A DNA stretch of 64,000 bases, from contig JAFGMW010000116.1 of NCBI GenBank assembly GCA_016927275.1, positions 1,456 to 65,455 on the forward strand, in the 5' to 3' direction. The notes beneath the pieces are model-generated. The model was given only the letters and a program-made list of their open reading frames with translations, was not told where the DNA came from and did not search any database. Both the position numbers and the translations under genes were made by a program. How positions within the stretch are numbered: the first letter of the stretch is position 1; every line of letters begins with the position of its first letter. Shown here piece by piece: positions 1 through 64,000 of this stretch. The DNA comes from Pseudomonadota bacterium (GTDB taxonomy: Bacteria > UBA10199 > 2-02-FULL-44-16 > JAAZCA01).

Positions 1-30
1 GTGTGCAGCGATACGAGCATTGAAATCCCC

Positions 31-543
31 CTACAGCAGAATCAGGGCCGTGATGGTCCCGCTCACGAAGAAGCACAGCACCGCGATCCAGCTCGAGACC
101 GCGAGCTGGAAGAAGCCGCTTATCCCGTGGCCGCTGGTGCACCCCCCTGCCCAGCGGGCGCCTATCCCCATGATCGTCCCGCCCACCAGCGCCCAGAAGA
201 GGCGGACCGCCGGGGCGGCGCCGAACTTGAGCGCCCAGCGCTGAGGGACCCACGTGATGCCATAGTCCCCTGAGATGAGGGCCGCGATTGCCGCGCCGAT
301 GACGATGCCGAGCACCAGCATCCACTGCCAGTCGACCTGCGGCTCCACCTCCCGGAAGAAGCGGTTTCTCTCGACCTTCTCCGCGTGGAACACCTTGAGT
401 ATCATCCCCGTGGTGCGCGCGAAGGAGGTGGAGGCGCCGAGCGGCTTGTCCGATATCAGAAACGATATCCAGGAGAGCACGCCGATCCCTGCGCCCACCG
501 CGTACGGCGACCACCTGTGCATCGAGAGCCACTCCACCCTCAA
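31..543 (-). CDS. YeeE/YedE-family membrane protein (putative sulfur-compound transporter), half-size 170 aa form
   Basis: Translation contains the GCTSGHG motif typical of YeeE/YedE repeats and is hydrophobic throughout. Full-length proteins are ~350 aa, so this may be one half of a split pair. Confidence 0.6.
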   Translation of the reverse strand: MRVEWLSMHRWSPYAVGAGIGVLSWISFLISDKPLGASTSFARTTGMILKVFHAEKVERNRFFREVEPQVDWQWMLVLGIVIGAAIAALISGDYGITWVPQRWALKFGAAPAVRLFWALVGGTIMGIGARWAGGCTSGHGISGFFQLAVSSWIAVLCFFVSGTITALILL

Positions 544-888
544 CCTCCGCTCAAATCTTGCCTAAGATAAATGATCCGTTGATATGACACAAGGTTATCA
601 AGATGCTTGAACCTGCTTCGGGTGGCGCCGGGTCGGGGGCCCCCATTTGACGCCAGCAGCCGCTTTCGATATTTGCCGATATTAGGTGATTGATGCGGCG
701 ATGCCGCAAATGGGGTTGACCCGGCGACAGGACCCGAAGCCACAAAAGCCATTGATATCATTAGGTTATTTATTGAGTCCGCATTGTTAATAAAAAAATG
801 AGGTTTCACGCAACCTCTCCCTTTTTCAGCCGATAACTATGGAGAAAGGGGAGGCCGGCGCACGGGAGTCCGCGCGCCGCCTATAGGG

Positions 889-3111
889 GTGATGAAAATA
901 GGTGTTCAGACAACTCTTCTTTCCTCCGTCTTTTCCTCCACTTCGATGGTGGGCGCGTCGCTCGCCGGCTCGCAGCTGGCCCTCGGTTCAGCGGGCATCT
1001 TCCTTGGGCCGAGCAGGAACCTGGCAGCGATCACCGCCTCACAGAGAGATCCAGGCCGCTGCCCTGCTGCTGTCTTTGCCAGGGCCAGCGCCACTGAGAC
1101 GCCGGCGTTCGGATATTCACAGGTCGCGCCCAGGGCAGCCATTGTGTCAAAGGCCGGGGCGGTCGCCTCAAAAAAGAATCCAGTCCAGACCGCGGCGGTC
1201 GGGGCCGCATCGAAGACGGAGGTGGCCGGCGAGAGGGGTTCGCCTCTTCTCCATGCGCCCTCTGAGGAGCGCGTTTCCGAGACGGGCGGTTCGGCCGATG
1301 CGCCGGATGAATCGGGCGTCATGGGCTGCTCGTCAGAGGGGTGCGCCGAGCGGTTCGAGTGTCCGGCGGAGTCGGTTGCCTTGTTCGCCCAGGCAGCTGT
1401 GATCGGCTTTGTTATCGGCGTGGAGTTCGCGATATCGGGCGGAGACGATGATGGGCTTTCGGTGTCCGGCGGCAGCGGAAAGGGCGCCGTCACTCCCTCC
1501 CAGCGCTTGACGCCGGAGCAGGGGGGCGCCATTCGCGGCCTTTCGGCCCGGCCCGCACTTGCGCAGGAGGAGACTTTGCGCCCTGTCTCCGATCTCGAGC
1601 CGTCGGCGCAGATGCGGTTCCCCGGTGCTGACGCTTCCTCCATAAGGTATATCGCGAAAGAAGCGGCCGAGGCCGATCGCGCGATCGACGCTTTTGCGAA
1701 GGGGCTGGCCGGCTCGGTCGCGGTCCTAACTGCCGCGGGACGTGGCGACAGGCCCAGGCTGATCTCGAATAAAATATTCCAGGAGCTCGCCAGGATGGGT
1801 TCCTTCAAGGGCGGGCCGTCGATCGCCGATTCGGAGGCGTTTACAGAGACGCTTGACGGCGCAGCGCTCGATCTCGAGATGGGCGGCCGCAGGATCGAGG
1901 CGATCTTCGCCAGGCACGACGGCAGGCTCGTATTCGCCGGATGGCGTGAGGCGGGGGACAGGGCCTTCGTGGCGCAGCCGGATGTCGCCCGCGAAGAGGC
2001 AGGCAGGATAGAGGCGCGCTTCGACGGGATGAGGGTCATGGGCCTCGGCCAGGCCGGCGGCGAGTCCTCTTTCGGCAAGGAACCGCTCGAGATAGACGAC
2101 CCCGAAGTCGTCGAGAGGCTCCTGGGCCTCATCCTCGCGCAGCTTGCGGCGGGGCCCGGGTCCCTTGCGCAGGGCGACATGCTCAGGCAGTTCAACGCCT
2201 TTGTCCGCGCCAGGCTCTCCAACGGATCGAGCGCGCCGCACACCCCGGAGCAGTGGGAGGCGTATCTCAAGGAGGCGCTGGTCTCGGCGGTCAGGCTCTC
2301 CATGCCATTCGACGAGAGGGGCGCTCGCTCCATAGAGCAGATCGAGTCGGACGCGGCGCGCATCCTGGGAATCGATCTCGTCAGGGTCTCGGAGTGGGAG
2401 GAGCACCTGGGCGCCGAGTTCATATCGGAGCAGCTCTTCGAGACCGCCGGGAGCCTGTCCATGGAGTTCGACCGGTCGTCGCCCAAGGCCAGGCTGGCCG
2501 CTGAATTCACAGGCTCGATAGAGTCCATGGCGAAGAGGGCCACGGGCGCGTCGCCCGATCCCGCGGTCCCGTTCGCCGACGAGGCCTCGGTCCAGTGGGG
2601 CGTGGCCCGCGCCGGCATGATGGAAGGGATCACCGCGAAGGCCGATCAGGCGGCAGGGCTCATGAGGGAGCTTCGCCTCTCCGGCAAAAGGGGCATGGCG
2701 TCGAGGGCGCTCGCCATAATCTTCAGGTCCTCCGATGCGAGCGAGGCGGGTGCGCGCGAGGACGGGATAGTCCCGCGCTGGTCCGAGGCCGAGGTCGCGG
2801 CGGTGGTCAAGAGGCTCATGACCGACGAGACCTGGGACGTGGCGAGCCACCGGTCGTTCCGCATGCACCTCACGCCGGCCGAGAACGCGTTCGCCAACCG
2901 CCTGGTGGAGATGGCCAACCTGCACAACGTCGTGGACGTGGTGCGCTCCTTAGACCTCGCCTCTGAGCGCGACATCGACGAGGTCTGGGAAGCGATCGAC
3001 TCTTCGGGGCAGGGCGAGGCCATCATGTCGATGGTCGTCGGGAAGATGACCGACATCCTGAGGCTGAGCCCCGGGATAATAGACGCTTCGATGAGCGAAG
3101 AGTTGAACTGA
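889..3111 (+). CDS. hypothetical protein, 740 aa
   Basis: Longest ORF in the region with balanced D/E/K/R composition. Overlapping minus-strand ORFs are S/P/R-rich, typical of antisense artefacts. No recognisable motif. Confidence 0.45.
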   Translation: MMKIGVQTTLLSSVFSSTSMVGASLAGSQLALGSAGIFLGPSRNLAAITASQRDPGRCPAAVFARASATETPAFGYSQVAPRAAIVSKAGAVASKKNPVQTAAVGAASKTEVAGERGSPLLHAPSEERVSETGGSADAPDESGVMGCSSEGCAERFECPAESVALFAQAAVIGFVIGVEFAISGGDDDGLSVSGGSGKGAVTPSQRLTPEQGGAIRGLSARPALAQEETLRPVSDLEPSAQMRFPGADASSIRYIAKEAAEADRAIDAFAKGLAGSVAVLTAAGRGDRPRLISNKIFQELARMGSFKGGPSIADSEAFTETLDGAALDLEMGGRRIEAIFARHDGRLVFAGWREAGDRAFVAQPDVAREEAGRIEARFDGMRVMGLGQAGGESSFGKEPLEIDDPEVVERLLGLILAQLAAGPGSLAQGDMLRQFNAFVRARLSNGSSAPHTPEQWEAYLKEALVSAVRLSMPFDERGARSIEQIESDAARILGIDLVRVSEWEEHLGAEFISEQLFETAGSLSMEFDRSSPKARLAAEFTGSIESMAKRATGASPDPAVPFADEASVQWGVARAGMMEGITAKADQAAGLMRELRLSGKRGMASRALAIIFRSSDASEAGAREDGIVPRWSEAEVAAVVKRLMTDETWDVASHRSFRMHLTPAENAFANRLVEMANLHNVVDVVRSLDLASERDIDEVWEAIDSSGQGEAIMSMVVGKMTDILRLSPGIIDASMSEELN

Positions 3112-3119
3112 TCGCCTCT

Positions 3120-4499
3120 TCAGTATCCCTTTGCGATCTCCCTTATCTTCATGATGCAATCCAGCACGTTTTCCGTCTTCGTGCCGCCGGGCTGCGACCT
3201 TCGCTCGACCGCGCTCTCGAAAGATATGCGTTCGGCGAGCTCCGTGTTCGGGACGGGGAGCGCCTCCCTGGACCCTTTGCGCGTGACCTCGTGGACCTGC
3301 ACGCCCATGCGCTCCGCCCGCTCCACCATGCTCGCGGTGGCCGCGTAGGCCTCCCTGAACGGCATGCCCTGCGAGGCGAGAGCGTCCGCCATCTCGGTCG
3401 CCAGTATGTGGCCGCGGCCGAGGAGCTCCCTCGCGCGTTCCCTGTTAAGCGCCAGCCCCCTGATCAGCGGTGTCAGCGCCGACAGGACCTCCCTCGTCTC
3501 GTCGAACGCCCTGATGAAGGTCTTCTTGAGCTCGTGAAGATCGCTCGCGTAGCTGGTTGGCAGAGACTTGGCGATCGAGTGCGCCTCGTTGGAGAGGGAG
3601 ACGATCCTGGCAGCCCTCGCCCTTGCGCACTCGGCGACGTCGGGGTTCCGCTTGTTCGGCATGATGGAGCTTCCGGTGGAGTGCTCCGCGGGCAGATCGA
3701 TAAGCCCAACGGCTGTCGAGGACCAGATGACGATGTCCTCGCTGAGCCTGCCTGTGTGGACAGCGACCGAGGCGAAGGCGTCCATGAGCTCGATCATGAA
3801 GTCGCGGTCCCCGACCGCGTCGTAGCTATTCATGGGGGGTGAGCAAAAGCCCAGCTCCTCGGCGCAGGCAACAAGATCAACTCTAAGCGGGGTGCCAGAA
3901 AGCGCAGCCGAGCCGAGAGGCATACGATCGAGGCATGCATCCCTCGCCGAGCGAAGTCTCCTCAAATCCCGCACGAAGGCCAGCGCGTGAGCAGAGGCGA
4001 TATGGCCGAACGAGACCGGCTGCGCGTGCTGCAGGTGCGTGGTGCCGGGTACGATCGCGTCCGCGCAACGCTCACCCAGGTCGCAGAGCGCCGCCGAGAG
4101 CGACGAGGCGCGTGATGCCGTATCTTCGGCGCATTTCGCCGCGAAGAGCCTGAGGGTCGTCGCCACGAGATCGTTCCTGGAGCGGCCCATGTGCATCTTC
4201 CTGCCGAGATCGCCCGCCTCCCCGGTCACGAACCGCTCCAGGTTCATGTGTATGTCCTCGTCCTCCACCCTCCAGTCAAAGGTGTTGTCCGATATCTTCC
4301 CGAGCGCTCGCTCGAGCAGCCCCAGGACCGCTTCGGTCTCCTCCGGGTCGAGATATCCGCCCCCGCCCAGGGCCCGAGCCCACGCCCTCTGCACGCGGAT
4401 CTCGTGCTGGGCGAGCCTGAGGTCGAACTCGATGCCTCCGGTGAACTCGTACAGCGCCCGCTCGCCGCCCCTGTTGCGATCCGTAATCAGTACGCCCAT
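3120..4499 (-). CDS. argH: argininosuccinate lyase
   Basis: Fumarate-lyase signature GSSIMPNKRNPD. Length (459 aa) and N-terminal layout match ArgH. Confidence 0.95.
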   Translation of the reverse strand: MGVLITDRNRGGERALYEFTGGIEFDLRLAQHEIRVQRAWARALGGGGYLDPEETEAVLGLLERALGKISDNTFDWRVEDEDIHMNLERFVTGEAGDLGRKMHMGRSRNDLVATTLRLFAAKCAEDTASRASSLSAALCDLGERCADAIVPGTTHLQHAQPVSFGHIASAHALAFVRDLRRLRSARDACLDRMPLGSAALSGTPLRVDLVACAEELGFCSPPMNSYDAVGDRDFMIELMDAFASVAVHTGRLSEDIVIWSSTAVGLIDLPAEHSTGSSIMPNKRNPDVAECARARAARIVSLSNEAHSIAKSLPTSYASDLHELKKTFIRAFDETREVLSALTPLIRGLALNRERARELLGRGHILATEMADALASQGMPFREAYAATASMVERAERMGVQVHEVTRKGSREALPVPNTELAERISFESAVERRSQPGGTKTENVLDCIMKIREIAKGY

Positions 4500-4520
4500 C
4501 TTGCCTCCGTATTCTGATTT

Positions 4521-5732
4521 CTAGCCCAGAGCCTCAGGCTTTCTCCTCCCCGCCTGCCACTGCCTGTAGGAGAGGGTGCGGCAGAACCCGTGCGAGGCCT
4601 TGTTGAGCCCGAACTCATCGTGTTCAAAGCTCACCAGGGCCTTCCCGTAAAGGGAAAAAGGCGATGTCCTACCGGTTATGAACATGTGGCCGTTCTGGAT
4701 CTTGAGGCTGATCGTCCCGGTGAGCACACGGCTCGCCTCGGCGAAGTAGGCTTCTATCGCCTTCCTGGCGTCCGAGTGCCACAGCCCGTCGTAGACCAGC
4801 TCGGCATACCTCCTGCCCAGCTGGGATGATATTCCAAGGACGTTGCGGTCCCAGCACATGTGTTTGAGCACCTTGCAGGCGTAGTGGAGGATCGTTCCCC
4901 CGGGCGTCTCGTAGATGCCGCGGCACTTGATCCCGTTGGTCCGTTCCTCCACCATGTCCGCCACACCTATCCCGTGCTCTCCGCCGATCCCGTTGAGCGC
5001 CTGGAGCAGTCGCGCCGCCGACAGCCTTTCACCGTCGAGGCCGACTGGGATCCCCTCCTTGAACTCGATCGCAACCTCGGTCGGCATGTTTACGCAATGT
5101 GTGTGCGGCCTCGTCCACTCGTATATCCTCCCGGGGTCGAACTCCTTTTCCACCTCCTCGAGTATCTCTCCCTCGCACGATCTGTGGAGGAGGTTCACGT
5201 CGACGCTGTAGACGCTCGAGGCGCCGCCGGCGTCGAAGCCCCTGGACTCGAGGAAGCCGACCAGGTCGCTGCGGCCCTTGTAGTCCCAGATCTTCCACGG
5301 GGCGATGATCTCCATCTCCGGGACGAGATAGGCCCACGCCAGCTCGAAGCGGATCTGATCGTTGCCCTTTCCCGTGCATCCGTGCGCGATTGCGCGGGCG
5401 CCCTTCGCCTTTGCAATCTTCGCCACCCTCTCGGCTATCAATGGCCTGCCGAGCGCCGTGCCCAGCAGGTAGTCGTCCTGGTAGATCGCGCCGGCCCTCA
5501 CCGCCGGGAAGACGTAGTCGCGCGTGAGCTCCTCCTTGAGGTCCTCGAAGATGAACTCCGCTGCGCCGAGCTCCTTCGCCCTGCGCGCGAGCCAACCCTC
5601 GTCGGGCGCGTTGCCGAGGTCGGAGCAGTACGCGATCACCTCCGCGTCGTATTTCTCTACGAGCCACGGGATTATTGCCGATGTGTCCAGTCCGCCCGAA
5701 TATGCCAGCACGATCAGTTTTTTCTCCATCAC
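4521..5732 (-). CDS. argG: argininosuccinate synthase
   Basis: N-terminal AYSGGLDTS PP-loop motif. 403 aa, colinear with ArgG. Located upstream of argH. Confidence 0.95.
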   Translation of the reverse strand: MMEKKLIVLAYSGGLDTSAIIPWLVEKYDAEVIAYCSDLGNAPDEGWLARRAKELGAAEFIFEDLKEELTRDYVFPAVRAGAIYQDDYLLGTALGRPLIAERVAKIAKAKGARAIAHGCTGKGNDQIRFELAWAYLVPEMEIIAPWKIWDYKGRSDLVGFLESRGFDAGGASSVYSVDVNLLHRSCEGEILEEVEKEFDPGRIYEWTRPHTHCVNMPTEVAIEFKEGIPVGLDGERLSAARLLQALNGIGGEHGIGVADMVEERTNGIKCRGIYETPGGTILHYACKVLKHMCWDRNVLGISSQLGRRYAELVYDGLWHSDARKAIEAYFAEASRVLTGTISLKIQNGHMFITGRTSPFSLYGKALVSFEHDEFGLNKASHGFCRTLSYRQWQAGRRKPEALG

Positions 5733-5813
5733 CCCTCCTTTACATTAATATGCGCGACTAAGCATAAATAGTCACATTATACAAGTAAAAATGGGTTAAT
5801 TTATGATTTCATC

Positions 5814-5825
5814 GCATAATTATGC
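5814..5825. promoter_or_regulatory. perfect 12-bp palindrome GCATAATTATGC (ARG-box-like) in the argG upstream region
   Basis: tcGCATAATTATGCac lies in the AT-rich region 5733-5890, immediately upstream of the argG start. It resembles ArgR/AhrC operators (TGnAT-wwww-ATnCA). A related GCATAAATAG lies at ~5762. Confidence 0.4.
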
Positions 5826-5890
5826 ACTAATTGAACAGGGGAGTTCCGGCAGGGAACGGGGTGGATCCGCGTCCGGATGGATCATCCGGC

Positions 5891-8800
5891 CTATGAGCGC
5901 ATCGCTATCACCTGCAGCGCGGCATCGGTGCGGTATTTTTCAAGGGCCGCGACGGCGGCATTGCGGACGACCTCGTCCGGGTCGCGGGTGAGCTCTACCG
6001 CGCGCCTGGCCGATTCGGCGCAGTCGAAATGGGGGAGGGCCTGCGCCATCCGCAGCCGCACGACGGGATTCTCGTCGGTGCTCCTGGCTATGATCCAGGG
6101 CAGGATGCGCTCGTCCTCCGTGATGCTGAGCGCAGTGGCGACGACTGACCGCACCTCGTCATCGTTCGTGTGCAGGTAATGAGCCAGCCTGGGCACGTAT
6201 GGCGCCGTGTCCAGGCCGGTCCTCTTTAAAGCCGCGACAGCGCTTGCCGCTATTATAATGAGCTTCTGCGGCGCTTTCTCGGTCTCCAGCATGTCGAATA
6301 TGCTGTTCAGCCCATCTGCGGGCTTCAGCGCAAGGAGCGACTGCGCGGTGAACAATATCACCGTCGAGTCCTTTTCGGTCCTCAGCATCTCCTCCAGCAT
6401 CGGTGCGGCGCTCATAGGCTGGCGGAACATGCTTATCGCCTGCAGGGCGAGGAGCTTCAGGGTTGGAGAGTTCTCCGCCGAGCCCTCCTTGCCTGCGACG
6501 AGCGGCATGTCCATCATCGCCATGTGAAGGAGATCGCTGTCCGTGCAGTTATCAGGCATCTCCAGCGGATTCAGGATGGGCTTGCCGGTTGACTCCAGCG
6601 GGCTCTGCGTGATCCTGTCCATCATGGCGATCCAGTCCCTTTGATTGCGCCTCGGCGGTTCAAAGACCATGTCCCTCTTTCCGCGAGGCGAATTCGAGGC
6701 GCGCCCGACCCTCTTCGCTGTATTGTGGTAGCGCTCCAGGTCCCTGGCCAGCAGAGCGGCCACGTCCGGCGCATTCCACTTCATGAGAGCGTGCACTGCC
6801 AGGTATTTCACGCGAAGGTCCCTGTCGCCGGCCAAGTTTACGATCGATCTGATGAGCTCGATGCTCGGCCTCTCGATCTCCCTGTGGGAGGGGGTGCCCT
6901 TCCTCGGATCCGGCGGACCCTCGATCTCCGCCTCCGGCTGAGCGCCGCTCGCTTCCGGCTGCATATCCGTGATCATGGCCCTCAACGCCGCGATCCTCAC
7001 GTCGGGGTTTTCGTGATTCGAGAGGTTCTTCAGGTGACTCATCTTCTCCGCATCGTCCAGCAGTACGGCAGCCATTGCGGAGGCGATTTTGAAATGCGGT
7101 GAGCTGCGCTCCATGCCCAGCGTCTTCTTGACCCATGCGATCGCCTCATCCGACCTGTCCCCTTTCTTGAAGCAGGCGACAAGCAGCGCAGGGTGAGCCG
7201 CCGGATATCTCTCGAGGCTCTCTATGAGCATCGGGATGTCCGGTATCTGCGACGATCCCGTCGCCTTTTGAACCAGGCGGGTGATGATCGGGATGTACAC
7301 TTCGAAGCGGAGGTCCATGCCCGCAGGGGTTCTGCCGTTGGCTGCGGCGGCCTTGCCCGCAAGGTGGGCGATGATCCCGGCGGTGTGAACGGGATCGTCC
7401 AGCAGATCGTCAAATCTCTGGAATATCGCCTTGTAGCTTGCGGCGTCGAGCCCCCTGCCGTTCAATGATTTTTTATTGTTGAGCTTCTCCTGCAGATCTA
7501 TCGCCCAATCGACAAACGAGAGGGGGGAGATCGTTGCGTAGCGTCTGGCCAGGATCCTGGCCTTGATCCCCTGGAGCCTCAGCCTGTTGGCTTCCGCCCT
7601 CTTCCATTGGTTGCCCACGTGGTCCCCGGGAGCCCCTGTGTTCAGCGGATTGTTTCTCGTGAGAGTCATTATCGGGCTGACGACCGTTTGTTCGAGCATC
7701 AGGCCCACGGTTTCAGGATCGTAGAGCATGTCCGGATGGCTTTCGGTGTCAAAGTGACCGCCGTTCATGATCCTGGCCAGGAAGGCGTCGTCGCTTTCGG
7801 CCCACTTCTCTATGAGGGGGATGGAGTCTATGGACCTCAGTTTCTTAAGATGCTCGAGGGTGCTGCCGAATCTTAGGGCCGCCTCGGCTTCGAAGCCGTC
7901 CTCCGGGATCGTTGCGCGCGCCCTAGCGAGGGCGGCTCTGGATTCGGGAAAGTCGTCCACGAGCGGGTTGGCTTTGAAGTGGGCGGCCAGCTCCCTGCCC
8001 AGACCGGGTATTGCGCTGAGGATGTCGGGGTTGCGCATTATCTCCGAGTGGATGCGGTCTTCGCCCGACCGCTCGGTTCGGCCGCCCGCGCTCCATCTCG
8101 GTTCTTCCGGCTCTTCCCGGCCCGGGCCGAAGTCGTCTATGAAGATGTCATCTCCAGCCTTGTCGCGCGTCAGGTGCTCGAACAGCGGGGCGTTTTGTGA
8201 TATGAGCTTCGTCGCTATCTCGATCAGGAAGGGATGTTCGTCGAGAGACTCCGGCCGCCCCTTTATCCTCTTAACCGCCGCAGAGACCATCTTGGGATAC
8301 GCCTCGCTCTCGGCCCTCTCCTCCGCCTTCTTGGCCTCACGCTTCAAGATAATTTCTGTTGGAAGTGAAAGAAGCCCGTCGGATGGATCATCGATATCAA
8401 GCCTTTCCAGCAGGGCTGAGCCGCTCACCATCCTGTCGATGTTCATTTCAAGGCTGGACACGTCCATCGCGGACCAGAGCCTCAAGAAGGCCTCCTTAAG
8501 CTCCGACTCCTTGATCTCCCCGAGAGCGTAGGCGTAGAGATACTCCCCGATGTTCTCGCTGCTTCCGCGTTTGACGTCCATGATCACGTTGGCCCTGAGC
8601 TTGAGCCTCTCTTCGTCCGGGTCGCTTTCGTCGACGCTGAATGGCGCGTATATCTCGTGAAAGGGGACGGCCAGCACAGACCCGCCGAAAACATGGCCGG
8701 CCTTGAGCCATCGCATGCGCTCCCCTGAGTCGCTCCTGTCTCCGAAGAACCAGTCGTCGCTACCTTCCAGCACCATGACCATGTCCTCGTTCATCTGATT

Positions 8801-9433
8801 CTTTTTCGGCTCATGGTGCAGGGTCTGAAAGATGTGGTTCGAAGGGTCGGATTCGGCGTAGTCGATGCATTTTTCGGCCATGGCCATGGCGGATTGCATG
8901 CAGGTCGTCGAATGATCCTGCGAGCCATAGAGACGCTCGCATTGCTGCGCTTCCTTCGCGAAGTTGACGGCGCAAATATTAATCAGATCGTAACGGCTCA
9001 GAGGTTTCGAGGAGAGTGTGAACCGGGCACCTGCTGATCTGCCGGGCATTGCCGTCCCGTCAGGCCTATTTCTCTTTCCGGTCGTCGCCATGTGCAGAAA
9101 GAACTGGGGAGAATAATACAGGGCGTCGGAGTCAGATATGTAAGAGGCCGTGTCCGTTGAGAAAATTGAGATGAAAGAGCCGTCCGAGAGCCCCATCTCC
9201 ACCTGTTCGGCAAGGCATGTCTCGTCGGAGGGAGGCCCGTCGCCGCGGCACTCCATCCTGATCCTGTCGGCGAGACCGTCGCCGTTGAGATCGGCCTCGA
9301 TGGTGCGCCTTATCGCCTTGCCCTGGCTGTCGTTTTTCACCACGCCCATATCGAATCCCCTTCCGGGAGGCTCGTCGTCGGCCGTCACCGTTCGAGATTG
9401 GAACCCGCGACCCCGTTCTTCAGCCTGTTGCAC
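5891..9433 (-). CDS. large hypothetical protein (1180 aa) with C-terminal HEAT/PBS-lyase-type repeats
   Basis: C-terminal repeats of the form ENPDVRIAALRAM, DRDLRVKYLAVHAL, DENPVVRLRMAQAL and DPDEVVRNAAVAAL. The N-terminal region has a DLNGDGLAD motif and no other recognisable domain. GC content is lower than the flanking genes. Confidence 0.6.
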   Translation of the reverse strand: MQQAEERGRGFQSRTVTADDEPPGRGFDMGVVKNDSQGKAIRRTIEADLNGDGLADRIRMECRGDGPPSDETCLAEQVEMGLSDGSFISIFSTDTASYISDSDALYYSPQFFLHMATTGKRNRPDGTAMPGRSAGARFTLSSKPLSRYDLINICAVNFAKEAQQCERLYGSQDHSTTCMQSAMAMAEKCIDYAESDPSNHIFQTLHHEPKKNQMNEDMVMVLEGSDDWFFGDRSDSGERMRWLKAGHVFGGSVLAVPFHEIYAPFSVDESDPDEERLKLRANVIMDVKRGSSENIGEYLYAYALGEIKESELKEAFLRLWSAMDVSSLEMNIDRMVSGSALLERLDIDDPSDGLLSLPTEIILKREAKKAEERAESEAYPKMVSAAVKRIKGRPESLDEHPFLIEIATKLISQNAPLFEHLTRDKAGDDIFIDDFGPGREEPEEPRWSAGGRTERSGEDRIHSEIMRNPDILSAIPGLGRELAAHFKANPLVDDFPESRAALARARATIPEDGFEAEAALRFGSTLEHLKKLRSIDSIPLIEKWAESDDAFLARIMNGGHFDTESHPDMLYDPETVGLMLEQTVVSPIMTLTRNNPLNTGAPGDHVGNQWKRAEANRLRLQGIKARILARRYATISPLSFVDWAIDLQEKLNNKKSLNGRGLDAASYKAIFQRFDDLLDDPVHTAGIIAHLAGKAAAANGRTPAGMDLRFEVYIPIITRLVQKATGSSQIPDIPMLIESLERYPAAHPALLVACFKKGDRSDEAIAWVKKTLGMERSSPHFKIASAMAAVLLDDAEKMSHLKNLSNHENPDVRIAALRAMITDMQPEASGAQPEAEIEGPPDPRKGTPSHREIERPSIELIRSIVNLAGDRDLRVKYLAVHALMKWNAPDVAALLARDLERYHNTAKRVGRASNSPRGKRDMVFEPPRRNQRDWIAMMDRITQSPLESTGKPILNPLEMPDNCTDSDLLHMAMMDMPLVAGKEGSAENSPTLKLLALQAISMFRQPMSAAPMLEEMLRTEKDSTVILFTAQSLLALKPADGLNSIFDMLETEKAPQKLIIIAASAVAALKRTGLDTAPYVPRLAHYLHTNDDEVRSVVATALSITEDERILPWIIARSTDENPVVRLRMAQALPHFDCAESARRAVELTRDPDEVVRNAAVAALEKYRTDAALQVIAMRS

Positions 9434-10863
9434 CTGTCGTCCACCGTCCCGTCGTACCCGTCGCAGTTGAGCTGATCCAGCTCCTGCCTCCAGTTCCTGA
9501 AGTGCCCCTTGGGGTCCAGGATCATGCTTATCAGCGTGCCGACGCCAGGGAAGTGGCGCATGAATCCGGCGACATCCTGCTTCGTGACATCATTTCCGCC
9601 CGCGCCCCTGGAGTCGTTGCGATAACTGGTGCTGTCCGGCTGACTCGAGCGGCTGTGCGTTTCTTCGCCGCTATCGTCCAGCATCGCACTCCTGATGAGG
9701 ACCACGCTCTTGTCCTCCATTATCCTGAAGAACAGCTTGGTGATCGAAAATTCATGGGTGACGGAGTCTATTCCGAACGCGCTCACGGTGTCGCCTATAG
9801 CCGCGGGTATCCTGACCCTCACCGTCCCGTCGGGGCCGGCGGCGTTGCTGCTGCCCGCTCTCGATCTCAGATTCTCGAGGCTGGCTATGAAATAGGGCCA
9901 GTCCGCCACGCATCGAAGATCAGCCCTCGACCTCACGTAGCATCCGTAGAGGTCGAAGATGAAGTGCTTGCCGTCAAAAGACGCCCTGTAATTGACGCGG
10001 TCTTTTCTCAGAGGGCCGGGGAGGTCTATCTGCGGAGACGCCCCTGCGTTGCCCACGTATTTTTCCAGGAGATCGTCAAACGAGGGTATGCTGGCGTATC
10101 TTGATGAGCCGTCATTTTTGAACCGAGGGTCCTCCTCGTACGGCACCGGATCGTCCAGCCACTTCGGGTAATCGGGGCTGAAGGCGGAGAGGTCGGGCGC
10201 CTTTTTGGGGGCCTTTGCGGTCCTGCCGGGCCTTGTTTTCTTTGGCGCAGGGATGTCCGGCAGCGACGGCTCGTCCGGCGCGACGCATACGCCCCCTGCC
10301 TCAGGGTCGCTTTTCAGGTTGCGCGCGTCGAGGCACAGCTCGGTGCACCTCTGGCTGTCTATGTACTGCCTTATGTAACTCTTGAACTGCTTGAAGTCCT
10401 TGAACCGCATGAGGTCGGCTTCGACCCTCTTCACGTCGTTGAACTCCTTTTCGGAAAGCTGCCCGTCCGTCTTGCCCTCATTCGCCACGGCGTCGATCTT
10501 CGTGAGGATCGAATAGAGAGAGATGCCGCCGAGCATCACGCACCTGGGGACGCTCCTGATGTCGAGCGGGGACTCGTTCACCGCTATGCCCGACTCCTCC
10601 TGACAGATGGGGTTGAAGCGGTTGTTCTCGATGTAACTTTCGACATAATCCCTGAACCGAAAGAAGCCTTCGAACGCTGAGAGGTCCCTCCAGCCGACGA
10701 GCCTCAGGCGCAGGGCATCGTCGTAGTTCGCGCGGGTGAACTTGCCGTCAGGGGCATTTCCCCTCGCCTTGTCCGCTTCGCGGTCCAGCCCCCTCACGAA
10801 GTCCTTGAGGTCCGCAAGGCAATTCGGGATGCTGCCCACCGATATGTGATCAAAAGCGCTCAT
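9385..10863 (-). CDS. hypothetical protein, 492 aa
   Basis: Long ORF with balanced composition, same strand as its neighbours, and stop 10 nt after the upstream gene. No recognisable motif. Confidence 0.55.
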   Translation of the reverse strand: MSAFDHISVGSIPNCLADLKDFVRGLDREADKARGNAPDGKFTRANYDDALRLRLVGWRDLSAFEGFFRFRDYVESYIENNRFNPICQEESGIAVNESPLDIRSVPRCVMLGGISLYSILTKIDAVANEGKTDGQLSEKEFNDVKRVEADLMRFKDFKQFKSYIRQYIDSQRCTELCLDARNLKSDPEAGGVCVAPDEPSLPDIPAPKKTRPGRTAKAPKKAPDLSAFSPDYPKWLDDPVPYEEDPRFKNDGSSRYASIPSFDDLLEKYVGNAGASPQIDLPGPLRKDRVNYRASFDGKHFIFDLYGCYVRSRADLRCVADWPYFIASLENLRSRAGSSNAAGPDGTVRVRIPAAIGDTVSAFGIDSVTHEFSITKLFFRIMEDKSVVLIRSAMLDDSGEETHSRSSQPDSTSYRNDSRGAGGNDVTKQDVAGFMRHFPGVGTLISMILDPKGHFRNWRQELDQLNCDGYDGTVDDRCNRLKNGVAGSNLER

Positions 10864-10872
10864 TTATCGCGT

Positions 10873-11535
10873 TCACTCCGCTTTTTTTGGCGGCGCATAG
10901 ATCTCGGGAAACGCGCTTCGGTCTTCGACCGACTTGATGTCGGCCATGCGGATTACTTTTGTGTCATCCTGGGACAGCTCCTTGCCGTTGCGCGCCTGGA
11001 CGAGTTTCGCCTTGGATATGACCTGGAGCTTGATCCCGTCGTAGTTCACGGTCATGTTCCTGCCGTCCCAGCGGACCGCGTCGGTTATCACGATGCGGAC
11101 CACAAAGTAGGTCCCCTTGGATCCCTTGATAGTCACCGGGTCATCCTCCTGCACGCTCTTCTTGAGGTGTTTGATCGGAAAAGGGGTCTGGTTCTTCAAC
11201 GGGAAGATGGGCATGGCGAGGTGGGTCTTCACCTTCGTCATGTTATCCGAGACCGAGTACTCCGCATTCCAGAAGGGCCCGGTCAATTTGCCGCCTTCGG
11301 CCGTATCTGTGTGCGAATCCTGTTTCCCGAAAAGGGCTGTGACCTGATTGAAGAGCGCCTCCTTCGGCATCTCCCCGCAGAGCGTCAGGATCTTTCTGGT
11401 GACGGTGAAGTACTCCTCCTTTTTCCCGTCCAGATTCAGGTCCGCGGGCACCATATCCACTATCGATTCCTGCTTCGCGACCGTGATGCCCTTCATCTGC
11501 GGCATGCTGCATACTTTGGGCGTCTTCTCGCTCAT
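10873..11535 (-). CDS. hypothetical protein, 220 aa, Lys-rich
   Basis: First gene of the three-gene minus-strand operon. No recognisable motif. GC ~55%. Confidence 0.55.
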   Translation of the reverse strand: MSEKTPKVCSMPQMKGITVAKQESIVDMVPADLNLDGKKEEYFTVTRKILTLCGEMPKEALFNQVTALFGKQDSHTDTAEGGKLTGPFWNAEYSVSDNMTKVKTHLAMPIFPLKNQTPFPIKHLKKSVQEDDPVTIKGSKGTYFVVRIVITDAVRWDGRNMTVNYDGIKLQVISKAKLVQARNGKELSQDDTKVIRMADIKSVEDRSAFPEIYAPPKKAE

Positions 11536-11661
11536 AAAATCTCCTTTAATTTCAACATATTGAATTAATGTCCTATATAGATTATCGGTTGAGAAGGGCG
11601 CTGAGTTGCTTCATCTTTTCAATTTATGAAAAGAAAAAAGATTGATAACGGGCCCGCATCT

Positions 11662-11673
11662 GCATATTTATGC
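11662..11673. promoter_or_regulatory. ARG-box-like near-palindrome GCATATTTATGC upstream of argR
   Basis: Closely resembles the argG-upstream palindrome. It lies 16 nt upstream of the argR ATG at 11689. Confidence 0.3.
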
Positions 11674-11688
11674 TTATCAGGAGGGCAC

Positions 11689-12141
11689 ATGGACCATCTG
11701 AGGAGGCAGGAGATGATAGAGGCCTTGAGAAAGCTCCTCTCCGAGGGGTTTGAGGGGACGCAGGAGGAGATCTGCGAGGAGCTGGCAGGACAGGGGTTCG
11801 AGGTCAACCAGTCCACAGTCTCCCGGGCCCTGAGGAGGGTGGGCGCCGTCAAGTCCATGGCGGCCGGCAGGATCGCCTATCGGCTTGGCGAGGCCCGCTC
11901 GGCAGGGTTCACAGGGTCGGTCAGCGACCTGGTACAGACCATTGACGCAAACGACACGATGATCGCCATCAGGACGGTCGCCGGCTCCGCCTCGTTCGTG
12001 GCAGAGTTCCTGGACAGGGCGGGGCTCAGGAATGTGCTCGGGATAGTCGCGGGAGACGACACGATATTCGTTGCCCCGAGGCATACCGGGGAAATCGCCA
12101 CGACGCTGGAGGAGCTCCGCCAGGCGGTCAGGGGCGCTTAG
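11689..12141 (+). CDS. argR: arginine repressor
   Basis: N-terminal winged-helix with QSTVSRALRR and C-terminal GIVAGDDTIFV (ArgR GTIAGDDT motif). Start chosen at MDHLRRQE, which is preceded by AGGAGGG. Confidence 0.85.
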   Translation: MDHLRRQEMIEALRKLLSEGFEGTQEEICEELAGQGFEVNQSTVSRALRRVGAVKSMAAGRIAYRLGEARSAGFTGSVSDLVQTIDANDTMIAIRTVAGSASFVAEFLDRAGLRNVLGIVAGDDTIFVAPRHTGEIATTLEELRQAVRGA

Positions 12142-12249
12142 TCCTCCTCATCCGTCCGCCGGGCCGTTTTCGATCAAATTCAAAAAAACCAGGCAACTTT
12201 GGGCGGCATCCGGCGATAAAACTCCCTGAAGGAGGGGTCCCACATTACC

Positions 12250-13800
12250 ATGACCATGGCATCGACCAGCCCTGTTAGGTGGCCTTTCCCAAACGGGATG
12301 AGCGCGTTCTCCCCGGCCTTTTCAGGGGTGAGGCCTGAGATGCTCTCGAACATAAGGCCAGTTTCCGCGGAGCGGCCGTCGCCCGCGGGCGGAGTTTTCG
12401 AAGGGGCCGCCGGCCTCACCGAGGCGCGCGCGCGCGTCATGCTGTGCGGCGGATTTCCGTTGAGGGACGGCCGCGGCTGGACCTTCAGCGAGGCGGGCCA
12501 CCGCGAGATAGCGAGGGACTACTACAGGCGGTCGCGCGGGATGATCTTCGAGGGGAGCCGCTTCGACCAGAGGAGCGACTACCTCTTCACGAACGAAATC
12601 GACTACCACTCAGCGTTGTCGGCGATCAGCGGCAGGGGGGGTGCCTACGCCGGCGTGGGCCACATGCTCTCGTTCACCTATCCCGCATGGCAGGGCGCTG
12701 CTGACGCATACGCAGTGGACGCGAACGCGAGGGTCCCTTTCATCACCATCCCGCTGTACGGGCTCATGCTCGCAATGGCTGCCGACCGGATCGATCTCAT
12801 CTCGCTGCTCACCGGCAAGCTCGTCCCGAGATCGGCGAAATGGCGAGATCTCGTCGACGGGCCTCCGTGGCTGCTCATCGAGAACCTGATCGCGCTCCCG
12901 GGCAACCCTTCGTTCGCTGCGGCGGTGAAGCGGGAGCTGACCGAGACCCTGGTCGGCGCCGCGCCTTACCTCGACGCCGGATCGCTCGAGCACGAGGCCT
13001 CAGGCCTCGTCGACCGCATCAGGAATTCGATCCTCCGATCCAACGCCTCGTTTTACAGCCTGTTCAACCCGGTGGCGCTCATGAAGGCGAAGGACTCGGC
13101 CGGCCGCGGAGGGCCGCTGACTAGCGAGGAGCAGCTCCGGAGGGAGAGGTCGCTCTTCATAGAGGGCAGGATCACGGGGGTCGCCTCCCCGATACAGGCC
13201 GCGGGGCTCGATGCGGTGATGTCCCGCGTCTCGGAGTCCGGCGACCGCCTTGGCGTGATGTATCTGTCCAACCTCGAGGACTGGCTCTTCGACGACGTGG
13301 AGGAGGACGAGGAGGGCAGGCGCGACGGCGCGAAGGCCCAGAGGTTCGCAGAGGGGGTGGCCGCTCTTTACGGCAGGCTGCGCGGCTTCGACTATCCCGA
13401 GGAGTCGCTGCTCGTATCCGCGAAGGGCTGTTACCCCACCTCGGTCCACGGCCTCGTCGGATATCTCGGCGACTCAATGCCTCCCGACATGCCGCCCGCC
13501 GATGCCGGGCGTTCCGCGCGCCTGGTCTACAGGCTGCGCAGGGAGGCGGCCAGGGCGGGCCGCGAGCCGATCCGCCAGAGGCTCAAGTTCCTCGAGGGGC
13601 ATCTTGCAAAGAGGCCCGATCTGGCCGAGATCCCGGCCGCGCTGAGGAGGGGATGGAGGGGGAGCCCCTACGGGCAGAAAGAGGCGTGCCGTGCGCTGCT
13701 TGACAGGTCAGGGTATTTCAGGGGACTTACGGATTGGGAGCGTTCATCCGTGATCAGGATACTCATCGGGATGGGAGTCGTAAAAGGGGCGGGCGAATGA
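12250..13800 (+). CDS. hypothetical protein, 516 aa, paralog 1 of a tandem pair
   Basis: Shares long conserved blocks with the next gene, e.g. LFTNEIDYHSA..GGAYAGVGH..TYPAWQGAADAYAVD and ERSLFIEGRITGV..GERLG.MYLSNLEDWLF. No known family recognised. Confidence 0.6.
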   Translation: MTMASTSPVRWPFPNGMSAFSPAFSGVRPEMLSNIRPVSAERPSPAGGVFEGAAGLTEARARVMLCGGFPLRDGRGWTFSEAGHREIARDYYRRSRGMIFEGSRFDQRSDYLFTNEIDYHSALSAISGRGGAYAGVGHMLSFTYPAWQGAADAYAVDANARVPFITIPLYGLMLAMAADRIDLISLLTGKLVPRSAKWRDLVDGPPWLLIENLIALPGNPSFAAAVKRELTETLVGAAPYLDAGSLEHEASGLVDRIRNSILRSNASFYSLFNPVALMKAKDSAGRGGPLTSEEQLRRERSLFIEGRITGVASPIQAAGLDAVMSRVSESGDRLGVMYLSNLEDWLFDDVEEDEEGRRDGAKAQRFAEGVAALYGRLRGFDYPEESLLVSAKGCYPTSVHGLVGYLGDSMPPDMPPADAGRSARLVYRLRREAARAGREPIRQRLKFLEGHLAKRPDLAEIPAALRRGWRGSPYGQKEACRALLDRSGYFRGLTDWERSSVIRILIGMGVVKGAGE

Positions 13801-15290
13801 ACAGGTTCAACCCTCAGATCCCGGCTGCCGCGCCTTTGTCACAGCCGACCCTCGGCTTCGGGCCCATTCCCTCCATGCCGTTACTCAGGTCTCCGCACAT
13901 CCTGGATTCGACTGCGCATGCGGAAAGGCTGCGCGAGCAGGGGGCGTATCCCGAGCGCGCGTTCGGACGGTGGCGCGCGGACGCGCAGTCTCTGAAACAC
14001 GTGATGGAGGGGTATTTCGACAGGTCGAAACCGATGATCTCCGCGGGCAGCGACTCCAGCTCAAAGGTCGATTTTTTCCTCACCAACGAGCGGGGTTACA
14101 CTTCGGCCATAGGCAGCATCAAAGACAATGGAGGCGCTTTCGTGGGTGTGGGCAGGTGCGTGCCGGTCACCTATGCGGCATGGCAGAACGCGTCGCATGC
14201 CTATGTCGTGGACAGGAAGGCGGCCATACCGCTGGGCTTCACCCCCATCTACGGCGCATGGCTCTGCATGGCAGGGTCCCGCATCGAGTTTCTGTCGCTC
14301 ATACTGGGCAGGCCGCTGCAGAGGACGATCAACGCGGAGGGCTTTTCCGCAGAGGACATAGTCGACATAGTGCAGTCGATGCCCTTCGACGCATCGTTTG
14401 CGCGCTCCGTCGTGTCCGCCATAGCGTCCACCTTCACGATAAGCGCCAGGACCTCGGGCGTCCATTCCCTCAAGGGCGTGCTCATGGAATGGATGGCGAA
14501 GCTGGACAAGGCCTTTTATCGGCATCGCAGGTCAACGGGCGAGGAGATGAATCCGGCCGCAGCCCTCATGAGGCACGACCCGCAGGGACGCGGAGGCGCG
14601 CTGTCCAGCGATGCATCGTTCATGAGGCAGAGGGATGTCTTTCTGGAGGGGAGGATCACGGGCGTGTCCGGCGACATGATCGAAGGGGGCCTCGATATCG
14701 TGGAAGCGGATATGAGGAGAAGGGGGGAGAGGCTGGGGGCGCTGTACATCTCGAACATCGAAGACCTGCTTCTCTTCAACTACCTGTTCGACGAGAGGAA
14801 GCCCGATGTCTACACGAGGGTCCTCAGGGTGCAGAGGTACTACGACTTTTACCGCAGGATTGCGGCCGTGCCCGATGCGGAGGACGCCTTCGTGATATCC
14901 GCCAAGAAGAGGCGCGTGACGAGCGTGGACAGGGTGGCAAGATATGTCCGACGCAGCATCCCGCTCGAGCTGGGCGTCGATCAGGCCACCAACGCGGCCA
15001 AGGACTTCTATCGTCTTCGCGTGGACGTTGAGTTTCTAAAGGGCTTTCCTCTCATGGAGCGGCTCGAGCGGATTTCGAAGAGCTGCAGGAGCAGGCATCG
15101 GTTCAACATCGCGCTGTCTGTCCTCAGGTCGATCTTCCGCGGGAGCGCGGTGAACCGGGAGGCGTTCGAGGCGAGGCTGGCGAAAGAGTTCGATCGCAAA
15201 GGATTGGAGAGGAGCGGGTGGTGGGAGCGGATGTTCGTTGAAAATCTCGAGGAGCTGGGCCTTGTGACGAGGAGGCTCAGTCCTTCCTGA
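13797..15290 (+). CDS. hypothetical protein, ~497 aa, paralog 2 of a tandem pair
   Basis: Its ATG at 13797 overlaps the TGA of paralog 1 (ATGA), indicating translational coupling. Conserved blocks include FFLTNERGYTSA..GGAFVGVGR..TYAAWQNASHAYVVD and QRDVFLEGRITGV..GERLGALYISNIEDLLLF. Confidence 0.6.
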   Translation: MNRFNPQIPAAAPLSQPTLGFGPIPSMPLLRSPHILDSTAHAERLREQGAYPERAFGRWRADAQSLKHVMEGYFDRSKPMISAGSDSSSKVDFFLTNERGYTSAIGSIKDNGGAFVGVGRCVPVTYAAWQNASHAYVVDRKAAIPLGFTPIYGAWLCMAGSRIEFLSLILGRPLQRTINAEGFSAEDIVDIVQSMPFDASFARSVVSAIASTFTISARTSGVHSLKGVLMEWMAKLDKAFYRHRRSTGEEMNPAAALMRHDPQGRGGALSSDASFMRQRDVFLEGRITGVSGDMIEGGLDIVEADMRRRGERLGALYISNIEDLLLFNYLFDERKPDVYTRVLRVQRYYDFYRRIAAVPDAEDAFVISAKKRRVTSVDRVARYVRRSIPLELGVDQATNAAKDFYRLRVDVEFLKGFPLMERLERISKSCRSRHRFNIALSVLRSIFRGSAVNREAFEARLAKEFDRKGLERSGWWERMFVENLEELGLVTRRLSPS

Positions 15291-15474
15291 ACAGTATGGA
15301 AGCCAGGTAGAACATGCCGCCGCGCGACACCTTGGCGCCCGGCATCTGGGTCACCTCGGTCTTGACGTCCTGCACCGCGAACCCCCGCACGTCCGGCGAG
15401 TTGATAGCGTCGTTTATGCGCTCCTCGAGGTCGTACGGGCTCGTCGCCTCGACTATCTTCACTGTGAATTTCAT
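15277..15474 (-). CDS. small protein, 65 aa, possibly dodecin-like
   Basis: Size and sequence pattern (KIVEATSP..., beta-rich) resemble dodecin flavin-binding proteins. Located downstream of serS on the same strand. Weak call. Confidence 0.4.
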   Translation of the reverse strand: MKFTVKIVEATSPYDLEERINDAINSPDVRGFAVQDVKTEVTQMPGAKVSRGGMFYLASILFRKD

Positions 15475-15568
15475 CTGAGAACCCCTTGAGAAGCTAGAAG
15501 CCAGACGCTAGAAGCCAGATAAAAACAGGTGTCTTAGGCTCTGGCATCTCAATTCTAGCATCTAGCCT

Positions 15569-16852
15569 CTAGCTTCTGCATATCTTCTTCACACCCGCCA
15601 TATGCGGCACAAGCGCCTCGGGCACGGTCACCGAGCCGTCGGCCTCCTGATAGTTCTCGAGTATGGCGATGAGGGCGCGGCTTATCGCGACCGCGGTGCC
15701 GTTGACCATGTGCACGTGAATCGGCCTCTTCTCCCCCTCTCGCCTGAAGCGGATGCCGAGCCTGCGGGCCTGGTAGTCGGTGCAGTTGGAGGTGGATGTC
15801 ACCTCGCCGAACTCCCCGCCCTCGCCGCGTCCGGGCATCCACGCCTCCAGGTCGTATTTGCGGTACGCCGGCCCGCCGAGGTCGCCGGTGCAGATGTCCA
15901 TGACGCGGTAGGGGATGCCCATCGCCTGGAAGAGGTCCTCCTCCATCCGCACGAACTCCTCGTGCGTGCGTTCCGATTCCTCCGGTGTCGTGAAGGCGAA
16001 CATCTCGACCTTGGAGAACTGGTGCACGCGGTAGAGCCCCTTGGACTCGCGGCCCGCGGCGCCGGCCTCGGTGCGGAAGCAGTGCGAGACCCCCGCGTAG
16101 CGGAGCGGGAGATTCGCCTCGTCGAGCACCGTGTCGGAGAGCATCCCGCCGAGGGTGATCTCCGCGGTGGCGATGAGGCAGAGGTCGGTGTTCGCCACCG
16201 AGTAGATCTGGGTCTCCTCGCCGCGCGGGTTGAAGCCTATGCCGTCGAGGATCGACTCGCGCGCCATGTCCGGCGTCGCCACCGGCACGAAGCCGGCCTT
16301 GACAAGCCTCTGGAGCGAGAAGTTGATGAGCGCCTGCTCCAGCAGCACCGCCTCGTTCTTCAGGTAGTAGAACTTCTGGCCCGCGACCTTGGCGCCGGTC
16401 TCGAAGTCGATGAGATCCAGCCTTGCGCCGAGCTCGAGGTGGTCGAGAGGCCTGAAGCCGAACTTTCGGGGCTCCCCGTGCCTGCGGATCTCGCGGTTGC
16501 CCTCTTCGGTTGCGGCCACAGGCGCGTCCGGGTGCGTCATGTTGGGGATCGATCGCATGAGCGAGTCGAACTCCGCTTCGATCTGCGCGACCTGCGCCTC
16601 CGCGTCCTGGATCTCGGCCTTCTGCGATTTGCCCTCCGCGATGAGCCTCTCGCGCTCGGGCTTCTCCATCCCGCCCTTCATTCTGGACGAGAGGTCGTTG
16701 AGCGCTCGACGCATCTCCTCGAGGCGCGTGATCGCCTGCCTGCGCCCCTCGTCGAGCGAGGTGAAGCGGTCCAGATCGACCCTCGCGTTTCTCGCCAGGC
16801 AGTTGGCCCTGACGGCGTCGAGGTTCTCGCGTATGAATTTGGGATCGAGCAT
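15569..16852 (-). CDS. serS: seryl-tRNA synthetase
   Basis: N-terminal coiled coil followed by class II aaRS core motifs (FRTEAG..., GIPYRVMDICTGDLG, NGTAVAISRALIAILENYQ). 427 aa. Confidence 0.95.
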   Translation of the reverse strand: MLDPKFIRENLDAVRANCLARNARVDLDRFTSLDEGRRQAITRLEEMRRALNDLSSRMKGGMEKPERERLIAEGKSQKAEIQDAEAQVAQIEAEFDSLMRSIPNMTHPDAPVAATEEGNREIRRHGEPRKFGFRPLDHLELGARLDLIDFETGAKVAGQKFYYLKNEAVLLEQALINFSLQRLVKAGFVPVATPDMARESILDGIGFNPRGEETQIYSVANTDLCLIATAEITLGGMLSDTVLDEANLPLRYAGVSHCFRTEAGAAGRESKGLYRVHQFSKVEMFAFTTPEESERTHEEFVRMEEDLFQAMGIPYRVMDICTGDLGGPAYRKYDLEAWMPGRGEGGEFGEVTSTSNCTDYQARRLGIRFRREGEKRPIHVHMVNGTAVAISRALIAILENYQEADGSVTVPEALVPHMAGVKKICRS

Positions 16853-16864
16853 AAAATAAAACCA

Positions 16865-16937
16865 GGCTGAGGCTGAGGTTTAGGTTGAGTGACCTTATAA
16901 CTTAACCTAAACCTTAACCTAAACCTAAACCTAAACC
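16865..16937. repeat. hexanucleotide tandem-repeat hairpin element, (GGCTGA/GGTTTA)n facing (TAAACC/TTAACC)n
   Basis: Left arm ggctgaggctgaggtttaggttgag and right arm cttaacctaaaccttaacctaaacctaaacctaaacc are mutually near-complementary hexamer arrays. Located between the DsbA-like gene and serS. Confidence 0.7.
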
Positions 16938-16942
16938 TTCAA

Positions 16943-17941
16943 TTATCGACTCAACTCTGTTTCAATTATCTCCTTGAACGATCCGTAGGGCTGGGCTCCG
17001 GACAGAAGTATACCGTTGATGAAGAAGGTCGGCGTCCCGTTCACTCCGGCCTGCATGCCCTGCGCGACCGATTTCTCCACCTCGGCCGCGTGCGCTCCGC
17101 TTTCGAGGCACTCGCCGAAGGCGCCGGCGTCGAGCCCGAGGTCCTTCGCGAGGCTCTTCATGTCCGCCACGGACATCCTGCTCTGGTTGTCGAATATCTT
17201 TTTGTTGAAGTCGAAGTATTTGCCCTGATCCCCCGCGCAGCGGGCGGCCTCGTGGGCCTTCTTCGCGTCCTTGTGAAATGAGAGAGGGAAGTCCATGAAG
17301 ACGTACCTGATCTTGCCGTCGTACTCCTCGAGCAGTTTCCAGACGGTGGGCCTCACCCTCTGCGAGAACGGGCACTGGTAGTCGGAGAACTCCACGATGG
17401 TGATCTTGCCGCTGCCCGTCTCGGGGGCGCCGGCGAACTCCACCTCCACCCTGGGCGGGCTGAGCAGCACCTTCACGTTCGCGTCGGAGCGCAGCCTCGC
17501 GAGAAGCTCCGCGCGGGCGCGCGCCATTCGGTTGCCTACGAGGTAGTCGCGTATCTGGTCCTTCACCTCGTCGAACGGCTGTTTCATGGCGCCCTTGCGG
17601 GCGTCGTAGAGGGCCTTCACCTCCTCGTCGGTCGGGCGGTTCACCTTGGCCTCTATCTCCTGCCTTATGAACTCGTCGGCTGAAAGCCCCTTCTTCTTGG
17701 CCTCCAGGGCGATGATCTTCTCCTCGATCAGGCTGTCGAGCACCGTCTTCTTGATCTGGAATATCTGCGTCTCGACCCTCATGAGCTGGTCCTTCGAGGC
17801 GGTGTTCAGCTCTCCCATGGTGATGGTCTCGCCGTTTATCGTCGCTGCGGGCGACCTGTCGCTCTGAGGCTGCGGGCCGGTACCGGAGCAAGCGGAAAGC
17901 GCTAGGCATGCCGCCAACGCAAACAACAGAAATCTCTTCAT
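16943..17941 (-). CDS. DsbA-family thioredoxin-fold lipoprotein with SurA-like N-terminal domain and CxxS (CPFS) active site
   Basis: Signal peptide with lipobox LALSAC. The thioredoxin domain (FSDYQCPFSQ, with CPFS checked against the DNA) precedes a GTPTFFING tail. The N-terminal region resembles a SurA/PpiD chaperone domain. Confidence 0.7.
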   Translation of the reverse strand: MKRFLLFALAACLALSACSGTGPQPQSDRSPAATINGETITMGELNTASKDQLMRVETQIFQIKKTVLDSLIEEKIIALEAKKKGLSADEFIRQEIEAKVNRPTDEEVKALYDARKGAMKQPFDEVKDQIRDYLVGNRMARARAELLARLRSDANVKVLLSPPRVEVEFAGAPETGSGKITIVEFSDYQCPFSQRVRPTVWKLLEEYDGKIRYVFMDFPLSFHKDAKKAHEAARCAGDQGKYFDFNKKIFDNQSRMSVADMKSLAKDLGLDAGAFGECLESGAHAAEVEKSVAQGMQAGVNGTPTFFINGILLSGAQPYGSFKEIIETELSR

Positions 17942-18117
17942 GATTTTCCTCCCCAGCGTTTCGGGCGAATGATTTGTTCAAAGATCGCGGAAGGTTAGAC
18001 CATGCCGGCGCCGCTTGCAACGGAAATTGAGCGATTCCCCGGGCGAGGCTATTGACACGAAACCCGGCGAAATATAACAGTTGCCGCCCAAATCCGGACC
18101 CCTACGCTGAAAGGAGC

Positions 18118-19449
18118 ATGCAGATGGAAAAGAGGAGATGGCTCGTGGTGGTCGGCGCCATGCTGGTGCAGCTGTGCCTGGGAGCGATCTACGCGTGGTC
18201 GGCATTTACCAAGCACCTGACGCTTCCGCCTTACGATTTCAACAGGACCCAGACGCAGGCGATCTTCTCGCTGGGGCTGCTCTCGTTCGCGGTCGTCATG
18301 GCCCTGATCGCCGGGAAGTGGCAGGCGAAGGTAGGCCCCCGCAGGGTGGCGCTGGTCGGAGGCCTCGTCCTGGGCGCAGGCTACGTCATGGCCGGGCTTT
18401 CGGGGGCAAGCTTCTACGGGATGCTCATTGGGATCGGCCTCCTCGGCGGCGCCGGAATAGGCCTGGGCTATGTCTGCCCGATCGCCGCGCTCGTGAAGTG
18501 GTTCCCTGACAAGAAGGGGCTCATCACCGGGCTTGCGGTCGCGGGTTTCGGGTTCGGCGCCCTGATCTGGATCAAGCTCACGAGCGGTTTCGAGTTCGGG
18601 CCGCTGAACCTCACGCCCGGATGGGCGGGGCTGTTCGGTGACGGCCTTTCGGTCAATCAGATATTCATCCTCTACGGCATACTCTTTGCGGCGATCGTGG
18701 CGCTCGGATCGACGATGCTCGTCAATCCCCCCGATGGGTTCAGGCCCGAAGGCTGGACGCCGCCGACCGATTCAAGGGCCGCGCTGACCGGCGGGATAGA
18801 CTTCACCGTCTCCGAGATGGTCCGCACCTCGCAGTTCTGGGGTCTGTTCTTCATCTTTGCGGTGGGTGCCACTGCAGGCCTCATGGTGATAGGGGTGATC
18901 AAGCTATTCGGAATGGAAGCGCTCGCAGCGAGAGGGGTGGACGATCTCCGCGCCGGTGTGATCACCGGCACGGCGATGGGCCTGTTCTACGCCCTGATGA
19001 ACGGCCTCGGCCGTGTGGCATGGGGCTTCATCTCAGACAAGATCGGGCGCAGGGCGTCTATCGCGGCCATGAGCCTTTTGCAGGGCGTCACGATGATCGC
19101 TTTCTATTACACCGGCGGCACGGAGACGGGGCTCTACATAGGCTCTGCGATCGTCGGCTTCAACTTCGGCGGCAACTTCGCACTCTTCCCTGCGGCGACC
19201 GCCGACTTCTTCGGCAACAGGAGCGTGGGCACGAACTACCCTTGGATATTCATGTCCTACGGCCTTGGGGGGCTTGTCGGGCCGCTGCTCGGCGGCGCGA
19301 TGGGCGACGCCAGGGTCTGGATGTGGGCGTTCATACCTGCTGGGGTAGCGTGCCTGGCCGCCGGCGTGGTCGCGCTGAGGCTGCGCTCGCCCCATCACAA
19401 GGCCGTGATGGCAAAGGGCGGCGCGGCTTTGTCGGCACAGCCCTCCTGA
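18118..19449 (+). CDS. MFS transporter, oxalate/formate antiporter (OFA) family-like
   Basis: ~12 predicted TM segments and the OFA-type N-terminal motif LGAIYAWSAF. Start taken at MQMEKRRW. Confidence 0.8.
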   Translation: MQMEKRRWLVVVGAMLVQLCLGAIYAWSAFTKHLTLPPYDFNRTQTQAIFSLGLLSFAVVMALIAGKWQAKVGPRRVALVGGLVLGAGYVMAGLSGASFYGMLIGIGLLGGAGIGLGYVCPIAALVKWFPDKKGLITGLAVAGFGFGALIWIKLTSGFEFGPLNLTPGWAGLFGDGLSVNQIFILYGILFAAIVALGSTMLVNPPDGFRPEGWTPPTDSRAALTGGIDFTVSEMVRTSQFWGLFFIFAVGATAGLMVIGVIKLFGMEALAARGVDDLRAGVITGTAMGLFYALMNGLGRVAWGFISDKIGRRASIAAMSLLQGVTMIAFYYTGGTETGLYIGSAIVGFNFGGNFALFPAATADFFGNRSVGTNYPWIFMSYGLGGLVGPLLGGAMGDARVWMWAFIPAGVACLAAGVVALRLRSPHHKAVMAKGGAALSAQPS

Positions 19450-19571
19450 AAGGTGTCTTTGGCGCCTGAGAGGCCCCCAGGAACCATGTGTATTTACGGG
19501 CGTTTTTTATTTTTTTAGAAAACAGAATTTTCAGGGCAACAAATCCCTGCGCCTGCCGATAAAGAAATTGA

Positions 19572-21731
19572 GTGGGGGAGAGAATCGGGGTCCTGGTGAT
19601 AAGGCGTGCTTTTTCAGCCGCAGCGCTTCTGTTCGTGGTCCTCTCGGCATCGGCGCTCCACGCAAACCCCAAGATAGACCCCTATCTGGACAGCTCGTCC
19701 GCCGATCCCGATTTCAAGGCGCTTTCCATAAGCGCCCCCCTTCCGAAGCCCGCCGATGATCCGCCGGTGGAGGTCTTTGTAAAGGCCTCCGATGTCGGCG
19801 CGGCGGCGGATCTGATATCTTCGCTCGGCGGCAGCGTCCGCGTGACCTCCGGTTCCGTGATCACCGCTTCCATTCAGGCGTCGGGCCTTGAGGACCTCGC
19901 AGGATCGGAAGACGTGGTCTTCATCGAGGCGGCCAAGCCGGTCGGTTTATCGAGCGACCTCGCGGGCGCCGAGATAGGCCTGCCGGAGGTGAGCGCCGGC
20001 ATGGGGCTGCCGGCCGGATACACCGGCGAAGGGATCGTCATCGGCATCGTGGACACGGGCGTCGATTATTCTCACCCGGATTTTCTGGATTCCGAGGGGC
20101 GCAGCCGCGTGCTCGCCATATGGGACCAGGGCCGCAGCGGCGGCCCCCCGCCGGCGGAGATAGCGAACAGCTACGGCAGCGAGTGCGAGCATGAGAAGAT
20201 TTCCAGCGGCACCTGCGCCCTCACCGACGCGGACGGCCACGGCACGCACGTGGCGGGGATCGCGGCGGGCAGGCACGGCCAGTATCGGGGCGTGGCCCCC
20301 GACGCCAACATCGTCGTGGTGAAGTACGACGCGAAGCTCGACCTCGAGTCGGGCTACGCCGACACCCTGTTCTCCACCAAGATCTGCGAGGCGGCATACT
20401 ACGTCTTCGCCAAGGCGGCGAAGTACGGCGTTCCGGCGGTCGTCAACATGAGCCTCGGCACGCACCTGGGCGCGCACGACGGGACGTCGCTCTTCGAGCA
20501 GTGCCTCGCAGGCCTTGCACAGGGCCAGGCTGGCCGCGCCCTCGTGGCGGCCGCCGGCAACGAGCACAACTCGGACCGCAGCTACACCGGGATACACGCC
20601 GGGTTCGACCCTGCCGGCAGGGAACTCGCGTCGAATTTCGTGATAAGGCAGAAGACCGGCGACCGCCTCTACTACATCGACCTGTGGGGTGCCAAGGGCT
20701 CCGACATTGCGGTGGGGCTCGCGATACACAACGGCACCCCTTCCAGAGACCCGGCGCAGCGCTCCTATATGGCGAGACCGGGCGACAAGATCTCCGGCTC
20801 GTTCTACAGCGGGAAGATAAAGTATCTCATCAACGCGACGGAGAAGAGCTCGCCGCTAAACGGCAAGCCGCACGTGGGGATAAGGATTCAGCTGTCCACT
20901 GAGGTGGAGAACCCGCTGGCATACTCGTTCGACCTGGTGGTCAAGGGAACAGGCGGATTCGACGCCTGGCTCTTCCCCGACAAGCCGGCGCGGACGATGG
21001 AGTTCACCGCGATCGAGGGGAACAAGGGCGGCGCCTACGACTACGTCCCCGGCGACCGCATCAAGAGCATCGCGATACCTGCCACATCCCCTGAGGTCAT
21101 AGCGGTCGCGGCGTACGCCACCCGGACGCGCTGGGAGGCGGACTCCCTGACATGGGTATTCAACGGCCAGGAGCTCGGCGACATACTCAACTTCTCTAGC
21201 TCGGGCCCCACCGCGGACCCGGCGTTCACGGGGCAGAAGCCCGAGCTGGCCGCCCCGGGCGGCATGGTGGCGTCCGCGCTCTCCGCGAGCGCCGGCGTCT
21301 CGAGCCAGGTCATCACCGCGGACGGGAAACATTATATGCAGGCCGGGACCTCCATGGCCGCGCCGTTCGTGAGCGGCGCCGTCGCGCTCATGTTCCAGCA
21401 CAACCCGAACTTCACGCAAACGGACGTGGAGGCGTTCCTCACGCAGGGAGCGTACGCCGACTCATTCACCGGGGGCGTGCCCAACGACAGGTGGGGGGCC
21501 GGCAAGCTCGACCTGCTCAAGTCCATGGAGCTTGCGGTCAACGGGACCGCCTCGGGCAGCTTCGCGGCGCAGGGATCGGTCTCCATCCCCTCCGGAGACG
21601 GGGGAAGCGGCGGATGCGAGATGATCGCCTCGGCCTCGGGCGCGGGAAGCCCTGCGGCATTGGTTATCGCAGCGGCGCTTGCGCTGTGCGCCATGGCTTG
21701 GAGGAAAAGGACCGAGACATCGATTCGGTGA
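19572..21731 (+). CDS. secreted subtilisin-like serine peptidase (S8) with a C-terminal GG-Cys-TM-RKR sorting-signal-like tail
   Basis: Signal peptide plus the S8 catalytic triad: GIVDTGVD (Asp), HGTHVAGIAAG (His), GTSMAAPFVSGAVAL (Ser). C-terminus is GGSGGCEMIASASGAGSPAALVIAAALALCAMAWRKR. Confidence 0.9.
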   Translation: MGERIGVLVIRRAFSAAALLFVVLSASALHANPKIDPYLDSSSADPDFKALSISAPLPKPADDPPVEVFVKASDVGAAADLISSLGGSVRVTSGSVITASIQASGLEDLAGSEDVVFIEAAKPVGLSSDLAGAEIGLPEVSAGMGLPAGYTGEGIVIGIVDTGVDYSHPDFLDSEGRSRVLAIWDQGRSGGPPPAEIANSYGSECEHEKISSGTCALTDADGHGTHVAGIAAGRHGQYRGVAPDANIVVVKYDAKLDLESGYADTLFSTKICEAAYYVFAKAAKYGVPAVVNMSLGTHLGAHDGTSLFEQCLAGLAQGQAGRALVAAAGNEHNSDRSYTGIHAGFDPAGRELASNFVIRQKTGDRLYYIDLWGAKGSDIAVGLAIHNGTPSRDPAQRSYMARPGDKISGSFYSGKIKYLINATEKSSPLNGKPHVGIRIQLSTEVENPLAYSFDLVVKGTGGFDAWLFPDKPARTMEFTAIEGNKGGAYDYVPGDRIKSIAIPATSPEVIAVAAYATRTRWEADSLTWVFNGQELGDILNFSSSGPTADPAFTGQKPELAAPGGMVASALSASAGVSSQVITADGKHYMQAGTSMAAPFVSGAVALMFQHNPNFTQTDVEAFLTQGAYADSFTGGVPNDRWGAGKLDLLKSMELAVNGTASGSFAAQGSVSIPSGDGGSGGCEMIASASGAGSPAALVIAAALALCAMAWRKRTETSIR

Positions 21732-21793
21732 AGCCTTATTTCACCGACCCCGAAAAAGGGCCCCGGCTCCTTGCGGAACCGGGGCCCGATTCT

Positions 21794-21846
21794 ATGTACA
21801 ACAAGGCTGAGGTTAAGGCTTAGGCTAAGTGGTGCTCAACCTCAAC
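21794..21846. repeat. hexamer tandem-repeat hairpin, (GGCTGA/GGTTAA/GGCTAA)n facing (CAACCT)3, between convergent genes
   Basis: ggctgaggttaaggcttaggctaag ... ctcaacctcaacctcaacctg. Sits between the protease stop (21731) and the glnA stop (21858) and likely acts as a bidirectional terminator. Confidence 0.65.
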
Positions 21847-21857
21847 CTCAACCTGAT

Positions 21858-23270
21858 TTATATATCGTAATACAGACTGAACTCCATGGGCACGGGCCGA
21901 AGCCTCATCTGGTTCACCTCGTGCTCGCGCTTGTAGGAGATCCAGGTGTCGATGGCGTCCTGCGTGAACACGTCGCCCGCGAGCAGGAACGCGTGGTCCT
22001 GTTCCAGCGCGTCCAGCGCCTCCTCGAGCGAGGCCGGCGCGCGGCCCACGTCCTTGAGCTCCTCTGGGGAGAGCTTGTAGATGTTCTTGTCGAGCGGCTT
22101 TCCCGGGTCCACGCGGTTCTGTATCCCGTCCAGCCCCGCCATGAGGATGGCGGCGAACGCGAGGTAGCCGTTGCACGACGGATCGGGGGTTCGGTACTCG
22201 ATCCGCTTGGCCTTGGGGCTGGAGGAGTACATGGGGATCCTGAACGAGGCGGAGCGGTTGCGGCTCGAATAGGCCAGGTTGATCGGCGCCTCGAAGCCGG
22301 GGACCAGGCGGCGGTAGGAGTTGGTCGTCGGGTTGCAGATCGCCGAGAGCGCCCTGGCGTGCTTCAGCATCCCGCCCATGAAGTGCATTGCGGTCTCGGA
22401 GAGCCCGCCGTAGCGGTCGCCGGCGAACAGCGGCTTGCCCCCCTTCCAGAGGGATACGTGGATGTGCATGCCGCTGCCGTTGTCCTCGAAGAGCGGCTTG
22501 GGCATGAATGTCACTGTCTTCTGGTTCCTGCGGGCCACGTTTTTCACGATGTACTTGAACCACAGCAGCTTGTCGCCCATCTCCACCAGCGGGGCGAACC
22601 GCATATCGATCTCGGCCTGGCCCGCGGTGGCCACCTCGTGGTGCTGGCATTCGACCTGGATCCCCACCTTCTCCATCTCCAGCACCATCTCGGTGCGCAG
22701 GTCGTGCTGGCTGTCGGTGGGGGAAACAGGGAAGTAGCCCTCCTTGTAGCGGGGCTTGTAGCCCAGGTTTTTCTCGTGGTCGGTCCCGCTGTTCCAGCGC
22801 CCCTCCTCCGAGTCGATGCGGTAGAAGCCCTCGTTGGTGGTCTGGTCGAACGCTATGTGGTCGAAGATGAAGAACTCGGCCTCGGGCCCGAAGAACGATG
22901 TGTCCGCGATGCCCGTGGAGCGGAGGTACGCCTCTGCCTTCCGGGCTATGTGCCTCGGATCGCGGGTGTACGGCTCCTTTGTTATGGGGTCCACGATGTT
23001 GCAGATCATCGACAGGGTGGAGTGGTTCATGAACGGGTCCATGACAGCGGTCGCAGGGTCCGGGATGATGAGCATGTCCGAGGCGTGGATCGGCTGCCAG
23101 CCCCTCATCGAGGAGCCGTCGAAGCCGAAGCCGTCATCGAACGAGTTCTCGTCCAGCTCGGTGACCGGCACCGAGAAGTGCTGCCAGACCCCCGGGAAGT
23201 CCACGAACTTGAAGTCCACCATCTTCGCCCTGTTCTCCTCGATCATCTTCAGCGTCCTGGATATAGGCAT
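21858..23270 (-). CDS. glnA: glutamine synthetase type I
   Basis: GS signature regions ([35 protein letters not shown], adenylylation-region NIYKLSPEE). 470 aa. Confidence 0.95.
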
Positions 23271-23326
23271 CTGCCCTCCTGAGAAAGGTTATAAAGAACG
23301 TCCGGTTTTTTAGAAAAAAAAAAGGA

Positions 23327-23677
<351 letters not shown>

Positions 23678-23726
23678 CTATCATGCGGAAAAATCACTGT
23701 CCATGAAAAATAAAAACATCTCCCCT

Positions 23727-23805
23727 TGGTCGGGGTGAGAGGATTTGAACCTCCGACCTCACGGTCCCGAACCGTGCGCTCTAAACCAAGCTGAGCTACA
23801 CCCCG
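23727..23805 (-). tRNA. tRNA-Pro (anticodon CGG)
   Basis: The reverse complement cggggtgtagctcagcttggtttagagcgcacggttcgggaccgtgaggtcggaggttcaaatcctctcaccccgacca folds as a cloverleaf. Acceptor stem CGGGGUG/CACCCCG, anticodon loop UUCGGGA, 3' CCA encoded. Confidence 0.85.
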
Positions 23806-23930
23806 ACAAAAGAGAGACGCATCTTTTCAAGTGCGTGAGGTCTAGTTTAAACGGCAGGTACTGTCAACGGCGCTTTGCCCTGCCCGATCGTCTTGTATTT
23901 ATAAGAATATTATAATAGAAGGACTATTCA

Positions 23931-24947
23931 ATGGCCATGGGGGGTAAAAAAATCAAGGTTAAGGTTAAGGCTAAGGCTAAGGCTAAGGCTAAGGTTAAGC
24001 CTAAGCCTAAGCCTAAGCCTAAACTTAAGCCTAAACCTAAGCCTAAACCTAAGCCTAAACCTAAACCTCAAGTTAAGGCCAAATTGCCTGAGTGGCCGCC
24101 CCCCCTTGAGATCTACTCTTCAACGGATCCGCTCTCTCTGATGCGCAAGGTGCTGGCCCGCTGCGACCAGGCTTTTCTATCGCGCCAGGTCTCATATTCG
24201 CTCTCCACCTCAGAGGGGCTGGGGGAGGTGTGGGTGGACGAGGAGGGGATATCCTCTGCGATGGACACCCTTCTCATGCACCTTGTTTCGCGTTCCCCTC
24301 GCAAATCGGTGATCTCCGTGCAGCTTTGCCCGTTCGCCATGCACAGCGGCTCAGGCGTTCAGATCGCCTTTGAGGCCATCGACAGGTTGATCAGGGACGT
24401 GGACCACAAGGCGTTCATGGCCTCGATCTTCGACGGGGGGGCGGACCAGGAGACCGGCGTCTCGCTCGCCGCCCTGAGGGAGAGGGTGATGGCGCAGCAC
24501 GGAAGGCTCTGGGCGGAGCTGCCGGGCGGGAACAGGACCCTGTTCAAGATAGTGCTCCCCTCGACGAGGGACGTGGCCAGGCAGGCCCTTCTCGGCCAGC
24601 GCACCTTCAGGTGCGACATCGCCATCACCAACTACCCGCTCGTGAGAAAGCGCTTCGGCCTGATGAAGGGCAGGCACCTAGTGGAGCAGGTGGAGCGCTA
24701 CGTGAAATCGCTGGTGAGGTTCCCTATCGACATGGTGACCGCGGACCTCGACGCAGGCAGCATCACCGCGATCTACGAGGCCCAGCCGGGGGCCGCGGAG
24801 TCGGTCTACTCCCGCATATCCAAGAGGCTGGGGCAGGAGACCTTCCACATCGGCAAAAGACCGGTGGAGCTCCTCTTCAGGTACGAGCTCAAGGGCGGCG
24901 CCGGCCATTCTGCGCCATCGGCCGGCCGAAACCGGGGGAAAGGCTAG
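23931..24947 (+). CDS. hypothetical protein with Lys-rich (KV/KA/KP)n N-terminal tail and a degenerate histidine-kinase-like ATPase (HATPase_c-like) domain
   Basis: Residues 7-50 (KIKVKVKAKAKAKAKVKPKPKPKPKLKPKPKPKPKPKPKP) are encoded by GGTTAA/GGCTAA/GCCTAA hexamer repeats. Downstream, ETGVSLAALRERVMAQHGRLWAELPGGNRTLFKIVLP resembles the HATPase G2 box. Confidence 0.5.
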   Translation: MAMGGKKIKVKVKAKAKAKAKVKPKPKPKPKLKPKPKPKPKPKPKPQVKAKLPEWPPPLEIYSSTDPLSLMRKVLARCDQAFLSRQVSYSLSTSEGLGEVWVDEEGISSAMDTLLMHLVSRSPRKSVISVQLCPFAMHSGSGVQIAFEAIDRLIRDVDHKAFMASIFDGGADQETGVSLAALRERVMAQHGRLWAELPGGNRTLFKIVLPSTRDVARQALLGQRTFRCDIAITNYPLVRKRFGLMKGRHLVEQVERYVKSLVRFPIDMVTADLDAGSITAIYEAQPGAAESVYSRISKRLGQETFHIGKRPVELLFRYELKGGAGHSAPSAGRNRGKG

Positions 24948-24950
24948 GGC

Positions 24951-26660
24951 ATGGACTGGCAGGGTGCGGCAGAGGCGTTGTGGCGCGTGCGATGGTGGTT
25001 CGTGCCGGTGTTTGCGGCGCTCTATCTCGTGCCGCTTTTTCGTGTGGCGGGAATGGCCTTCGAGGGCGGCGGCAGCGCCCTCATGCGCGTCAACCGCCTC
25101 TTCGGCCTGTGGGAGCACGCGGTCTTCATCCCGAGGGACACGTTGGCGACCGCGTATCTCGCGGGCGGGTTCCTCTGGCACCTGTTCCTGGCGCTGGAGC
25201 TGGCGAGCCCGGAGCACGCCGCTGTCGCGGCCGCGGCCCTGGCGCTCATGTCGGCGGGCTGGGCCCAGCGCCACTTCCGCAGGCAGGGGCACATGGCCCT
25301 GGCCGAGTTCGCGAGCCGAAACCCGACGGTCCACCCGCAGGAGTTCTTCGACCACCTCTTTTGCGTGTCGGGCGCGATCAGGCACAGGCTGCCCCAATCC
25401 CCGGCCAGGGTGATAGACCCCGCGCACCTCGATTTCCGAAACCACGGAAAGGGAGCGAGGCTCCGGTGGCCGACGCTCGCGTGCGGCGCGTGGAGCACCG
25501 CGTGGCTGGCGAAACTCCTCGTGTCGTGCGGCGACATGAAGAACCAAAGGTGGCTCGCCAGGTTCGCGGACGCGATGGCGCTCGTCTGGGCCTCGAGGCT
25601 CGCACAGCTCATGCGCGCCGAGGTCTCGGTCGAGGGCGCGGACAGGCTCGCCGCGCACGCCGGGCCGCAGATGCTTCTCTACACACACGCGAGCTTCGTG
25701 GATTTCGCGCTGGCCCCGCTGGTGCCGGCGTCCATGGCCGCTCAGCCCGGCGGCCCAAGAAAGGGCTGTGTCCCGTCGTTTCTCATTGCGAAGGACCACT
25801 TCCGCGACAACCCCCTCTACTACCGGCTACTTGGCATCGGCAGGGCCGCGGAGGCGCTCGGCATGATCTTCGTTGAGCGGAGAGGGCGTTCATCGCCCGC
25901 AAGGGCCAGGGGCGTGGTGTGGCAGGCGACCGGGAAGATGGTGGACGAGGGGGCGATGCTCGGCATCTATCCCCAGGGCACGCGCGCAACGCCTTGCACG
26001 GGGGTCGAGGGCGAGAGGCTCGACTCCGCGTATTACACCGTGGGCGAGCCGGAGAGGATAAAGCGCGACGGGGCGCACCTGAAAAGGGGCGCGGCATTCA
26101 TCGCGGTCGAGGCGGCGATGGGGCTTGCTGCCGCAGGGGAGCGGGAGGGGGTCCGCATCGTCCCGGTCGCCATAAAGGGGAGCGGGATCGCCTGCCCGAG
26201 GGGGAGCGCCAGGATCATGTCTGACGTCCGCATGAGGCTCGTCATCGGCGAGCCGATCCGCATCCTGGCCAGTGATGTCGCGGGGCTCAAGTCGCCCGAT
26301 GAGGGCGGCCCGCATAACAAGGGCGAGGAGCGCTACTTCGAGTTCGCGGACCATCTGCACCGGAGGATAGACGTCTCGCTAAAGGAGGCGTACGGGGTGC
26401 ACGCGGTTCTGGAGAGGCGGTTCTTCGAGGACGTAAGGGGCCTGCTGGACCACAACGAGATCGAGGAGGTGGCGCTCGCGGTCAAGCCGTGGCGCGGTGA
26501 CGACTTCCTCTTCCACGCGGTGCTCGACGCGATCTACTGTGCGCCCCCTTCCAAGTGGCGCAGGTTTCTTGGGGAGCTGGTGCACCTCATGCTCAACTTC
26601 GCCACGCGCGAGGAGATGCTCGCATTCAAGGGGCGCGTGGTGGACGGGATGTCGATGTGA
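24951..26660 (+). CDS. membrane acyltransferase, lysophospholipid acyltransferase (PlsC-like) family, with long N-terminal membrane domain
   Basis: HX4D motif (YTHASFVDF) and an FPEGTR-like motif (IYPQGTR). Hydrophobic N-terminal ~200 aa. Starts 4 nt after the previous gene. Confidence 0.65.
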   Translation: MDWQGAAEALWRVRWWFVPVFAALYLVPLFRVAGMAFEGGGSALMRVNRLFGLWEHAVFIPRDTLATAYLAGGFLWHLFLALELASPEHAAVAAAALALMSAGWAQRHFRRQGHMALAEFASRNPTVHPQEFFDHLFCVSGAIRHRLPQSPARVIDPAHLDFRNHGKGARLRWPTLACGAWSTAWLAKLLVSCGDMKNQRWLARFADAMALVWASRLAQLMRAEVSVEGADRLAAHAGPQMLLYTHASFVDFALAPLVPASMAAQPGGPRKGCVPSFLIAKDHFRDNPLYYRLLGIGRAAEALGMIFVERRGRSSPARARGVVWQATGKMVDEGAMLGIYPQGTRATPCTGVEGERLDSAYYTVGEPERIKRDGAHLKRGAAFIAVEAAMGLAAAGEREGVRIVPVAIKGSGIACPRGSARIMSDVRMRLVIGEPIRILASDVAGLKSPDEGGPHNKGEERYFEFADHLHRRIDVSLKEAYGVHAVLERRFFEDVRGLLDHNEIEEVALAVKPWRGDDFLFHAVLDAIYCAPPSKWRRFLGELVHLMLNFATREEMLAFKGRVVDGMSM

Positions 26661-26675
26661 GGAACCTTTCCTGAC

Positions 26676-28250
26676 CTATCTCAGCGGTCCCCGCAGGCCC
26701 ATCATCAACGAGGCCCCTCCGTTGAGCGGGGGGATGAACGGACCCCGGTTTGCGACTGCGCCGAGAGGGCTCAATGCGGGCGCGAAGGGCAGGTTCGACG
26801 GGCGGACCGGCGGTGCGGCATCCCGTCCTTCGGGGTCGCGGTTGTCGTCGCCCGACGGGATCTCGATCACCATCGACCCGTGACGATACTCTATCTTTCC
26901 GCCGACCCTCGCAGCGAGCGTGTCCAGCTCCGCCCTGCCGTGGCTGGCCGGTCCCAGCGCCGCAAAGGCGCTGCGGCCTTCGGTCAGATCGGTCACCACG
27001 AGAGTCCTCCGGTCAGGCCTCCAGTCCACGTCCACGCGGGCAGGCGTCACGGGCCGCAACGACGAGGCAGGCGCGGACCCGTCGTACGCATACGATGCAC
27101 CCATGAGGAAGACGAGCCTGGCGGCCAGCCGCTTAAGATGCCTGTTGTTCCTCGCGGTTATCAGGGCGTCATGGGGGGCGCTCACCCTGACGTCGAGCCA
27201 TGGCCGCGCCTCGCGTTCCGCGCCGAAGCTCCTCATGAGCGAGAGCGGGCAGAATATCCCGCGGCAGCTGTCTGCCGTCTCGGCGTTCCTGAAGATGTTG
27301 ACCAGCGCAGTCAAGGCGGACGGATTCCCGGCGAGGTCAATCCAGGGGAGCCTGTCCAGGAAGTGGTCCATGAGCCCGGCGACGAATGCGCTCTCCCACC
27401 TGCCGCCGAGCGCCTCGTTTTTTCGAAATCCCTTGAATGCGCCGAAGAGCGCTTTCAGCGGCATGGCGTCCAAGCCCACTGACCTCGCCGTCGAGGCATT
27501 GTCGATCCCCTCCGGCCTCAGGAATGCGCGCTCCAGCCTGAACAACAGTTTCTCCGCCATGAGATATAGGTCGGAGGAGAGGCTCTCCCATGCCTGGAGG
27601 TAGTCCGCCGCGTTTGTGGTGGCCGCCACCCTCCTGCTGAACTGCTCGATCAGCGAAACGGACCACAGCTTGCTGCCATAGCCCTCGATCATCACCTCGT
27701 AGTTGTTGACGCGCTCCACCCTCAACGCGCCGTCGGCGGTGGTCGCCTCGTCGTCGAAGGGGAACTCATCGCCTTCGACGACGGCCTTGAAGTCGAGATG
27801 GGCGAGCAGCGGCGCATTGGTGCGCATGGCCGATGAAACTGTGAACACCGCGAGCGCGGCGGAGTCGATCTCGTCCTCTTCGAGCTGGTGCCTGTCGGCG
27901 CCGATGATCATGCGGCCGTGCGGGGTGTGGGCCACGAATCCGCCGGTCGGGAGGTCCTCGAGCCACAGGAGGTCGCGGTCTGCCCTGAGGATGTCTTCAA
28001 ACGATCTGGTTATCGCCTCGGCGGATATGCCGTCTGAAAACAGCAGCGGGAAGATCGAGCGCCCGGCGCCCGCCCCGCTGGGGAAGATGTCATTGAAGAG
28101 GGCGCTCACGGCGTTGTCGTAGGAATCCTCGTTCCCGCGCGCGAGGGCGACCACATTGCGCCACTTGTCCTCGAGCGGCTCTATCTCCCTGAGCAGGTCG
28201 AGCACCGTCGCTTTTCTCATTTCCACCGGGTGCGCCAATTTTCCCTCCAT
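26676..28250 (-). CDS. hypothetical protein, 524 aa
   Basis: Long ORF with balanced composition, downstream of the PilZ gene on the same strand. No recognisable motif. Confidence 0.5.
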   Translation of the reverse strand: MEGKLAHPVEMRKATVLDLLREIEPLEDKWRNVVALARGNEDSYDNAVSALFNDIFPSGAGAGRSIFPLLFSDGISAEAITRSFEDILRADRDLLWLEDLPTGGFVAHTPHGRMIIGADRHQLEEDEIDSAALAVFTVSSAMRTNAPLLAHLDFKAVVEGDEFPFDDEATTADGALRVERVNNYEVMIEGYGSKLWSVSLIEQFSRRVAATTNAADYLQAWESLSSDLYLMAEKLLFRLERAFLRPEGIDNASTARSVGLDAMPLKALFGAFKGFRKNEALGGRWESAFVAGLMDHFLDRLPWIDLAGNPSALTALVNIFRNAETADSCRGIFCPLSLMRSFGAEREARPWLDVRVSAPHDALITARNNRHLKRLAARLVFLMGASYAYDGSAPASSLRPVTPARVDVDWRPDRRTLVVTDLTEGRSAFAALGPASHGRAELDTLAARVGGKIEYRHGSMVIEIPSGDDNRDPEGRDAAPPVRPSNLPFAPALSPLGAVANRGPFIPPLNGGASLMMGLRGPLR

Positions 28251-28376
28251 CCATCAGAAAGCGCCGACAAGCTTTTATCGGCAGGAGGGGAAATTAGTTG
28301 CTATATATTATGCTTTTTACCGGGCTGATGGATAAGGGGCGGTCTGATGTCTAACAGTTTGTAATAAAAGGACAAA

Positions 28377-28763
28377 TCAATTGGAACGGGTCTTGAGGAA
28401 TCGCTCGATCGCCTTGTGCGAGAGGGAGAAGAGGTTCGTGAACCGGATCCCGATGCCGGTCTCGGTTCCGCTCTCCTCCACGCGGGTTATGTTGCCGCGC
28501 ATGGCGACGTCGCGGTCCTTGTCTGAGAGGTCGAAGATCACCTCGATCGGCCTGTTGTTGGAGATGCACTGCTGATCCGCCCTGATGTACATGCCGCCGC
28601 AGCTTATGTTGAGGGCCGTGGCAGGGATGATCCGGCCCCTGTGCCTGAGTATCACCGGGAGCTCGATCCCCAATCTCTGATGGCGGCGTCTCTCTTCCAT
28701 TTGGCCCTCATTATCGGCGAAGGTATTTTTGGGTGCAACCGTTTTCACCCCATGTATCGGCAT
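28377..28763 (-). CDS. PilZ-domain (c-di-GMP-binding) protein
   Basis: RRxxxR motif (ERRRHQRL) and D/NxSxxG motif (NISCGGMYI) at the spacing characteristic of PilZ. 128 aa. Confidence 0.7.
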   Translation of the reverse strand: MPIHGVKTVAPKNTFADNEGQMEERRRHQRLGIELPVILRHRGRIIPATALNISCGGMYIRADQQCISNNRPIEVIFDLSDKDRDVAMRGNITRVEESGTETGIGIRFTNLFSLSHKAIERFLKTRSN

Positions 28764-28799
28764 GCCTCCAAATAAGTTGCGTGACTTCTTCGACCAGAA

Positions 28800-28857
28800 A
28801 CTATCAGCTTGTTACTGGTATTCTTTTACCAGAAACTATCAGCTTGTTTCTGGTAAT
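28800..28857. repeat. 27-nt palindromic element ACCAGAAACTATCAGCTTGTTTCTGGT with an adjacent degenerate copy, each followed by a T-rich tract
   Basis: The same 27-mer recurs at 35484-35510. 9-bp arms ACCAGAAAC/GTTTCTGGT with a 9-nt loop. On the plus strand it looks like an intrinsic terminator, though no plus-strand gene lies upstream. Confidence 0.6.
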
Positions 28858-28898
28858 TTGCGGTTGCAAAGGCTGTAAAAACCGATATTTACGGCACC

Positions 28899-29918
28899 AT
28901 GGGTGAAAGGGTAACGGTCATCGGCGCAGGCTCCTGGGGGACGGCCCTGGCGAAGTTGCTCGCTGAGAAGGGCCTCGATGTCGCGCTCTGGGCGCACGAG
29001 CCCGAGGTCGCGGAGGGGATAAACCGAAAGCGCCGAAACCCCCTCTATCTCGCAGAGGTGACGCTGCCCGAGGGCATCGCAGCCACCGACCGACTGGAGG
29101 GCGCTGTGGCAGGCGCCTCTGTGGTCGTCTCGGCGGTGCCCTCGCACGCGCTGCGCAGGATCTGGCAGGCCCTTGCCTCCGAGCTGCCGGATGACGCCCT
29201 GGTGGTAAGCTGCACCAAGGGCATCGAGGCGGAGGGACTGAAGCTCATGAGCCAGGTGCTCGCCGACTGCCTTCCGTCGCATCCGGCGAAAAACCGCGTG
29301 GTGCTCTCGGGCCCGTCGTTCGCCGCCGAGGTCGCGAGGGGCCTTCCCACCTCGGTGGTCGTCGCGGGGACCGACGCGGGCGTCACGGCGCGCGTCCAGG
29401 AGATCTTCCGCACGCACGCGTTCCTCACATTCACCGGCGACGACGTGATAGGCGTGGAGGTGGGCGGCGCGGTCAAGAACGTCATCGCCATCGCGGCCGG
29501 GGTCTCAGACGGACTCGCCCTCGGCCACAACACTCGCGCCGCGATCATCACGCGCGGCCTCTACGAGATGATAAAGATCGGGCAAGCGCTCGGCGCCAAT
29601 CCCATCACCTTCGCGGGGCTCTCCGGCATCGGAGACCTCGTGCTCACCTGCACCGCGAACCTCTCGCGCAACCACACCCTCGGCTTCGACCTCGGCCGGG
29701 GCAGGGCGCTTTCCGACCTCAGGCGCGGCATGCGCATGGCCGTGGAGGGGCTGCCCACCGCTGAGGCGGTCCACAGGCTCGCCGCGAAGCACGGCCTCAA
29801 CATCCCCATCTGCGACGCGATGTATCGAATCCTCTACGAGGGGCTGGAGCCGAGGATGGCGGTCGAGGAGCTCTGCAGCATGCCGCTCGCCCTCGAACTC
29901 GGCGCACTTTTACACTGA
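28899..29918 (+). CDS. gpsA: NAD(P)H-dependent glycerol-3-phosphate dehydrogenase
   Basis: N-terminal GAGSWGTALA Rossmann motif. Colinear with GpsA over 339 aa. Confidence 0.95.
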   Translation: MGERVTVIGAGSWGTALAKLLAEKGLDVALWAHEPEVAEGINRKRRNPLYLAEVTLPEGIAATDRLEGAVAGASVVVSAVPSHALRRIWQALASELPDDALVVSCTKGIEAEGLKLMSQVLADCLPSHPAKNRVVLSGPSFAAEVARGLPTSVVVAGTDAGVTARVQEIFRTHAFLTFTGDDVIGVEVGGAVKNVIAIAAGVSDGLALGHNTRAAIITRGLYEMIKIGQALGANPITFAGLSGIGDLVLTCTANLSRNHTLGFDLGRGRALSDLRRGMRMAVEGLPTAEAVHRLAAKHGLNIPICDAMYRILYEGLEPRMAVEELCSMPLALELGALLH

Positions 29919-29939
29919 GTGAGGCAGACGGAGCGGGAC

Positions 29940-30360
29940 GGGGTGCAGCGCTTCCGGCCCTTTCCTCGTCGACTGGCGCGCTCGCCTCGCTACTCGTCGC
30001 GAAAAGATCGCTGGTTTCCTGGCATTTTAGCCCATGCTGTCGGTACGAGTTAGGTGTCTTCCCCTGTCAGCCTCTAACTCGTGAAACCAGCGATCTTTTC
30101 GCATCCTCATACGCTCGGTCTCGCATCCCGAGCACTCAATGCCTTGAGTGCTCGGGAGGAGCGCCTTGATGTCTCCTCCGGAAAGGGCCGGAATCGCTGC
30201 CGAACGCATGAGAGGCTGAATAGTGCCGATTTGACGGAGCGGATCGGTGCGCTCTTCGCAGCGGGGCTCACGGAGGCCGGGTGCCGTAGCCTGTTATGAT
30301 CCGGCCGACGTGGCCCAGCGAGGAGCCGGCGCTTGAGGCGACGAGCGTAGCGAGAAGAGC
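29940..30360. repeat. ~420-nt non-coding region made of nested and serial perfect palindromes (structured RNA or MITE-like element)
   Basis: 20-bp perfect inverted repeat cgcgaaaagatcgctggtttc / gaaaccagcgatcttttcgc enclosing an inner cgagttag/ctaactcg hairpin. 13-bp hairpin cccgagcactcaa-tgcc-ttgagtgctcggg. Outer imperfect IR ctcgcctcgctactcgtcgc / gcgacgagcgtagcgag. IR gcgctcttcgc / gcgagaagagcgc. Confidence 0.55.
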
Positions 30361-30418
30361 GCACCGATCCGCTCTGTCTGCAGAGCTCTTTATGGCAAAT
30401 CGGCGCAGGGGATAAGAC

Positions 30419-30724
30419 GTGTTGACCGGGGGGCGGATTGGTTATAAAGGCGGGGGCATGGCGAAGAAGAAGGCCAGGGGGCGCAGGAAACCGGCGGGCG
30501 GTTTCGATCTCGAGTTCTCGATCGAGGAGGACGGCCTGCTCCGCGGGCTCATGGACTCCAAGGGCAAGAAGGTCGAGGTCATAGCCTTCGGCATCGTCTA
30601 CTCGGGGGTCTTGGAGAGCGTGGACCTCGACGGCGGCCAGATCGTGATCGCCGACGGAGAGGACCGCGCGATGATCGAGATCGAGCGCATAGAGTCGCTC
30701 ACCCCCCTCGAAAACTACCTATGA
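30419..30724 (+). CDS. small hypothetical protein (101 aa, or 88 aa from MAKKKARG)
   Basis: ORF with basic N-terminus. Its stop overlaps the next start (ATGA at 30721-30724). Confidence 0.35.
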   Translation: MLTGGRIGYKGGGMAKKKARGRRKPAGGFDLEFSIEEDGLLRGLMDSKGKKVEVIAFGIVYSGVLESVDLDGGQIVIADGEDRAMIEIERIESLTPLENYL

Positions 30725-31092
30725 AGCGGGCCGCGGCGGTCTCACTTGCACTGTTTGTCATCGCATCCTCTCTCTGCGCGCTGGCGGGGGAGCAAGGAGG
30801 GGCCGCATCCGCGCGGGCGGAGGAGTCGGGGTTCGCGATCATTATCCTCGGCACGCGCAGCGCGGCCGACGTGAGGGTCATCGAGAAGAACCTGCGCTCG
30901 CTCCCGTACGTATCGCTCATGGTGCCCACGGTCATGAGCCAGCAGCACCTCGAGTTCCAGGGCAGGATGAGCGCCTCCGACGAGGCCATGGTCGCGGACG
31001 TGGCAGGGCTTGCGCAGGACCGCTACGAAGTGAAGGCCCGCCGCGAGCACAGGCGGGGGCTGGTGATAACGCTGAGAAAAATCAAGGGATGA
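30721..31092 (+). CDS. small secreted hypothetical protein, 123 aa
   Basis: N-terminal signal peptide MKRAAAVSLALFVIASSLCALA. Translationally coupled to the preceding ORF. Confidence 0.4.
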   Translation: MKRAAAVSLALFVIASSLCALAGEQGGAASARAEESGFAIIILGTRSAADVRVIEKNLRSLPYVSLMVPTVMSQQHLEFQGRMSASDEAMVADVAGLAQDRYEVKARREHRRGLVITLRKIKG

Positions 31093-31160
31093 GAGGCTGA
31101 GAGGCTGAGAAGCTGAGAGGCTGAGAAGCTGAGAGGCTGAGAAGCTGAGAAGCTGAGAAG
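31088..31160. repeat. (GAGARGCT)9 octamer tandem repeat
   Basis: gagaggctgagaggctgagaagctgag... begins at the stop codon of the upstream small gene. Every unit contains TGA, so stops occur in all three frames. Confidence 0.7.
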
Positions 31161-31172
31161 CAAAGAAAAGGC

Positions 31173-31200
31173 CCTGCTGAGCAGGGCCTTGTTTTTTGCT
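31173..31200. terminator. bidirectional Rho-independent terminator between convergent genes
   Basis: aaaaggccctgc-tgag-cagggcctt-gttttttg: GC-rich 9-bp stem with an A-tract upstream and a T-tract downstream. Confidence 0.7.
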
Positions 31201-31210
31201 CCTCATCGGC

Positions 31211-33433
31211 TCACCATACTCCGCCCATGGTTAAAGTGAGCGCGGAGAAGGCGTCTCCAGGGCCGTATGCCCGCAGCAGCTCGTCGCCGATGTCGAAGAC
31301 GTATATCGCGGCGCCCATTTCGAGCAGACGGCTGCCGCTTCGGACAGCTGCGATGAGCAGTTCAGGCTGTCCGTCGTTGAACATGTCCCCTGGCGTGAAC
31401 ATGAGGGCGCCCAGCATCTGGTCGTTTTCGAACAGCTTTGGCGATGCGGCGCCTGTGAAGATCGCGTTGGCCTGTTCCGCGCCCCTGTCGTCCCATAATT
31501 TGCTCGATCCCATCCCTTCCTCGCCCAGGTAGAGGTAGACCTTTCCGCGGTAGATTCTGTAGATGTCGTCCCCGACCTCCACCGTAGCCGGGAGCATCAT
31601 CGGGGCGCCCACGACGAGATCTGCGCGGCCGTCGTTGTTGTAGTCGTCGGCGATGATGTTGAACATGTTGAATATTGCGTATCCGTCCCCGGTCCTCTCG
31701 GCTGAAATCTTCGCGTGCAGGTCCTCCTCCGCTTCGCTGAGCGGCACTAGCGAGAGGCTGGCCGGCCAGGGGCTGCGGCCTGACAATATGTGCACCTCGG
31801 CCGGGTCGTACTCCGGGAGTATCGCCTTTACAGGCACCGAGGGGTTGACCTCGTTGGTAATGCCCACGATCAGGTCGTCGAGCGCCATGGCCGTGTCCTC
31901 GCGGGCGTCGCCGTCGAGGTTCGCGATGAAGACGGTCTGGATCATGTCTGGATAGAGCCCGCTGCTGCCCACGGCGGTGATAACCGAATCGGGATTGTCG
32001 ATCACGCCGCCCTCGACGGTGCCCTTGAATATCTTCACCACGTTCTTCTCGAGCGAGCTGTCGTAGATGACGACCGCTATGTCGTTCAGCGGCTTGCCTG
32101 TCTCAGGGTTCATGTCGCCGTCGAGGTTGCCCCACCCGATCGACGGGTAGTAGGGGAATTGCATCAGTCCCAGGGGCAGGTCGAGGCCCTCGGTCCACTG
32201 CCGGTAAATCGCCTGCGACATGGGGAATCCCTGGATCGGTATCACCACGTCCGCGTCCGCCGTGGAGATCCTGCCGGCGAATTTGCCCGGCCCGCCGAAG
32301 AATATCGTTATGTAGGTGTAGTAAGAGAAAATCAGAGAGGAGCCGGCCTCAATCTTGCCGGCATCGAGGTCGGGCTGCTCCATGGTGGTCATGACAAACG
32401 GGAGATCGGCCTCGCCGTCGCCGTTGAAGTCGAAGACCCTGCCCTCGGGGCGGATGAGCGGGAACGCGATCACGAGGCTTGAGTCCAGCTCGCCGTCGTC
32501 GTCGTCATCTGCCACGAATTCAGCCACAGGGCCGGCGGCCGGGTCCTCGAAGTATAGATAGCTCCAGCGCGTGTCCTTGATCTCCGACCCGCCGGGATCC
32601 GGGACTGGAACCGGAACCCCACCCCCGCCTCCGGAAGTTTTCCCGACCGAGACCGCTTCCGCAGGGGGAGGTTTTACAGGTTTCGCGGTGAAGATGTCCT
32701 GGCAGGCGTCCGGAGTTCCCACGCGGCCAACCAGGTATTTCTGATAATCCACCTGCTGGAACTGAGGGATGGTGATGCTGAAGGCAGGGGAGCCGACTTT
32801 GCATCCCTCAGCGTCAAAGGGGTCCATGTAGAACCGCCCGGACTCCGCTCCAGTGAGCGCGATCTGCTCCAGCATGCCCATCAGGTCGATGATGTTGTCC
32901 TCTTCGGAAGGCGGTATGAGCGATTCTTCGCCTATTATGAAGCTCATTCCCATAAGGGCCAGGAGGAAGTCGGCGTTTTTGCCGTCCACGAGCGACATCG
33001 GATTGGGCGGAGAATCCACTGCATACTCGCCGTCCGGGACTGCGGCGCCGTCCGCGAACGCAAGCCCGCTCCAGGCCACCCTGTATCTTATGCTGTGCCT
33101 GGTCCTGCCGAAGAACTTCGCCCAGGTGCCGTCGCTTGCCATTATCATGCGGTTTATGGCGACCGGGATTCCGGTCAGATCCTCCGCGATGGAGAAATTG
33201 GAGGCGTCAACGGCCCTGGATGGCGAGGTCGTCAGCGATACAGGGGCGTCGAAGCGGAGTATGACGGCCTTTCCGTCGAACTCGGCGTACGTGCCGGCCG
33301 GGGTCGTGTCGTCGCCTCCGTCTCCGCCGCCGTTATCGGTATCGACCGAACCCAGCTCGCCGCCGCCGCAGGCAGCGAACAGCGTCAGGGCGAATGCCGC
33401 TCCGACCACGCAAGCGAGTCTTGATATCTTCAT
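31211..33433 (-). CDS. FG-GAP/integrin-alpha-like repeat lipoprotein
   Basis: Lipoprotein signal MKISRLACVVGAAFALTLFAAC. Repeated Ca-binding DxDxDG-type motifs (FNGDGEADL, NLDGDARED, NNDGRADLVVGAP). Confidence 0.7.
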   Translation of the reverse strand: MKISRLACVVGAAFALTLFAACGGGELGSVDTDNGGGDGGDDTTPAGTYAEFDGKAVILRFDAPVSLTTSPSRAVDASNFSIAEDLTGIPVAINRMIMASDGTWAKFFGRTRHSIRYRVAWSGLAFADGAAVPDGEYAVDSPPNPMSLVDGKNADFLLALMGMSFIIGEESLIPPSEEDNIIDLMGMLEQIALTGAESGRFYMDPFDAEGCKVGSPAFSITIPQFQQVDYQKYLVGRVGTPDACQDIFTAKPVKPPPAEAVSVGKTSGGGGGVPVPVPDPGGSEIKDTRWSYLYFEDPAAGPVAEFVADDDDDGELDSSLVIAFPLIRPEGRVFDFNGDGEADLPFVMTTMEQPDLDAGKIEAGSSLIFSYYTYITIFFGGPGKFAGRISTADADVVIPIQGFPMSQAIYRQWTEGLDLPLGLMQFPYYPSIGWGNLDGDMNPETGKPLNDIAVVIYDSSLEKNVVKIFKGTVEGGVIDNPDSVITAVGSSGLYPDMIQTVFIANLDGDAREDTAMALDDLIVGITNEVNPSVPVKAILPEYDPAEVHILSGRSPWPASLSLVPLSEAEEDLHAKISAERTGDGYAIFNMFNIIADDYNNDGRADLVVGAPMMLPATVEVGDDIYRIYRGKVYLYLGEEGMGSSKLWDDRGAEQANAIFTGAASPKLFENDQMLGALMFTPGDMFNDGQPELLIAAVRSGSRLLEMGAAIYVFDIGDELLRAYGPGDAFSALTLTMGGVW

Positions 33434-33478
33434 GACCGCCTCCTGTCCTCTCATCCAACCGTTCCGATTTCAAAAATC

Positions 33479-35305
33479 CTACTTCGTAGCGTCATAGACG
33501 ATATTGCCGAGCATCTTGAAGCCGCCCGTGCTCCCGGCTGATATCTCATCCACACTTGCTCCCGGGCCGCCGCCCAGTATTGCGAGGTAATATACGGTAC
33601 CCAAATCAGTTACGCTCAGCCAGACGCCTGTGTCGTCATATCCGTCGTTGTCGACGTCTCCCAATGAGGTTATATCTTCGCATGAGGCGCCGGTCAGCGC
33701 CTCGGCACAATCGACGGCCAGGCCCTGCGCATCGATCGCAGCGTCCCACTGCGCCCTGCCGCTGATGCCGACGATCCTGCTCGTCTGCTTACCGACGATC
33801 GGGTCATAATCCTGGATTAAAAGGATCACGTCCTCGAATCCGTCTTCGTCGATATAGCCGAGGTTTTCCGCCTTCAGTTCCGTTGCAGTGCCGAGCTTGA
33901 TATCCACGTCCACGTCGGCGGGCACTGCCATATCGGAGCGGACGCCCTTCTTGCCGAAGAATATGAGCGCCCCGCTTTCAGTGCTTGCCGGCGCCTTCGA
34001 GCTGCCTGCAACCTCGAGATAAGGGGTGATCAGATCATCTATCGTGTCTCCGTTGAGGTCCGCTGCGATCACGCCGGTCAGGGATAGACCGGTCTTAGCC
34101 GGGACATTGGTGATGGCAGGACCTGCGAGCGGATCGCCGGGAAGAGAGGCCGCGTCTGCGCCGAAATATCTGATCACGGTCTGAGTTATCTCATTCTCGA
34201 CTCCCATTTGATAGCAGGCGGACACGTCGCCAAACCCGTCTCCGTCAAGATCGCCCACCCCTATGGTCACAGATTTTGAGCAATTTCCGACAGCACCCGC
34301 CTCCATCCGGGCAGATACGGCATAGAGATTTTCATCGGTCGCCGGCTTTTCGCCCAGATCGGAGAAGAACGTGGCGTTCCCCAGGATAAGAGCGGAGACG
34401 GCGGTCGTGTCATCGATGGCAGCCTGGATGGCCAAGTCCTGATAGCCGTCGGCATTGAGATCGCCGGCTGTCTGGAACCCGATCACTTTGGGCAGGTCGC
34501 TGCCGATTATCGTCAGAGGGTCTGAGGCATCGTGTGAGAAGAGGTTGAGATAGCCGTCTACTCTGGCCCCCACTATGGCGCTGCCGTCATCCAGCCTGCC
34601 CAGCATCCTGAATATCTTTTGTATATCCAGAAGTTCGCTGGAATAATGCCAGAGGCCTTCCTCTTTGAGATTTATTTCTCTCAGGTTGACCATCATGTTC
34701 GCCGGGTTCGTAATAAGCCGCAGTATCTCCTGCTGGCTCAGCACGAGAAGAGTGGGCAGCGGGTTTCCCATCCCGTCCGTTACGAAACCGTCGTAGACAT
34801 GGATATCGGCCGTGTCGCCTTCGTCGCCGTCGAAGTTGAGCTGATTGAGGCCCACTCGGGCGACAGCCACGATTCTCTCAGCGATGTTTGTCCCGGCCTC
34901 CGATTTGGCGCCGGCGTCGAGTATGAGCGTGTATGCGTGGGAGTAGCGCGCAGGCCATTTCACGCTCACGCTCTTGTGATCAGGGGCCCATATATAGGAT
35001 TTGACGTCGATCTCATCCCCGTCATCCACCGCCTTGGAGATGCCGGCGCTCGCGGAGAAGTCCCCCTGCACGATGTACAGGTTGCCCTCCACGGACGCAG
35101 CATCCATGGGTTCTGAGAACTCCAGGGTCACGCCGTTGCGTGCGCTGGCAGAAGTCGCAAATTCGGCCGCAAGCGTGATCTCGGTGCCATCGCCCCCGCC
35201 TTCGTCTTCGGAGACCACCTCTCCGCTGTGGCATCCGGCCATCGGTATGATCAGCGCAAGGACGAGGCCGATCAGCCAAACACTGCTCAAGTATCTGGGA
35301 AACAT
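33479..35305 (-). CDS. FG-GAP repeat lipoprotein, paralogous to the preceding gene
   Basis: Signal peptide with lipobox (LALIIPMAGC) at the start chosen at MFPRYL, which has a GGAGGTG SD. Motifs DLNADGYQDL, GDLDGDGFGDV, DLNGDTIDDL, GDVDNDGYDDT. Confidence 0.7.
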   Translation of the reverse strand: MFPRYLSSVWLIGLVLALIIPMAGCHSGEVVSEDEGGGDGTEITLAAEFATSASARNGVTLEFSEPMDAASVEGNLYIVQGDFSASAGISKAVDDGDEIDVKSYIWAPDHKSVSVKWPARYSHAYTLILDAGAKSEAGTNIAERIVAVARVGLNQLNFDGDEGDTADIHVYDGFVTDGMGNPLPTLLVLSQQEILRLITNPANMMVNLREINLKEEGLWHYSSELLDIQKIFRMLGRLDDGSAIVGARVDGYLNLFSHDASDPLTIIGSDLPKVIGFQTAGDLNADGYQDLAIQAAIDDTTAVSALILGNATFFSDLGEKPATDENLYAVSARMEAGAVGNCSKSVTIGVGDLDGDGFGDVSACYQMGVENEITQTVIRYFGADAASLPGDPLAGPAITNVPAKTGLSLTGVIAADLNGDTIDDLITPYLEVAGSSKAPASTESGALIFFGKKGVRSDMAVPADVDVDIKLGTATELKAENLGYIDEDGFEDVILLIQDYDPIVGKQTSRIVGISGRAQWDAAIDAQGLAVDCAEALTGASCEDITSLGDVDNDGYDDTGVWLSVTDLGTVYYLAILGGGPGASVDEISAGSTGGFKMLGNIVYDATK

Positions 35306-35483
35306 ATCCACCTCCCTGTGCCAGGGGCAGTTTCCATCAATATTGATTAACAGCATAAAGCGTGCCATCCCCTGTATCGGGAGCTGCCTTTCAAGTTATT
35401 GTAAATAATATGGTTTAAAGCTCAGGCAATAAGGGGCATGGATCAAAAGGGTAAAAACATACCGGCTTGTGTCAGGAATCCGA

Positions 35484-35510
35484 CATGCAGTCGACTACCA
35501 GAAACTATCA
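35484..35510. repeat. second copy of the 27-nt palindrome ACCAGAAACTATCAGCTTGTTTCTGGT
   Basis: Identical to the copy at 28831-28857. Followed by ttattggtttgtatttg (T-rich). Lies between the cstA stop and the start of FG-GAP lipoprotein 2. Confidence 0.6.
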
Positions 35511-35522
35511 GCTTGTTTCTGG

Positions 35523-37136
35523 TTATTGGTTTGTATTTGCGCGTCGGACGGAGCGGATCGATTCCCACACCAGCGTGACAGCGAGCGCGAGCAGCGCTGC
35601 GCTGATTGAGGCCAGCGCGAAGTTGCCGGCAGAGAGGTCCTTGTGGATGATCACACCGAGCGCCGAGAGGGTGATGGCGAACATCGCGAACATGGGGATC
35701 CTGAGGAACGCGCTCTTTCCGCCCGCCCTCTTGAGCCAGATGGAGACGGCGAGGAGGGCGATGGCGGCGAGCAGCTGGTTCGCCGCCCCGAAGATGGGCC
35801 AAATCATCTTCCACTTGCCCGAATAAGCCAGGGCGCCCGCTGCGGCCACGGTGAGGATGGTGGCCACGTAGCGGTTGCCCGAGACGATGTTGTGCGCAGC
35901 GCCCTTGCGCGGGGCGAAGAGCTCCTGCAGGGCGAAGCGGCCGAGCCTCGTGGCGGTGTCTAGCGTGGTGAGCACGAACGCGGAGACCGCCAGCGCTGCG
36001 AACTCCGCGCCGCGCGCCTGCGGCACGCCCAGCGCCCCAAGCATCGCGCCGATGCCGTCGGAGAAGATCGCGACCGGGCCCGCGGCGGAGATCCGATCGA
36101 GATAGTCCGCCCGTCCCATGCGCATCACCACGATCAGCGCGATCAAGGCGAGCAGCGACTCCAGGAGCATGGCGCCGTATCCTACGGGCCTCGCCTCCGA
36201 TTCGCGGTCGAGCTGCTTTGCGGTGGTGCCCGACGCCACTATCGAGTGGAAGCCCGATATCGCGCCGCAGGCGACGGTGACGAAGAGTATGGGGAAGAGG
36301 GCGCCGAGCTTCGGGTCGAACCACGCGACGTACGCCGGATAGCTCGCCACGCCCCCTGCCGCAAGGACCCCGACCGCTCCGGCGGCGATCAGCGCGTACA
36401 GGAGGAACGAGTTGAGGAAGTCGCGGGGCTGCAAAAGGAGCCACACGGGCAGCACTGCGGCCAGCACAATGTAGGCGATGAGCAGCGATATCCACGTGCG
36501 CTCCGCGAGCGCGAGCGGCCAGGCCCAGCCGGCGGCCATGCACGCGGCGAGCACCGCGACTCCGGCGACCGTGGCGACGCCGAGCGGCAGGCGGAACCTG
36601 TAGATCGCCAGCCCGAAGGCGCAGGCGAGTCCGATGAAGAGAGTCGACGCCGTGGAGGCGGACGGGGCAGACTCGAAGGTCTTGGAGACCACGACGAGGA
36701 AGACCGCCATGAGCAGCACGAGCGTCGCCCACAGGAAGAAGAGGAAGATCCTGCTGCCGAAGCGGCCCACGTAGCGACCGATGATCTCGCCTATGGAGAG
36801 CCCCCTGTGGTGCACGCTCGCCACGAGCGCCGCGAAGTCGTGGACCGATCCCAGGAATATACCGCCGAGGACTATCCAGAGGAGCACCGGCAGCCAGCCG
36901 TAGGTTGCCGCCACTATTGGGCCGACTATGGGAGCGGCGCCGGCGATGGATGCGAAGTGGTGGCCGAAGAGGACCGGCGCCTTCGCCGGGCAGTAATCCA
37001 CGTCGTCGCGCATGGTGTGCGCGGGGGTCGGCCGGTGCGGCTGCACTCCAAGTCGGCGCGAGATCCACGGGCTGTGGTATCTATAGGCGAGCGCGAAGAG
37101 GGCGACGCTCGCGCCGAGTATGATCGCGGTGTTCAT
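35523..37136 (-). CDS. cstA: carbon starvation protein A
   Basis: Colinear with CstA (peptide/pyruvate transporter family) over 537 aa. Many TM segments and conserved N-terminal blocks (VLFGHHFASIAGAAPIVGP). Confidence 0.9.
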   Translation of the reverse strand: MNTAIILGASVALFALAYRYHSPWISRRLGVQPHRPTPAHTMRDDVDYCPAKAPVLFGHHFASIAGAAPIVGPIVAATYGWLPVLLWIVLGGIFLGSVHDFAALVASVHHRGLSIGEIIGRYVGRFGSRIFLFFLWATLVLLMAVFLVVVSKTFESAPSASTASTLFIGLACAFGLAIYRFRLPLGVATVAGVAVLAACMAAGWAWPLALAERTWISLLIAYIVLAAVLPVWLLLQPRDFLNSFLLYALIAAGAVGVLAAGGVASYPAYVAWFDPKLGALFPILFVTVACGAISGFHSIVASGTTAKQLDRESEARPVGYGAMLLESLLALIALIVVMRMGRADYLDRISAAGPVAIFSDGIGAMLGALGVPQARGAEFAALAVSAFVLTTLDTATRLGRFALQELFAPRKGAAHNIVSGNRYVATILTVAAAGALAYSGKWKMIWPIFGAANQLLAAIALLAVSIWLKRAGGKSAFLRIPMFAMFAITLSALGVIIHKDLSAGNFALASISAALLALAVTLVWESIRSVRRANTNQ

Positions 37137-37140
37137 AATG

Positions 37141-37617
37141 CTATTCGTTCACGTTCACGATCTTCTCGCCGCGGGTCATGGCGTCCAGCGTGCTGTACGG
37201 GTACGCGGTGAGCTGCGTCTCCTTCCCGTCGTTCGTGACGAGGTAGAATGCCACCCCGCCCTCGAAGCTCTGGTTGAGCTGCATGGCCCGGTTGAACGCC
37301 TCGGTGTTGATCGCCACCCAGTGGTACTTGGCTTGGTCCTTGTTCGGCTCGTAGATCGCGCACCAGAGGTAGGCATGCCGGCCGTCCAGGAGGTAGGTGC
37401 CGTTGGTCGCGTGCCAGTATGCGGTGTCGTTCCTGCCCAGCTTCCTGATCTTTATGGCCCGGTCGTATGACTTCACCACCTCCACGTCCGCCGGCTGCGT
37501 CGCGACGATCGTGTGCACCGCCGCCCCCTTGCCCACCGGGACGTCCTTGGCCGATGCAGCTGATGCGAAGAGCGCCAGCGCCGCGACTGCCGTTGCGATT
37601 GCTTTGACCTTCTTCAT
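37141..37617 (-). CDS. secreted hypothetical protein (~158 aa from MKKVKAIA)
   Basis: Signal peptide MKKVKAIATAVAALALFASAASA. Lies immediately upstream of cstA on the same strand. Confidence 0.5.
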   Translation of the reverse strand: MKKVKAIATAVAALALFASAASAKDVPVGKGAAVHTIVATQPADVEVVKSYDRAIKIRKLGRNDTAYWHATNGTYLLDGRHAYLWCAIYEPNKDQAKYHWVAINTEAFNRAMQLNQSFEGGVAFYLVTNDGKETQLTAYPYSTLDAMTRGEKIVNVNE

Positions 37618-37670
37618 GAAACCCTCCTTTTGGGATGTGGGACTTATATCACACGCGGAGGCGATGGCAA

Positions 37671-39521
37671 TCATATCCCCATGCCTTCCATGGCATCGTC
37701 TCTCGCTTTGCCGATCCGGCTGCGGTAGGCACGGATAATGTCGCCGTGGGTGATGAGGCCGATGATCCTGCCCGGGTCGTCGGGGTCCACGACCGGCAGC
37801 CTGTCCACGTCGCTTATCTCCAGCCTCTCGGCTATCTGCGCGATGCTCTCGTCCGGAAAGGCCACCGGCGGAGGGGCGAGCATCAGCTCCCCTGCGACCA
37901 CCATCTCCCCGAGCTCGCCTATCAGCGACAGCGCCGCCCTGACCTGCGCGAAGGTGATAAGCCCCGCGAGCTTTCCCTGGCCGTCCACGACCGGGAAGCC
38001 GTGCTGGGCCCCGCGCTGGATCCTGTCGATGAGATCCACCAGCTTCGTGTCCTCGCCTATGCTCTCAAATTTTTCGCGCATGACGTCGCGCACCGCCATC
38101 ATCGCCAGTGCGTCCTCCTTTGGGGCTCCGAGCCTTATGCCGCGCCTGATGAGTTTAAGCGTGTATATGGTCTCCTCGCTGAGCAGGCGCGAGACGAGCG
38201 TGGCGATGACGACGGCGGTCATCACAGGGAGGATGATCTCGTAGTCGTTGGTCATCTCGAATACGATGATGATCGCGGTGATGGGGGCGCGGGTGGCGCC
38301 TGCGAAGAGGGCGCCCATGCCCACCAGCGCGTAGGCACCGGGTGAGCCGACTATCCCTGGCAGCACGACCGAGAAGGCCCGCCCCGTGAAGCCGCCGAGC
38401 ATTGCGCCGATGAAGAGCGATGGCGAGAATACCCCGCCGGAGCCACCGGAGCCGAGGGTGAGAGACGTCGCCAATATCTTCGCTGCGGACAGCACTATGA
38501 GGGAAAGTGCGCCCAGATGGCCGAGCATCGCAGCCTCCGTGGCCTCGTGGCCCGTGCCCAGGACCTGCGGCATGGCGATCCCCATGGCCCCGAGGAGGAG
38601 GCCGCCGAGCGCGGGTTTGAGCCACTCGGGCATGCGGATTCCGTCGAACACATCCTCGATCTTGTAGAGAATCTTCACGAAGGCGCGGGCGTAGAGCGCT
38701 GCGATCGCTCCCAGGGCCGCGAACAGGAAGAGCTCCCAGTGGCTCACCAGGTCGTACACGGGCACGTGGAAGAAGAAACCCTCGCCTAGTATGAGCCTGG
38801 AGACGGCGGATGCGGTGACCGATGAGATGACGACCATGGAGAACGCGCTGGCTGCGAACTCCTGGAGTATCACCTCCATGGCGAAGAGCACGCCGGCGAT
38901 CGGCGTGGCGAATGTGGCGGAGATGCCGCCGGCTGCGCCGCATGCGACGAGCATCTTGGTCATGCCGCCGGGCATGCGGAAGAGCTGGCCGACCGACGAA
39001 CCGAACGCGGAGCCGATCTGCACGATCGGCCCCTCCTTCCCGGCGGAGCCGCCGCTGCCTATGCAGATCGCGCTGGCCAGCGCCTTGACGACGCCGACTA
39101 CAGGCCTGATCTTCCCCCCCCTTCGCGCCACGGCCAGCATCACCTCGGGCACGCCGTGTCCCCTCGCTTCACGCGCGAAACGCGTGACAAGCAGGCCCAC
39201 GAGCAGACCTCCAAGCGCCGGTATGAACAGGACAGCCCAGCGCCACGGCCCTGTGAATATGGAGCCCTGTGCGCCGTATGCTATGCCGGCGATGGCGTCG
39301 ATGAGCCACTGGAAGACGCAGGAGACGAGCCCGGTGATGAGGCCGACCAGGAGGGCGAGCGCCAGCAGCTTGCGGGTGGCACCGGGCATCGAGAGCGCCC
39401 AGAAGATCCTGCCCGGATATGCCTTGATCCTTGCGAGGAGGGATCTTCTTTTGTCTGTTTGTTCGGTTTCGTCCATCTGTAGTCCGGGTCGGGTTCGCAG
39501 GTATGATGAAAGGCGGCTCAA
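37671..39521 (-). CDS. ClC-family chloride channel / H+-Cl- antiporter with C-terminal CBS pair
   Basis: Selectivity-filter motifs GSGGSAGKEGP and GGVFSPSLFIGA. C-terminal CBS domains (VRDVM..., ERLEISDVDRLPVV). Confidence 0.9.
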   Translation of the reverse strand: MSRLSSYLRTRPGLQMDETEQTDKRRSLLARIKAYPGRIFWALSMPGATRKLLALALLVGLITGLVSCVFQWLIDAIAGIAYGAQGSIFTGPWRWAVLFIPALGGLLVGLLVTRFAREARGHGVPEVMLAVARRGGKIRPVVGVVKALASAICIGSGGSAGKEGPIVQIGSAFGSSVGQLFRMPGGMTKMLVACGAAGGISATFATPIAGVLFAMEVILQEFAASAFSMVVISSVTASAVSRLILGEGFFFHVPVYDLVSHWELFLFAALGAIAALYARAFVKILYKIEDVFDGIRMPEWLKPALGGLLLGAMGIAMPQVLGTGHEATEAAMLGHLGALSLIVLSAAKILATSLTLGSGGSGGVFSPSLFIGAMLGGFTGRAFSVVLPGIVGSPGAYALVGMGALFAGATRAPITAIIIVFEMTNDYEIILPVMTAVVIATLVSRLLSEETIYTLKLIRRGIRLGAPKEDALAMMAVRDVMREKFESIGEDTKLVDLIDRIQRGAQHGFPVVDGQGKLAGLITFAQVRAALSLIGELGEMVVAGELMLAPPPVAFPDESIAQIAERLEISDVDRLPVVDPDDPGRIIGLITHGDIIRAYRSRIGKARDDAMEGMGI

Positions 39522-39554
39522 ATGTCAACATTGTGACATGATGCGCAGGCGGGT

Positions 39555-40199
39555 TCAGATCTTTCCCTCGATTTCACGGTTGAACCTCGCGAAGAACTCC
39601 AGCATGAACGCGTGCCGCTCCCCGGCGAGGCGCCTGCCCTCTTTGGTCAGCATCCTCTCGCGGACGTGGCGGAGCTTGTGCAGGAACTCGCGAAATGCGG
39701 TGTCCTCGGGGCCGTACGCGGGCGCCTTGAGCGGATCGGTGCCGGGCGGGTTGTGGAGCCTGGCCCCGTTCTCGCCGGCGAAGAGGAATGCGCGGCCTAT
39801 GCCGACCGCGCCGATGGAGTCGAGTTTGTCCGCGTCGAAGAGGGACCGCGCCTCAAGCGTGTCGGGCCGGGATTCGCCGCGGAAGCGGTGGTGCTCGATG
39901 CAGTGCACGACGGCGTCCGCTATGCGGGCCTCCACTTCGTGCCTTTCTAAGATGGACCGGGCGAGCCTCGCCCCCTCCTTCGCGTGGCACACCTCGCCGA
40001 GCGACTCGTCCTCCCTGTGCCTGCCGATGTCGTGCAGGAGTGCCGCCATCTCCAGTATTTCAAGGTCCGCACCCTCTCTTCTGCCTATGTGCAGGGCGAG
40101 CGAGCGGACCCTCTCGGTGTGGTCCCAGCCGTGGCTGCCCCTGGAGCGGGTGAAATGGGCCCTGGCCTCCTCCGTTACGGCCTCAATCGCCTTTCGCAT
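39555..40199 (-). CDS. HD-domain phosphohydrolase
   Basis: H...HD motif (GWDHTERV...LLHDIGR) and downstream conserved His/Asp residues. Confidence 0.75.
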   Translation of the reverse strand: MRKAIEAVTEEARAHFTRSRGSHGWDHTERVRSLALHIGRREGADLEILEMAALLHDIGRHREDESLGEVCHAKEGARLARSILERHEVEARIADAVVHCIEHHRFRGESRPDTLEARSLFDADKLDSIGAVGIGRAFLFAGENGARLHNPPGTDPLKAPAYGPEDTAFREFLHKLRHVRERMLTKEGRRLAGERHAFMLEFFARFNREIEGKI

Positions 40200-40291
40200 G
40201 ACTGATATCTCCCTTTTGCGCCCCTGGCCGCTAGGCGGTTGTCATTTGCGGCGAAAATGCTAAACTGCCGCACAAAGTCAAGGGGGCCGAT

Positions 40292-41269
40292 ATGCGCATG
40301 TTCATCGCCGTGTCTTTTGCCGCAGCCGCAGTGCTCGTCTGTGCGCCCCTGTGGGCGCAGACCCAGGTCACGGGCCAGGGGGGCCAGACCATAACCGAGA
40401 GCACCGAGCCGCCGCCGCGCACGATAATACCCGAGAAGAAGGCGCCCTCGGCGCAGCCCAGGCCCTATCAGGAGAGGAGCTACTCCGGGCCCTCGTATCA
40501 GCCGCAGTACCAGCCGATGCCCTACGGACATGGCTACCACGGCGCCGGCTCGACCAAGTGCGACCTCCCCGGCGGGTGCGATACTGCGGTGCCCGAGGGC
40601 GCGGTGACGCTCGAGCAGCTGGATGCGCGCAGGTCCGGCGCCGCTGCCCCCGCGCCGGTCCCGGCGCAGCGATACACCCCTCCGCCCCCGGCGCCGATGC
40701 CGCCGCCGCAGTACTCGACTCCGGCCCCTGCGCCTGCCCCTGCGCAGAGGTATGTCGCTCCGGCTCCGCAGAAAACGCCTGCCCCGGCTTATGAGGAGCC
40801 GATCTACGAGTCGTCGAAAGACAAGCCGGTGGTGCTCAGGCACTACATACCAGGGGTCTCCGATACGATGCCTGTCTATCCCGGAGCAGCCCCTTCGCCT
40901 GCACAGCGATACGCCCCACCGCCCCCTGCGCCGGCCCCGATGCCGTCACCGGCCCCGAAATATGCGGCGCCTGCCCCTGCGCCGGCCCCGATGCCGGCAC
41001 CGGCGCCCTCCTACGGGCCGGTGAAGAGCGATCTGCCGGGGTATTCGCCCGAGCCGCTCCCGCCGGGCACGATCCGGCTGGAGGACGTGAAGTCGCCGCA
41101 GTCCGGCTATGTGCCGCCGCCAAAGGGGGCAGGGCCTGCGCCCGCACCGGCTTACGACACAGCCCCTGCAAGGCAGATGGACCAGTACGAGGAGATACCC
41201 GCCCGGGCCGCACCTGACAGCGATCTCGAGGTGCAGAGGCCGGCCTCCCGCTGGAAGCAGGGGAAGTGA
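40292..41269 (+). CDS. secreted Pro/Ala-rich low-complexity protein
   Basis: Signal peptide MRMFIAVSFAAAAVLVCAPLWAQ followed by repeated PAPAPAQRY(A/V)PP motifs. Confidence 0.5.
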   Translation: MRMFIAVSFAAAAVLVCAPLWAQTQVTGQGGQTITESTEPPPRTIIPEKKAPSAQPRPYQERSYSGPSYQPQYQPMPYGHGYHGAGSTKCDLPGGCDTAVPEGAVTLEQLDARRSGAAAPAPVPAQRYTPPPPAPMPPPQYSTPAPAPAPAQRYVAPAPQKTPAPAYEEPIYESSKDKPVVLRHYIPGVSDTMPVYPGAAPSPAQRYAPPPPAPAPMPSPAPKYAAPAPAPAPMPAPAPSYGPVKSDLPGYSPEPLPPGTIRLEDVKSPQSGYVPPPKGAGPAPAPAYDTAPARQMDQYEEIPARAAPDSDLEVQRPASRWKQGK

Positions 41270-41297
41270 GGGTTGCAGCGAAGGCTGCGATGTGAAT

Positions 41298-41330
41298 AAA
41301 AGGCCCGCTCGAGCGGGCCTTTTGGTCTGG
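41298..41330 (+). terminator. Rho-independent terminator after the Pro/Ala-rich gene
   Basis: aaaaggcccgc-tcga-gcgggcc-ttttggtc. Confidence 0.6.
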
Positions 41331-41355
41331 ATCGATCGTTTGAGTTCTCTGGAAT

Positions 41356-41442
41356 GGAGGGGTGCGTGAGTGGCCGAAACGGGCGGTCTTGAAAACCGCT
41401 GTGGCTGAAAAGCCACCGTGGGTTCGAATCCCACCCCCTCCG
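41356..41442 (+). tRNA. tRNA-Ser (anticodon UGA)
   Basis: ggaggggtgcgtgagtggccgaaacgggcggtcttgaaaaccgctgtggctgaaaagccaccgtgggttcgaatcccaccccctccg. Acceptor GGAGGGG/CCCCUCC, anticodon stem GCGGU/ACCGC with loop CUUGAAA, long variable arm, T-loop GGUUCGAAUCC. CCA not encoded. Confidence 0.85.
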
Positions 41443-41462
41443 CATTTTTTACGGGAAGCGCG

Positions 41463-43877
41463 ATGTCGCCATACTACAGACGAGACAGGAGCCAGGCCAA
41501 CCGCCAGCGCCAGATGCAGGAGCGCAAGCGCGCGCTCGCCAGGCGCGGCGGGGGCAGGTCAAAAGGGCCGGGCGTGCTGCGCAGGGCGGCGAGGCTCTTC
41601 AAGGTCCTCGTGGTGCTCGCGATCGTGGGCGGCGTGGCGCTCTTGTACCACTTCCATCACCTCGACGGGATGATCGAGGAGAAGTTCGACAGGCCGCGCA
41701 AATGGGACCTCCCCTCGCGAGTCTTCTCGGACGCCGAATACCTCTATCCGGGGCTGGACATAAAGGCGCGCAGCATCGCCTCCAAGCTCGACCGGCTCGA
41801 CTACCGCAACACCGGCCAGGAGATAAAGGGACCGGGCGAGTACTCGCTCACCGACTCGCGCCTGCTCATCCACCTGCACGACTTCGACTACCCGGACGAT
41901 CCGTTCAAGGGGTTCCCGCTAGAGGTCGGCATAGAGGGCGGCACCATCAGGCAGATGAAGAGGATGGACACCGGCGAGGCGCTGGAGATCGCGAGGCTGG
42001 AGCCGGAGCAGGTCGCCTCGATATTCAACGAGAAGATGGAGGACCGCACCCCCGTGGCCCTCTCCGACGTGCCGGAGAATCTCGTCCGGGCGATAATCCT
42101 GATCGAGGACGAGCGGTTCTTCGAGCATGGCGGCGTGGACCCGGTCGGCATCGCGCGCGCCGCGCTCGCGAACCTCAAGGCCCTGCGCATAGTGCAGGGC
42201 GGCTCCACTCTCACCCAGCAGCTCGTGAAGAACTTCTTCCTCTATCCGAAGAGGTCTTTCGCGCGAAAGCTCAACGAGATGCTCATAGCCTGGCGGATCG
42301 AGAAGAAGCACTCCAAGGGCGAGATACTCGAGGCGTATCTCAACGAGATATATCTCGGCCAGCGCGGCTCCGCCTCGGTCTCCGGCGTGGAGGAGGCCAG
42401 CCGCCTCTACTTCGGCAAGGCCGCGAGCCAGCTCACCGCAGGCGAGTGCGCGATGATAGCGGGCATGATCAAGTCGCCGAGCCTGTACAACCCGATCGCC
42501 AACCCCGAGAAGGCGAGGGAGCGGCGGGACTTCGTGCTGGCGGGCATGCGCGACAAGGGCTTCATCACCGCCGAGGAGCAGGGGAAGGCGAAGAAGGAGA
42601 AGATCGTGACCCCCAGGGTCAGGACGCGCACGGTCGTGGCGCCTTACTTCATAGACTTTTTGAAGCGGCAGCTCGCGGACCTGTACCCGCCCGACGTTCT
42701 CAAGACCGAGGGGCTGCGCATCTTCACCACGCTGGACATGTTCATGCAGCTGGCGGCCGAGCGGGCGGTTTCGCAGGGGATCGCCTCGCTGGAGAGGGAC
42801 TACGCGACGAGGCTGCCCAGGGAGCACGAGGGAGGGCTGCAGGCGTGTCTGGTTGCGGTCCAGCCGTCCACCGGCTACCTTCGCGCGCTCGTCGGCGGGC
42901 GCGACTACGCCGACACCCAGTTCGACCGGTGCACCCAGGCCATGCGCCAGCCGGGCTCGGTCTTCAAGCCGTTCGTGTACCTCACGGCCATGGACCCCGC
43001 GCGCAGCAGGGCGCTGTTCACACCGGCGTCGCTCGTGGACGACACCTCGTTCAGCGTGAGATCAGGCGGCAAGGATTGGAGCCCGGCCAACTACGACAAG
43101 AAGGAGCACGGTCCGGTGACTCTGAGAAGGGCGCTCGAGCAGAGCTACAACATAGCCAGCGCGAAGCTGGCGATCGAGGCGGGGCTCGAAAACGTCGTGA
43201 AGACCGCCAGGGACGCGGGCATCGAGAGCGAGCTGATGGCGGTCCCGTCCATGGCGCTCGGCGCCTTCGAGGTCACCCCCATGGAGATGGCCAGCGCATA
43301 CACGATCTTCCCCAACGGCGGCATCAGGGCGGACCCGGTCTCGATCATCAACGTGGTCACCAAGGAGGGTGAGGTCCTCGAGAAGAAGTCGCTCGTGATG
43401 AAGCGCGAGTTCGAGGCGGGGCCGGTCTTCCTCACCACGAGCGTCATGAAGGGCGTGCTCGACAGCGGGACGGGTGCCGGCGCGCGCAGCAGGGGCTTCA
43501 CCGCGATCGCGGCCGGCAAGACCGGCACGACCTCGAGCTACCGCGACGCATGGTTCGTCGGGTTCACTCCCAAGCTGCTGGCGCTTTCGTGGGTGGGCTA
43601 CGACGACAACGCCACGATGAACCTGAGCGGAGCCTCGGGCGCGCTGCCGATCTGGACGAAATTCATGAACGAGGTGCGGCCCAACGGCGACGGCGATTTC
43701 TCTGGTCCGTCCGGCGTCATTCTGGTAAAGATCGACCCTGTGACCGGCGGGCTTTCAGATTCCTCCTGTCCGGGCGGGAGATTCGAGGTCTTCATCAAGG
43801 GAACGGAGCCCGAAAAGACATGCAGCGAGATAGGGACCGACGCATCGGCACGGGAGACCGCTCCCATGGAGTTCTAG
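41463..43877 (+). CDS. class A penicillin-binding protein (PBP1A family; bifunctional glycosyltransferase/transpeptidase)
   Basis: GT51 motifs (RAIILIEDERFFEHGGVD, GGSTLTQQLVKN) and transpeptidase SxxK (SVFKPF), SxN, KTGTT. The N-terminal TM anchor starts after the tRNA-Ser. Confidence 0.9.
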   Translation: MSPYYRRDRSQANRQRQMQERKRALARRGGGRSKGPGVLRRAARLFKVLVVLAIVGGVALLYHFHHLDGMIEEKFDRPRKWDLPSRVFSDAEYLYPGLDIKARSIASKLDRLDYRNTGQEIKGPGEYSLTDSRLLIHLHDFDYPDDPFKGFPLEVGIEGGTIRQMKRMDTGEALEIARLEPEQVASIFNEKMEDRTPVALSDVPENLVRAIILIEDERFFEHGGVDPVGIARAALANLKALRIVQGGSTLTQQLVKNFFLYPKRSFARKLNEMLIAWRIEKKHSKGEILEAYLNEIYLGQRGSASVSGVEEASRLYFGKAASQLTAGECAMIAGMIKSPSLYNPIANPEKARERRDFVLAGMRDKGFITAEEQGKAKKEKIVTPRVRTRTVVAPYFIDFLKRQLADLYPPDVLKTEGLRIFTTLDMFMQLAAERAVSQGIASLERDYATRLPREHEGGLQACLVAVQPSTGYLRALVGGRDYADTQFDRCTQAMRQPGSVFKPFVYLTAMDPARSRALFTPASLVDDTSFSVRSGGKDWSPANYDKKEHGPVTLRRALEQSYNIASAKLAIEAGLENVVKTARDAGIESELMAVPSMALGAFEVTPMEMASAYTIFPNGGIRADPVSIINVVTKEGEVLEKKSLVMKREFEAGPVFLTTSVMKGVLDSGTGAGARSRGFTAIAAGKTGTTSSYRDAWFVGFTPKLLALSWVGYDDNATMNLSGASGALPIWTKFMNEVRPNGDGDFSGPSGVILVKIDPVTGGLSDSSCPGGRFEVFIKGTEPEKTCSEIGTDASARETAPMEF

Positions 43878-44332
43878 GGATCGCACTGGCCCTGATCGCC
43901 GCGCTCTCGCTGACCGCTTGCCCCAGAAAACCCCCTCACAAGAAACTCCCGCCCGGCGCGCGCGTTCCGCCGAGGGAGGTCCGCGAGCCGGCGACCGCAC
44001 CTCAGATGGAGGTGGGGCCCGAGCGCCAGGCCTCGGAGAGGCTGGTCGAGAAGGGCAGGGCGCTCATGGAGAACGGGCAGTGCGAGCGCGCAGCGGCGTT
44101 GTTCAGGGACGCGGTGGGCGTGGACACGACCAACGGGCACGCCTACTACTACCTCGCCGTGGCTCAGGCGGAGCTGGGCCACCCCGACGTAGCCCTTGGG
44201 TTGCTCGACAAGGCGGAGGCGCTGCTGGCGCACGAAGAGCTCTGGGCGGAAAAAATCGACGAGTTGCGCCGGGAGCTGGGTTCGCGCGGGCCGGGCGAGA
44301 TCGTCCCGTCGCCGATAGATCAGGCTTTTTAA
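43820..44332 (+). CDS. small TPR-like lipoprotein (170 aa) overlapping the 3' end of the PBP1A gene
   Basis: ATG at 43820, 58 nt before the PBP stop, in another frame. Signal peptide with lipobox: MQRDRDRRIGTGDRSHGVLGIALALIAALSLTAC. TPR-like helices (GHAYYYLAVAQAELGHPDVALGLLDKAEALL). Confidence 0.5.
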   Translation: MQRDRDRRIGTGDRSHGVLGIALALIAALSLTACPRKPPHKKLPPGARVPPREVREPATAPQMEVGPERQASERLVEKGRALMENGQCERAAALFRDAVGVDTTNGHAYYYLAVAQAELGHPDVALGLLDKAEALLAHEELWAEKIDELRRELGSRGPGEIVPSPIDQAF

Positions 44333-44401
44333 ATCCGTGACTCGTGACTGGCGCAAGCACGCTAGTCACTAGTCACTAGTCACGAGTTGCCAGTCACGGC
44401 T
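44333..44401. repeat. inverted tandem-repeat hairpin built from GTGACT units between convergent genes
   Basis: cgtgactcgtgactggcgcaagcacgctagtcactagtcactagtcacgagttgccagtcacgg. Left GTGACTCGTGACTGG is complementary to right CCAGTCACG. Central (TAGTCAC)3. Confidence 0.6.
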
Positions 44402-44890
44402 TTATCCTTTGTATCGTTTGAACTGCGGAAACCAGCGTGGGACCGCCTTGCGGTATCTCTCGTATTCGTGGCCCAATCCATCCTTCAGCGCGGGCTCCTC
44501 GTAGAAGAGGACCCAGAAGTGTATGGCCCACGTGATTATCAGCGCGTAGGCCAACATGGCTATCCGGGACATGATGAGCGCCTCGCCCCACATGGTGAGC
44601 AGCACGCCGAGCATGAACGGATTGCGCACGTACCTGTACGGGCCGGCCACGGTGAAGACGCCGCCAGCGTCGTAGGGCGCGGGCCTGGAGGCGCCGGGCA
44701 GCAGCAGGACCGCCCCGCAGTAGAGGGTCAGCGGAGCGCCGACGGCGATGAGCGCGACGCCCGCGTAGCGGAACATGCCGATGTCCAGCATCGGGAAACT
44801 TGCGTCGAAGCGGGTCGCGAGCCACGGCCCCACGAAGAGCGACAGCACCATGAAGACCATGCCCCAGATGATCGTGCGGAATACGAACAT
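44402..44890 (-). CDS. isoprenylcysteine carboxyl methyltransferase (ICMT)/phospholipid methyltransferase-family membrane protein
   Basis: C-terminal VRNPFMLG....YEEPAL..GHEYERYRKAVPRW matches the ICMT-family RHPxY...EE motif. Start chosen at MFVFRTIIW (AAGGGG SD). The upstream part of the long ORF overlaps the convergent PduO gene and was discarded. Confidence 0.65.
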   Translation of the reverse strand: MFVFRTIIWGMVFMVLSLFVGPWLATRFDASFPMLDIGMFRYAGVALIAVGAPLTLYCGAVLLLPGASRPAPYDAGGVFTVAGPYRYVRNPFMLGVLLTMWGEALIMSRIAMLAYALIITWAIHFWVLFYEEPALKDGLGHEYERYRKAVPRWFPQFKRYKG

Positions 44891-44992
44891 GGAAAACCCC
44901 TTGATTTCCGGATGATATTTGCACGGGAGGGACATGTCAACCAGGGCTTTTAGCAGGTTTACAAAATCGCGCGCATTACTTAGATTGACGGC

Positions 44993-45556
44993 ATGGGCAT
45001 AGTGACGGGGGCAGGCGATCGGCGCAGGACGAGGCTCATATCGGGCGAGGAGGTAGCAAAGTCGGATCCCCGCATCGAGGCGGTGGGCGCCATCGACGAG
45101 CTCAACTCCCACATGGGGCTCGCGCGCGCCATGGCCGAAAAATACGGCGGACGATTGAGCGGACAGGCCCGGGAGATGCGCGAGCTGCAGCTGGAGCTCT
45201 TCCGCATGGCGGGCGAGCTTTGCTGCGCCGACATCTCGAAGCAGGGCTGGGTCGAGCCCACCTCGGTGCGCCATGTCGAGAGCATCGAGGCAAGGATCGC
45301 GGCGCTCGAGCGCTCGATCGAGCTCCCCCGCTCATTCATCGTCCCGGGCGCGTGCGATGCCTCGGCGGCCCTGGACATGGCGCGCGCCGTGGCGCGTAGG
45401 CTGGAGAGGCACGCGGTGAGGATGTCCGAGGACGGCCTGTACGACAACGAGCAGGGGCTGGTCTACCTCAACAGGCTCTCCGACTACCTCTTTCTTCTCG
45501 CGCGCGCGATCGAGAAGGCGGCGGGCGTCCCCTTCTCCACGAAGGAGGGCCAGTGA
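44993..45556 (+). CDS. PduO-type ATP:cob(I)alamin adenosyltransferase
   Basis: N-terminal GDRRRTRLISGEEVAKSDPRIEAVGAIDELNS matches the PduO/MMAB family. 187 aa. Confidence 0.8.
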   Translation: MGIVTGAGDRRRTRLISGEEVAKSDPRIEAVGAIDELNSHMGLARAMAEKYGGRLSGQAREMRELQLELFRMAGELCCADISKQGWVEPTSVRHVESIEARIAALERSIELPRSFIVPGACDASAALDMARAVARRLERHAVRMSEDGLYDNEQGLVYLNRLSDYLFLLARAIEKAAGVPFSTKEGQ

Positions 45557-45870
45557 GGGAGCCGGTCTTCGCAATGACCACCACGAACAGGGCGGACGAG
45601 GCGCGCTCCATCGCCGAGCTCGTCGTCAAGGAGGGGCTCGCCGCCTGCGTGCAGATAGTGCCGAAGATCGAGTCGATCTACGAGTGGGATGGGAAGATTC
45701 ACGCGGACCAGGAGCACCTGCTGCTCATCAAGACGTTCGAGGACCGGATCGGCGCGATCAAGAAGATGATCGAGGAGAAGCACAGCTACGAGGTCCCGGA
45801 GTTCCTCGTGGTCCCTGTGATCGACGGCGCTAAGGATTACCTCAAGTGGATGGAAGAGGGCACCAAATAA
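45553..45870 (+). CDS. cutA: divalent-cation tolerance protein CutA
   Basis: 105 aa. Conserved CutA1 blocks (ACVQIVPKIESIYEWDGKI...EHLLLIKT). ATGA overlap with the upstream gene. Confidence 0.85.
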   Translation: MREPVFAMTTTNRADEARSIAELVVKEGLAACVQIVPKIESIYEWDGKIHADQEHLLLIKTFEDRIGAIKKMIEEKHSYEVPEFLVVPVIDGAKDYLKWMEEGTK

Positions 45871-45876
45871 GCACCA

Positions 45877-45925
45877 ATGACCAAATTCCGAACTGAGCCT
45901 TTGTTCGGTCATTGGTTATTTGGAA
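45877..45925. terminator. hairpin plus T-rich tract after cutA (likely bidirectional with the convergent peptidase gene)
   Basis: ccaatgacc-aaat-tccgaac...gttcgg-tcattgg followed by ttatttggaatttgttatttgg. Confidence 0.55.
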
Positions 45926-45953
45926 TTTGTTATTTGGTGCTTGGAGTTTGCGG

Positions 45954-46676
45954 TTATCCGGCGCCGATTATTCTCCCCACCTTGGGGCCAGTCCCGTCCC
46001 TGGAAGCGAATATCCTCTTCGCTGTCTTCATGGCGCGCTTCTCCGCCTCGAAGGCCTCCCGGAGTATCGCTGCGCGCGTGGCGAAGTTGTGGTACTTGTG
46101 GCAGGGGAGCCTCTTCTCCTTCTTGCGCCTGTCGATCTTCTCCAGGAAGCCGATCATCGGCTCCACCGAATAGCCCATGAGGAACATGACGCGCCCGGAG
46201 AAGGCATCCGCGTCCCCCTCCTCCTCGCGCCTGATCGCGTGCAGCCGGTCCCAGGAGAGGTGCGACCAGTCGACCCCCTTCGGCAGATCGCTCATCATGT
46301 GGCCCCACTCGTGGGCCACTATCCCGGCGATCAGCTCCTCGTCCCCGCCGTGCTGGGCGAGGAAGTCCACGCCCACGTAGAGGTTGTCGTCCTCGTCGAC
46401 CGAGGCGATCGTGTTCCTCGCCGGTATGATCTTCCCGCCCTTCTTGCGGGAGAAGAGGGAGAGCTTCTTGCGGAGACGCTCGAGCAGCCCCTTGGGCGCG
46501 AAAAACGCCGCCACCTCGGGGGGGAGGGTCTCCGGGTCCACGATCTCGGGTATGGGCTCGCCGAGCAGCTTCTTTATCTCGGTGGCGTTGGCGATCGTGC
46601 CGCCGCGCGACACGGCGCGGCTGATCCACGCGGGCGGCATCTCCGCGAGCTTTGCATGTATCTTCTCTATGCCCAT
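45954..46676 (-). CDS. putative zinc metallopeptidase (HExxH motif)
   Basis: IAGIVAHEWGHMMSD contains the HEWGH zincin motif. Start chosen at MGIEKIHAKL (GAGGGACAGGA upstream). Family not assigned. Confidence 0.55.
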   Translation of the reverse strand: MGIEKIHAKLAEMPPAWISRAVSRGGTIANATEIKKLLGEPIPEIVDPETLPPEVAAFFAPKGLLERLRKKLSLFSRKKGGKIIPARNTIASVDEDDNLYVGVDFLAQHGGDEELIAGIVAHEWGHMMSDLPKGVDWSHLSWDRLHAIRREEEGDADAFSGRVMFLMGYSVEPMIGFLEKIDRRKKEKRLPCHKYHNFATRAAILREAFEAEKRAMKTAKRIFASRDGTGPKVGRIIGAG

Positions 46677-46794
46677 GGGGTATCCTGTCCCTCTATTGTA
46701 CATTATCGGCATGAAAATCAAAATGTTTCGCGATATTAATGATTAGCAGCATTGACATTGATAATTGTTGCCTGTTCCTTTTCAAAAGGGCCTT

Positions 46795-46978
46795 ATAACT
46801 CGTGGCTTCGGGGCCTGTCAGCGGGTCGGGGGACACTGTCTCGCTACGGCTCGTTCGCTCAGGCGCCGCTCACTCGCCTGCGTCTCTTCGCCGCGGTCAT
46901 CGCAGGGCTCTTGATTCGCGGCGAATTCACACGCCGCTCAACAGGGTCCCCCGACCCGCTGACACCCGAAGCCTCCAA
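46795..46978. repeat. MITE-like element upstream of queG: ~33-nt near-identical terminal inverted repeats flanking ~95 nt
   Basis: Left arm ggcttcggggcctgtcagcgggtcgggggacactgtc. Right arm acagggtcccccgacccgctgacacccgaagcc. The interior contains ctcgctac/ctcgttcgc motifs resembling the 29940-30360 element. Confidence 0.55.
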
Positions 46979-46990
46979 GGTAATAGAGTG

Positions 46991-47830
46991 ATGAAGGAGC
47001 TGATAAAGAAGAGGGCGATCGAGGTCGGTTTTGCGCTGTGCGGGGTGACCACGGCCGAGCCGGTCGATGAGCTTGCGCATCTGCAGGGGGCGATTGCAAA
47101 CGGCAGGGTCGCCTCGATGAACTATCTGGCGCGCGACCCTGCGGCGCGCTGCGACCCGCGTTCGCTCCTCGCCGGCGCGCGCTCGGTGATATGCTGTGCG
47201 CTTGCGTACGGCGAATCGGGGATCGGCGACCGGGGATCGGGGACCATGGATCGGGAAAGCTCTTTCAGGTCCCGGGTCCCGGGTCCCGGGTCCCGAGTTT
47301 TGAGGGCCAGGTTCGCGCGCGGGGCCGAGTATCACGCGGAGGTGGGGCGGAGGCTTACGCTACTGTGGGATGCGATTCGAGAGCGGGCGCCCGGCGCCAG
47401 CGCGAAGGCCTGCTGCGACACGAGCCCGATTCTCGAGAAGGCCCTGGCACAGCGCGCTGGGCTGGGCTGGATCGGCAGGCACACGGTGCTGGTGAACCGC
47501 GAGCTGGGCTCGTGGTTCGTGCTGGGCGAGATCGTGACCGATCTCGAGCTCGAGCCGGACTCCCCGCACGATGATCTCTGCGGCGACTGCACAAAGTGCC
47601 TGGACGCCTGCCCTGCGCGCGCGATCCTCTCGCCGCGCACGCTCGACGCCCAGAAGTGCATCTCCTATCTCACCATAGAAGCCCCGCGCCTTGAGATTGG
47701 GATCGGGGATCAGGGATCAGGAACCGGGAGAACCCTTCCATGTCCCGGGTCCCGGGTCCCGGGTCCCGGGTACGGCTGCGACCTCTGCCAGGAGGCATGC
47801 CCTTATAACAATAGAGGATGCGCCCAATAG
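46991..47830 (+). CDS. queG: epoxyqueuosine reductase (QueG)-like, carrying two in-frame repeat insertions and an apparently short C-terminus
   Basis: DUF1730-like N-terminal region, then two 4Fe-4S motifs CGDCTKCLDACP and CDLCQEACPYN. Insertions at 47213-47300 and 47700-47785 are both in frame. The ORF stops 6 codons after the second cluster, whereas QueG proteins are usually ~100 aa longer. Confidence 0.7.
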   Translation: MKELIKKRAIEVGFALCGVTTAEPVDELAHLQGAIANGRVASMNYLARDPAARCDPRSLLAGARSVICCALAYGESGIGDRGSGTMDRESSFRSRVPGPGSRVLRARFARGAEYHAEVGRRLTLLWDAIRERAPGASAKACCDTSPILEKALAQRAGLGWIGRHTVLVNRELGSWFVLGEIVTDLELEPDSPHDDLCGDCTKCLDACPARAILSPRTLDAQKCISYLTIEAPRLEIGIGDQGSGTGRTLPCPGSRVPGPGYGCDLCQEACPYNNRGCAQ

Positions 47831-48136
47831 CGCCCACTCTGCCGCTTTGATGAAACGGTTCAGGGTGCTTTTCGCAGCGTGGCTCGAGCCTGCCTGCCGG
47901 CAGGCAGGGAGGCCGGATTCAGCAGCCTATAAGTACCGGCCGACGAAAGCCCCCGATGACCTTCAGACAGTCTGGTTCATCTAATGATGAAATGCCGGGG
48001 CGTGGGGACTGCGCCCCGGCCGAGACGGCGTTTGAGGCGAGGAGGGATAGCGAGAAAAGCACCTTGAACCGTTTCGTCTGCTGAGTCAGCCTTCCCAGGT
48101 TGACATGTGAACGGGGAAGGGCCTAGCGCGTGGGAC

Positions 48137-49447
48137 ATGGCCTCGCCCATCACGCTCCACAGTTGGCCGCGCGGCATCGCGCACATCGACGCGGACGCGT
48201 TCTTCGCGTCGGTCGAGCAGGCTATCCACCCTGAGCTGCGCGGCAGGCCCGTCATCACCGGCGCGGAGCGCGGGATCGTGGCCGCGGCCTCCTACGAGGC
48301 AAAAGCGCGCGGGGTGAAGCGCGGCGTGCCGCTGTGGGAGGTGAAAAAGGTCTGCCCCGACTGCGTGATCCTGCCGTCCGACTACGAGACCTATTCGATC
48401 TTCTCGAAGCGAATGTTCTCGATCATGCGCCGCTTCACCCCTACGGTGGAGGAGTACTCGATCGACGAGGGGTTCCTCGATCTCACCGGGCTGCGCCGCC
48501 TCCATCGCACCGGGTACGCCGGCATCGCCGCTAAGATACAGGACGCGATCCACAGAGAGCTCGGCATCACCGTCTCGGCCGGCGTGTCGCTCTCGAAATC
48601 TCTCTGCAAACTGTGCTCCAGGCTCCGAAAGCCCGCCGGGCTTGTGGAATGCGGCGGCAGGAGGATACACCTGCTGCTCGCGCGCACCGGGCTTGCGCAG
48701 GTCTGGGGCTTCGGGCCCTCCACCGTTGCGCTGCTTCAGAAGCACGGCATAAAGAGCGCGCTGGACTTTGTGCAGAGGCCGGAGGCTTTTGCGTCGAAGC
48801 TGCTGGGCAAGGTCGGCCGCGAGCTGTGGGCGGAGCTGCGGGGTGAGTGCGTCTACGAGGTCTCGGCGGAGGGGCCTGCGCCGCGTGCCTCCATCTCGAA
48901 GACAAAGACCTTCACCCCTCCATCCTCCGACCGCGCGCACGTCTGGGCGCGCGGACTCAGGAACCTCGAGTCAGCGTGCATTAAGGCGCGCCGCCACCGC
49001 CTCGCGGCCCGCGGGCTCGCGCTCTTTCTGCGCACGCAGGGGTACGACGGAGAGGGCGCAGAGGCGAAGGTGGAGCGGCCCACCGCATCCACAGGCGAGC
49101 TGGTGCCGCTGCTGCGCGGGCTCTTCGACGGGATATACAGAGAGGGTGTTCTGTATCGCGCCACAGGCGTTGTGCTCATGGACCTGACCGCAGATATGCC
49201 CTCCCAGTTTGTCCTGTTCGATGAGCCGGCGCATGTCCTCGCCGGGGAGCGTGCATTCGCGGCGGTGGACGAGGCGGCCGCCAGATTCGGCAAGCACGCC
49301 GTATTCTTCGCAGACTGTGCGGCGCTCGGCGGGCAGCACGGGGGTGCGCGCGGCCTCGTTGCCGAGCGCAAGTCATTGAAATTGAAGGGTGAAACTGAGA
49401 GACAGAGGCTTGCGATCCCGCTGCTCAGAAACAAGGCAACATCTTGA
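48137..49447 (+). CDS. dinB: Y-family DNA polymerase IV
   Basis: N-terminal IAHIDADAFFASVE with catalytic Asp/Glu and SIDEGFLD. Colinear with DinB/UmuC family. Confidence 0.85.
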   Translation: MASPITLHSWPRGIAHIDADAFFASVEQAIHPELRGRPVITGAERGIVAAASYEAKARGVKRGVPLWEVKKVCPDCVILPSDYETYSIFSKRMFSIMRRFTPTVEEYSIDEGFLDLTGLRRLHRTGYAGIAAKIQDAIHRELGITVSAGVSLSKSLCKLCSRLRKPAGLVECGGRRIHLLLARTGLAQVWGFGPSTVALLQKHGIKSALDFVQRPEAFASKLLGKVGRELWAELRGECVYEVSAEGPAPRASISKTKTFTPPSSDRAHVWARGLRNLESACIKARRHRLAARGLALFLRTQGYDGEGAEAKVERPTASTGELVPLLRGLFDGIYREGVLYRATGVVLMDLTADMPSQFVLFDEPAHVLAGERAFAAVDEAAARFGKHAVFFADCAALGGQHGGARGLVAERKSLKLKGETERQRLAIPLLRNKATS

Positions 49448-49517
49448 GCCAAAGCGCGATAAGGTCCCTGCAGGAGGTAGGGTGTCGAAAAAGGTTCCCA
49501 CATGGCTGGGGTGGAGG

Positions 49518-50483
49518 ATGCCTGAGCGGTCGTTCTGCTACAGCCTGAAGGCAGAGGACGCGCATGCGGCAAAGCTGTGCGAGCTGATGCAGGGGCGCGG
49601 CGTTGCCAGGGAGCTCATAGACACCGGGCTCTCCGCCAGGATCTTCCGGCCGCCCGCGGATTCCCTCGTGCCGGACGGGACGATCGAGCCGGCAGAGGTC
49701 TACGCGCTGGCGATAGAGATCATCGAGGACGAGTACTTCCGCTCGGGCGAGACGACATTCGAAGAGGAGCAGGGTTCGTTCGCAATTAAGGCGTGGGAGG
49801 CCGGCTTCAGGCTCCCGTGGATCGTGTACGACGGGAACCCCTACACGAAAAGCGATGTTGAGACGAGAGATGAGCTGAGCCGGATGGCGCGCTCGGTCCG
49901 CGGCGAGAGCGAGCTGGAGCTCGCGCGCGCGATCTACGACACGGCCTTCTCCAAGGAGGGGCTAGGCATGGAAGTGTGGAATTCGTTCCCCGTGGAATAC
50001 AATGCCGAGTACGCACTGAAGTTCCGCTGGGGCGACTGCACCGAGATAAGCTGGGTGCTCTATTCGCTGTACAAGTATGCAGGCTTCGATCCCAGGTTCG
50101 TGTGGGTCAGGGAGGAGTTCGACGGCAGCCCCCTCCTGCACATGGCGGTCGCGGTCTGGGCCGACGGCCGGGAGGTGATCGCGGACAGCCACTTCGGCTT
50201 CGATGCGGACCATCGAGTCGTCGTTGACCTGCCGCCGCTGGCCGCGCTCGCGTCGTACGTCAACAACGTGGCGGTCGGGCAGCAGGACAAGGTCGACGCT
50301 GCAGGCATGCTGGGGAGATCGCTCGGGTACGACCCCACATATTCCCTCACATACCTCTATATGGCCGGAGACAGGATGTCGGACATGTTTCAGATGGACC
50401 GCGACGAGTGCGTAGAAAAGGCGGCCGGATTGGATCCGGCCGCGCGGGAATACATGGATTTGCTCCTCAAATCCGGCGACTAG
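49518..50483 (+). CDS. transglutaminase-like cysteine peptidase superfamily protein
   Basis: Core motif RWGDCTEISWVLYSLYKYAGFDPRFVWV with downstream His (HMAVAVW) and Asp, arranged like the transglutaminase Cys-His-Asp triad. The start is uncertain: ATG 49518 has an abutting GGAGG; an alternative at 49389 overlaps dinB. Confidence 0.6.
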   Translation: MPERSFCYSLKAEDAHAAKLCELMQGRGVARELIDTGLSARIFRPPADSLVPDGTIEPAEVYALAIEIIEDEYFRSGETTFEEEQGSFAIKAWEAGFRLPWIVYDGNPYTKSDVETRDELSRMARSVRGESELELARAIYDTAFSKEGLGMEVWNSFPVEYNAEYALKFRWGDCTEISWVLYSLYKYAGFDPRFVWVREEFDGSPLLHMAVAVWADGREVIADSHFGFDADHRVVVDLPPLAALASYVNNVAVGQQDKVDAAGMLGRSLGYDPTYSLTYLYMAGDRMSDMFQMDRDECVEKAAGLDPAAREYMDLLLKSGD

Positions 50484-51511
50484 TCGCTCGGAAACCCCTC
50501 GAGATATTCAAGCGGGATGAATATGTCGCCCTCCGCCTTGAGGGCGGCACGGGGGAGCTTCACACCCCGGTACAGCTTTCCGTCGTGATCTATGTCGAAG
50601 ACGTTCTCGCCGCTCGGCTCCCGTCTCTTCTCCGCGATGGAGGCCCTGACGAGCCCGAGCGCCTTTGCAGCAAGGATGTCCGCTGCGTCGTCCTTGACCG
50701 ACTCGAAGCCGGTGCCCACGAACGACTCCTCGATCACCTCGGCAAGCATCACCGGGCTCCGGCTCCCGTCTTCGAGCACGACCGAACCGATCTTCATGTC
50801 CTCGCCTTCATGCTCAGCGCGCGCCTTTTCCACGAAGTAGGCCGCCTGCTCGGAGGTGAGCCTGCCGACCGCCGACAGGGCAGCCGCGTCGCGCGCGATA
50901 TGCGGGGCGTTTTCGGCGAACCGGCCGGCGCCGCTTATCCTCGTCTCCTCGGCAGGCGCGCCCGTCATTATGGTCTCGAACGCGTCGAGATTCGCGACCT
51001 CCGTCTCTATGCGCGCCTTCTCCAGGGACTTCGCGTAGTTCGGATGCTCCTCGGGCATCCTGTATATGCGTATGGAGCCGTCGGGAGCCCTGTCGTACAT
51101 GAGAAGATAGTGCACGGCCCCGCCGCTGTCGGTCACCCTGTAGAGGTTTTCGATGTGGACCCCGTAACTCTGCAAACCGTCATATCCTGGATCGCCCCTC
51201 GACCCTTTGTGCCTGACCTGCTCCGGCGTGAAATCGATGTAATCGGATTCGAATCGGATGTCCTGTCCCCGGCCCCCTTCGTCCCTCGCCGTGTGCGACA
51301 GGGCGAGGTTCGAGCCCGTGGTGCCGGAGAGCTTGCCGATTTCCGTGAGATGATCCCAGTTATGTACGATCAGGTTTTTCAACCCCTCCCATTTTTCCTC
51401 TTCCATCTTCTTTACGAGCGCCAGATCCTTGGCCCCCTGGACCCTGTCGATCACCATATGACCCTCCTTGCCCTGATAGCAGCGGTGAAACACCACAGAC
51501 AGAGTGAGCAA
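50480..51511 (-). CDS. hypothetical protein, 343 aa
   Basis: Balanced composition, whereas the overlapping plus-strand ORF is Arg-rich antisense junk. Convergent with the transglutaminase-like gene, with a 4-nt stop overlap. No motif recognised. Confidence 0.5.
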   Translation of the reverse strand: MLTLSVVFHRCYQGKEGHMVIDRVQGAKDLALVKKMEEEKWEGLKNLIVHNWDHLTEIGKLSGTTGSNLALSHTARDEGGRGQDIRFESDYIDFTPEQVRHKGSRGDPGYDGLQSYGVHIENLYRVTDSGGAVHYLLMYDRAPDGSIRIYRMPEEHPNYAKSLEKARIETEVANLDAFETIMTGAPAEETRISGAGRFAENAPHIARDAAALSAVGRLTSEQAAYFVEKARAEHEGEDMKIGSVVLEDGSRSPVMLAEVIEESFVGTGFESVKDDAADILAAKALGLVRASIAEKRREPSGENVFDIDHDGKLYRGVKLPRAALKAEGDIFIPLEYLEGFPSD

Positions 51512-51681
51512 GAATCGTGCCCGGAAAAGGGTGTCAGATATTTTATCGAGTTATATTGATATTTTGGGATTTTTTGAGAAGGCGAGGATTCAAAAATGCT
51601 TATCCGACATGAAGAACTATCAATATGACCATCCTATGACGTGCGCAGCGTCAAAAATTTGGCGCCACTTCGACAGGCGGC

Positions 51682-52338
51682 TCATCGCTGCTTTCCGCGG
51701 AGGCCCTTTATCGCGGCTGCGTAGTCCTTTGTCCCGAACACCGCCGAGCCGGCGACTATGATCTGGGCGCCGGCATTCAGCGCCTGCCCCACGGTCTCGG
51801 CGTTGATCCCGCCGTCGACCTCTATCAGAGTGGGCAATCCCTTCCTGTCGATGTGCCTTCTTATGACCGCGATCTTGTCGATGCACTCGGGGATCATCTT
51901 CTGGCCGCCGAATCCGGGGTTGACGGTCATCACCAGCACGAAGTCCGCGAGCTCCACGAATGGCAGGACCCTCTCGACCGGCGTGGGCGGATTTATGACC
52001 GCGCCGGCCTTGCAGCCGAGCTTTCGTATCGCCGGCAGGAGTTCGGAGAGGTCGCCCGTCTCCACGTGCACCGATATCCAGTCCGCGCCCGCCTTCGCGA
52101 AGTCGGCGACGTATCTCTTTGGGTTCTCGATCATGAGGTGGCAGTCGAGCGGCAGCTTCGTGACCGGCCTGATCTTCCGCACGACCGGCGCGCCGATGGT
52201 GATGTTGGGCACGAAGTGGCCGTCCATCACGTCCACGTGAATCACGTCCGCGCCCGCGGCCTCGACCTCGCGTATCTGATCGCCCAGCCTCGAGAAGTCG
52301 GCCGAGAGTATTGAAGGAGCGATGAGAGTCCTTGTCAT
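51682..52338 (-). CDS. rpe: ribulose-phosphate 3-epimerase
   Basis: MTRTLIAPSILSADF...HVDVMDGHFVPN...VNPGFGGQ. ATG overlaps the fmt stop (ATGA). The N-terminal extension of the long ORF was rejected. Confidence 0.9.
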   Translation of the reverse strand: MTRTLIAPSILSADFSRLGDQIREVEAAGADVIHVDVMDGHFVPNITIGAPVVRKIRPVTKLPLDCHLMIENPKRYVADFAKAGADWISVHVETGDLSELLPAIRKLGCKAGAVINPPTPVERVLPFVELADFVLVMTVNPGFGGQKMIPECIDKIAVIRRHIDRKGLPTLIEVDGGINAETVGQALNAGAQIIVAGSAVFGTKDYAAAIKGLRGKQR

Positions 52339-53255
52339 CCCAGTTTCTCCCCTCTTTCTATGGCGTGTCCGCGCATGAACTCCACCGCGGTCATCCTTTT
52401 GCCGCCCTCCATCTGTATCTCCACGAGCTTGAGCGCGCCCTCGCCGCACGCCACGCAGAGCCGGTCGCCGGCCTCTATCACCTCGCCGGGCCTGCCGCTC
52501 CCCTCGTAGAGCTCGGCGATGTGGATCCTCAATCCCCTGCCGCGCAGCGCGGTGAATGCGCCGGGCCACGGCGCAAATCCCCTGACGCGGTTGCGGATCG
52601 CGCGCGCCCCCATCGTCCAGTCTATGCGGCCGTCCTCCTTCTCGATCATCGGCGCGTATGTCGCCTTCGCGTGGTCCTGAGGGATGGGACGGAGCTTGCC
52701 GTCAGCCAGCTCCGACAGGGTCGCCTTGAGGAGGTCGGCCCCCATCGCGGCCAGCCGGTCGTGCAGCTCCGGCGCGGTCTCGCTCTCGCCGATGGGGGTC
52801 TTGGCCGCGAGCAGGACGTCGCCCGAGTCGAGCTCCTCGTTTATGAACATCGTGGTCACGCCGGTCTCCCTCTCGCCGTTGACTATCGCCCAGTTTATCG
52901 GCGCGGCGCCCCTGTACTTCGGGAGCAGCGATGCGTGCACGTTGATGCATCCGTGCGCGGGGATGTCGATGAGCTCGCGCGGCAGGATCTTGCCGTAGGC
53001 GATGACGACGATGAGGTCCGGCGCGAGGTTTCGGAAATGCTCGATCTCCTCCGGGTTCCGCACGCTCGCCGGGTGATTGAGCGGGATGCCGCGCTCGCCT
53101 GCGAAGGCGGCGGTAGGGCATGCCCGCACCTTCATGCCTCGTCCTGCCGGTTTGTCGGGCTGCGCGACCATCTCGAGGATGTTGTGATGAGAGTCGGCAA
53201 GCGCCCTGAGCGCTGGCAGTGCGAACGCAGCCGATCCCATGAAGACGATGTCCAT
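52335..53255 (-). CDS. fmt: methionyl-tRNA formyltransferase
   Basis: MDIVFMGSAAFALP...HASLLPKYRGAAPINWAI. 306 aa. Confidence 0.95.
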   Translation of the reverse strand: MDIVFMGSAAFALPALRALADSHHNILEMVAQPDKPAGRGMKVRACPTAAFAGERGIPLNHPASVRNPEEIEHFRNLAPDLIVVIAYGKILPRELIDIPAHGCINVHASLLPKYRGAAPINWAIVNGERETGVTTMFINEELDSGDVLLAAKTPIGESETAPELHDRLAAMGADLLKATLSELADGKLRPIPQDHAKATYAPMIEKEDGRIDWTMGARAIRNRVRGFAPWPGAFTALRGRGLRIHIAELYEGSGRPGEVIEAGDRLCVACGEGALKLVEIQMEGGKRMTAVEFMRGHAIERGEKLG

Positions 53256-53258
53256 TGG

Positions 53259-53777
53259 CTATAGGGCTGTGGGGTGGCCTTCTTCCTTCTTGCGCTTCTT
53301 GAGGTAGATGTCCCTCTTGAGCCTGCTCACCCTGTCGATGATGAGGACGCCGTCGAGGTGGTCGATCTCGTGCTGCACCGCGATCGCGAGCAGCCCGTCG
53401 GCGTCCATCTCCTCGCGGATACCGTTCTCGTCGAGGTAGCTGACCTTGACGCGGGCCGCGCGCTTTATCTTGACCAGCATGCCGGGCACGGAGAGGCATC
53501 CCTCCTCGTATTCGACCTCGCCCTCCCGCCCGACTATCTCGGGGTTGACCATCTTGATGAGCGCCTCGGACTCGGTCTTGCCGCCTCCGCTCACGTCCAT
53601 GACTATCGCGCGGACCGACTCGCCGATCTGGGGGGCGGCGAGCCCCACGCCGTCGGCCGCATACATGGTCTCCGCCATGTCGTCGAGCAGCACCCGCACC
53701 TCGTCGGTCACCTCTTGTATCGGCTCCGCGACCTTGAGCAGGACCGGGCTGGGGTATTTAACGATCTTCCGTATCAT
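53259..53777 (-). CDS. def: peptide deformylase
   Basis: Motifs GLAAPQIG, EGCLSVPG, QHEIDHLDG. Start at MIRKIVKYP. Confidence 0.95.
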   Translation of the reverse strand: MIRKIVKYPSPVLLKVAEPIQEVTDEVRVLLDDMAETMYAADGVGLAAPQIGESVRAIVMDVSGGGKTESEALIKMVNPEIVGREGEVEYEEGCLSVPGMLVKIKRAARVKVSYLDENGIREEMDADGLLAIAVQHEIDHLDGVLIIDRVSRLKRDIYLKKRKKEEGHPTAL

Positions 53778-54214
53778 GGCGCCACTATAGGCAAGCAGGG
53801 ACCTCAAGGCAAGCCCGGCCTTATCAATCCGGAACGCATGTTTGCTTGGTTCGGCGACGGATCGGGAAAGACTGCCGAGCGGCGTCAGGAGGCGTCGCTT
53901 TCAAAGCCTATGGTGCTGCGGCGCCGAGTGCGCAGGCGAGCGAACGGCGTATGAGTGAGCGAGCCGTAGCGAGGAGGCTTTCCCGATCCGTCGCCGTGCC
54001 CGAAGCAAAAAAAGGACCCTCCAACACTATCGCTGAAGGGCCCAAAGGGGGGGGTCGAACTTTGTGACTCCCGATTTCTCTCTTCGCTTCCACAGTAGTT
54101 ATCGGCAGGGAGGGGTACCCAAGTTGCGTGGGCCGCAAAAAATTCCCACAAAGAGGTAACCATTTGTTTTAATTAAGTTTTACTGCGAAAATGGGTTTTT
54201 TTCGGCAAAAAATT

Positions 54215-56242
54215 CTACATCAGGGTGGCCGGATCCACATCGAGGGAGACCCTGGCGGCCCTCGGCACCTCGGATTCGATCCTCGCCTGGGCCCTCGAGA
54301 GCACGAGCGCAAGCTCCCTTTGGTTTGCGGCCTTGACGAGCAGATGCCAGCGCCAGCGGTTCCTCTGCTTCTCCACGGGCGCAGGCGCAGGGCCGAGAAT
54401 GCTGATCCCCGGGCAGCCGGCCGCCTCCGCCCTGAGGATCGAGCCCACCTGCCCCGCGGCGTCGCGCGCCGCGTCCTGCCTTACGGCCGAGACCCTTGCG
54501 CAGGCGATCTTCGAAAACGGCGGGTATCCGGCCCTCTTCCTGTAGGCGAGCTCCGCGTCGAGGAACCCCTCGAAGTCGTTTTTCGCCGCCGCGGCGATGG
54601 ACGGGTGCTCGGGCTGCCACGTCTGGATTATCACCCGGCCCGGCTTTTTGCCCCGTCCCGCGCGTCCGGCGACCTGCGTGATCAGCTGGAGGGTGCGCTC
54701 GGCGGAGCGGAAGTCGGGCATGTGCAGCGAGTGATCGGCGCTCACCACGCCCACGAGCGTTATCCCCGGGAAGTCGTGTCCCTTCGTCACCATCTGTGTG
54801 CCCACGAGGATGTCGATCTCGCCCCTGCGCATGCCCCTGAATATGCGGTTGCGCTCCTTCTGGCCCCCGGCCATGTCGCTGTCTAGGCGCGCGACGCTCG
54901 CGCCCGGGAAGAAGTCCGCTATCTCCGCCTCGAGCCTCTGCGTCCCGTGGCCGGCCGGCACGAGCTCCAAGGAGCCGCACGAGGGGCACGATTCGGGATA
55001 CGGGGCGCGGAAGTCGCAGCAGTGGCAGGAGAGAAAATCGCCCCTTCGGTCCGAGTGGGCGCACAGCGATATGTCGCAGTTGGGACATCCGATCCTCTCG
55101 CCGCACGACTCGCAGATGAGCGCGCTGGCGAATCCGCGCCTGCCCACGAAGAGCAGCGCCTGCTCCCCTCGCTCGATCGTCTCGGAGATCGCGCGGTGGA
55201 GCGCAGGCGAGAGCGAGGAGAACCCCATCCCGTCGCCCGAGCGCCTCGCCGCGCGCATGTCGACGATCTCGACCGAGGGCATCGAGGCGTTGCCCGTGCG
55301 CGAGCCGAGGGAGAGCAGCCCGTACTTGCCCGACCTGGCGTTGGCAGCGCTCTCGAGGGACGGGGTTGCGCTGCCGAGCACGCAGAGCACCTTCTCGAGG
55401 TGCGCGCGCATCACCGCGCAGTCGCGGCCGTTGTAGGTGAACCCCTCGTCCTGCTTGTATGACCCGTCGTGCTCCTCGTCCACGACTATGGCGCCCAGCG
55501 AGGGGAGCGGCGCGAAGAGCGCGGAACGCGTTCCGATGACCACGTCGACCTCGCCCGACCTCATGCGCCGCCACTGGGCGTGGCGCTGGGCGTCGGTGAG
55601 CGCCGAGTGATAGACGGCAACGCGCTCGCCGAAGCGGGCCGCGGCGCGGCCCGCGAGCTGCGGGGTGAGGCCGATCTCCGGCACGAGAAGCAGCCCCTGC
55701 CTCCCCTCCGCAGCGAGCCTCTCGAAGAGCCTGAGATACACCTCGGTCTTGCCGCTGCCTGTCACGCCGTGGATGAGGCAGGTCGAGTGCGCGTTCGATC
55801 GGGCCCGGCCCGCGATCTCCTCTATGGCAAAGGACTGCTCCGCGGTGAGCAGAAAAGCGTCCTCGTGGAGGGCGGCGATCTCCGCGGGCGCAGAGGGCCT
55901 TGTGGTCCTGGGGGGGGCGGGGTCGAGCATCCTGGCCGGCAGCGCCGCGCGCACCGCCTCGCCTATCGGGGCGAAGTAGTACGATGACATCCACTGCATG
56001 AGCTCGAGCAGGGGGGCCGAGAGCGACGGCGACTCGTCCAGGACCTCCACGATCGGCTTGATTCGCCCGGGCGCCACGCCCTCCGGGAGGTTTTCCCGGA
56101 GCGACAGGACCACTCCGATCGCGGACTTCTTCCTGAACTCGACCAGCACGCGCATGCCCGGCTCGAGGGATGCCCCCTCGGGCACCGAGTAGGTGAAGGC
56201 GCTGCGGATCGGAGAGGGGATGGCGAGGTCGGCAAAGGACAT
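54215..56242 (-). CDS. priA: primosomal protein N' (replication restart helicase)
   Basis: Start at MSFADLAIPSPI within the longer ORF. Walker A GVTGSGKTEVY, DEEHD box, and Cys-rich zinc region CPNCDISLCAHS...CHCCDF. 675 aa. priA-def-fmt is a conserved arrangement. Confidence 0.9.
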   Translation of the reverse strand: MSFADLAIPSPIRSAFTYSVPEGASLEPGMRVLVEFRKKSAIGVVLSLRENLPEGVAPGRIKPIVEVLDESPSLSAPLLELMQWMSSYYFAPIGEAVRAALPARMLDPAPPRTTRPSAPAEIAALHEDAFLLTAEQSFAIEEIAGRARSNAHSTCLIHGVTGSGKTEVYLRLFERLAAEGRQGLLLVPEIGLTPQLAGRAAARFGERVAVYHSALTDAQRHAQWRRMRSGEVDVVIGTRSALFAPLPSLGAIVVDEEHDGSYKQDEGFTYNGRDCAVMRAHLEKVLCVLGSATPSLESAANARSGKYGLLSLGSRTGNASMPSVEIVDMRAARRSGDGMGFSSLSPALHRAISETIERGEQALLFVGRRGFASALICESCGERIGCPNCDISLCAHSDRRGDFLSCHCCDFRAPYPESCPSCGSLELVPAGHGTQRLEAEIADFFPGASVARLDSDMAGGQKERNRIFRGMRRGEIDILVGTQMVTKGHDFPGITLVGVVSADHSLHMPDFRSAERTLQLITQVAGRAGRGKKPGRVIIQTWQPEHPSIAAAAKNDFEGFLDAELAYRKRAGYPPFSKIACARVSAVRQDAARDAAGQVGSILRAEAAGCPGISILGPAPAPVEKQRNRWRWHLLVKAANQRELALVLSRAQARIESEVPRAARVSLDVDPATLM

Positions 56243-56282
56243 GGGAAGGGCTCTAGAACAGAAAGCGGACTTCCGCAAGGGA

Positions 56283-56330
56283 CTTGCGCAGCGGTTGAGG
56301 CTGAGGTTAAGGTTGAGGCTGAGGCTGAGG
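56283..56330. repeat. (GGTTGA/GGCTGA/GGTTAA)8 hexamer tandem repeat in the divergent priA/elbB promoter region
   Basis: ggttgaggctgaggttaaggttgaggctgaggctgaggctgaggcttg. Confidence 0.7.
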
Positions 56331-56354
56331 CTGAGGCTTGAAGGGGGGATGGGA

Positions 56355-57020
56355 ATGGGGAAGAAGAGAATAGGCGTGATATTGTGCGGGTGCGGCCACC
56401 GCGACGGCTCCGAGGTGCACGAGGCCACGCTCACGCTGCTGGCGATCGATCTGGCCGGGGCCGAGGCGCTCTGCTTCGCACCCGCGGGGGAGGCCAGATT
56501 CGTGCGGGACCACCTCAGCGGGGACGAGCTGCCCGAGCGGCGCAGCATGATCGTGGAGTCGGCCCGCATAGCGAGGGGGCGGATCGATCCCCTGGCGGAG
56601 GCAAGAGCGGCCGATCTCGACGCGCTCATAATACCCGGCGGCCAGGGCGCGGCGCTGAACCTCTCCTCGTATCTGGCCGACGGCGCCCGCTGCAGCGTGG
56701 AGCCGGAGACCGCGCGCCTGATCAGGGAGATGGCGGCGGCCGGCAAGCCCGTCGGCGCAATCTGCATCGCGCCTGCGACGCTCGCGAGGGCGCTTGAGGA
56801 GGCCGGGATCTCGGCGGTCCTCACCGCAGGGGACGACGAGGATGTGGCTCGCGACGTTGAGGCCATGGGGCATCGCCATGAGCGCTCGCTGCCCACCGAG
56901 TGCGTGATCGACAGGAAAAACAGGGTAGTGACGACCCCGGCCTACATGAACGCCCGATCGATCGGCGAGGTGTGGAAGGGCGTGGGCAAGCTCGTCGATG
57001 CGGTCATCGAAATGGCGTAG
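56355..57020 (+). CDS. elbB: ElbB-like DJ-1/PfpI-family (class I glutamine amidotransferase-like) protein
   Basis: MGKKRIGVILCGCGHRDGSEVHEATLTLLAIDLAGAEALCFAP... is colinear with E. coli ElbB (MKKIGVILSGCGVYDGSEIHEAVLTLLA...). Start 56355, preceded by AAGGGGGG. Confidence 0.8.
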   Translation: MGKKRIGVILCGCGHRDGSEVHEATLTLLAIDLAGAEALCFAPAGEARFVRDHLSGDELPERRSMIVESARIARGRIDPLAEARAADLDALIIPGGQGAALNLSSYLADGARCSVEPETARLIREMAAAGKPVGAICIAPATLARALEEAGISAVLTAGDDEDVARDVEAMGHRHERSLPTECVIDRKNRVVTTPAYMNARSIGEVWKGVGKLVDAVIEMA

Positions 57021-57033
57021 GAGCAAAGAAGCC

Positions 57034-57456
57034 ATGAAGATTCTCATATTGCCGATAGGCAGGATACGCGCGAGGCCGATCGCCGAGATCGCGGCCGACT
57101 ACGCGAAACGGATTTCCCACTACGCCCCCTTGCAGGTGTTGCCGTGCCGCGACGAGCCGGAGGCGATATCGAACCTCAAGCCCGGCGATCACATGGTCCT
57201 GCTCGACGCCGGGGGCAGGCAGCAGAGCTCCGAGGGGCTCTCCCGGATGATCTCCGGTCACCAGATGCGCGGGACCAGGAGGATGGTCTTCCTCATAGGG
57301 GGCCCCGGTGGGGCCGGCGAGCTGGCGAAAGACAGGGCGAGCTCGGTGCTCAGCCTGTCGCCCATGACATTCCCGCACGAGCTCGCGCAGGCGATCCTGC
57401 TCGAGCAGCTCTACCGCGCCTTCACCATCCTCAGGGGCGAGCCGTATCACAAGTGA
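57034..57456 (+). CDS. rlmH: 23S rRNA (pseudouridine1915-N3)-methyltransferase RlmH
   Basis: SPOUT-family C-terminal LSLSPMTFPHELAQAILLEQLYRAFTILRGEPYHK matches RlmH/YbeA. 140 aa. Confidence 0.85.
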   Translation: MKILILPIGRIRARPIAEIAADYAKRISHYAPLQVLPCRDEPEAISNLKPGDHMVLLDAGGRQQSSEGLSRMISGHQMRGTRRMVFLIGGPGGAGELAKDRASSVLSLSPMTFPHELAQAILLEQLYRAFTILRGEPYHK

Positions 57457-57570
57457 GACAGGCATGATCGGACATATGTATGATTTTGAGACGATTCCCT
57501 TGTTTCAGCGGCGCCTCATAAGTTATACTGTATGATAACAGGACAGAAGATGGGGCAGCAAAGGGGGGAT

Positions 57571-58938
57571 ATGAAGAAAAGGGGAGTGCTCCTATTAATC
57601 GATGATGATCGTGATTTTGCCTCCACCTTTGCCGATAGGCTGGGATCGCTGGGGTTTGAGGTGTCCGTCGCCGGCACCGCCTCAGAGGCCCTGGGTGCGC
57701 TCGATGAGGTTTCCGCCGATTGCGTGCTCGTCGACATAGGACTCCCGGACATGTCCGGAATGGAGCTCATCGGCAGGATCGCGGAGAGGGACGCGAAGCT
57801 CCCGATAGTCATGGTCACCGGCACGACGAAGATCGACACCGCGATCGAGGCGATCAAGAAGGGCGCGTACGACTACGTGGTAAAGCCCATCGATTTCGAC
57901 TCCCTGCTCATCAAGCTCGGAAACGCCGTGGAGTCGCGCCACGCGTTTCGAACCATAGCTCACTTCGAGCAGGAGGTTGCGAAGGAGCACGGCTTCGGCC
58001 GGTTCGTGTTCCGAAGCGAGCTCATGAATGGGACGGTGGAGCATCTGAAGCAGCTTGCCGAGACGGACGCCACTGTCCTCATCACGGGCGAGAGCGGAGT
58101 GGGCAAGGAGCTGGCGGCGAGGACGATACACTACAACGGTCCGCGCAGGCTCCGGCCGTTCGTGCCTGTGAGCTGCGCCGCGGTGCCCGAGACCCTCATC
58201 GAGAACGAGCTCTTCGGGCACGAGAAGGGCTCGTTCACCGACGCGTTCGAGAGGCAGCCGGGCAAGTTCGAGCACGCGGCCGGCGGCACCATATTCCTCG
58301 ACGAGATCGGGGACCTCTCCCCCGGCATACAGACCAAGCTTTTGCGGGTGCTCCAGGAGAAGAAATTCCACAGGATCGGCGGGGTCAACGAGGTGAGCGT
58401 CGACGTCCGGGTGATCGCAGCCACCAACAGGGACCTGGACGAGGCGGTGAGGAAGAACGAGTTCAGGTCGGACCTCTTCTACAGGCTCTCGGTGCTTCCC
58501 GTGCGCATGCCCTCTCTCAAGGAGAGGGGGGAGGACATCATCCCTCTCGCGCGCCACTTCCTGGGTATATTCTCCAGGAAAGTCGGCAAGCGCTTTGAGC
58601 GTTTCTCCAAAGAGGCGGAGGAGAGGCTCGCCGCATACCCCTGGCCGGGCAACGTGAGGGAGCTTCAGAACGCCATAGAGCGGGCCGCCGTCTTCGGCCG
58701 GCCGCCGGAGATCAGAGACGACGACCTCGCGCTGGGCAGGATCAACGGGATCGTCACGGCACCCGCCCCGGTCGAGGAGCCGCTGCCCGATTCGCTCGAT
58801 GAGCTGGAGGCGCTTCACATAGGGAGGACGCTGGGCAGATTCCAGGGCAACATATCCAAGGCCGCCGCGGCGCTCGGCATCGGTCGCGACACACTGTACC
58901 GGAAGATAAGGCAGTACGGAATCAAGCAAAACACGTGA
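57571..58938 (+). CDS. sigma-54-dependent response regulator (NtrC family)
   Basis: Receiver domain (LLIDDD...VLVDIGLPDMSG). AAA+ sigma-54 activator core (GESGVGKELAARTIH, GHEKGSFTDA resembling GAFTGA, ESELFGH-like). C-terminal Fis-type HTH. Confidence 0.9.
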   Translation: MKKRGVLLLIDDDRDFASTFADRLGSLGFEVSVAGTASEALGALDEVSADCVLVDIGLPDMSGMELIGRIAERDAKLPIVMVTGTTKIDTAIEAIKKGAYDYVVKPIDFDSLLIKLGNAVESRHAFRTIAHFEQEVAKEHGFGRFVFRSELMNGTVEHLKQLAETDATVLITGESGVGKELAARTIHYNGPRRLRPFVPVSCAAVPETLIENELFGHEKGSFTDAFERQPGKFEHAAGGTIFLDEIGDLSPGIQTKLLRVLQEKKFHRIGGVNEVSVDVRVIAATNRDLDEAVRKNEFRSDLFYRLSVLPVRMPSLKERGEDIIPLARHFLGIFSRKVGKRFERFSKEAEERLAAYPWPGNVRELQNAIERAAVFGRPPEIRDDDLALGRINGIVTAPAPVEEPLPDSLDELEALHIGRTLGRFQGNISKAAAALGIGRDTLYRKIRQYGIKQNT

Positions 58939-59015
58939 CACGTAACCTGTGACCTGTAACCGGTGGTAAATGACAGGATGTTAGACCGGTCACGGGTCAC
59001 GTGTTACGTGTAACG
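58930..59015. repeat. inverted tandem-repeat hairpin built from GTGAC/GTAAC units
   Basis: cacgtgacacgtaacctgtgacctgtaaccgg ... ccggtcacgggtcacgtgttacgtgtaacgg. Located between the sigma-54 regulator stop and the polX start. Confidence 0.6.
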
Positions 59016-59022
59016 GTTGCCA

Positions 59023-60747
59023 ATGGACAAATCCCAGATAGCCAACGCCCTCCACGAGATCGGCGTGCTCCTCGAGCTCACCGCGGCCAACCCCTTCAAG
59101 GTGCGCGCCTACCTCAACGCCTCCCGCACAGTCGACGGCCTCACCGACGACATAGGGGCCCTCATCGAGGGCGACCGCCTCGTGGAGATCAGGGGCATAG
59201 GCCGCCACCTCGCGGATCACATCGCCGAGCTCTACGAATGCGGCGAGGTCGCAGAGTACGCTGAGCTCAAAAAGTCGGTCCCGGAGGGGGTCCTCCAGAT
59301 GCTGTCCATCCCGGGGCTGGGCGCGAAGAAGGTCTCCCATCTCTGGCGGGACAGGGGGATAAAGAGCGTGGGGGAACTCGAGCTGCTCTGCCGCAGGCAC
59401 CTGCTCGCAGGGTCGCCCGGGTTCGGCGAGCGGACCGAGGAGAAGATCCTCGAGGGCATAGGGATGCTCAAGCGCTTCGCGGGCAAGCGCAGGCTCGACG
59501 AGGCGCTGGCGGAGGCGGAGGCGGTCGCGGCCGTCGTGCGCTCATGGCCCGGGGTCGAGCGCTGCGAGGTCGCCGGCTCTGTGCGGCGCAGGCGGGAGGT
59601 CGTGAAGGACATCGACGTCATAGCGGTCTCGGGGAGGCCGGCCGAGGTCATGCGGAGGTTCGTGTCGATGCCGGGCGTAGCCCGCGTGTTGCAGCACGGC
59701 GAGAAGAAGTCTGAGGTGGTCCTCGAGTCGGGGATCCAGTGCGACCTGAGGGTGGTGGCGGCCGCGCAGTTCGCCTTCGCCCTCCACTACTTCACCGGAT
59801 CGAAGGAGCACAACGTCCACATGCGCAGGGTGGCCAGGGAGAGGGGGCAGAAACTCAGCGAGTACGGCCTCTTCAGCGCAGGCTCCGCCAGGTCGGCCCG
59901 GTGCGCCGACGAGGCGGGCCTCTTCGCGAGGTTCGGCATGGACTACGTCGAGCCGGAGCTCCGCGAGGACACGGGCGAGATAGAGGCCGCATCGAGGCAC
60001 GAGCTCCCGAGGCTCCTCGAGGGGAAGGACGTGAGAGGCGTGCTCCACGCCCACTCAACCTATTCTGACGGGGAGGCCGGGATAGGGGAGATGGCGCGTG
60101 CCGCCCGGGGGCGAGGGTTCGAGTACATAGCCATCTGCGACCACAGCCGGTCGGTCACGGTCGCTGGGGGTATGGAGCCGGCCGACGTGAGGCGCCAGCA
60201 CAGGGAGATCGACGCGATAAACCGCAGGCTCAGGGGCTTTCGCGTGCTCAGGGGGATAGAGGTCGACATCCTCGCCGACGGCTCGCTCGACTTCGACGAC
60301 GGGCTGCTGGCGACCTTCGACCTGGTCATCGCGGCCATACACTCCCGCTTCAGCATGTCCGAGGGCGAGATGACGGAGCGGATCGTGAAGGGGATGAGCA
60401 ACCGCTTCGTGCACGCCCTGGCGCATCCGACCGGGAGGCTCCTCCTCGCGCGCGACCCGTACGCGGTGGACATGCGGCGCGTGATCGACGCCGCGGCAAA
60501 GCTCCGCGTAGCGATGGAGATCAACTCGCATCCGCAGAGGCTGGACCTCGACTGGCGCTGGTGCAGGTACGCGAAGGAGAAGGGCGTGAAATTCATCATC
60601 TGCCCCGACGCCCACTCGCCCCGGGAGATCGACGTCCTCCAGTACGGGGTCGCGGTCGCGCGCAAGGGGTGGCTCGAGAGGGCCGACGTGCTCAACTGCC
60701 TGTCGGCATCGGGGCTCCTCAAGGCGCTGGGCGGCATGCGCCGCTGA
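59023..60747 (+). CDS. polX: family X DNA polymerase with C-terminal PHP domain
   Basis: N-terminal helix-hairpin-helix and polymerase-beta-like fingers/palm (GSVRRRREVVKDIDVI). C-terminal PHP motifs GVLHAHSTYSDG and ICDHS. Confidence 0.85.
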   Translation: MDKSQIANALHEIGVLLELTAANPFKVRAYLNASRTVDGLTDDIGALIEGDRLVEIRGIGRHLADHIAELYECGEVAEYAELKKSVPEGVLQMLSIPGLGAKKVSHLWRDRGIKSVGELELLCRRHLLAGSPGFGERTEEKILEGIGMLKRFAGKRRLDEALAEAEAVAAVVRSWPGVERCEVAGSVRRRREVVKDIDVIAVSGRPAEVMRRFVSMPGVARVLQHGEKKSEVVLESGIQCDLRVVAAAQFAFALHYFTGSKEHNVHMRRVARERGQKLSEYGLFSAGSARSARCADEAGLFARFGMDYVEPELREDTGEIEAASRHELPRLLEGKDVRGVLHAHSTYSDGEAGIGEMARAARGRGFEYIAICDHSRSVTVAGGMEPADVRRQHREIDAINRRLRGFRVLRGIEVDILADGSLDFDDGLLATFDLVIAAIHSRFSMSEGEMTERIVKGMSNRFVHALAHPTGRLLLARDPYAVDMRRVIDAAAKLRVAMEINSHPQRLDLDWRWCRYAKEKGVKFIICPDAHSPREIDVLQYGVAVARKGWLERADVLNCLSASGLLKALGGMRR

Positions 60748-60837
60748 TCGCAGAAAGGCGCGCCGAGGAGCGCCCGAGCATGCCGCTTTACTTAATCCTG
60801 CGGCGGATGTAGTGAGGGCCACATCAAGGAGGCGAAG

Positions 60838-62985
60838 GTGCTATCAAAACTCTTCACACCACGATCGGTGGCGGTGGTGGGGGCGTCCCGCGAGGAGGGC
60901 AAGGTCGGGCATTCCATCATGAAGAACCTGGTCGGCCACGGATTCGCCGGCCCCATCTATCCGGTCAACCCCAAGGCGAAGGACGTGATGGGGCATCCCT
61001 GCTTCAAGGACCTGAGGGACGTGCCCGACGGCTGCGACCTGGCGGTGATCGCGGTGCCAGCGAGGCTCGTGCCGGGCATCGTAGAGGAGTGCGGGCGCAA
61101 GGGGATCGGCGCCGCGATAGTCATATCGGCGGGGTTCAAGGAGGTGGGCGGGGAGGGGGCGGATCTCGAGAAGAGGCTCTTCAACGCGGCCATGACCAGC
61201 GGCGTGAGGGTGCTGGGCCCCAACTGCCTCGGCCTCATCAACACCAGGCACCGCCTCGACGTCTCGTTCGCCGCCAGCCACCCCGAGGAGGGGGACATAG
61301 CGGTGATCTCCCAGTCCGGCGCGCTGTGCACCGCGATAATAGACTGGTCGGTCAGAAACCACATAGGATTTTCAAAGCTCATAAGCATCGGCAACAAGGT
61401 GGACATAGACGAGGAGGTGCTGATCGAGGAGCTGGGCGAGGACGACGACACGAAGGTGATCGTGGGTTACCTGGAGAACATAGTCAACGGACCGCACTTC
61501 ATGCGCTCGGCAGAGCGCGTGACCAAGCGCAAGCCGATCATACTCATCAAGGCCGGCAACACGGCGGCCGGCGCCGCGGCTGCGTCGTCCCACACCGGGA
61601 GCCTCGCCGGGGCGCGCATGGCCTACGAGTGCGCGTTCCGAACCAGCGGGATATTGCAGGCGTCCTCCCTCGAGTCGCTCTTCGACTACGCCCAGGCGTT
61701 CTCCTACCAGCCGCTGCCGCGCGGCAGGAGGGTCGCGGTGGTGACCAACGCCGGCGGGCCGGGGATCATGGCCGCAGACGCGGTCGAGAACTCCGGGCTG
61801 GCGTTCGCGAAACTCGGCGACGAGACCACGAAAGCCCTCTCCTCGTTTTTGCCGGCCGCGGCCAACATCCACAATCCGGTCGACATACTCGGCGACGCTC
61901 TGGCCGAGACCTACGGCAGGGCGCTCGAGGCGTTGCTGGCCGACGACGGCGTGGACGCCGCGGTCGTGCTGCTGACGCCCCAGGCGATGACCGACGCCGC
62001 CGAGGCCGCGCGCGTTGTGGCCGGGGTCTCGGGAAGACACGGGAAACCCGTGGTCGCCTCTTTCATCGGCGCGGACCGCGTCTCCCTGGGCATAGAGATA
62101 CTGCAGAGGAGCAGGGTGCCGCACTATCCGACCCCCGAGCGCGCGGTCGAGGCGCTGCAGGTCATGGCCGAGTTCGCGAAGTGGAAGGAGAGGCCTCCGA
62201 GGGTTATCCAGCGCTTCTCGGTCAACACCACTAAGGTGGACAGGGTGCTCAACCTCTGTCGCAAGCGTGGCCAGTTCAACGTGGGTGAGCAGGACTCGAA
62301 GGCGATACTCGCCGCCTACGGTTTCACGGTGCCGAAGGCCTCTCTCGCCAGGAGCGCCGACGAGGCGGCCTCCGCCTCGGCAGCGATAGGATTCCCCGTG
62401 GTCATGAAGATCGTCTCTCCAGACATAATCCACAAGTCGGACGTGGGAGGGGTGAAGGTCGGGCTGGCCGGATCCTCGGAGGTGAGGGACGCGTACGATC
62501 TCATGATTGCCAGGATACGCCTCCGAGAGCCCCGTGCGAGGCTCCAGGGCGTTCTCGTGCAGGAGATGGTGGGCGGGGGCCGCGAGATAATCGTCGGCAT
62601 GACGCGCGACCCCCAGTTCGGCCCCATGCTCATGTTCGGGCTGGGCGGGGTCTACGTGGAGGTCCTGCGCGACGTGTCGTTCCAGCTCGCACCCATCACC
62701 CGCGACGAGGCGTTCGAGATGCTCATCGGAACCAAGACATACAAGTTGCTCAAGGGCGTGCGCGGCGAGAAGTCCGTGGACATGGAGCTGGTCGCGGAGT
62801 GCATAAGGAGGATATCGCAGCTCTCGATGGACTTCCCCGCGATCGAGGAGCTGGACATAAACCCGCTCAACGTCTCGAGCGACAGGGCCGGCGCGGTCGC
62901 GGTGGATGCGCGCATTAAAATCCGGGACTCGGGACCCGGGATTCGGAACTCGAAACTTCAGGGGTGTGACCATGGCTCAGAATGA
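60838..62985 (+). CDS. acetyl-CoA synthetase (ADP-forming) / NDP-forming acyl-CoA synthetase, fused alpha+beta
   Basis: N-terminal CoA-binding domain (SVAVVGASREEGKVG), succinyl-CoA-synthetase-like ligase domain, and C-terminal ATP-grasp domain. 715 aa. Confidence 0.8.
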   Translation: MLSKLFTPRSVAVVGASREEGKVGHSIMKNLVGHGFAGPIYPVNPKAKDVMGHPCFKDLRDVPDGCDLAVIAVPARLVPGIVEECGRKGIGAAIVISAGFKEVGGEGADLEKRLFNAAMTSGVRVLGPNCLGLINTRHRLDVSFAASHPEEGDIAVISQSGALCTAIIDWSVRNHIGFSKLISIGNKVDIDEEVLIEELGEDDDTKVIVGYLENIVNGPHFMRSAERVTKRKPIILIKAGNTAAGAAAASSHTGSLAGARMAYECAFRTSGILQASSLESLFDYAQAFSYQPLPRGRRVAVVTNAGGPGIMAADAVENSGLAFAKLGDETTKALSSFLPAAANIHNPVDILGDALAETYGRALEALLADDGVDAAVVLLTPQAMTDAAEAARVVAGVSGRHGKPVVASFIGADRVSLGIEILQRSRVPHYPTPERAVEALQVMAEFAKWKERPPRVIQRFSVNTTKVDRVLNLCRKRGQFNVGEQDSKAILAAYGFTVPKASLARSADEAASASAAIGFPVVMKIVSPDIIHKSDVGGVKVGLAGSSEVRDAYDLMIARIRLREPRARLQGVLVQEMVGGGREIIVGMTRDPQFGPMLMFGLGGVYVEVLRDVSFQLAPITRDEAFEMLIGTKTYKLLKGVRGEKSVDMELVAECIRRISQLSMDFPAIEELDINPLNVSSDRAGAVAVDARIKIRDSGPGIRNSKLQGCDHGSE

Positions 62986-64000
62986 CTGGAAACAGACATA
63001 CTCGGGCAAGGTCGTCTCGGCCGCGGAGGCCATCTCGCACATTAAGCCCGGCAACAAGATCTTCATAGGCACAGGTTGCGCGGCGCCGCAGATGCTGATC
63101 GAGGCGCTCGCCGGGGACCGGCACGACGTCTCCGACGCGGAGATATACCACCTGCTGACCATGGGCGTCGCGCCGTACGCTCGGGAGCGCTTCTCGGAGA
63201 GATACCGCTTTAACAGCTTCTTCATCAGCGAGAACGTCCGAGATGCGGTGCAGCAGGGGTCCGGCGACTACACGCCGATATTCCTCTCCGAGCTGCCGAT
63301 GCTATTCGAGTCGGGCCGAATACCGCTGGACGTGGCCCTCATACAGGTTACGCCCCCCTCCCCCGACGGCATGGTGAGCCTCGGGGTCTCCGTGGACATC
63401 GTGAAGAGCGCCACCGAGAACGCGAGCCTGGTGATCGCCGAGATAAACGAGAACATGCCGTGGACCTGCGGCAACTCGCAGATACCGGCGGACTACATCG
63501 ACTTTATGGTCCCGTCCGATCGGCCGCTGCTCGAGTATCATCCGGTGGAGATCGACGAGACGATAGTCAAGATAGGCAGGCACGTTGCGTCGCTCATCGA
63601 GGACGGCTCGACCATCGAGCTCGGGATCGGCGCCATACCTCAGTGCATAATCGAGTTCCTCAAGGAGAAGAAGGATCTCGGCATACACACGGAGATGTTC
63701 ACCGACCAGCTGGTGGACCTCATAGAGGCCGGCGTGGTCACCGGATCCAAGAAGAACCTCGATCGCGGCAAGGTGGTGGCCTCTTTCCTCATGGGCACGG
63801 AGAAGCTCTACCGCTTTGTGCACAACAATCCGGTCGTCGAGATGCACCCGTCCCAGTACGTCAACGACCCGTTCGTGATAGCCAGGCAGCCCAGGATGGT
63901 CGCGATCAACATAGCCCTGGAGGTGGACCTCACCGGACAGGTCTGCGCCGATTCCCTCGGCACGAAGTTTTACAGCGGCATAGGGGGCCAGCTCGATTTC
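62972..64000 (+). CDS. acetyl-CoA hydrolase/transferase-family CoA-transferase (partial, runs off the window end)
   Basis: ATG at 62972 overlaps the upstream gene by 14 nt. MAQNDWKQTYSGKVVSAAEAISHIKPGNKIFIGTGCAAPQ... is colinear with 4-hydroxybutyrate/acetate CoA-transferases. No stop before position 64000. Confidence 0.75.
   Translation, partial: MAQNDWKQTYSGKVVSAAEAISHIKPGNKIFIGTGCAAPQMLIEALAGDRHDVSDAEIYHLLTMGVAPYARERFSERYRFNSFFISENVRDAVQQGSGDYTPIFLSELPMLFESGRIPLDVALIQVTPPSPDGMVSLGVSVDIVKSATENASLVIAEINENMPWTCGNSQIPADYIDFMVPSDRPLLEYHPVEIDETIVKIGRHVASLIEDGSTIELGIGAIPQCIIEFLKEKKDLGIHTEMFTDQLVDLIEAGVVTGSKKNLDRGKVVASFLMGTEKLYRFVHNNPVVEMHPSQYVNDPFVIARQPRMVAINIALEVDLTGQVCADSLGTKFYSGIGGQLDF

Follow-up and report, generated by a model that had tools for sequence, protein, structure and literature searches.

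A block of three genes separates argH-argG from argR in the 64-kb window (the whole stretch of DNA that was analyzed). The question it raises is whether this block is a horizontally acquired cassette, possibly a defense or effector module, as originally predicted, and, if not, what kind of system it encodes.

Genes and control regions of the locus

The features of the locus are given below in window coordinates.

3120–4499, argH (strong Pfam match)
4521–5732, argG (strong Pfam match)
5733–5840, minus strand, retained ancestral argR-argG intergenic region (by local alignment), still serving argG
5871–5890, minus strand, hairpin GCCGGATgatcCATCCGGaC, directly 3′ of the C stop codon (read from the sequence)
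5891–9433, minus strand, gene C, longest ORF of 1180 aa; the likely start gives 1152 aa
9385–10863, minus strand, gene B, ORF of 492 aa
10873–11535, minus strand, gene A, ORF of 220 aa, no family
11536–11688, unstranded, divergent control region of argR and A-B-C

As predicted, the three same-strand ORFs (220, 492 and, as the longest ORF, 1180 aa) are all present, on the minus strand, and the flanks are confirmed by strong Pfam matches, to argH and argG on one side of the block and to argR on the other. Since orthologues of A, B and C are found on other contigs (30–65% identity) and their GC3 (0.78–0.82) is typical of coding frames in the window, we conclude that they are real genes. An AAAGGAG ribosome-binding site is located upstream of the gene A ATG (11535). 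The likely start of gene C is the ATG at 9349; the ribosome-binding site GGAAGGGG precedes it, and NCBI annotates the same 1152-aa product (P0005). The close spacing of the genes described earlier is therefore correct, with gaps of 9 nt (A-B) and 35 nt (B-C), but the overlap of B and C is an artefact that arises when the first GTG is taken as the C start. ORF boundaries rule out N-terminal extensions. The start of argR is most likely at 11689 rather than 11626. The hairpin GCCGGATgatcCATCCGGaC possibly marks the end of the operon, though it has no T-run and was not called by a consensus terminator scan.

An ARG-box-like palindrome (11661–11674) precedes the argR start by 14 nt and the A start by 126 nt, and a second one (5813–5826) lies in the retained argG-side region. 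The ARG-box pattern occurs only at these two sites in 64 kb, against 0.03 occurrences expected by chance.

Searches of Pfam, NCBIfam, PADLOC, PHROGs and PDB sequences produced no match to A, B or the N-terminal ~745 aa of C, and no paralogues of the three genes were found elsewhere in the window. The earlier statement that no motif can be assigned thus holds for these parts but not for the C-terminus of C, which matches HEAT/HEAT_2. The combination of genes indeed corresponds to no catalogued system.

Composition and site of the block

Total GC of A, B and C is 0.566, 0.597 and 0.600, respectively, while the 31 other window genes average 0.648 (sd 0.028; z-scores of −3.0, −1.8 and −1.7 for A, B and C), and GC of the module is 4.1% under that of the rest of the window. 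The dip is smaller than the ~53–58% against ~65% that had been reported. GC3 of the three genes deviates less (z = −0.6 to −1.3 relative to 0.844, sd 0.05), and several other window genes have GC3 as low or lower. Since the dip falls mostly on codon positions 1 and 2, it is mainly an effect of amino-acid composition.

In the two nearest genomes found (L012 and L013), whose ArgG is 74–75% identical to that of the window, argR and argG are divergent neighbours ~100–130 nt apart. It follows that the block, 5.8 kb in length, was either inserted or relocated. The intergenic region of these genomes aligns with window positions 5733–5840, upstream of argG; for L012, the local alignment score is 45, compared to 17 ± 2.6 for shuffled sequences, none of which (0/300) reaches 45. 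The A-B-C operon interrupts an argR-argG control region that is unbroken in the nearest genomes found.

No integrase, transposase or other mobility genes were detected within the block or its flanks. There is no tRNA at the block, the nearest one being 12 kb away, and there are no long flanking direct repeats, only the ~16 nt ARG-box palindrome, an element under functional constraint. Insertion of an IS or a transposon was rejected, there being neither terminal repeats nor a transposase. The idea that a long part of the arg control region had been duplicated round the insert was rejected as well: the two edges are similar only over the ~16 nt ARG box, with a score that 11 of 300 shuffles reach. 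Of the horizontally acquired cassette that was initially proposed, the indel relative to L012 and L013 is supported and the foreign composition is not supported; the block may have come by horizontal transfer or by relocation within the genome.

The conserved B-C gene pair

Gene C directly follows gene B in nine out of nine distinct loci (the window, L001, L003, L005, L007, L025, L026, L027 and L028), with C HMM E-values reaching 1e-63 or better and with the two genes within about 35 nt of each other or overlapping. Each pair is located in a different housekeeping neighbourhood, and no defense, integrase or transposase genes were found among the neighbours in the nine loci. Only one copy of the pair is present in the stretches examined, and in most other loci its GC follows that of the surrounding DNA (41–61%) to within about 2.5%. 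Given this and the host-like GC3, a compositionally foreign cassette is not supported.

In the closest relative, a divergent B-C pair and the empty arg site are ~126 kb apart on one contig. The window B and C are 26–28% identical to this pair, where argG is 74% identical; identity to the L001 proteins is 43% for B and 30% for C, against 28% and 26% for the nearest genome's pair. A triad travelling between arg loci, which had been raised as a question, is not supported, since the conserved unit is the B-C pair, gene A is clade-specific, and only in the window genome is the module found at arg.

The conserved core, the B-C pair, is confined to a few uncultured, poorly classified bacteria; the window argG is closest to Bdellovibrionota sequences. 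Word-indexed homology searches with A, B and the C N-terminus returned only the query and one relative each. GTDB species genomes, the JGI metagenome collection and viral contigs were scanned with patterns for B, which revealed no relatives, and a degenerate DNA pattern for C, validated by its match to six of six C loci, retrieved nothing from metagenome or viral collections. No match was obtained when plasmids and phages were searched with B by tblastn, nor were any matches to the module seen in phages, plasmids or viral contigs. Nothing relevant was found in the literature on DUF7790 or on HEAT repeats in Bdellovibrionota.

Gene A is present only in a “long-form” subclade (the window, L001 and L002), and its HMM gave no match in the seven remaining B-C loci. 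Its orthologues are P0004 (65% identity) and L001 9358–9975 (36%), and it has a conserved N-terminal DLN(L/F)DG motif. The gene A product may be an accessory subunit specific to this subclade. The single PDB lead for A, a weak match to the staphylococcal SElX structure 5u75 (E = 0.033, domain E = 0.27), was kept as a hint of a possible resemblance.

Domains of the gene C product

Gene C consists of two parts.

7124–9349, minus strand, N-terminal ~745 aa, no family
5891–7123, minus strand, C-terminal ~400 aa, HEAT/HEAT_2 (PBS-lyase-type) repeats up to the stop codon

The N-terminal region contains, close to its N-terminus, the motifs DLN.DG..DR and Q.E.G.S.G.F, and it has a ~170 aa insert common to L001 only. 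The C-terminus matches Pfam HEAT_2 (2.9e-19) and HEAT (1.7e-8), and its repeats H1 and H2 are related internally (hhalign, E = 1.4e-4). The possibility that C is a HEAT solenoid throughout was rejected, as hhalign showed no relationship between the N-terminal 745 aa and the HEAT repeats. The repeats of the C-terminal ~400 aa are of the HEAT_2 type, as in the PBS-lyase HEAT proteins NblB, CpcE and YibA. These proteins, however, are ~200–300 aa long, whereas C has an extra ~745 aa N-terminus without relatives. C scored 32.2 bits with the NblB-type model (cut-off 300), through residues 1009–1160 only, and is thus no full-length equivalog of NblB/CpcE.

Domains of the gene B product

The B family is rare, with 44 clusters among 1.84 billion representatives. 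An AlphaFold2 model of B based on a 22-sequence alignment had a mean pLDDT of 77, with domains above 90; since prediction with 2 sequences gave a pLDDT of 46, only the 22-sequence model was used. The following parts were defined.

10264–10863, minus strand, residues 1–200, tandem EF-hand-like helical N-modules, 1–95 and 98–200 (model)
10009–10263, minus strand, residues 201–285, Pro/Lys-rich low-confidence spacer, C.AP.P.LPP.PK...
9664–10008, minus strand, residues 286–400, Ig/FN3-like beta-sandwich head with the motif FDGK.FI.D.HGC.V...C.ADWP.F
9388–9663, minus strand, residues 401–492, low-confidence C-terminal tail

In the model, the N-modules are helix-loop-strand-helix units (pLDDT 82–95); the module is matched twice per protein in the window B, P0002, P0013 and P0020. 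The spacer, with pLDDT mostly below 75 (block means 42–74) and below 50 at 251–256 and 272–281, is kept across the family with variable length. The tail carries a conserved hydrophobic motif, PQ[LI]G..L...F.[DN]P, and, next to it in the alignment, a C-x(10-13)-C loop. In some homologues, though not in the window B, the hydrophobic motif is as hydrophobic as a TM segment (KD19 ≥ 1.6). Foldseek searches of PDB and BFVD with the B model returned no significant or coherent match. In paralogues, N-modules are fused to other heads, i.e., vWA, TonB_C or an “LFELWDEC” domain of no known family, and there is no C gene downstream of such proteins (P0020 and P0038).

The N-module resembles EF-hand proteins (centrin/calmodulin and extracellular disulfide-stabilised ones) in its helix-loop-short-strand-helix arrangement with the loop SDG.FT..NF. 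Of the ten top matches of its profile to PDB, nine are EF-hand proteins, with the loop as the aligned part; all are sub-threshold (E 0.1–2), and only loop positions 5, 6 and 12 fit. The best Pfam match is EF-hand_5, which one of the 26 modules matched with E = 0.014. Neither a significant EF-hand profile match nor the canonical 12-residue Ca2+ loop (acidic 1, 3, 5 and 12) was found in the N-modules. Unlike in EF-hands, there is a single loop per module, with Gly or another residue in place of Asp/Asn at loop positions 1 and 3, which makes canonical Ca2+ binding doubtful.

Cysteines of B and C tend to be lost in pairs. N-modules show the patterns CCCC, xCxC and CxC--; C1 and C3 are missing together in nine modules, and C2 and C4 in the first module of proteins that have two. 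C308/C318 of the B head are lost jointly in P0033 and C34/C45 of the C N-terminus in P0006; two of these four observations rest on a single sequence each. The pairwise loss suggests that these cysteines form disulfides, although paired cysteines could bind metal instead.

B also resembles TonB/TolA-type periplasm-spanning proteins, in which a Pro/Lys-rich spacer lies between the anchoring N-terminus and the binding domain at the C-terminus; TonB_C itself is present only in the paralogue P0013, after its N-modules and spacer. Of the TM anchor, Pro-rich spacer and TonB_C that characterize the TonB family, however, the window B has the spacer only, its N-terminal part being a soluble EF-hand-like module. 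The loci showed neither ExbB/ExbD nor TolQ/TolR genes. Bacterial Ig-like (BIg/FN3) adhesin domains (Bap, SiiE, intimin and pilins) are also among the systems closest to the module. No enzymatic, nuclease, ATPase or toxin domain was found in A, B or C (Pfam, NCBIfam and PHROGs detected only HEAT), and neither a signal peptide nor a TM segment is present in A, B, C or their orthologues.

Possible functions of the module

We tentatively favor a reading in which B and C constitute a non-enzymatic binding scaffold that acts outside the cytoplasm, with A as an accessory and the position at arg incidental. B and C would be made together and, judging from the adjacency of their genes, would form a complex, with the C solenoid as a platform and B displaying its binding head on the spacer. 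As the cysteine pairs point to disulfides, the complex would most likely be extracytoplasmic, in the envelope or at the surface, where it might serve attachment or bridging, for example. The lack of signal peptides and TM segments argues against this, as export would require a route independent of Sec or Tat signals, and no secretion genes are linked to the module in any locus. Though its arg position would be incidental, the operon may now have an ARG-box control region in common with argR.

The same lack of signals is expected of a cytoplasmic scaffold or regulatory complex, a possible but somewhat less probable alternative. Here, the paired cysteines would bind metal or act as redox switches, a cation would occupy the EF-hand-like loops, the HEAT solenoid would organise partners, and the ArgR operator may couple expression to arginine status. 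HEAT/PBS-lyase-type repeats, including the NblB and YibA types that C partially matches, are usually cytoplasmic, and the ARG box upstream of A fits such coupling. Only one locus adjoins arg genes, however. In addition, a four-ligand metal site should not tolerate loss of half of its ligands, while clean pairwise loss is seen at several independent sites, and heads of the Ig-like, vWA and TonB_C kinds, like Pro/Lys spacers, are typical of envelope or surface proteins.

It is rather unlikely that B is the substrate of a specialised secretion system, with the N-module as a trafficking domain common to a polymorphic set of cargo heads and C as the chaperone or adaptor that serves the Ig-head class. 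The proteins would then enter another cell or its periplasm and form their disulfides there. Like polymorphic toxin/effector loci, the N-module family combines a common N-terminal module and a linker with swappable C-termini, has no Sec signal and diverges rapidly (see the B/C and argG identities above), and the N-module protein P0020 adjoins an Rhs/YD-repeat toxin cluster. Unlike in such loci, no known trafficking or toxin domain, immunity-like small gene or linked secretion apparatus (T1SS, T3SS, T4SS, T6SS or T7SS) was found in the window or any related locus; a chaperone of ~1150 aa would be unusual, and the heads are binding rather than toxic domains.

A horizontally acquired anti-phage defense or other conflict system, which the indel, the lowered total GC and the rarity of the family might suggest, is very improbable, since no PADLOC-DB defense HMM matched A or B and C matched only HEAT-ARM_XIII (C-terminus, 1.2e-8, profile positions 568–645 of 1972, i.e., 78 positions of generic HEAT), no effector or sensor enzymatic domain, toxin domain or TM segment is present, the nine loci are free of defense and mobile genes, phage, plasmid and viral matches are lacking, and single copy, host-like GC3 and GC that tracks the surroundings are as expected of a resident lineage gene.

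An extended form of the extracytoplasmic scaffold reading is speculative and, in our estimate, improbable as a whole: the N-module family would be a new signal-less exported class of a Bdellovibrionota-related lineage, with a disulfide-stapled EF-hand-like base and swappable heads (Ig-like, vWA, TonB_C), whose Ig-head class would dock on C, its dedicated giant HEAT-repeat platform, to form a new kind of envelope or surface apparatus for cell-cell attachment or bridging, which in the window genome would be under a control region shared with ArgR.

Significance

For genome scanning, the locus is a caution that a lower-GC insertion amid housekeeping genes is not necessarily a foreign defense cassette; here, the GC dip is largely amino-acid composition and the core gene pair is a lineage resident. 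If the scaffold inference holds, the module defines a new protein family (~44 sequence clusters) and its strictly co-inherited partner, with defining domains that are absent from Pfam, NCBIfam and PDB. The puzzle it poses is that disulfide-type cysteine covariation and an envelope-type architecture occur in proteins that have no export signal. Its solution could uncover a new route of export, or a new surface structure, in a lineage that is uncultured and possibly predatory.

Gene models and base composition

Three consecutive ORFs on the minus strand, A, B and C, lie between argH-argG and argR, with the following coordinates in the window:

3120-4499, argH (Pfam match)
4521-5732, argG (Pfam match)
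5891-9433, minus strand, gene C (longest ORF)
9385-10863, minus strand, gene B (492 aa ORF)
10873-11535, minus strand, gene A (220 aa ORF)
other flank of the triad, argR (Pfam match)

The arrangement of three same-strand genes in the original prediction is therefore retained, except that the overlap of B and C is an artefact of taking the first GTG as the start of C. The likely start of C is the ATG at 9349, with GGAAGGGG upstream, and is also the NCBI start (P0005, 1152 aa); consequently, the intergenic gaps are 9 nt (A-B) and 35 nt (B-C). The start of gene A at 11535 is preceded by an AAAGGAG site, and its N-terminal extension is also present in the homologous protein P0004. A 740 aa ORF adjoining argH (889-3111) is uncharacterised and lineage-specific, with no Pfam or NCBIfam match and no homologue at the arg loci of the two nearest genomes found (L012 and L013).

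Base composition was computed over 34 genes of the window. Total GC was 0.566, 0.597 and 0.600 for A, B and C, respectively, against 0.648 +/- 0.028 for the other genes, so that the reported dip is genuine but smaller than claimed. GC3 was 0.82, 0.80 and 0.78 (other genes, 0.844 +/- 0.05; z = -0.6 to -1.3), and several other window genes are as low or lower. Codon positions 1 and 2 account for most of the dip, which thus reflects amino-acid composition. Elsewhere in the window, two adjoining large FG-GAP/Big_5 proteins (747 and 629 aa) are encoded at 31211-35368; no measured gene is lower in GC (0.579) or GC3 (0.70) than the second of these, whose GC3 is also below that of the triad.

Relatives of the three proteins

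As the original prediction held, the proteins are unrecognisable: neither A and B nor the N-terminal ~745 aa of C gave a match in Pfam, NCBIfam, PADLOC, PHROGs or PDB sequences, and HEAT/HEAT_2 repeats are confined to the final ~400 aa of C. Word-indexed searches of 5.8 billion proteins retrieved the proteins of the window's own MAG (labelled "Proteobacteria bacterium", locus tags JXA24_07850 and JXA24_07855) and only three others. These are P0002 (43% identity to B), P0004 (65% to A) and P0006 (28% to C). P0002 is encoded on a JGI contig, L001, which contains the entire triad in unchanged order (36%, 43% and 30% identity for A, B and C), with xanthine-dehydrogenase, PEGA and OmpA genes rather than arg genes as neighbours. 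When 1.84 billion representatives were searched exhaustively by HMMER with a profile of B, 44 clusters matched. We conclude that A, B and C are real genes almost without relatives.

The conserved unit is the pair B-C

For eight further B-type genes, contigs were available (L003, L005/L006, L007, L025, L026, L027 and L028); in every case a C orthologue of 790-928 aa comes next, within ~35 nt or overlapping, with HMM E-values of 1e-63 to 0. With the window and L001 included, B and C are adjacent in nine of nine distinct loci. Gene A, in contrast, is restricted to the window, L001 and a fragment, L002; loci with A, which we call the "long-form" subclade, also have a duplicated N-module (the ~100 aa EF-hand-like N-terminal unit of B) and a ~170 aa insert in C. 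The conserved unit is thus the pair B-C and not the triad. Conservation does not extend to the surroundings, which are housekeeping in nature and differ at every locus (purB/hemC, pyrF/proS/ispG, nadC/valS and smc among them). The GC content of the pair, 41% to 61%, tracks that of the surrounding DNA in most loci.

Insertion or relocation at the arg locus

An ArgG scan of GTDB species genomes identified L012 (75% identity) and L013 (74%) as near relatives, the next-best matches (54-64%) being mostly Bdellovibrionota. In both relatives argR is the divergent gene immediately upstream of argG, and none of A, B and C occurs at that site. Their argR-argG intergenic region of ~100-130 nt aligns with window positions 5733-5840 upstream of argG (score 45 vs 17 +/- 2.6 in shuffles). 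No transposase, integrase, nearby tRNA or longer flanking repeat was found at the block. The 1.09 Mb contig of L013 carries, ~126 kb from the arg locus, a short-form B (P0011) with its own C; this B and C share only 28% and 26% identity with their window counterparts, against 74%, 60% and 53% for ArgG, ArgH and ArgR of the same genome. Given the empty arg sites and the P0011 pair, the A-B-C block was either inserted or relocated relative to these two genomes; the B-C pair itself belongs to the lineage and evolves fast. The proposed horizontally acquired cassette is supported insofar as the block is missing from this site in the relatives; transfer from an L001-like organism may have occurred, since the module has a GC content of 61% in L001 and 59.5% in the window.

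The following elements adjoin the block:

5813-5826, ARG-box-like palindrome TGCATAWWTATGCA, at one block edge
11661-11674, ARG-box-like palindrome TGCATAWWTATGCA, at the other block edge
12250-15290, two tandem DUF7790 paralogues (516 aa and ~495-518 aa), between argR and serS

With up to 2 mismatches, the palindrome occurs exactly twice in 64 kb (0.03 expected). It matches the ARG-box-like element beside argR in L012 and L013, which have one strong copy each, adjoining argR. The longest argR ORF begins at 11626; the L012/L013 alignment and the NCBI/Logan gene call put its start at 11689, which places the ARG box upstream of argR and not within it. Owing to the placement of the block beside argR, the box also sits 126 nt upstream of A. 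Duplication of the operator may have accompanied the insertion, and the triad may be under ArgR influence. In L012 the order is dsbA-serS-(one 295 aa ORF)-argR, with no DUF7790 homologue in this syntenic stretch; the paralogues, neither of which has an obvious signal peptide, are therefore a second local lineage-specific indel beside the triad.

Predicted architecture

A usable AlphaFold2 model of B, built from a 22-sequence alignment, averages a pLDDT of 77 and reaches at least 90 at 222 residues; it divides the protein as follows:

residues 1-95 and 98-200, N-modules, two helix-loop-strand-helix units
residues about 201-285, Pro/Lys-rich spacer, low confidence
residues 286-400, head, beta-sandwich, pLDDT 89-98
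residues 401-492, tail, low confidence, with a conserved hydrophobic motif

EF-hand proteins made up nine of the ten top matches of a profile of 26 N-modules, all sub-threshold and all aligned on the SDG.FT..NF loop; unlike in EF-hands, acidic residues are missing from loop positions 1 and 3. In other proteins the N-module is joined to different heads: vWA in several members (e.g., P0038), TonB_C in P0013, and an unclassified "LFELWDEC...HFPKGS" domain. C was absent downstream of such genes in both cases examined. The two HEAT blocks of C are mutually related, and the N-terminal 745 aa are unrelated to either.

Members with different heads have in common a C-terminal motif, PQ[LI]G..L...F.[DN]P (window 9388-9663; P0007, P0012, P0016, P0023, P0036, P0042 and P0049), followed in some by a C-x(10-13)-C loop. 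Its hydrophobicity is TM-like in several homologues, and it could be a tail anchor or sorting signal. The motif DLN.DG recurs in A and C, some 20-30 residues in from the N-terminus of each. A profile built from three A sequences aligned over almost its full length with staphylococcal enterotoxin-like toxin X (PDB 5u75), but the match is not significant (E = 0.033; domain E = 0.27). At L008 1-17683 and L005 1-7825, N-module genes adjoin giant (over 3000 aa) CHU_C/Big_13/FlgD_ig/OmpA-type proteins; that of L008, whose NCBI label Patescibacteria looks doubtful, is also beside an SpvB-TcdB-Rhs/YD-repeat cluster with a Macro-domain gene.

Cysteine covariation and possible role

The four conserved cysteines of the N-module act as two pairs: C1 and C3 are jointly absent in nine N-modules, C2 and C4 in the first modules of double-module proteins, and where C2 alone is missing a new cysteine arises nearby. 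Likewise, C308/C318 of the B head are jointly lost in P0033 and C34/C45 of protein C in P0006, while C126/C161 of protein C are invariant. Pairwise loss is the pattern of disulfide bonds, and a metal site with four ligands would not be expected to show it; from such established knowledge, rather than measurement here, the co-loss would indicate disulfides. Counting against this is the absence of a signal peptide or TM segment from all of the proteins and orthologues, longer N-termini being ruled out by upstream stop codons.

Since the covariation goes together with an architecture of envelope type, in which Pro/Lys spacers carry Ig, vWA and TonB_C heads, we tentatively favour a role at the envelope or surface, outside the cytoplasm and reached by a non-Sec route. 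A cytoplasmic scaffold, whose cysteines would serve metal or redox functions, is rather unlikely. Less probable still is a secretion substrate with its adaptor; no mobility, defence or secretion genes were found in the B-C loci. The defence or effector role first proposed is not supported, because A, B and C contain no catalytic, nuclease, ATPase, toxin or pore domain and no link of the module to phages, plasmids or defence islands was found; a defence system is very improbable.

The evidence best fits a binding module that is non-enzymatic and lineage-restricted, in which B would be a stalked Ig-like binder on EF-hand-like bases, C its co-expressed giant solenoid partner, and A a third, clade-specific subunit. 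The evidence on its function is indirect, uncharacterised conserved gene pairs are numerous, and the carriers of B-C are uncultured. No described family includes any of the defining parts of the module, which also has no counterpart among known multi-gene systems; in that sense, it is new.

Follow-up and report, generated by a model that had tools for sequence, protein, structure and literature searches.

A rare HEAT-repeat protein with a conserved, cysteine-paired head, and its neighboring genes, in uncultured bacteria

Three minus-strand genes, here termed A, B, and C, form a cassette in the 64-kb window (the whole stretch of DNA that was analyzed), with gene C encoding a large HEAT-repeat protein (Table 1); a DUF7790 protein is a neighbor of the locus. 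The minus-strand open reading frame reported at 5891..9433, coding for 1,180 residues, is present in the sequence and its translation, but its 5' end was misplaced: position 9433 holds a GTG codon rather than an ATG, and the earliest in-frame ATG lies at 9349-9347, the start of the MGVVKN N terminus that the original prediction had offered as an alternative. This start is the correct one, as indicated by a ribosome-binding site (GGAAGGGG, 9364-9357) 7 nt before the ATG, by the homologues, all of which start 7 to 26 residues ahead of DLNGDG and none of which has an N-terminal extension, and by the public gene calls, both of which (MBN1283665.1 at NCBI, and Logan) give the 1,152-aa form. Because gene B stops at TGA 9387-9385, a gene C beginning at ATG 9349 lies 35 nt past that stop and the two genes do not overlap, such that the 49-nt overlap described earlier is an artifact of choosing the longest open reading frame. 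The discarded extension holds the 35-nt spacer between B and C, the ribosome-binding site, and the final 16 sense codons and stop of gene B. The frame of gene C is open back to 9589, and a B-C fusion through a frameshift was considered and rejected: the homologues are unfused, and each has the DLNGDG head at its start. A GC3 of 0.78 against a GC2 of 0.43 fits a genuine coding frame of this genome, and the open reading frame of gene C is a genuine gene. Scanning the cassette for promoters and terminators returned no excess over shuffled expectation.

Table 1. Features of the A-B-C cassette (residue numbers refer to the 1,152-aa form of C)
Feature	Coordinates	Strand	Evidence
Gene A, 220 aa, basic (pI 9), without known domain	10873..11535	-	Homologues in L002, L004, and L005
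Gene B, 492 aa, without known domain	9385..10863	-	B homologue directly upstream of C in 9/10 loci
Spurious 28-codon 5' extension from GTG 9433	9350..9433	-	Sequence; absent in homologues
Gene C, 1,152 aa (corrected extent)	5891..9349	-	ATG 9349 to stop 5893-5891
C residues 13-80, single FG-GAP-like beta unit	9110..9313	-	Invariant columns, AF2 strands, similarity to P0013
C loop D20-L-N22-G-D24-G-x-x-D28	9266-9292	-	Invariant columns
C residues 116-176, helical hairpin and HxFQ(P)	8822..9004	-	Alignment, AF2 secondary structure, sequence
C residues 177-295, second conserved head part, short strands and helices	8465..8821	-	Alignment, AF2
C residues 296-700, variable all-helical middle	7250..8464	-	Identity, alignment gaps, AF2 helices
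C residues 701-1152, HEAT-repeat alpha-solenoid	5894..7249	-	Pfam, AF2, Foldseek, phmmer

Gene C is co-oriented with gene B, which is the neighbor conserved across the C family: a B homologue stands immediately upstream of C with gaps of -14 to +106 nt, in at least seven different genomic neighborhoods. Proteins of the B family range from 338 to 492 aa. The B protein of this locus starts with a tandem-duplicated domain of ~95 residues, which a Pro/Lys-rich linker joins to a further domain, and it ends in a weakly hydrophobic C-terminal segment; four of its cysteines (C173, C193, C308, and C318) are invariant in the alignment. Searches of Pfam, NCBIfam, PADLOC, PHROGs, and the PDB gave no match for B; the NolX/HrpF model (PF05819) reached 14.6 bits, under its cutoff of 26.1, in one of eight B proteins. 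Gene A, the first gene of the unit, occurs only with long-form C proteins, the three long-form genomes all carrying it (~210 aa), with homologues in the identical position at 32 to 37% identity; it has an invariant ADLNxDGxxxEYF motif and no match in the same five databases. Across the cassette, PADLOC makes no defense assignment, its sole hit being HEAT-ARM_XIII, which covers 79 generic HEAT residues in C (E value of 1.2e-8), and PHROGs make no phage assignment for A, B, or C.

The C-terminal HEAT repeats that were claimed for C are real: all four of the HEAT-like strings quoted for it occur in the translation, the Pfam matches lie far beyond chance, and together with AF2 and Foldseek they identify a PBS-HEAT-type solenoid. 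Pfam HEAT_2 (PF13646) matches four stretches of C with an E value of 2.9e-19 (69.6 bits against a cutoff of 27.7) and HEAT (PF02985) matches with an E value of 1.7e-8 (34.4 bits against a cutoff of 23.5); both models match 10 of 10 family members, and HEAT_PBS repeats are detected in four of the 10. An AF2 model based on the family alignment of 10 sequences (mean pLDDT, 76.4; pTM, 0.57) places approximately 11 to 12 helical hairpins between residues 705 and 1151, arranged in three blocks that are split by disordered, variable insertions at residues 796-825 and 884-931, with pLDDT values of ~90 for residues 960-1150 (a single-sequence AlphaFold prediction, with a pLDDT of 39, was unusable). Structure prediction followed by Foldseek, the check proposed with the original prediction, thereby returned a repeat solenoid whose matches are alpha-solenoid scaffolds only (alphaRep, PP2A-A, karyopherins, and CAND1; best E value, ~3e-5). 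What does not stand is the statement that large HEAT-repeat proteins are uncommon in bacteria, as bacterial HEAT proteins 700 to 2,100 aa long dominated the results of our searches.

The solenoid of C has the same helical-hairpin fold as PBS-HEAT-like repeat proteins (HEAT_2, PF13646; HEAT_PBS, PF03130) and as alphaRep, artificial proteins designed from the consensus of PBS-HEAT-like repeats, whose chains are the closest solved sequences to C (phmmer E values of 1.8e-16 to 1e-3 over the last ~120 residues). Whereas PBS-HEAT and alphaRep proteins are short arrays of near-identical repeats, the solenoid of C is degenerate, contains two disordered insertions, and is fused to ~700 family-specific residues. 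The best Foldseek matches, the PP2A A subunit, karyopherin-beta, and CAND1 (E values of 3e-5 to 5e-4 over 600 to 1,000 aligned columns), are extended protein-binding solenoids, the role that we infer for C, but TM-scores of 0.14 to 0.24 and identities of 10 to 15% denote similarity of fold class and not homology, and these proteins, unlike C, are without an FG-GAP-like or cysteine-hairpin head. Upstream of the solenoid, the helical middle of C (mean pairwise identity of 18%, with large alignment gaps and a disordered stretch at residues 389-427) explains most of the length difference between the long forms (1,136 to 1,234 aa) and the short forms (842 to 928 aa) of the protein; comparison with the C-terminal HEAT region by hhalign detected no cryptic HEAT within it.

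The first ~800 residues of C had been described as having no assignable domain, which holds for Pfam, NCBIfam, and PDB profiles (no Pfam or PDB match in the N-terminal 700 residues) but overlooks a region that is conserved in a small family. The head, of ~295 residues, consists of an FG-GAP-like unit, a helical hairpin between two invariant cysteines, and a small beta/alpha domain. The ADLNGDGLAD string noted near the N terminus is present in the translation, and its DxNGDGxxD motif is a real, selected feature: D20, N22, D24, and D28 are invariant in 11 of 11 family sequences, against a mean column identity of ~31%. By its sequence, the DLNGDGxxD of C resembles a single FG-GAP-type calcium loop. 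The unit around it, which includes the cysteine pair C34/C45, is similar to the repeat unit of an FG-GAP_3 protein, P0013 (phmmer E value of 1.8e-4; hhalign probability of 65%), and the DxNxDGxxD of C, followed by ...C...C.A...G..DG.F, aligns with each P0013 repeat. P0013 itself matches FG-GAP_3 with an E value of 1.4e-12, while the Pfam FG-GAP and FG-GAP_3 models stay below threshold on the C family (best E value of 0.011, in three of 11 members), so that the tie of C to FG-GAP is transitive only, through P0013. Whereas FG-GAP propellers (VCBS-type, integrin-alpha-like) need about seven units, C has one, with no signal peptide; an array of ~7 repeats is absent, each protein having one motif and, in the AF2 model, ~11 short strands in all.

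The hairpin consists of helices 119-141 and 144-167, which in the alignment and the AF2 model are bracketed by the invariant cysteines C126 and C161, and it is followed by a conserved HxFQ(P) motif (H172, Q175). In this protein, an extra inner pair (C137/C150) makes a twin Cx10C, and the arrangement of C126-x10-C137 and C150-x10-C161 on two antiparallel helices presumably resembles the doubly stapled hairpin of CHCH proteins (the twin CX9C helical hairpins of the mitochondrial intermembrane space), a likeness that we take to be one of geometry only, with no claim of sequence kinship. Unlike in CHCH proteins, conservation in the C family is limited to the outer pair, and the spacing varies (Cx9-14C in short forms). 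The cysteines of C behave as pairs, in that C34 and C45 have been lost together from homologue P0007, which retains C126 and C161, and the hairpin module is present three times in homologue P0010. The second conserved part of the head (mean pairwise identity, 32%; pLDDT values of 79 to 95 over residues 221-300) carries the motifs LYAPF and KLRxNVxxDVKxxxSxxxxEYxYAxxxGEI and the invariant residues P236, L251, N254, S264, Y270, A273, and I279. A PDB profile search with the head of C gave no meaningful match, and even with E values of up to 10 allowed, neither catalytic families nor solved structures were matched; the UTR4, myelin P2, and eclosion-hormone matches that appeared in PDB profile searches with A, B, and the head of C are at chance level.

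An exhaustive phmmer search with the N-terminal 692 residues of C, which exclude HEAT, yielded 12 hits at E values of ≤1e-3, nine of them at ≤1e-10, among 1.84 billion representatives, and only this search recovered the family. Word-index searches, run with the C protein and with alignments of C and of B, recovered nothing beyond the query, one or two known members, and generic HEAT proteins; searches of genome, metagenome, and viral contigs found no further members, and a degenerate DNA pattern for C.A.Q[VIL]EMG..DG found the L002 contig again and nothing else. The ~10 full-length relatives all come from uncultured bacteria, which are labeled Proteobacteria or Deltaproteobacteria bacterium at NCBI, and all share the conserved head, the variable helical middle, and the HEAT solenoid. 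C does not represent a fragment of an already known family, and fusions to enzymatic domains, looked for as the original prediction had suggested, are lacking in the C family. The C family is very rare and uncharacterized, and what sets the locus apart is that the head and middle of C belong to it and that it is tied to a partner gene lacking any known domain; we found nothing relevant in the literature on the accessions or on HEAT and FG-GAP operons.

The A-B-C cassette diverges much faster than the adjoining housekeeping genes. In a related genome with common argR ... argG synteny, housekeeping proteins are 65 to 83% identical, against 32% for A, 47% for B, and approximately 32 to 43% for C, a divergence compatible with a binding scaffold whose constraint is loose or diversifying. 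That the cassette keeps its position in these two genomes indicates vertical inheritance, and recent horizontal transfer was rejected on this conserved synteny together with native codon usage (GC3 of 0.78 to 0.81). A tie to arginine metabolism was also rejected, the argR/argG position being common to only two of 10 genomic contexts.

The most likely reading, to which we give about an even chance, is that C is a soluble, non-enzymatic scaffold or adaptor that acts in a complex with B. C and B would form this complex, and A would join it in long-form lineages, gene adjacency being the one line of evidence for the B-C complex; the HEAT solenoid may supply an extended protein-binding surface, and the head may serve as a family-specific interaction or sensor module stabilized by Ca2+ and by cysteine pairs, whether as disulfides or through metal. 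A, B, and C have no Sec or Tat signal peptide and no transmembrane helix (Kyte-Doolittle hydropathy over 19 residues peaks at 1.24 in C, and no member exceeds 1.97), and are therefore made in the cytoplasm, where they may remain. Searches of Pfam, NCBIfam, PADLOC, PHROGs, and the PDB gave no catalytic family for A, for B, or for the head of C, although "non-enzymatic" is an argument from absence because the invariant polar residues H172, Q175, N254, S264, and Y270 could form an active site. Moreover, FG-GAP Ca2+ loops and conserved cysteine pairs are features typically seen in extracytoplasmic proteins, and they fit awkwardly with a purely cytoplasmic scaffold.

This last feature lends some weight to a rather unlikely alternative in which A-B-C is an exported effector, a surface protein, or a module of cell-cell or predator-prey interaction that leaves the cell by a route independent of signal peptides (type I, III, or VI secretion or a contractile injection system), its head folding in an oxidizing, Ca2+-rich milieu and its solenoid binding a target protein of another cell. 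Besides the invariant calcium loop and the paired cysteines of C (C34/C45 and C126/C161) and B (C173/C193 and C308/C318), this alternative draws on the FG-GAP_3 repeat protein as nearest relative of the N-terminal unit of C, on the quick divergence relative to housekeeping genes, on the differing neighborhoods of the cassette across genomes, and on the Pro/Lys-rich linker in B. It is opposed by the failure to find secretion-system genes in the window or at any homologue locus, by the lack of a signal peptide, a known secretion marker domain, or a toxin domain, by the subthreshold match of a single B protein to NolX, and by native codon usage and a conserved chromosomal position, which speak for vertical inheritance. 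In a broader form that we consider improbable, the cassette would encode an undescribed multiprotein apparatus of an uncultured deltaproteobacteria-like lineage, whose Ca2+-loop and cysteine-stapled modules act outside the cytoplasm, be it at the surface, in the periplasm, or in another cell; if true, this would imply an unrecognized export route or effector class built on a HEAT solenoid.

The scaffold reading must also be set against three readings that place the function of C elsewhere. The head could be an unrecognized enzyme or metal-binding domain, with the HEAT tail merely recruiting substrate: (near-)invariant polar residues cluster there (H172, Q175, N254, S264, Y270, Y272, and E51), its conservation equals that of the HEAT region (~32%, versus 18% in the middle), and its four conserved cysteines with H172, or an S264/H172 pair, are candidate sites. 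Yet the search of catalytic families and solved structures came up empty, the joint loss of C34/C45 in P0007 argues that the cysteines form two separate pairs and not a single Cys4 site, and triplication of the hairpin in P0010 is the behavior of a binding or structural module and not of an active site, all of which leaves an enzymatic or metal-binding head a clearly unlikely option. Far less probable is that C resembles a bacterial membrane-coat protein. A beta domain followed by an alpha-solenoid is known from proteins of the Planctomycetes-Verrucomicrobia-Chlamydiae group, from eukaryotic coat proteins, and from nucleoporins, and the AF2 model of C has a like order of a beta-rich N terminus and a long alpha-solenoid, but its few short strands are split by the helical hairpin and contain a single FG-GAP-like unit rather than a propeller of six to eight blades; any likeness would be one of domain order, and no amphipathic or transmembrane segment is evident in C. 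Finally, the label "HEAT/PBS-lyase" might suggest a phycobilisome-type lyase or degradation protein (CpcE/CpcF/NblB-like), with which C has its repeat type in common, including HEAT_PBS repeats in some members, and a weak match to NblB (NF045915; E value of 7.2e-8). At 32.2 bits, this match is effectively refuted by the 300-bit equivalog cutoff; it is limited to generic repeats (residues 1009-1160) of a protein five times as long as the 214-position NblB model, and since size and context differ, with no phycobiliprotein or bilin genes found in the window or the 10 homologue loci, C is almost certainly no such protein.

The preferred reading of C as a scaffold working with B leaves an unusual combination, in which a HEAT solenoid of cytoplasmic type is joined to features of extracellular type (the FG-GAP Ca2+ loop and paired cysteines) and which makes the site of action testable. 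For annotation, the analysis corrects the start codon and overlap call of gene C and indicates that "HEAT/PBS-lyase" is not a functional assignment. If the B-C (or A-B-C) complex is real, it would define a novel pair of protein families, with the head of C, the HxFQP-associated cysteine hairpin, B, and A as candidates for deposition as domain families, and it would mark a fast-evolving, lineage-restricted system in poorly known sediment and groundwater bacteria.

The open reading frame at 5891-9433 on the minus strand (1180 codons) is present in the translated window and contains all four HEAT-like strings and the ADLNGDGLAD motif of the original prediction. Its supposed ATG at position 9433, read directly from the sequence, is a GTG codon, and the 49-nt overlap proposed with the upstream gene is an artefact, appearing only if the ORF is extended to its maximum length. 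The alternative start offered at the same time, MGVVKN, is the first in-frame ATG (9349-9347); it follows a GGAAGGGG ribosome-binding site at 9364-9357, and since the TGA stop codon of the upstream gene B occupies 9387-9385, the B-C spacer is 35 nt. NCBI (MBN1283665.1) and Logan both annotate this 1152-aa form of the protein, here called C, and in the family alignment all homologues begin 7-26 residues ahead of the DLNGDG motif, with no extension.

The HEAT repeats of C are real, as Pfam HEAT_2 matches four stretches (E = 2.9e-19, 69.6 bits versus a cut-off of 27.7) and Pfam HEAT is also matched (E = 1.7e-8). A repeat solenoid is seen in an AlphaFold2 model built on a 10-sequence family alignment (mean pLDDT 76.4, pTM 0.57, about 90 pLDDT across residues 960-1150), in which residues 705-1151 form about 11-12 helical hairpins in three blocks, split by two disordered insertions (796-825 and 884-931) that are poorly conserved in the alignment. 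Searching the PDB with this model by Foldseek returned alpha-solenoid scaffolds only (alphaRep, Kap121, CAND1, PP2A A subunit, and importins; E-values of about 3e-5, TM-scores of 0.14-0.24). Because the closest solved chains by sequence are artificial alphaRep proteins (E = 1.8e-16), the last repeats are assigned to the prokaryotic PBS-HEAT type. Identity across the solenoid (residues 701-1152) is 30-34% in the family alignment. A role as phycobilisome lyase or degradation factor was rejected, with C scoring 32 bits against the 300-bit cut-off of the NblB equivalog model. The HEAT part is thus of a known kind, already annotated as such, and the rarity of large bacterial HEAT proteins, which had motivated interest in this gene, is not a valid reason for it.

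What precedes the solenoid is a different matter. The N-terminal 700 residues match nothing in Pfam, NCBIfam, PADLOC, PHROGs, or PDB sequence profiles, so that the earlier description of this region as lacking an assignable domain holds for family databases, but the region is conserved across homologues. Word-index searches with C recovered only the protein itself. An exhaustive phmmer search with residues 1-692 against 1.84 billion cluster representatives gave 12 matches at E ≤ 1e-3: C itself, nine full-length relatives (842-1234 aa, 30-36% identity), one 90-aa fragment, and P0013, a repeat protein that itself matches FG-GAP_3 (E = 1.4e-12). The source organisms carry the NCBI labels "Proteobacteria bacterium" and "Deltaproteobacteria bacterium." All full-length relatives have an identical architecture, and none is fused to an enzymatic domain, a possibility raised in the original prediction. 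One sequencing run, ERR7850084, contains two family members (P0006 and P0009) on separate contigs, each with its own B, reflecting either two coexisting carrier organisms or two copies in one genome.

Within this region, the family alignment distinguishes a conserved head, covering residues 1-295 and averaging about 32% pairwise identity (parts listed in the table), from a helical, variable middle (residues 296-700, 18% identity), which accounts for most of the size difference between long-form (1136-1234 aa) and short-form (842-928 aa) proteins. The first unit of the head resembles every repeat of P0013 (phmmer E = 1.8e-4, hhalign probability 65%); Pfam FG-GAP scores below threshold on the family, and there is one such unit per protein. 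Judged by sequence, the unit is an FG-GAP-like putative Ca2+-loop module and not a propeller. In homologue P0007, C34 and C45 are both lost and C126 and C161 are retained; this suggests that the cysteines form two independent pairs and not a single site of four. In C itself the hairpin is lengthened and bears a second, inner cysteine pair (C126-x10-C137 ... C150-x10-C161), and in P0010 (locus L010, 10001-12787) the two-cysteine hairpin with its HxFQP module occurs in three copies, as is typical of a module with a structural or binding role. In P0005 (locus L006, 1109-3796), a SRNxAEYFYAYxEGxI motif is repeated internally.

Features of the A-B-C cassette and its surroundings, with protein identity to the related metagenomic genome L002/L003
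Feature	Position	Length	Identity	Description
Gene A	10873-11535	220 aa	32%	invariant ADLNxDGxxxEYF motif
Gene B	9385-10863	492 aa	47%	four invariant cysteines, Pro/Lys-rich linker
Gene C	5891-9349 (-)	1152 aa	about 32-43%	head, middle, HEAT solenoid
C head, beta unit	residues 13-80			invariant loop D20-x-N22-x-D24-G-x-x-D28; cysteine pair C34/C45; QVEMGLSDGxF
C head, helical hairpin	H119-141, H144-167			bracketed by invariant C126 and C161; HxFQ(P) at end
C head, last part				short strands and helices; LYAPF, KLRxNVxxDVKxxxSxxxxEYxYA
argR, longest ORF	11626-12141 (+)	171 aa		ATG 11626
ArgG			83%
SerRS			74%
ArgH, ArgR			65%
TGCATAWWTATGC palindromes	5813-5826; 11661-11674			about 85 nt upstream of argG; 15 nt upstream of likely argR start
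ORF adjoining argH	889-3111 (+)	740 aa		Ala/Gly/Ser-rich; no family match
Tandem paralogues	12250-13800, 13734-15290 (+)			DUF7790 (Pfam E about 1e-11)
FG-GAP/FG-GAP_3 proteins	31211-33454, 33479-35368 (-)	747, 629 aa		one Big_5 match
Further large ORFs	21771-23282, 23931-24947, 26676-28250, 35443-37068, 49389-50483, 50408-51559			no Pfam match

Genes A, B, and C are arranged head to tail, 9 nt separating A from B, flanked by a divergent argR and by argG-argH. Neither A nor B matches a family or solved structure (Pfam, NCBIfam, PADLOC, PHROGs, PDB). At six short-form loci (L006-L010 and L012), B lies directly upstream of C (gaps of -14 to +34 nt) without A, and B is missing only at L011, the locus of the most distant family member. 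With B beside C at 9 of 10 loci and no other recurring neighbour, B-C constitutes a conserved unit. In long-form genomes, the N-terminal domain of B (about 95 residues) is duplicated in tandem, residues of about 5-90 and about 105-190 each matching the single domain of short-form B; this duplication is confined to genomes that also carry gene A and long-form C. Together, the head and middle of C, B, and A make up a set of families that is undescribed and extremely rare, with about ten clusters at 50% identity among the 1.84 billion.

The L002/L003 genome shares the order serS ... argR-A-B-C-(one extra gene)-argG-argH, and identity to the window drops sharply from housekeeping proteins to the cassette; in the L004/L005 genome, A-B-C is present in an unrelated neighbourhood. 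The extra gene of L002 (13739-15721, minus strand) is a 660-aa ORF without a family match, unrelated to the 740-aa ORF of the window. Codon usage of A-B-C is native (GC3 of 0.78-0.81 versus a host range of 0.70-0.92). Across the cassette (window 6001-12000), plus-strand AT skew is strongly negative (-0.15 to -0.20) and GC content slightly lower than in the flanks (0.57-0.61 versus 0.62-0.66), which, because GC3 falls within the host range, reflects purine-rich, Lys/Glu/Asp-rich minus-strand coding and not foreign origin.

The other window genes are those of an ordinary chromosome (serS, dsbA-like, gpsA, PBP1A, dinB, rpe, priA, sigma-54 activator, and polX), and inspection of the 64 kb turned up no genes for secretion systems, phage, or defence. 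argG-argH has a separate upstream region bearing an ARG-box-like palindrome; this sequence, TGCATAWWTATGC, occurs only twice in the window (0.06 expected by chance), the argR-proximal copy lying in the intergenic region from which argR and gene A diverge. The two copies look like this organism's ARG boxes, which would provide ArgR autoregulation and argGH control. The longest argR ORF is probably too long, the same error as for C; a strong AGGAGGG site precedes ATG 11689, and the public call has 150 aa. The DUF7790 paralogues (31% identical) keep their position in L002, and the first weakly matches the Leptospira LIC_10091 lipoprotein family. The two FG-GAP/FG-GAP_3 proteins, which are adjacent to each other, contain three DxNxDGxxD loops, the window's only other occurrences of the motif, and BLAST shows them to be unrelated to the A-B-C proteins.

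Overall, C is a real, conserved, soluble protein in which a family-specific head is joined to a HEAT solenoid, and its gene is tightly linked to gene B. With moderate confidence, we regard it as a non-enzymatic scaffold or adaptor that would act in complex with B, joined by A in long-form lineages, with the solenoid supplying a binding surface and the head serving as an interaction module stabilised by Ca2+ and cysteines. Neither a signal peptide nor a convincing transmembrane helix was found in A, B, or C, and the main competing account, in which the module is exported independently of signal peptides, appears unlikely: an FG-GAP Ca2+ loop, cysteine pairs, and rapid divergence are features typically seen in extracytoplasmic proteins or in those that mediate interactions between organisms, but secretion genes are absent nearby, as is any marker domain, and the native codon usage and vertical inheritance of the cassette also argue against export. 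The conserved B-C module, which mixes cytoplasmic-type with extracellular-type features, is a justified and testable curiosity.

Follow-up and report, generated by a model that had tools for sequence, protein, structure and literature searches.

The window, by which we mean the whole 64-kb stretch of DNA that was analysed, has a G+C content of 63% and a gene content typical of chromosomal housekeeping. Tandem arrays of a hexamer unit lie at four loci within it, comprising two true hairpins, one translated Lys-rich tail and one single arm. The dimer pattern GGYTDAGGYTDA, searched on both strands of the whole window, gives 34 matches, against 0.12 expected and a maximum of 2 in dinucleotide-preserving shuffles of the window, and all 34 are confined to these four loci. 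The five tracts described in an earlier, sequence-only reading of this DNA are all present, in place or displaced by a few bases, and its view that they form a recurrent class at gene boundaries agrees with this non-random excess. Its count of ‘five or more’ loci for a GGYTRA family stands for the four hexamer loci, the fifth being an octamer array unrelated to the hexamers in sequence. The unit itself is better described as GGYTDA, because GGTTTA is common. According to TRF, the arrays are head-to-tail tandems, with period 6 and 3-17 copies for the hexamers and period 8 and 9 copies for the octamer. The 6-nt unit is the only feature common to the hexamer copies; loops, arm lengths and flanks vary.

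Hexamer loci

On the − strand, a dsbA-like gene and serS are 90 nt apart, and the first hairpin occupies this spacer. Its G-rich arm reads GGCTGA GGCTGA GGTTTA GGTTGA (16864-16889, + strand; sequence, TRF, pattern and RNA fold) and its C-rich arm (TTAACC/TAAACC)6 (16902-16937, + strand; sequence, pattern and RNA fold). On the − strand, which is the mRNA strand, the hairpin starts 4 nt past the dsbA-like stop codon and is followed by UUUUAUUUU, directly before the serS ATG. The predicted fold has an energy of -31.5 kcal/mol on the − strand and -31.2 kcal/mol on the + strand. The corresponding spacer in two relatives, L001 and L003, is 21-23 nt long and without an array. A CAAAGCY heptamer hairpin is found instead in the dsbA-serS spacer of L006.

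The second hairpin pairs an arm of AAGGCTGAGGTTAAGGCTTAGGCTAAG (21803-21829, + strand; sequence, pattern and RNA fold) with a complementary arm of (CTCAAC)3 (21835-21854, + strand; sequence and RNA fold), which reads (GGTTGA)3 on the − strand and begins 4 nt past the glnA stop codon. Directly downstream lies the canonical GC-rich glnA terminator, called by the terminator scan as a 13-bp stem followed by UUUUU (21758-21787, − strand) and conserved in L127 and L001; because it comes downstream of the hairpin, the hairpin lies within the glnA 3'UTR. RNA of the glnA sense folds at -29.6 kcal/mol compared with -20.8 kcal/mol for the antisense. Both true hexamer hairpins have the architecture (GGYTDA)n followed by its complement, with fold z-scores of -4.6 to -7.3. 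The proposal that several of the tracts form hairpins is correct for these two (16864-16937 and 21803-21854); the tract at 56293-56341 has no partner arm, and the two halves of the tract at 23955-24077 are complementary at five of six positions per unit.

The latter is a coding tract, (AAGGYT)n followed by (AAGCCT/AAACCT)n (23955-24077, + strand; sequence and pattern), translated as (K-V/A)n(K-P)n in the basic N-terminal tail of ORF 23931-24947, for which a Pfam search gave no match. The basic tail and a WPPP motif are conserved in frame in L001, L003, L132 and L006, where the tail is Lys/Arg-rich. The window's own tail is homogenised to (KA)n(KP)n (23931-24140). Here it is the antisense RNA that has the more stable fold (-68.8 kcal/mol, against -52.3 kcal/mol for the sense), a reversed asymmetry that fits avoidance of structure close to the start codon.

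The remaining hexamer locus is a single-arm (GGYTGA)8 array (56293-56341, + strand; sequence, pattern and RNA fold) between two divergent genes, priA (start 56242, − strand) and a DJ-1/PfpI gene (start 56355, + strand). No complementary arm accompanies it, and its RNA fold gives z = -0.9. At the matching position, L130 has a single CCGTTTGAGTC (CGTTTGAG).

Heptamer and octamer arrays

The hexamers are part of a larger population: TRF together with inspection of intergenic regions yields about 23 arrays with 5-9-nt units in the 64-kb window. Their density, 3.6 arrays per 10 kb, is about four times the 0.89 per 10 kb found in 887 kb of contigs with GlnA or PriA relatives, in which the median locus has 0 arrays; L128 and L006 are among the few relatives as array-rich as the window. 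In a unit-agnostic set, 27 of 100 arrays have a complementary partner within 120 nt.

The octamer array, (TGAGARGC)9 (31090-31161, + strand; TRF and sequence), takes in the stop codon of gene 30721-31092 with its first unit. It forms no real hairpin in the RNA fold and is followed by a canonical terminator called by the terminator scan (31168-31190, + strand). In L001 and L003 the stop codon bears a single TGAGAAGC copy, and the AAAGAAA behind it is identical to that behind the window's nine copies.

At least seven heptamer arrays, which the sequence-only reading did not include, are also present, with five clear hairpins among them, two of these in frame in queG. At the junction of serS and a 65-aa gene, (AGRNGCT)n and its complement (15487-15581, − strand) fill a spacer of 94 nt that measures 3 nt in L001; the TAG stop codon of serS falls within the first unit, and the sense RNA folds at -54.6 kcal/mol versus -38.5 kcal/mol for the antisense. 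Similarly, (CACGTRA/CCTGTRA)n and its complement (58932-59016, + strand) lie between a sigma-54 activator gene and PolX, with the stop codon TGA inside the first unit. This spacer is 78 nt in the window and 9 nt, without an array, in L128, which has a single GCGGTGA at the site of the window's roughly four copies. Two heptamer hairpins are found between convergent genes, namely (GTGACTN)2, loop, (CTAGTCA)3 (44337-44392, + strand) and one with a CCAAATN unit (45871-45953).

Within queG (46991-47830), a hairpin of (GGGGAYC)n, loop, (GGTCCCG)4 (47211-47297, + strand) and a second of the same (GGGGAYC)n/(GGTCCCG)4 family (47697-47772, + strand) are both in frame and make two surface loops about 8 and 13 residues longer than in the ortholog from L128. 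A single-arm (CGGGAYY)5 array (62920-62954, + strand) lies at the 3' end of the acyl-CoA ligase-like gene 60838-62985. It codes for the last residues of this protein, and the next gene, whose start overlaps, begins right after it. In L128 the orthologous protein has another C-terminus that is about as long and contains no array.

Two further repeat types were observed in the window. The first, a repeat class separate from the tandem arrays and REP-like in look, is a 25-nt palindromic unit, CCAGAAACTATCAGCTTGTTTCTGG, present in three copies with 0-1 mismatch (28794-28818, 28829-28853 and 35498-35522), where 0 copies are expected by chance; two of the copies stand in tandem as a 35-nt repeat. 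The second is a family of intergenic elements of about 160-250 nt (30225-30390, 47840-48090 and 53845-54005), bounded by terminal inverted repeats of 20-25 nt that are 92-96% complementary and sharing the internal motif …TTGAGGCGA.GAG..GTAGCGAGAAGAGC…, with nested inverted repeats also at 29945-30200. These elements have no Rfam match above noise and could be MITE-like or structured RNA.

Orthologous sites in relatives

The syntenic relatives have GlnA identities of 84-92% and DNA identities of about 70-83%; because the DNA is only this similar, insertion boundaries are approximate. Orthologous junctions in relatives are 3-23 nt long and without arrays. In the window, each of the six arrays located 3' of a gene has a first unit that either holds the upstream stop codon or starts within 4 nt of it.

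Since a single unit copy stands at the orthologous site in relatives, the octamer array and the heptamer array at 58932 grew in situ, with no insertion. The priA/DJ-1 array, too, would have grown in place from a local seed, although hexamer seeds in relatives are less clear than the octamer seed. Of the earlier idea of slipped-strand hypermutability, the slippage part offers the best account of origin, with a single copy in relatives against nine for the octamer and about four for the heptamer. Present-day hypermutability finds no such backing: the one strain pair compared, the near-identical L128 and L129, differs by 2 SNPs in 22 kb and not at all in the copy number of its eight arrays.

The glnA 3'UTR illustrates the turnover. 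It holds a hexamer hairpin in the window, AGTYACG heptamers in L127, a GTGATCG heptamer hairpin in L134 and no array in five other relatives. The presence of different arrays among relatives therefore indicates repeated de novo birth, and probably loss, at one site. The differing arrays of these relatives lie in L134 (2566-2680), L127 (1573-1625) and L006 (16308-16380 and 4580-4697), and include a pair of inverted 9-mer arrays, AACGCAAGC / TTGCTTGCC.

The units recovered suggest that the dominant unit family differs from genome to genome. L128 has its own, AAATCCT/AGGATTT (17895-17954, 21774-21833, 18730-18803 and 19990-20250). This family includes a perfect (CTAATCC)10.6 array adjoining queG, and the same genome has a GC-core hairpin, CCTCCGCGGGC-TGAA-GCCCGCGGAGG, in two 61-nt copies that are 97% identical and from which heptamer arrays extend outward.

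RNA folding and termination

Among six hairpins of known sense, the sense RNA folds better than the antisense in five and about equally in hairpin 1; a further example has -56.2 versus -39.2 kcal/mol. Moreover, the six sense folds contain 27 G·U pairs and the antisense folds 7. The fold asymmetry and the G·U bias therefore argue that the transcript, rather than duplex DNA, is the relevant molecule for the hairpins, a pattern that transcription-coupled mutation bias could also give.

Canonical terminators follow two of the arrays, hairpin 2 and the octamer. The suggestion that the tracts act as terminators does not hold as a main function at these two sites, where the canonical terminator comes after the array (21758-21787 and 31168-31190); only the 16864-16937 hairpin itself has a U-run after it. 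The terminator scan of the window called neither hexamer hairpin. In the Rfam search, only tRNAs pass the gathering score, and the E-value mode returns sub-threshold hairpins that resemble miRNA precursors.

Distribution across phyla

A scan of species-representative genomes for four GGYTDA units found at least 120 loci. The matches listed come from Bacteroidota, Nitrospirota, Omnitrophota, ‘Deltaproteobacteria’, Binatia and others, and include complete genomes. By rough ORF calls, 72 of the tracts listed are intergenic, 44 lie in ORFs and 31 at locus edges. Many of the tracts listed start at or beside a stop codon and have a degenerate complementary arm. The proposal of a genome-specific family is contradicted by this distribution, as (GGYTDA)n-loop-(THARCC)n hairpins occur in Nitrospirota, Omnitrophota, ‘Deltaproteobacteria’, Bacteroidota and others, and analogous elements are known from Geobacter metallireducens (PMC2700814). 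Nor are the tracts unique to the window, the same architecture being found in independent assemblies, complete chromosomes and isolate genomes.

Among the matches listed, 23 have their complementary arm downstream of the G-rich one and 1 has it upstream; shuffled controls gave 0 pairs. This order was seen for GGYTDA and, in the part of the G. metallireducens supplement available, for GGGACCR pairs. A general rule that the G- or purine-rich arm comes first was rejected: arrays of arbitrary units divide into 13 G-first and 11 C-first.

The candidate rule that arrays always begin at a stop codon across phyla holds only in part. The end of a long in-phase ORF falls at the array edge in 23 of 138 cases among the matches listed, a count biased by the ORF-calling logic, and long ORFs abut the listed arrays in other frames or on the other strand about as often as in phase. 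T-runs after the 31 hairpins among the matches listed are inconsistent, occurring for example in L011, L021, L076 and L101, and on this ground the idea that all hairpins are terminators was rejected. The literature search found no description of GGYTRA hairpins, and the queries on hexanucleotide-repeat hairpins and STRR stem-loops returned nothing specific.

Origin and possible role

We lean towards the view that the GGYTRA tracts are locally born slippage arrays of the 5-11-nt-unit type that fold into stem-loops in the transcript and are passive or mildly useful there. The seed would be a few bases at or beside a stop codon or Shine-Dalgarno-like sequence, the unit being readable as TRA + GG + Y. 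Replication slippage, presumed for the hexamers themselves, would then have lengthened junctions that were formerly only 3-25 nt. At two intergenic loci, a G-rich array followed by its complement would give a long, imperfect transcript stem-loop spanning the distance from the upstream stop codon to the next signal, that is, the serS start codon or the canonical glnA terminator. The complementary arm may have arisen through template switching on a fold-back or through duplication of both arms of a small stem. GGYTRA would thus be one sub-family among many 6-9-nt arrays and hairpins here, with quick turnover between relatives, and arrays would be kept mostly when they fold on themselves into a transcript stem-loop. 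With the stop codon inside the duplicated stretch, the upstream protein would presumably be unharmed, and a self-complementary insert would keep the stop codon and the next signal close together. The putative present role is that of transcribed 3'UTR or intercistronic stem-loops, passive or mildly useful. They might protect the 3' end, cause some termination at the serS junction, or hold stop and start codons near each other in a junction that has lengthened. We do not regard the hexamer arrays as mobile elements, phase-variation switches or parts of a dedicated regulatory system.

Simple local slippage nevertheless leaves two things unexplained: the occurrence of one hexamer class at four loci and in many phyla, and the 23:1 placement of the G-rich arm on the 5' side. 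Both count in favour of the arrays being multi-site platforms for a DNA- or RNA-binding protein, whether IHF/HU-like or S1-, CsrA- or Csp-like, that would dictate the unit and the arm orientation, an idea to which we assign a minor probability. In addition to the shared unit class and the arm order among the matches listed, paralleled by the (+) then (−) pairs in part of the Geobacter supplement, each genome seemingly has its own dominant unit family, and such roles have been proposed in PMC2700814 (IHF/HU) and in PMC4679880 (an RNA binder for TAACTGA repeats). However, the arrays are absent at the relatives' orthologous housekeeping junctions and the units at a given site differ, which is unlike a conserved regulon; copy numbers are irregular, as are the unequal lengths of the two arms, and the strand asymmetry indicates RNA over duplex DNA.

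Alternatively, the hairpins could be selected signals for transcription or translation, either long-stem terminators or attenuators or coupling elements melted by the terminating ribosome. Hairpin 1, with UUUUAUUUU after it and the serS start codon abutting, would suit such a role, as would the T-runs after several GGYTDA hairpins of other phyla (L011, L021, L076 and L101), the way in which the hairpins exactly fill the interval between a stop codon and the Shine-Dalgarno sequence or start codon that comes next, and the better folding of the sense strand. We consider it unlikely, because T-runs are inconsistent over the 31 hairpins among the matches listed, separate canonical terminators stand at the glnA and octamer sites, the terminator scan did not call the hexamer hairpins, and relatives run the same operons without arrays.

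A broader reading, which we hold to be quite unlikely, is that the GGYTRA hairpins are selected cross-phylum post-stop RNA elements that engage terminating or recycling ribosomes or Rho, or else arrays written by an unknown protein or copying machinery. As post-stop RNA elements of the form (GGYTRA)n-loop-(TYARCC)n, they would carry units of ‘stop codon + Shine-Dalgarno-like GG’ in the 5' arm, and the 3' arm would mimic an anti-Shine-Dalgarno, while the strict G-arm-first order would stem from their contact with ribosomes or Rho; structure-gated translational coupling and protection from premature termination would be examples of their effects.

Small non-autonomous mobile fold-back elements, REPIN- or MITE-like with tandem-subrepeat arms, that insert into junctions and even in frame would account for the roughly 70-90 nt of extra sequence in junctions that measure 3-23 nt in relatives, for the two in-frame queG hairpins, and for multiple copies with the same unit. 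The two 61-nt, 97%-identical copies of the GC-core hairpin with heptamer extensions in L128 also favour this reading. Against this, a single-copy seed is already in place at the relatives' empty site for the octamer and one heptamer; the first unit takes in the resident stop codon; and the copies have no common loops, termini or length, nor were target-site duplications seen around the hexamer copies. Mobility is decidedly unlikely overall, and it was rejected as the main explanation on the single-copy seeds at orthologous sites.

That the arrays are contingency loci, with hypermutable repeats switching the expression of neighbouring genes by phase variation, seems very unlikely to us. One array does lie in a divergent promoter or 5'UTR region (56293-56341) and another in an ORF, and the arrays clearly change over evolutionary time. 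Yet the neighbours are housekeeping genes (serS, glnA, priA and queG), most arrays are 3' of genes, and the eight arrays compared between L128 and L129 are identical in copy number; because the unit is 6 nt, copy-number change in the ORF tract cannot shift the frame. Finally, assembly artefact is scarcely credible. The source is a MAG contig, and short reads could give a wrong copy number for the 123-nt tract; but the architecture recurs in independent assemblies including complete chromosomes, isolates and the finished genome of G. metallireducens, a read is longer than most arrays, and the coding tract and the queG reading frames are intact.

Should local slippage followed by fold-back retention be the correct account, the window would provide a worked example of how tight bacterial junctions lengthen by slippage at the stop codon, with the product kept when it folds back. 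It would also join the Geobacter ‘global regulator sites’, the LSSR surveys and the TAACTGA repeats as one phenomenon in many uncultured lineages. On the practical side, such arrays can mislead gene callers (through starts and stops or the in-frame queG insertions), terminator predictors and MAG assemblers. The G-arm-first rule and the recurring ‘stop + GG’ unit are small, testable puzzles.

Comparison with known systems

REPs are conserved palindromes of 20-40 nt that are mobilised by RAYT transposases and can stabilise upstream mRNA. The window hairpins are like REP and REPIN sequences in being extragenic hairpin repeats in 3'UTRs and operon junctions, but the window copies share a 6-nt unit only and no 20-40-nt palindrome, vary in length and loop, and in at least some cases grew in place. 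Rickettsia palindromic elements, which are found in frame in protein-coding genes, are dispersed, measure 100-150 nt and have one consensus in common; they are in-frame and palindromic like the queG hairpins but, unlike them, have no tandem short-unit arrays. MITEs and other fold-back transposons differ as well, because the window arrays have no target-site duplication that could be seen and the ‘empty’ sites of relatives already hold one unit copy. The arrays also do not qualify as phase-variable contingency loci, being flanked by serS, glnA, priA, DJ-1 and queG and having, within the ORF tract, an in-frame 6-nt unit.

Cyanobacterial STRR heptamers are similar short-unit repeats. Long simple sequence repeats with units of 5-11 nt are enriched in scattered genomes, with heptamers the commonest, and polymerase slippage was proposed as the cause of such 5-11-nt-unit repeats (Mrazek, Guo and Shah 2007, via PMC4679880). 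The window arrays fit this class in having tandem head-to-tail units and in exceeding chance expectation; the survey, as summarised in PMC4679880, concerns direct arrays, and that summary does not mention inverted pairing, stop-codon seeding or G-first order. TAACTGA heptamer repeats occur in marine Beggiatoaceae, cyanobacteria and Bacteroidetes as 169 direct sets and 1 inverted set, just upstream of start codons (MacGregor 2015, PMC4679880). Like the GGYTRA arrays, they are intergenic, have short units containing stop codons and are sporadic across phyla; the GGYTRA arrays, however, mostly follow stop codons and often form inverted pairs, whereas TAACTGA arrays are almost always direct.

The closest parallel is found in G. 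metallireducens, which has paired opposite-strand sites of 3-5 tandem 7-9-nt units at variable distance (Aklujkar et al. 2009, PMC2700814). These comprise putative global-regulator sites of classes 1-3 as well as Gmet_H4xx, a set of 49 elements of four GGGACCR heptamers each, located within and between genes (PMC2700814). In part of the supplement to PMC2700814, a (+) copy of Gmet_H4xx often has a (−) copy close behind, and the closely spaced pairs given there are all (+) then (−). The authors read such elements as IHF/HU regulator sites or regulatory RNAs, without tests (PMC2700814).

The G. metallireducens elements have the same fold-back architecture as the hexamer and heptamer hairpins of the window and are likewise multi-copy, inter- and intragenic. 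The window queG hairpins even have the Gmet_H4xx unit, GGGACCR/GGTCCCG, together with the G-arm-first order seen in that part of the supplement. The source organism is only distantly related to Geobacter. The GGYTRA 6-mer matches none of the catalogued G. metallireducens units GTTGCTYN, TCTCCGTS(Y), MTYCTGA and GGGACCR. What the present comparison adds to that paper is the evidence of empty orthologous sites, of seeds in place and of strand asymmetry. The GGYTRA tracts give no sign of being a dedicated new system; they are a hexamer-unit addition to a known, poorly understood class of short-unit repeats.
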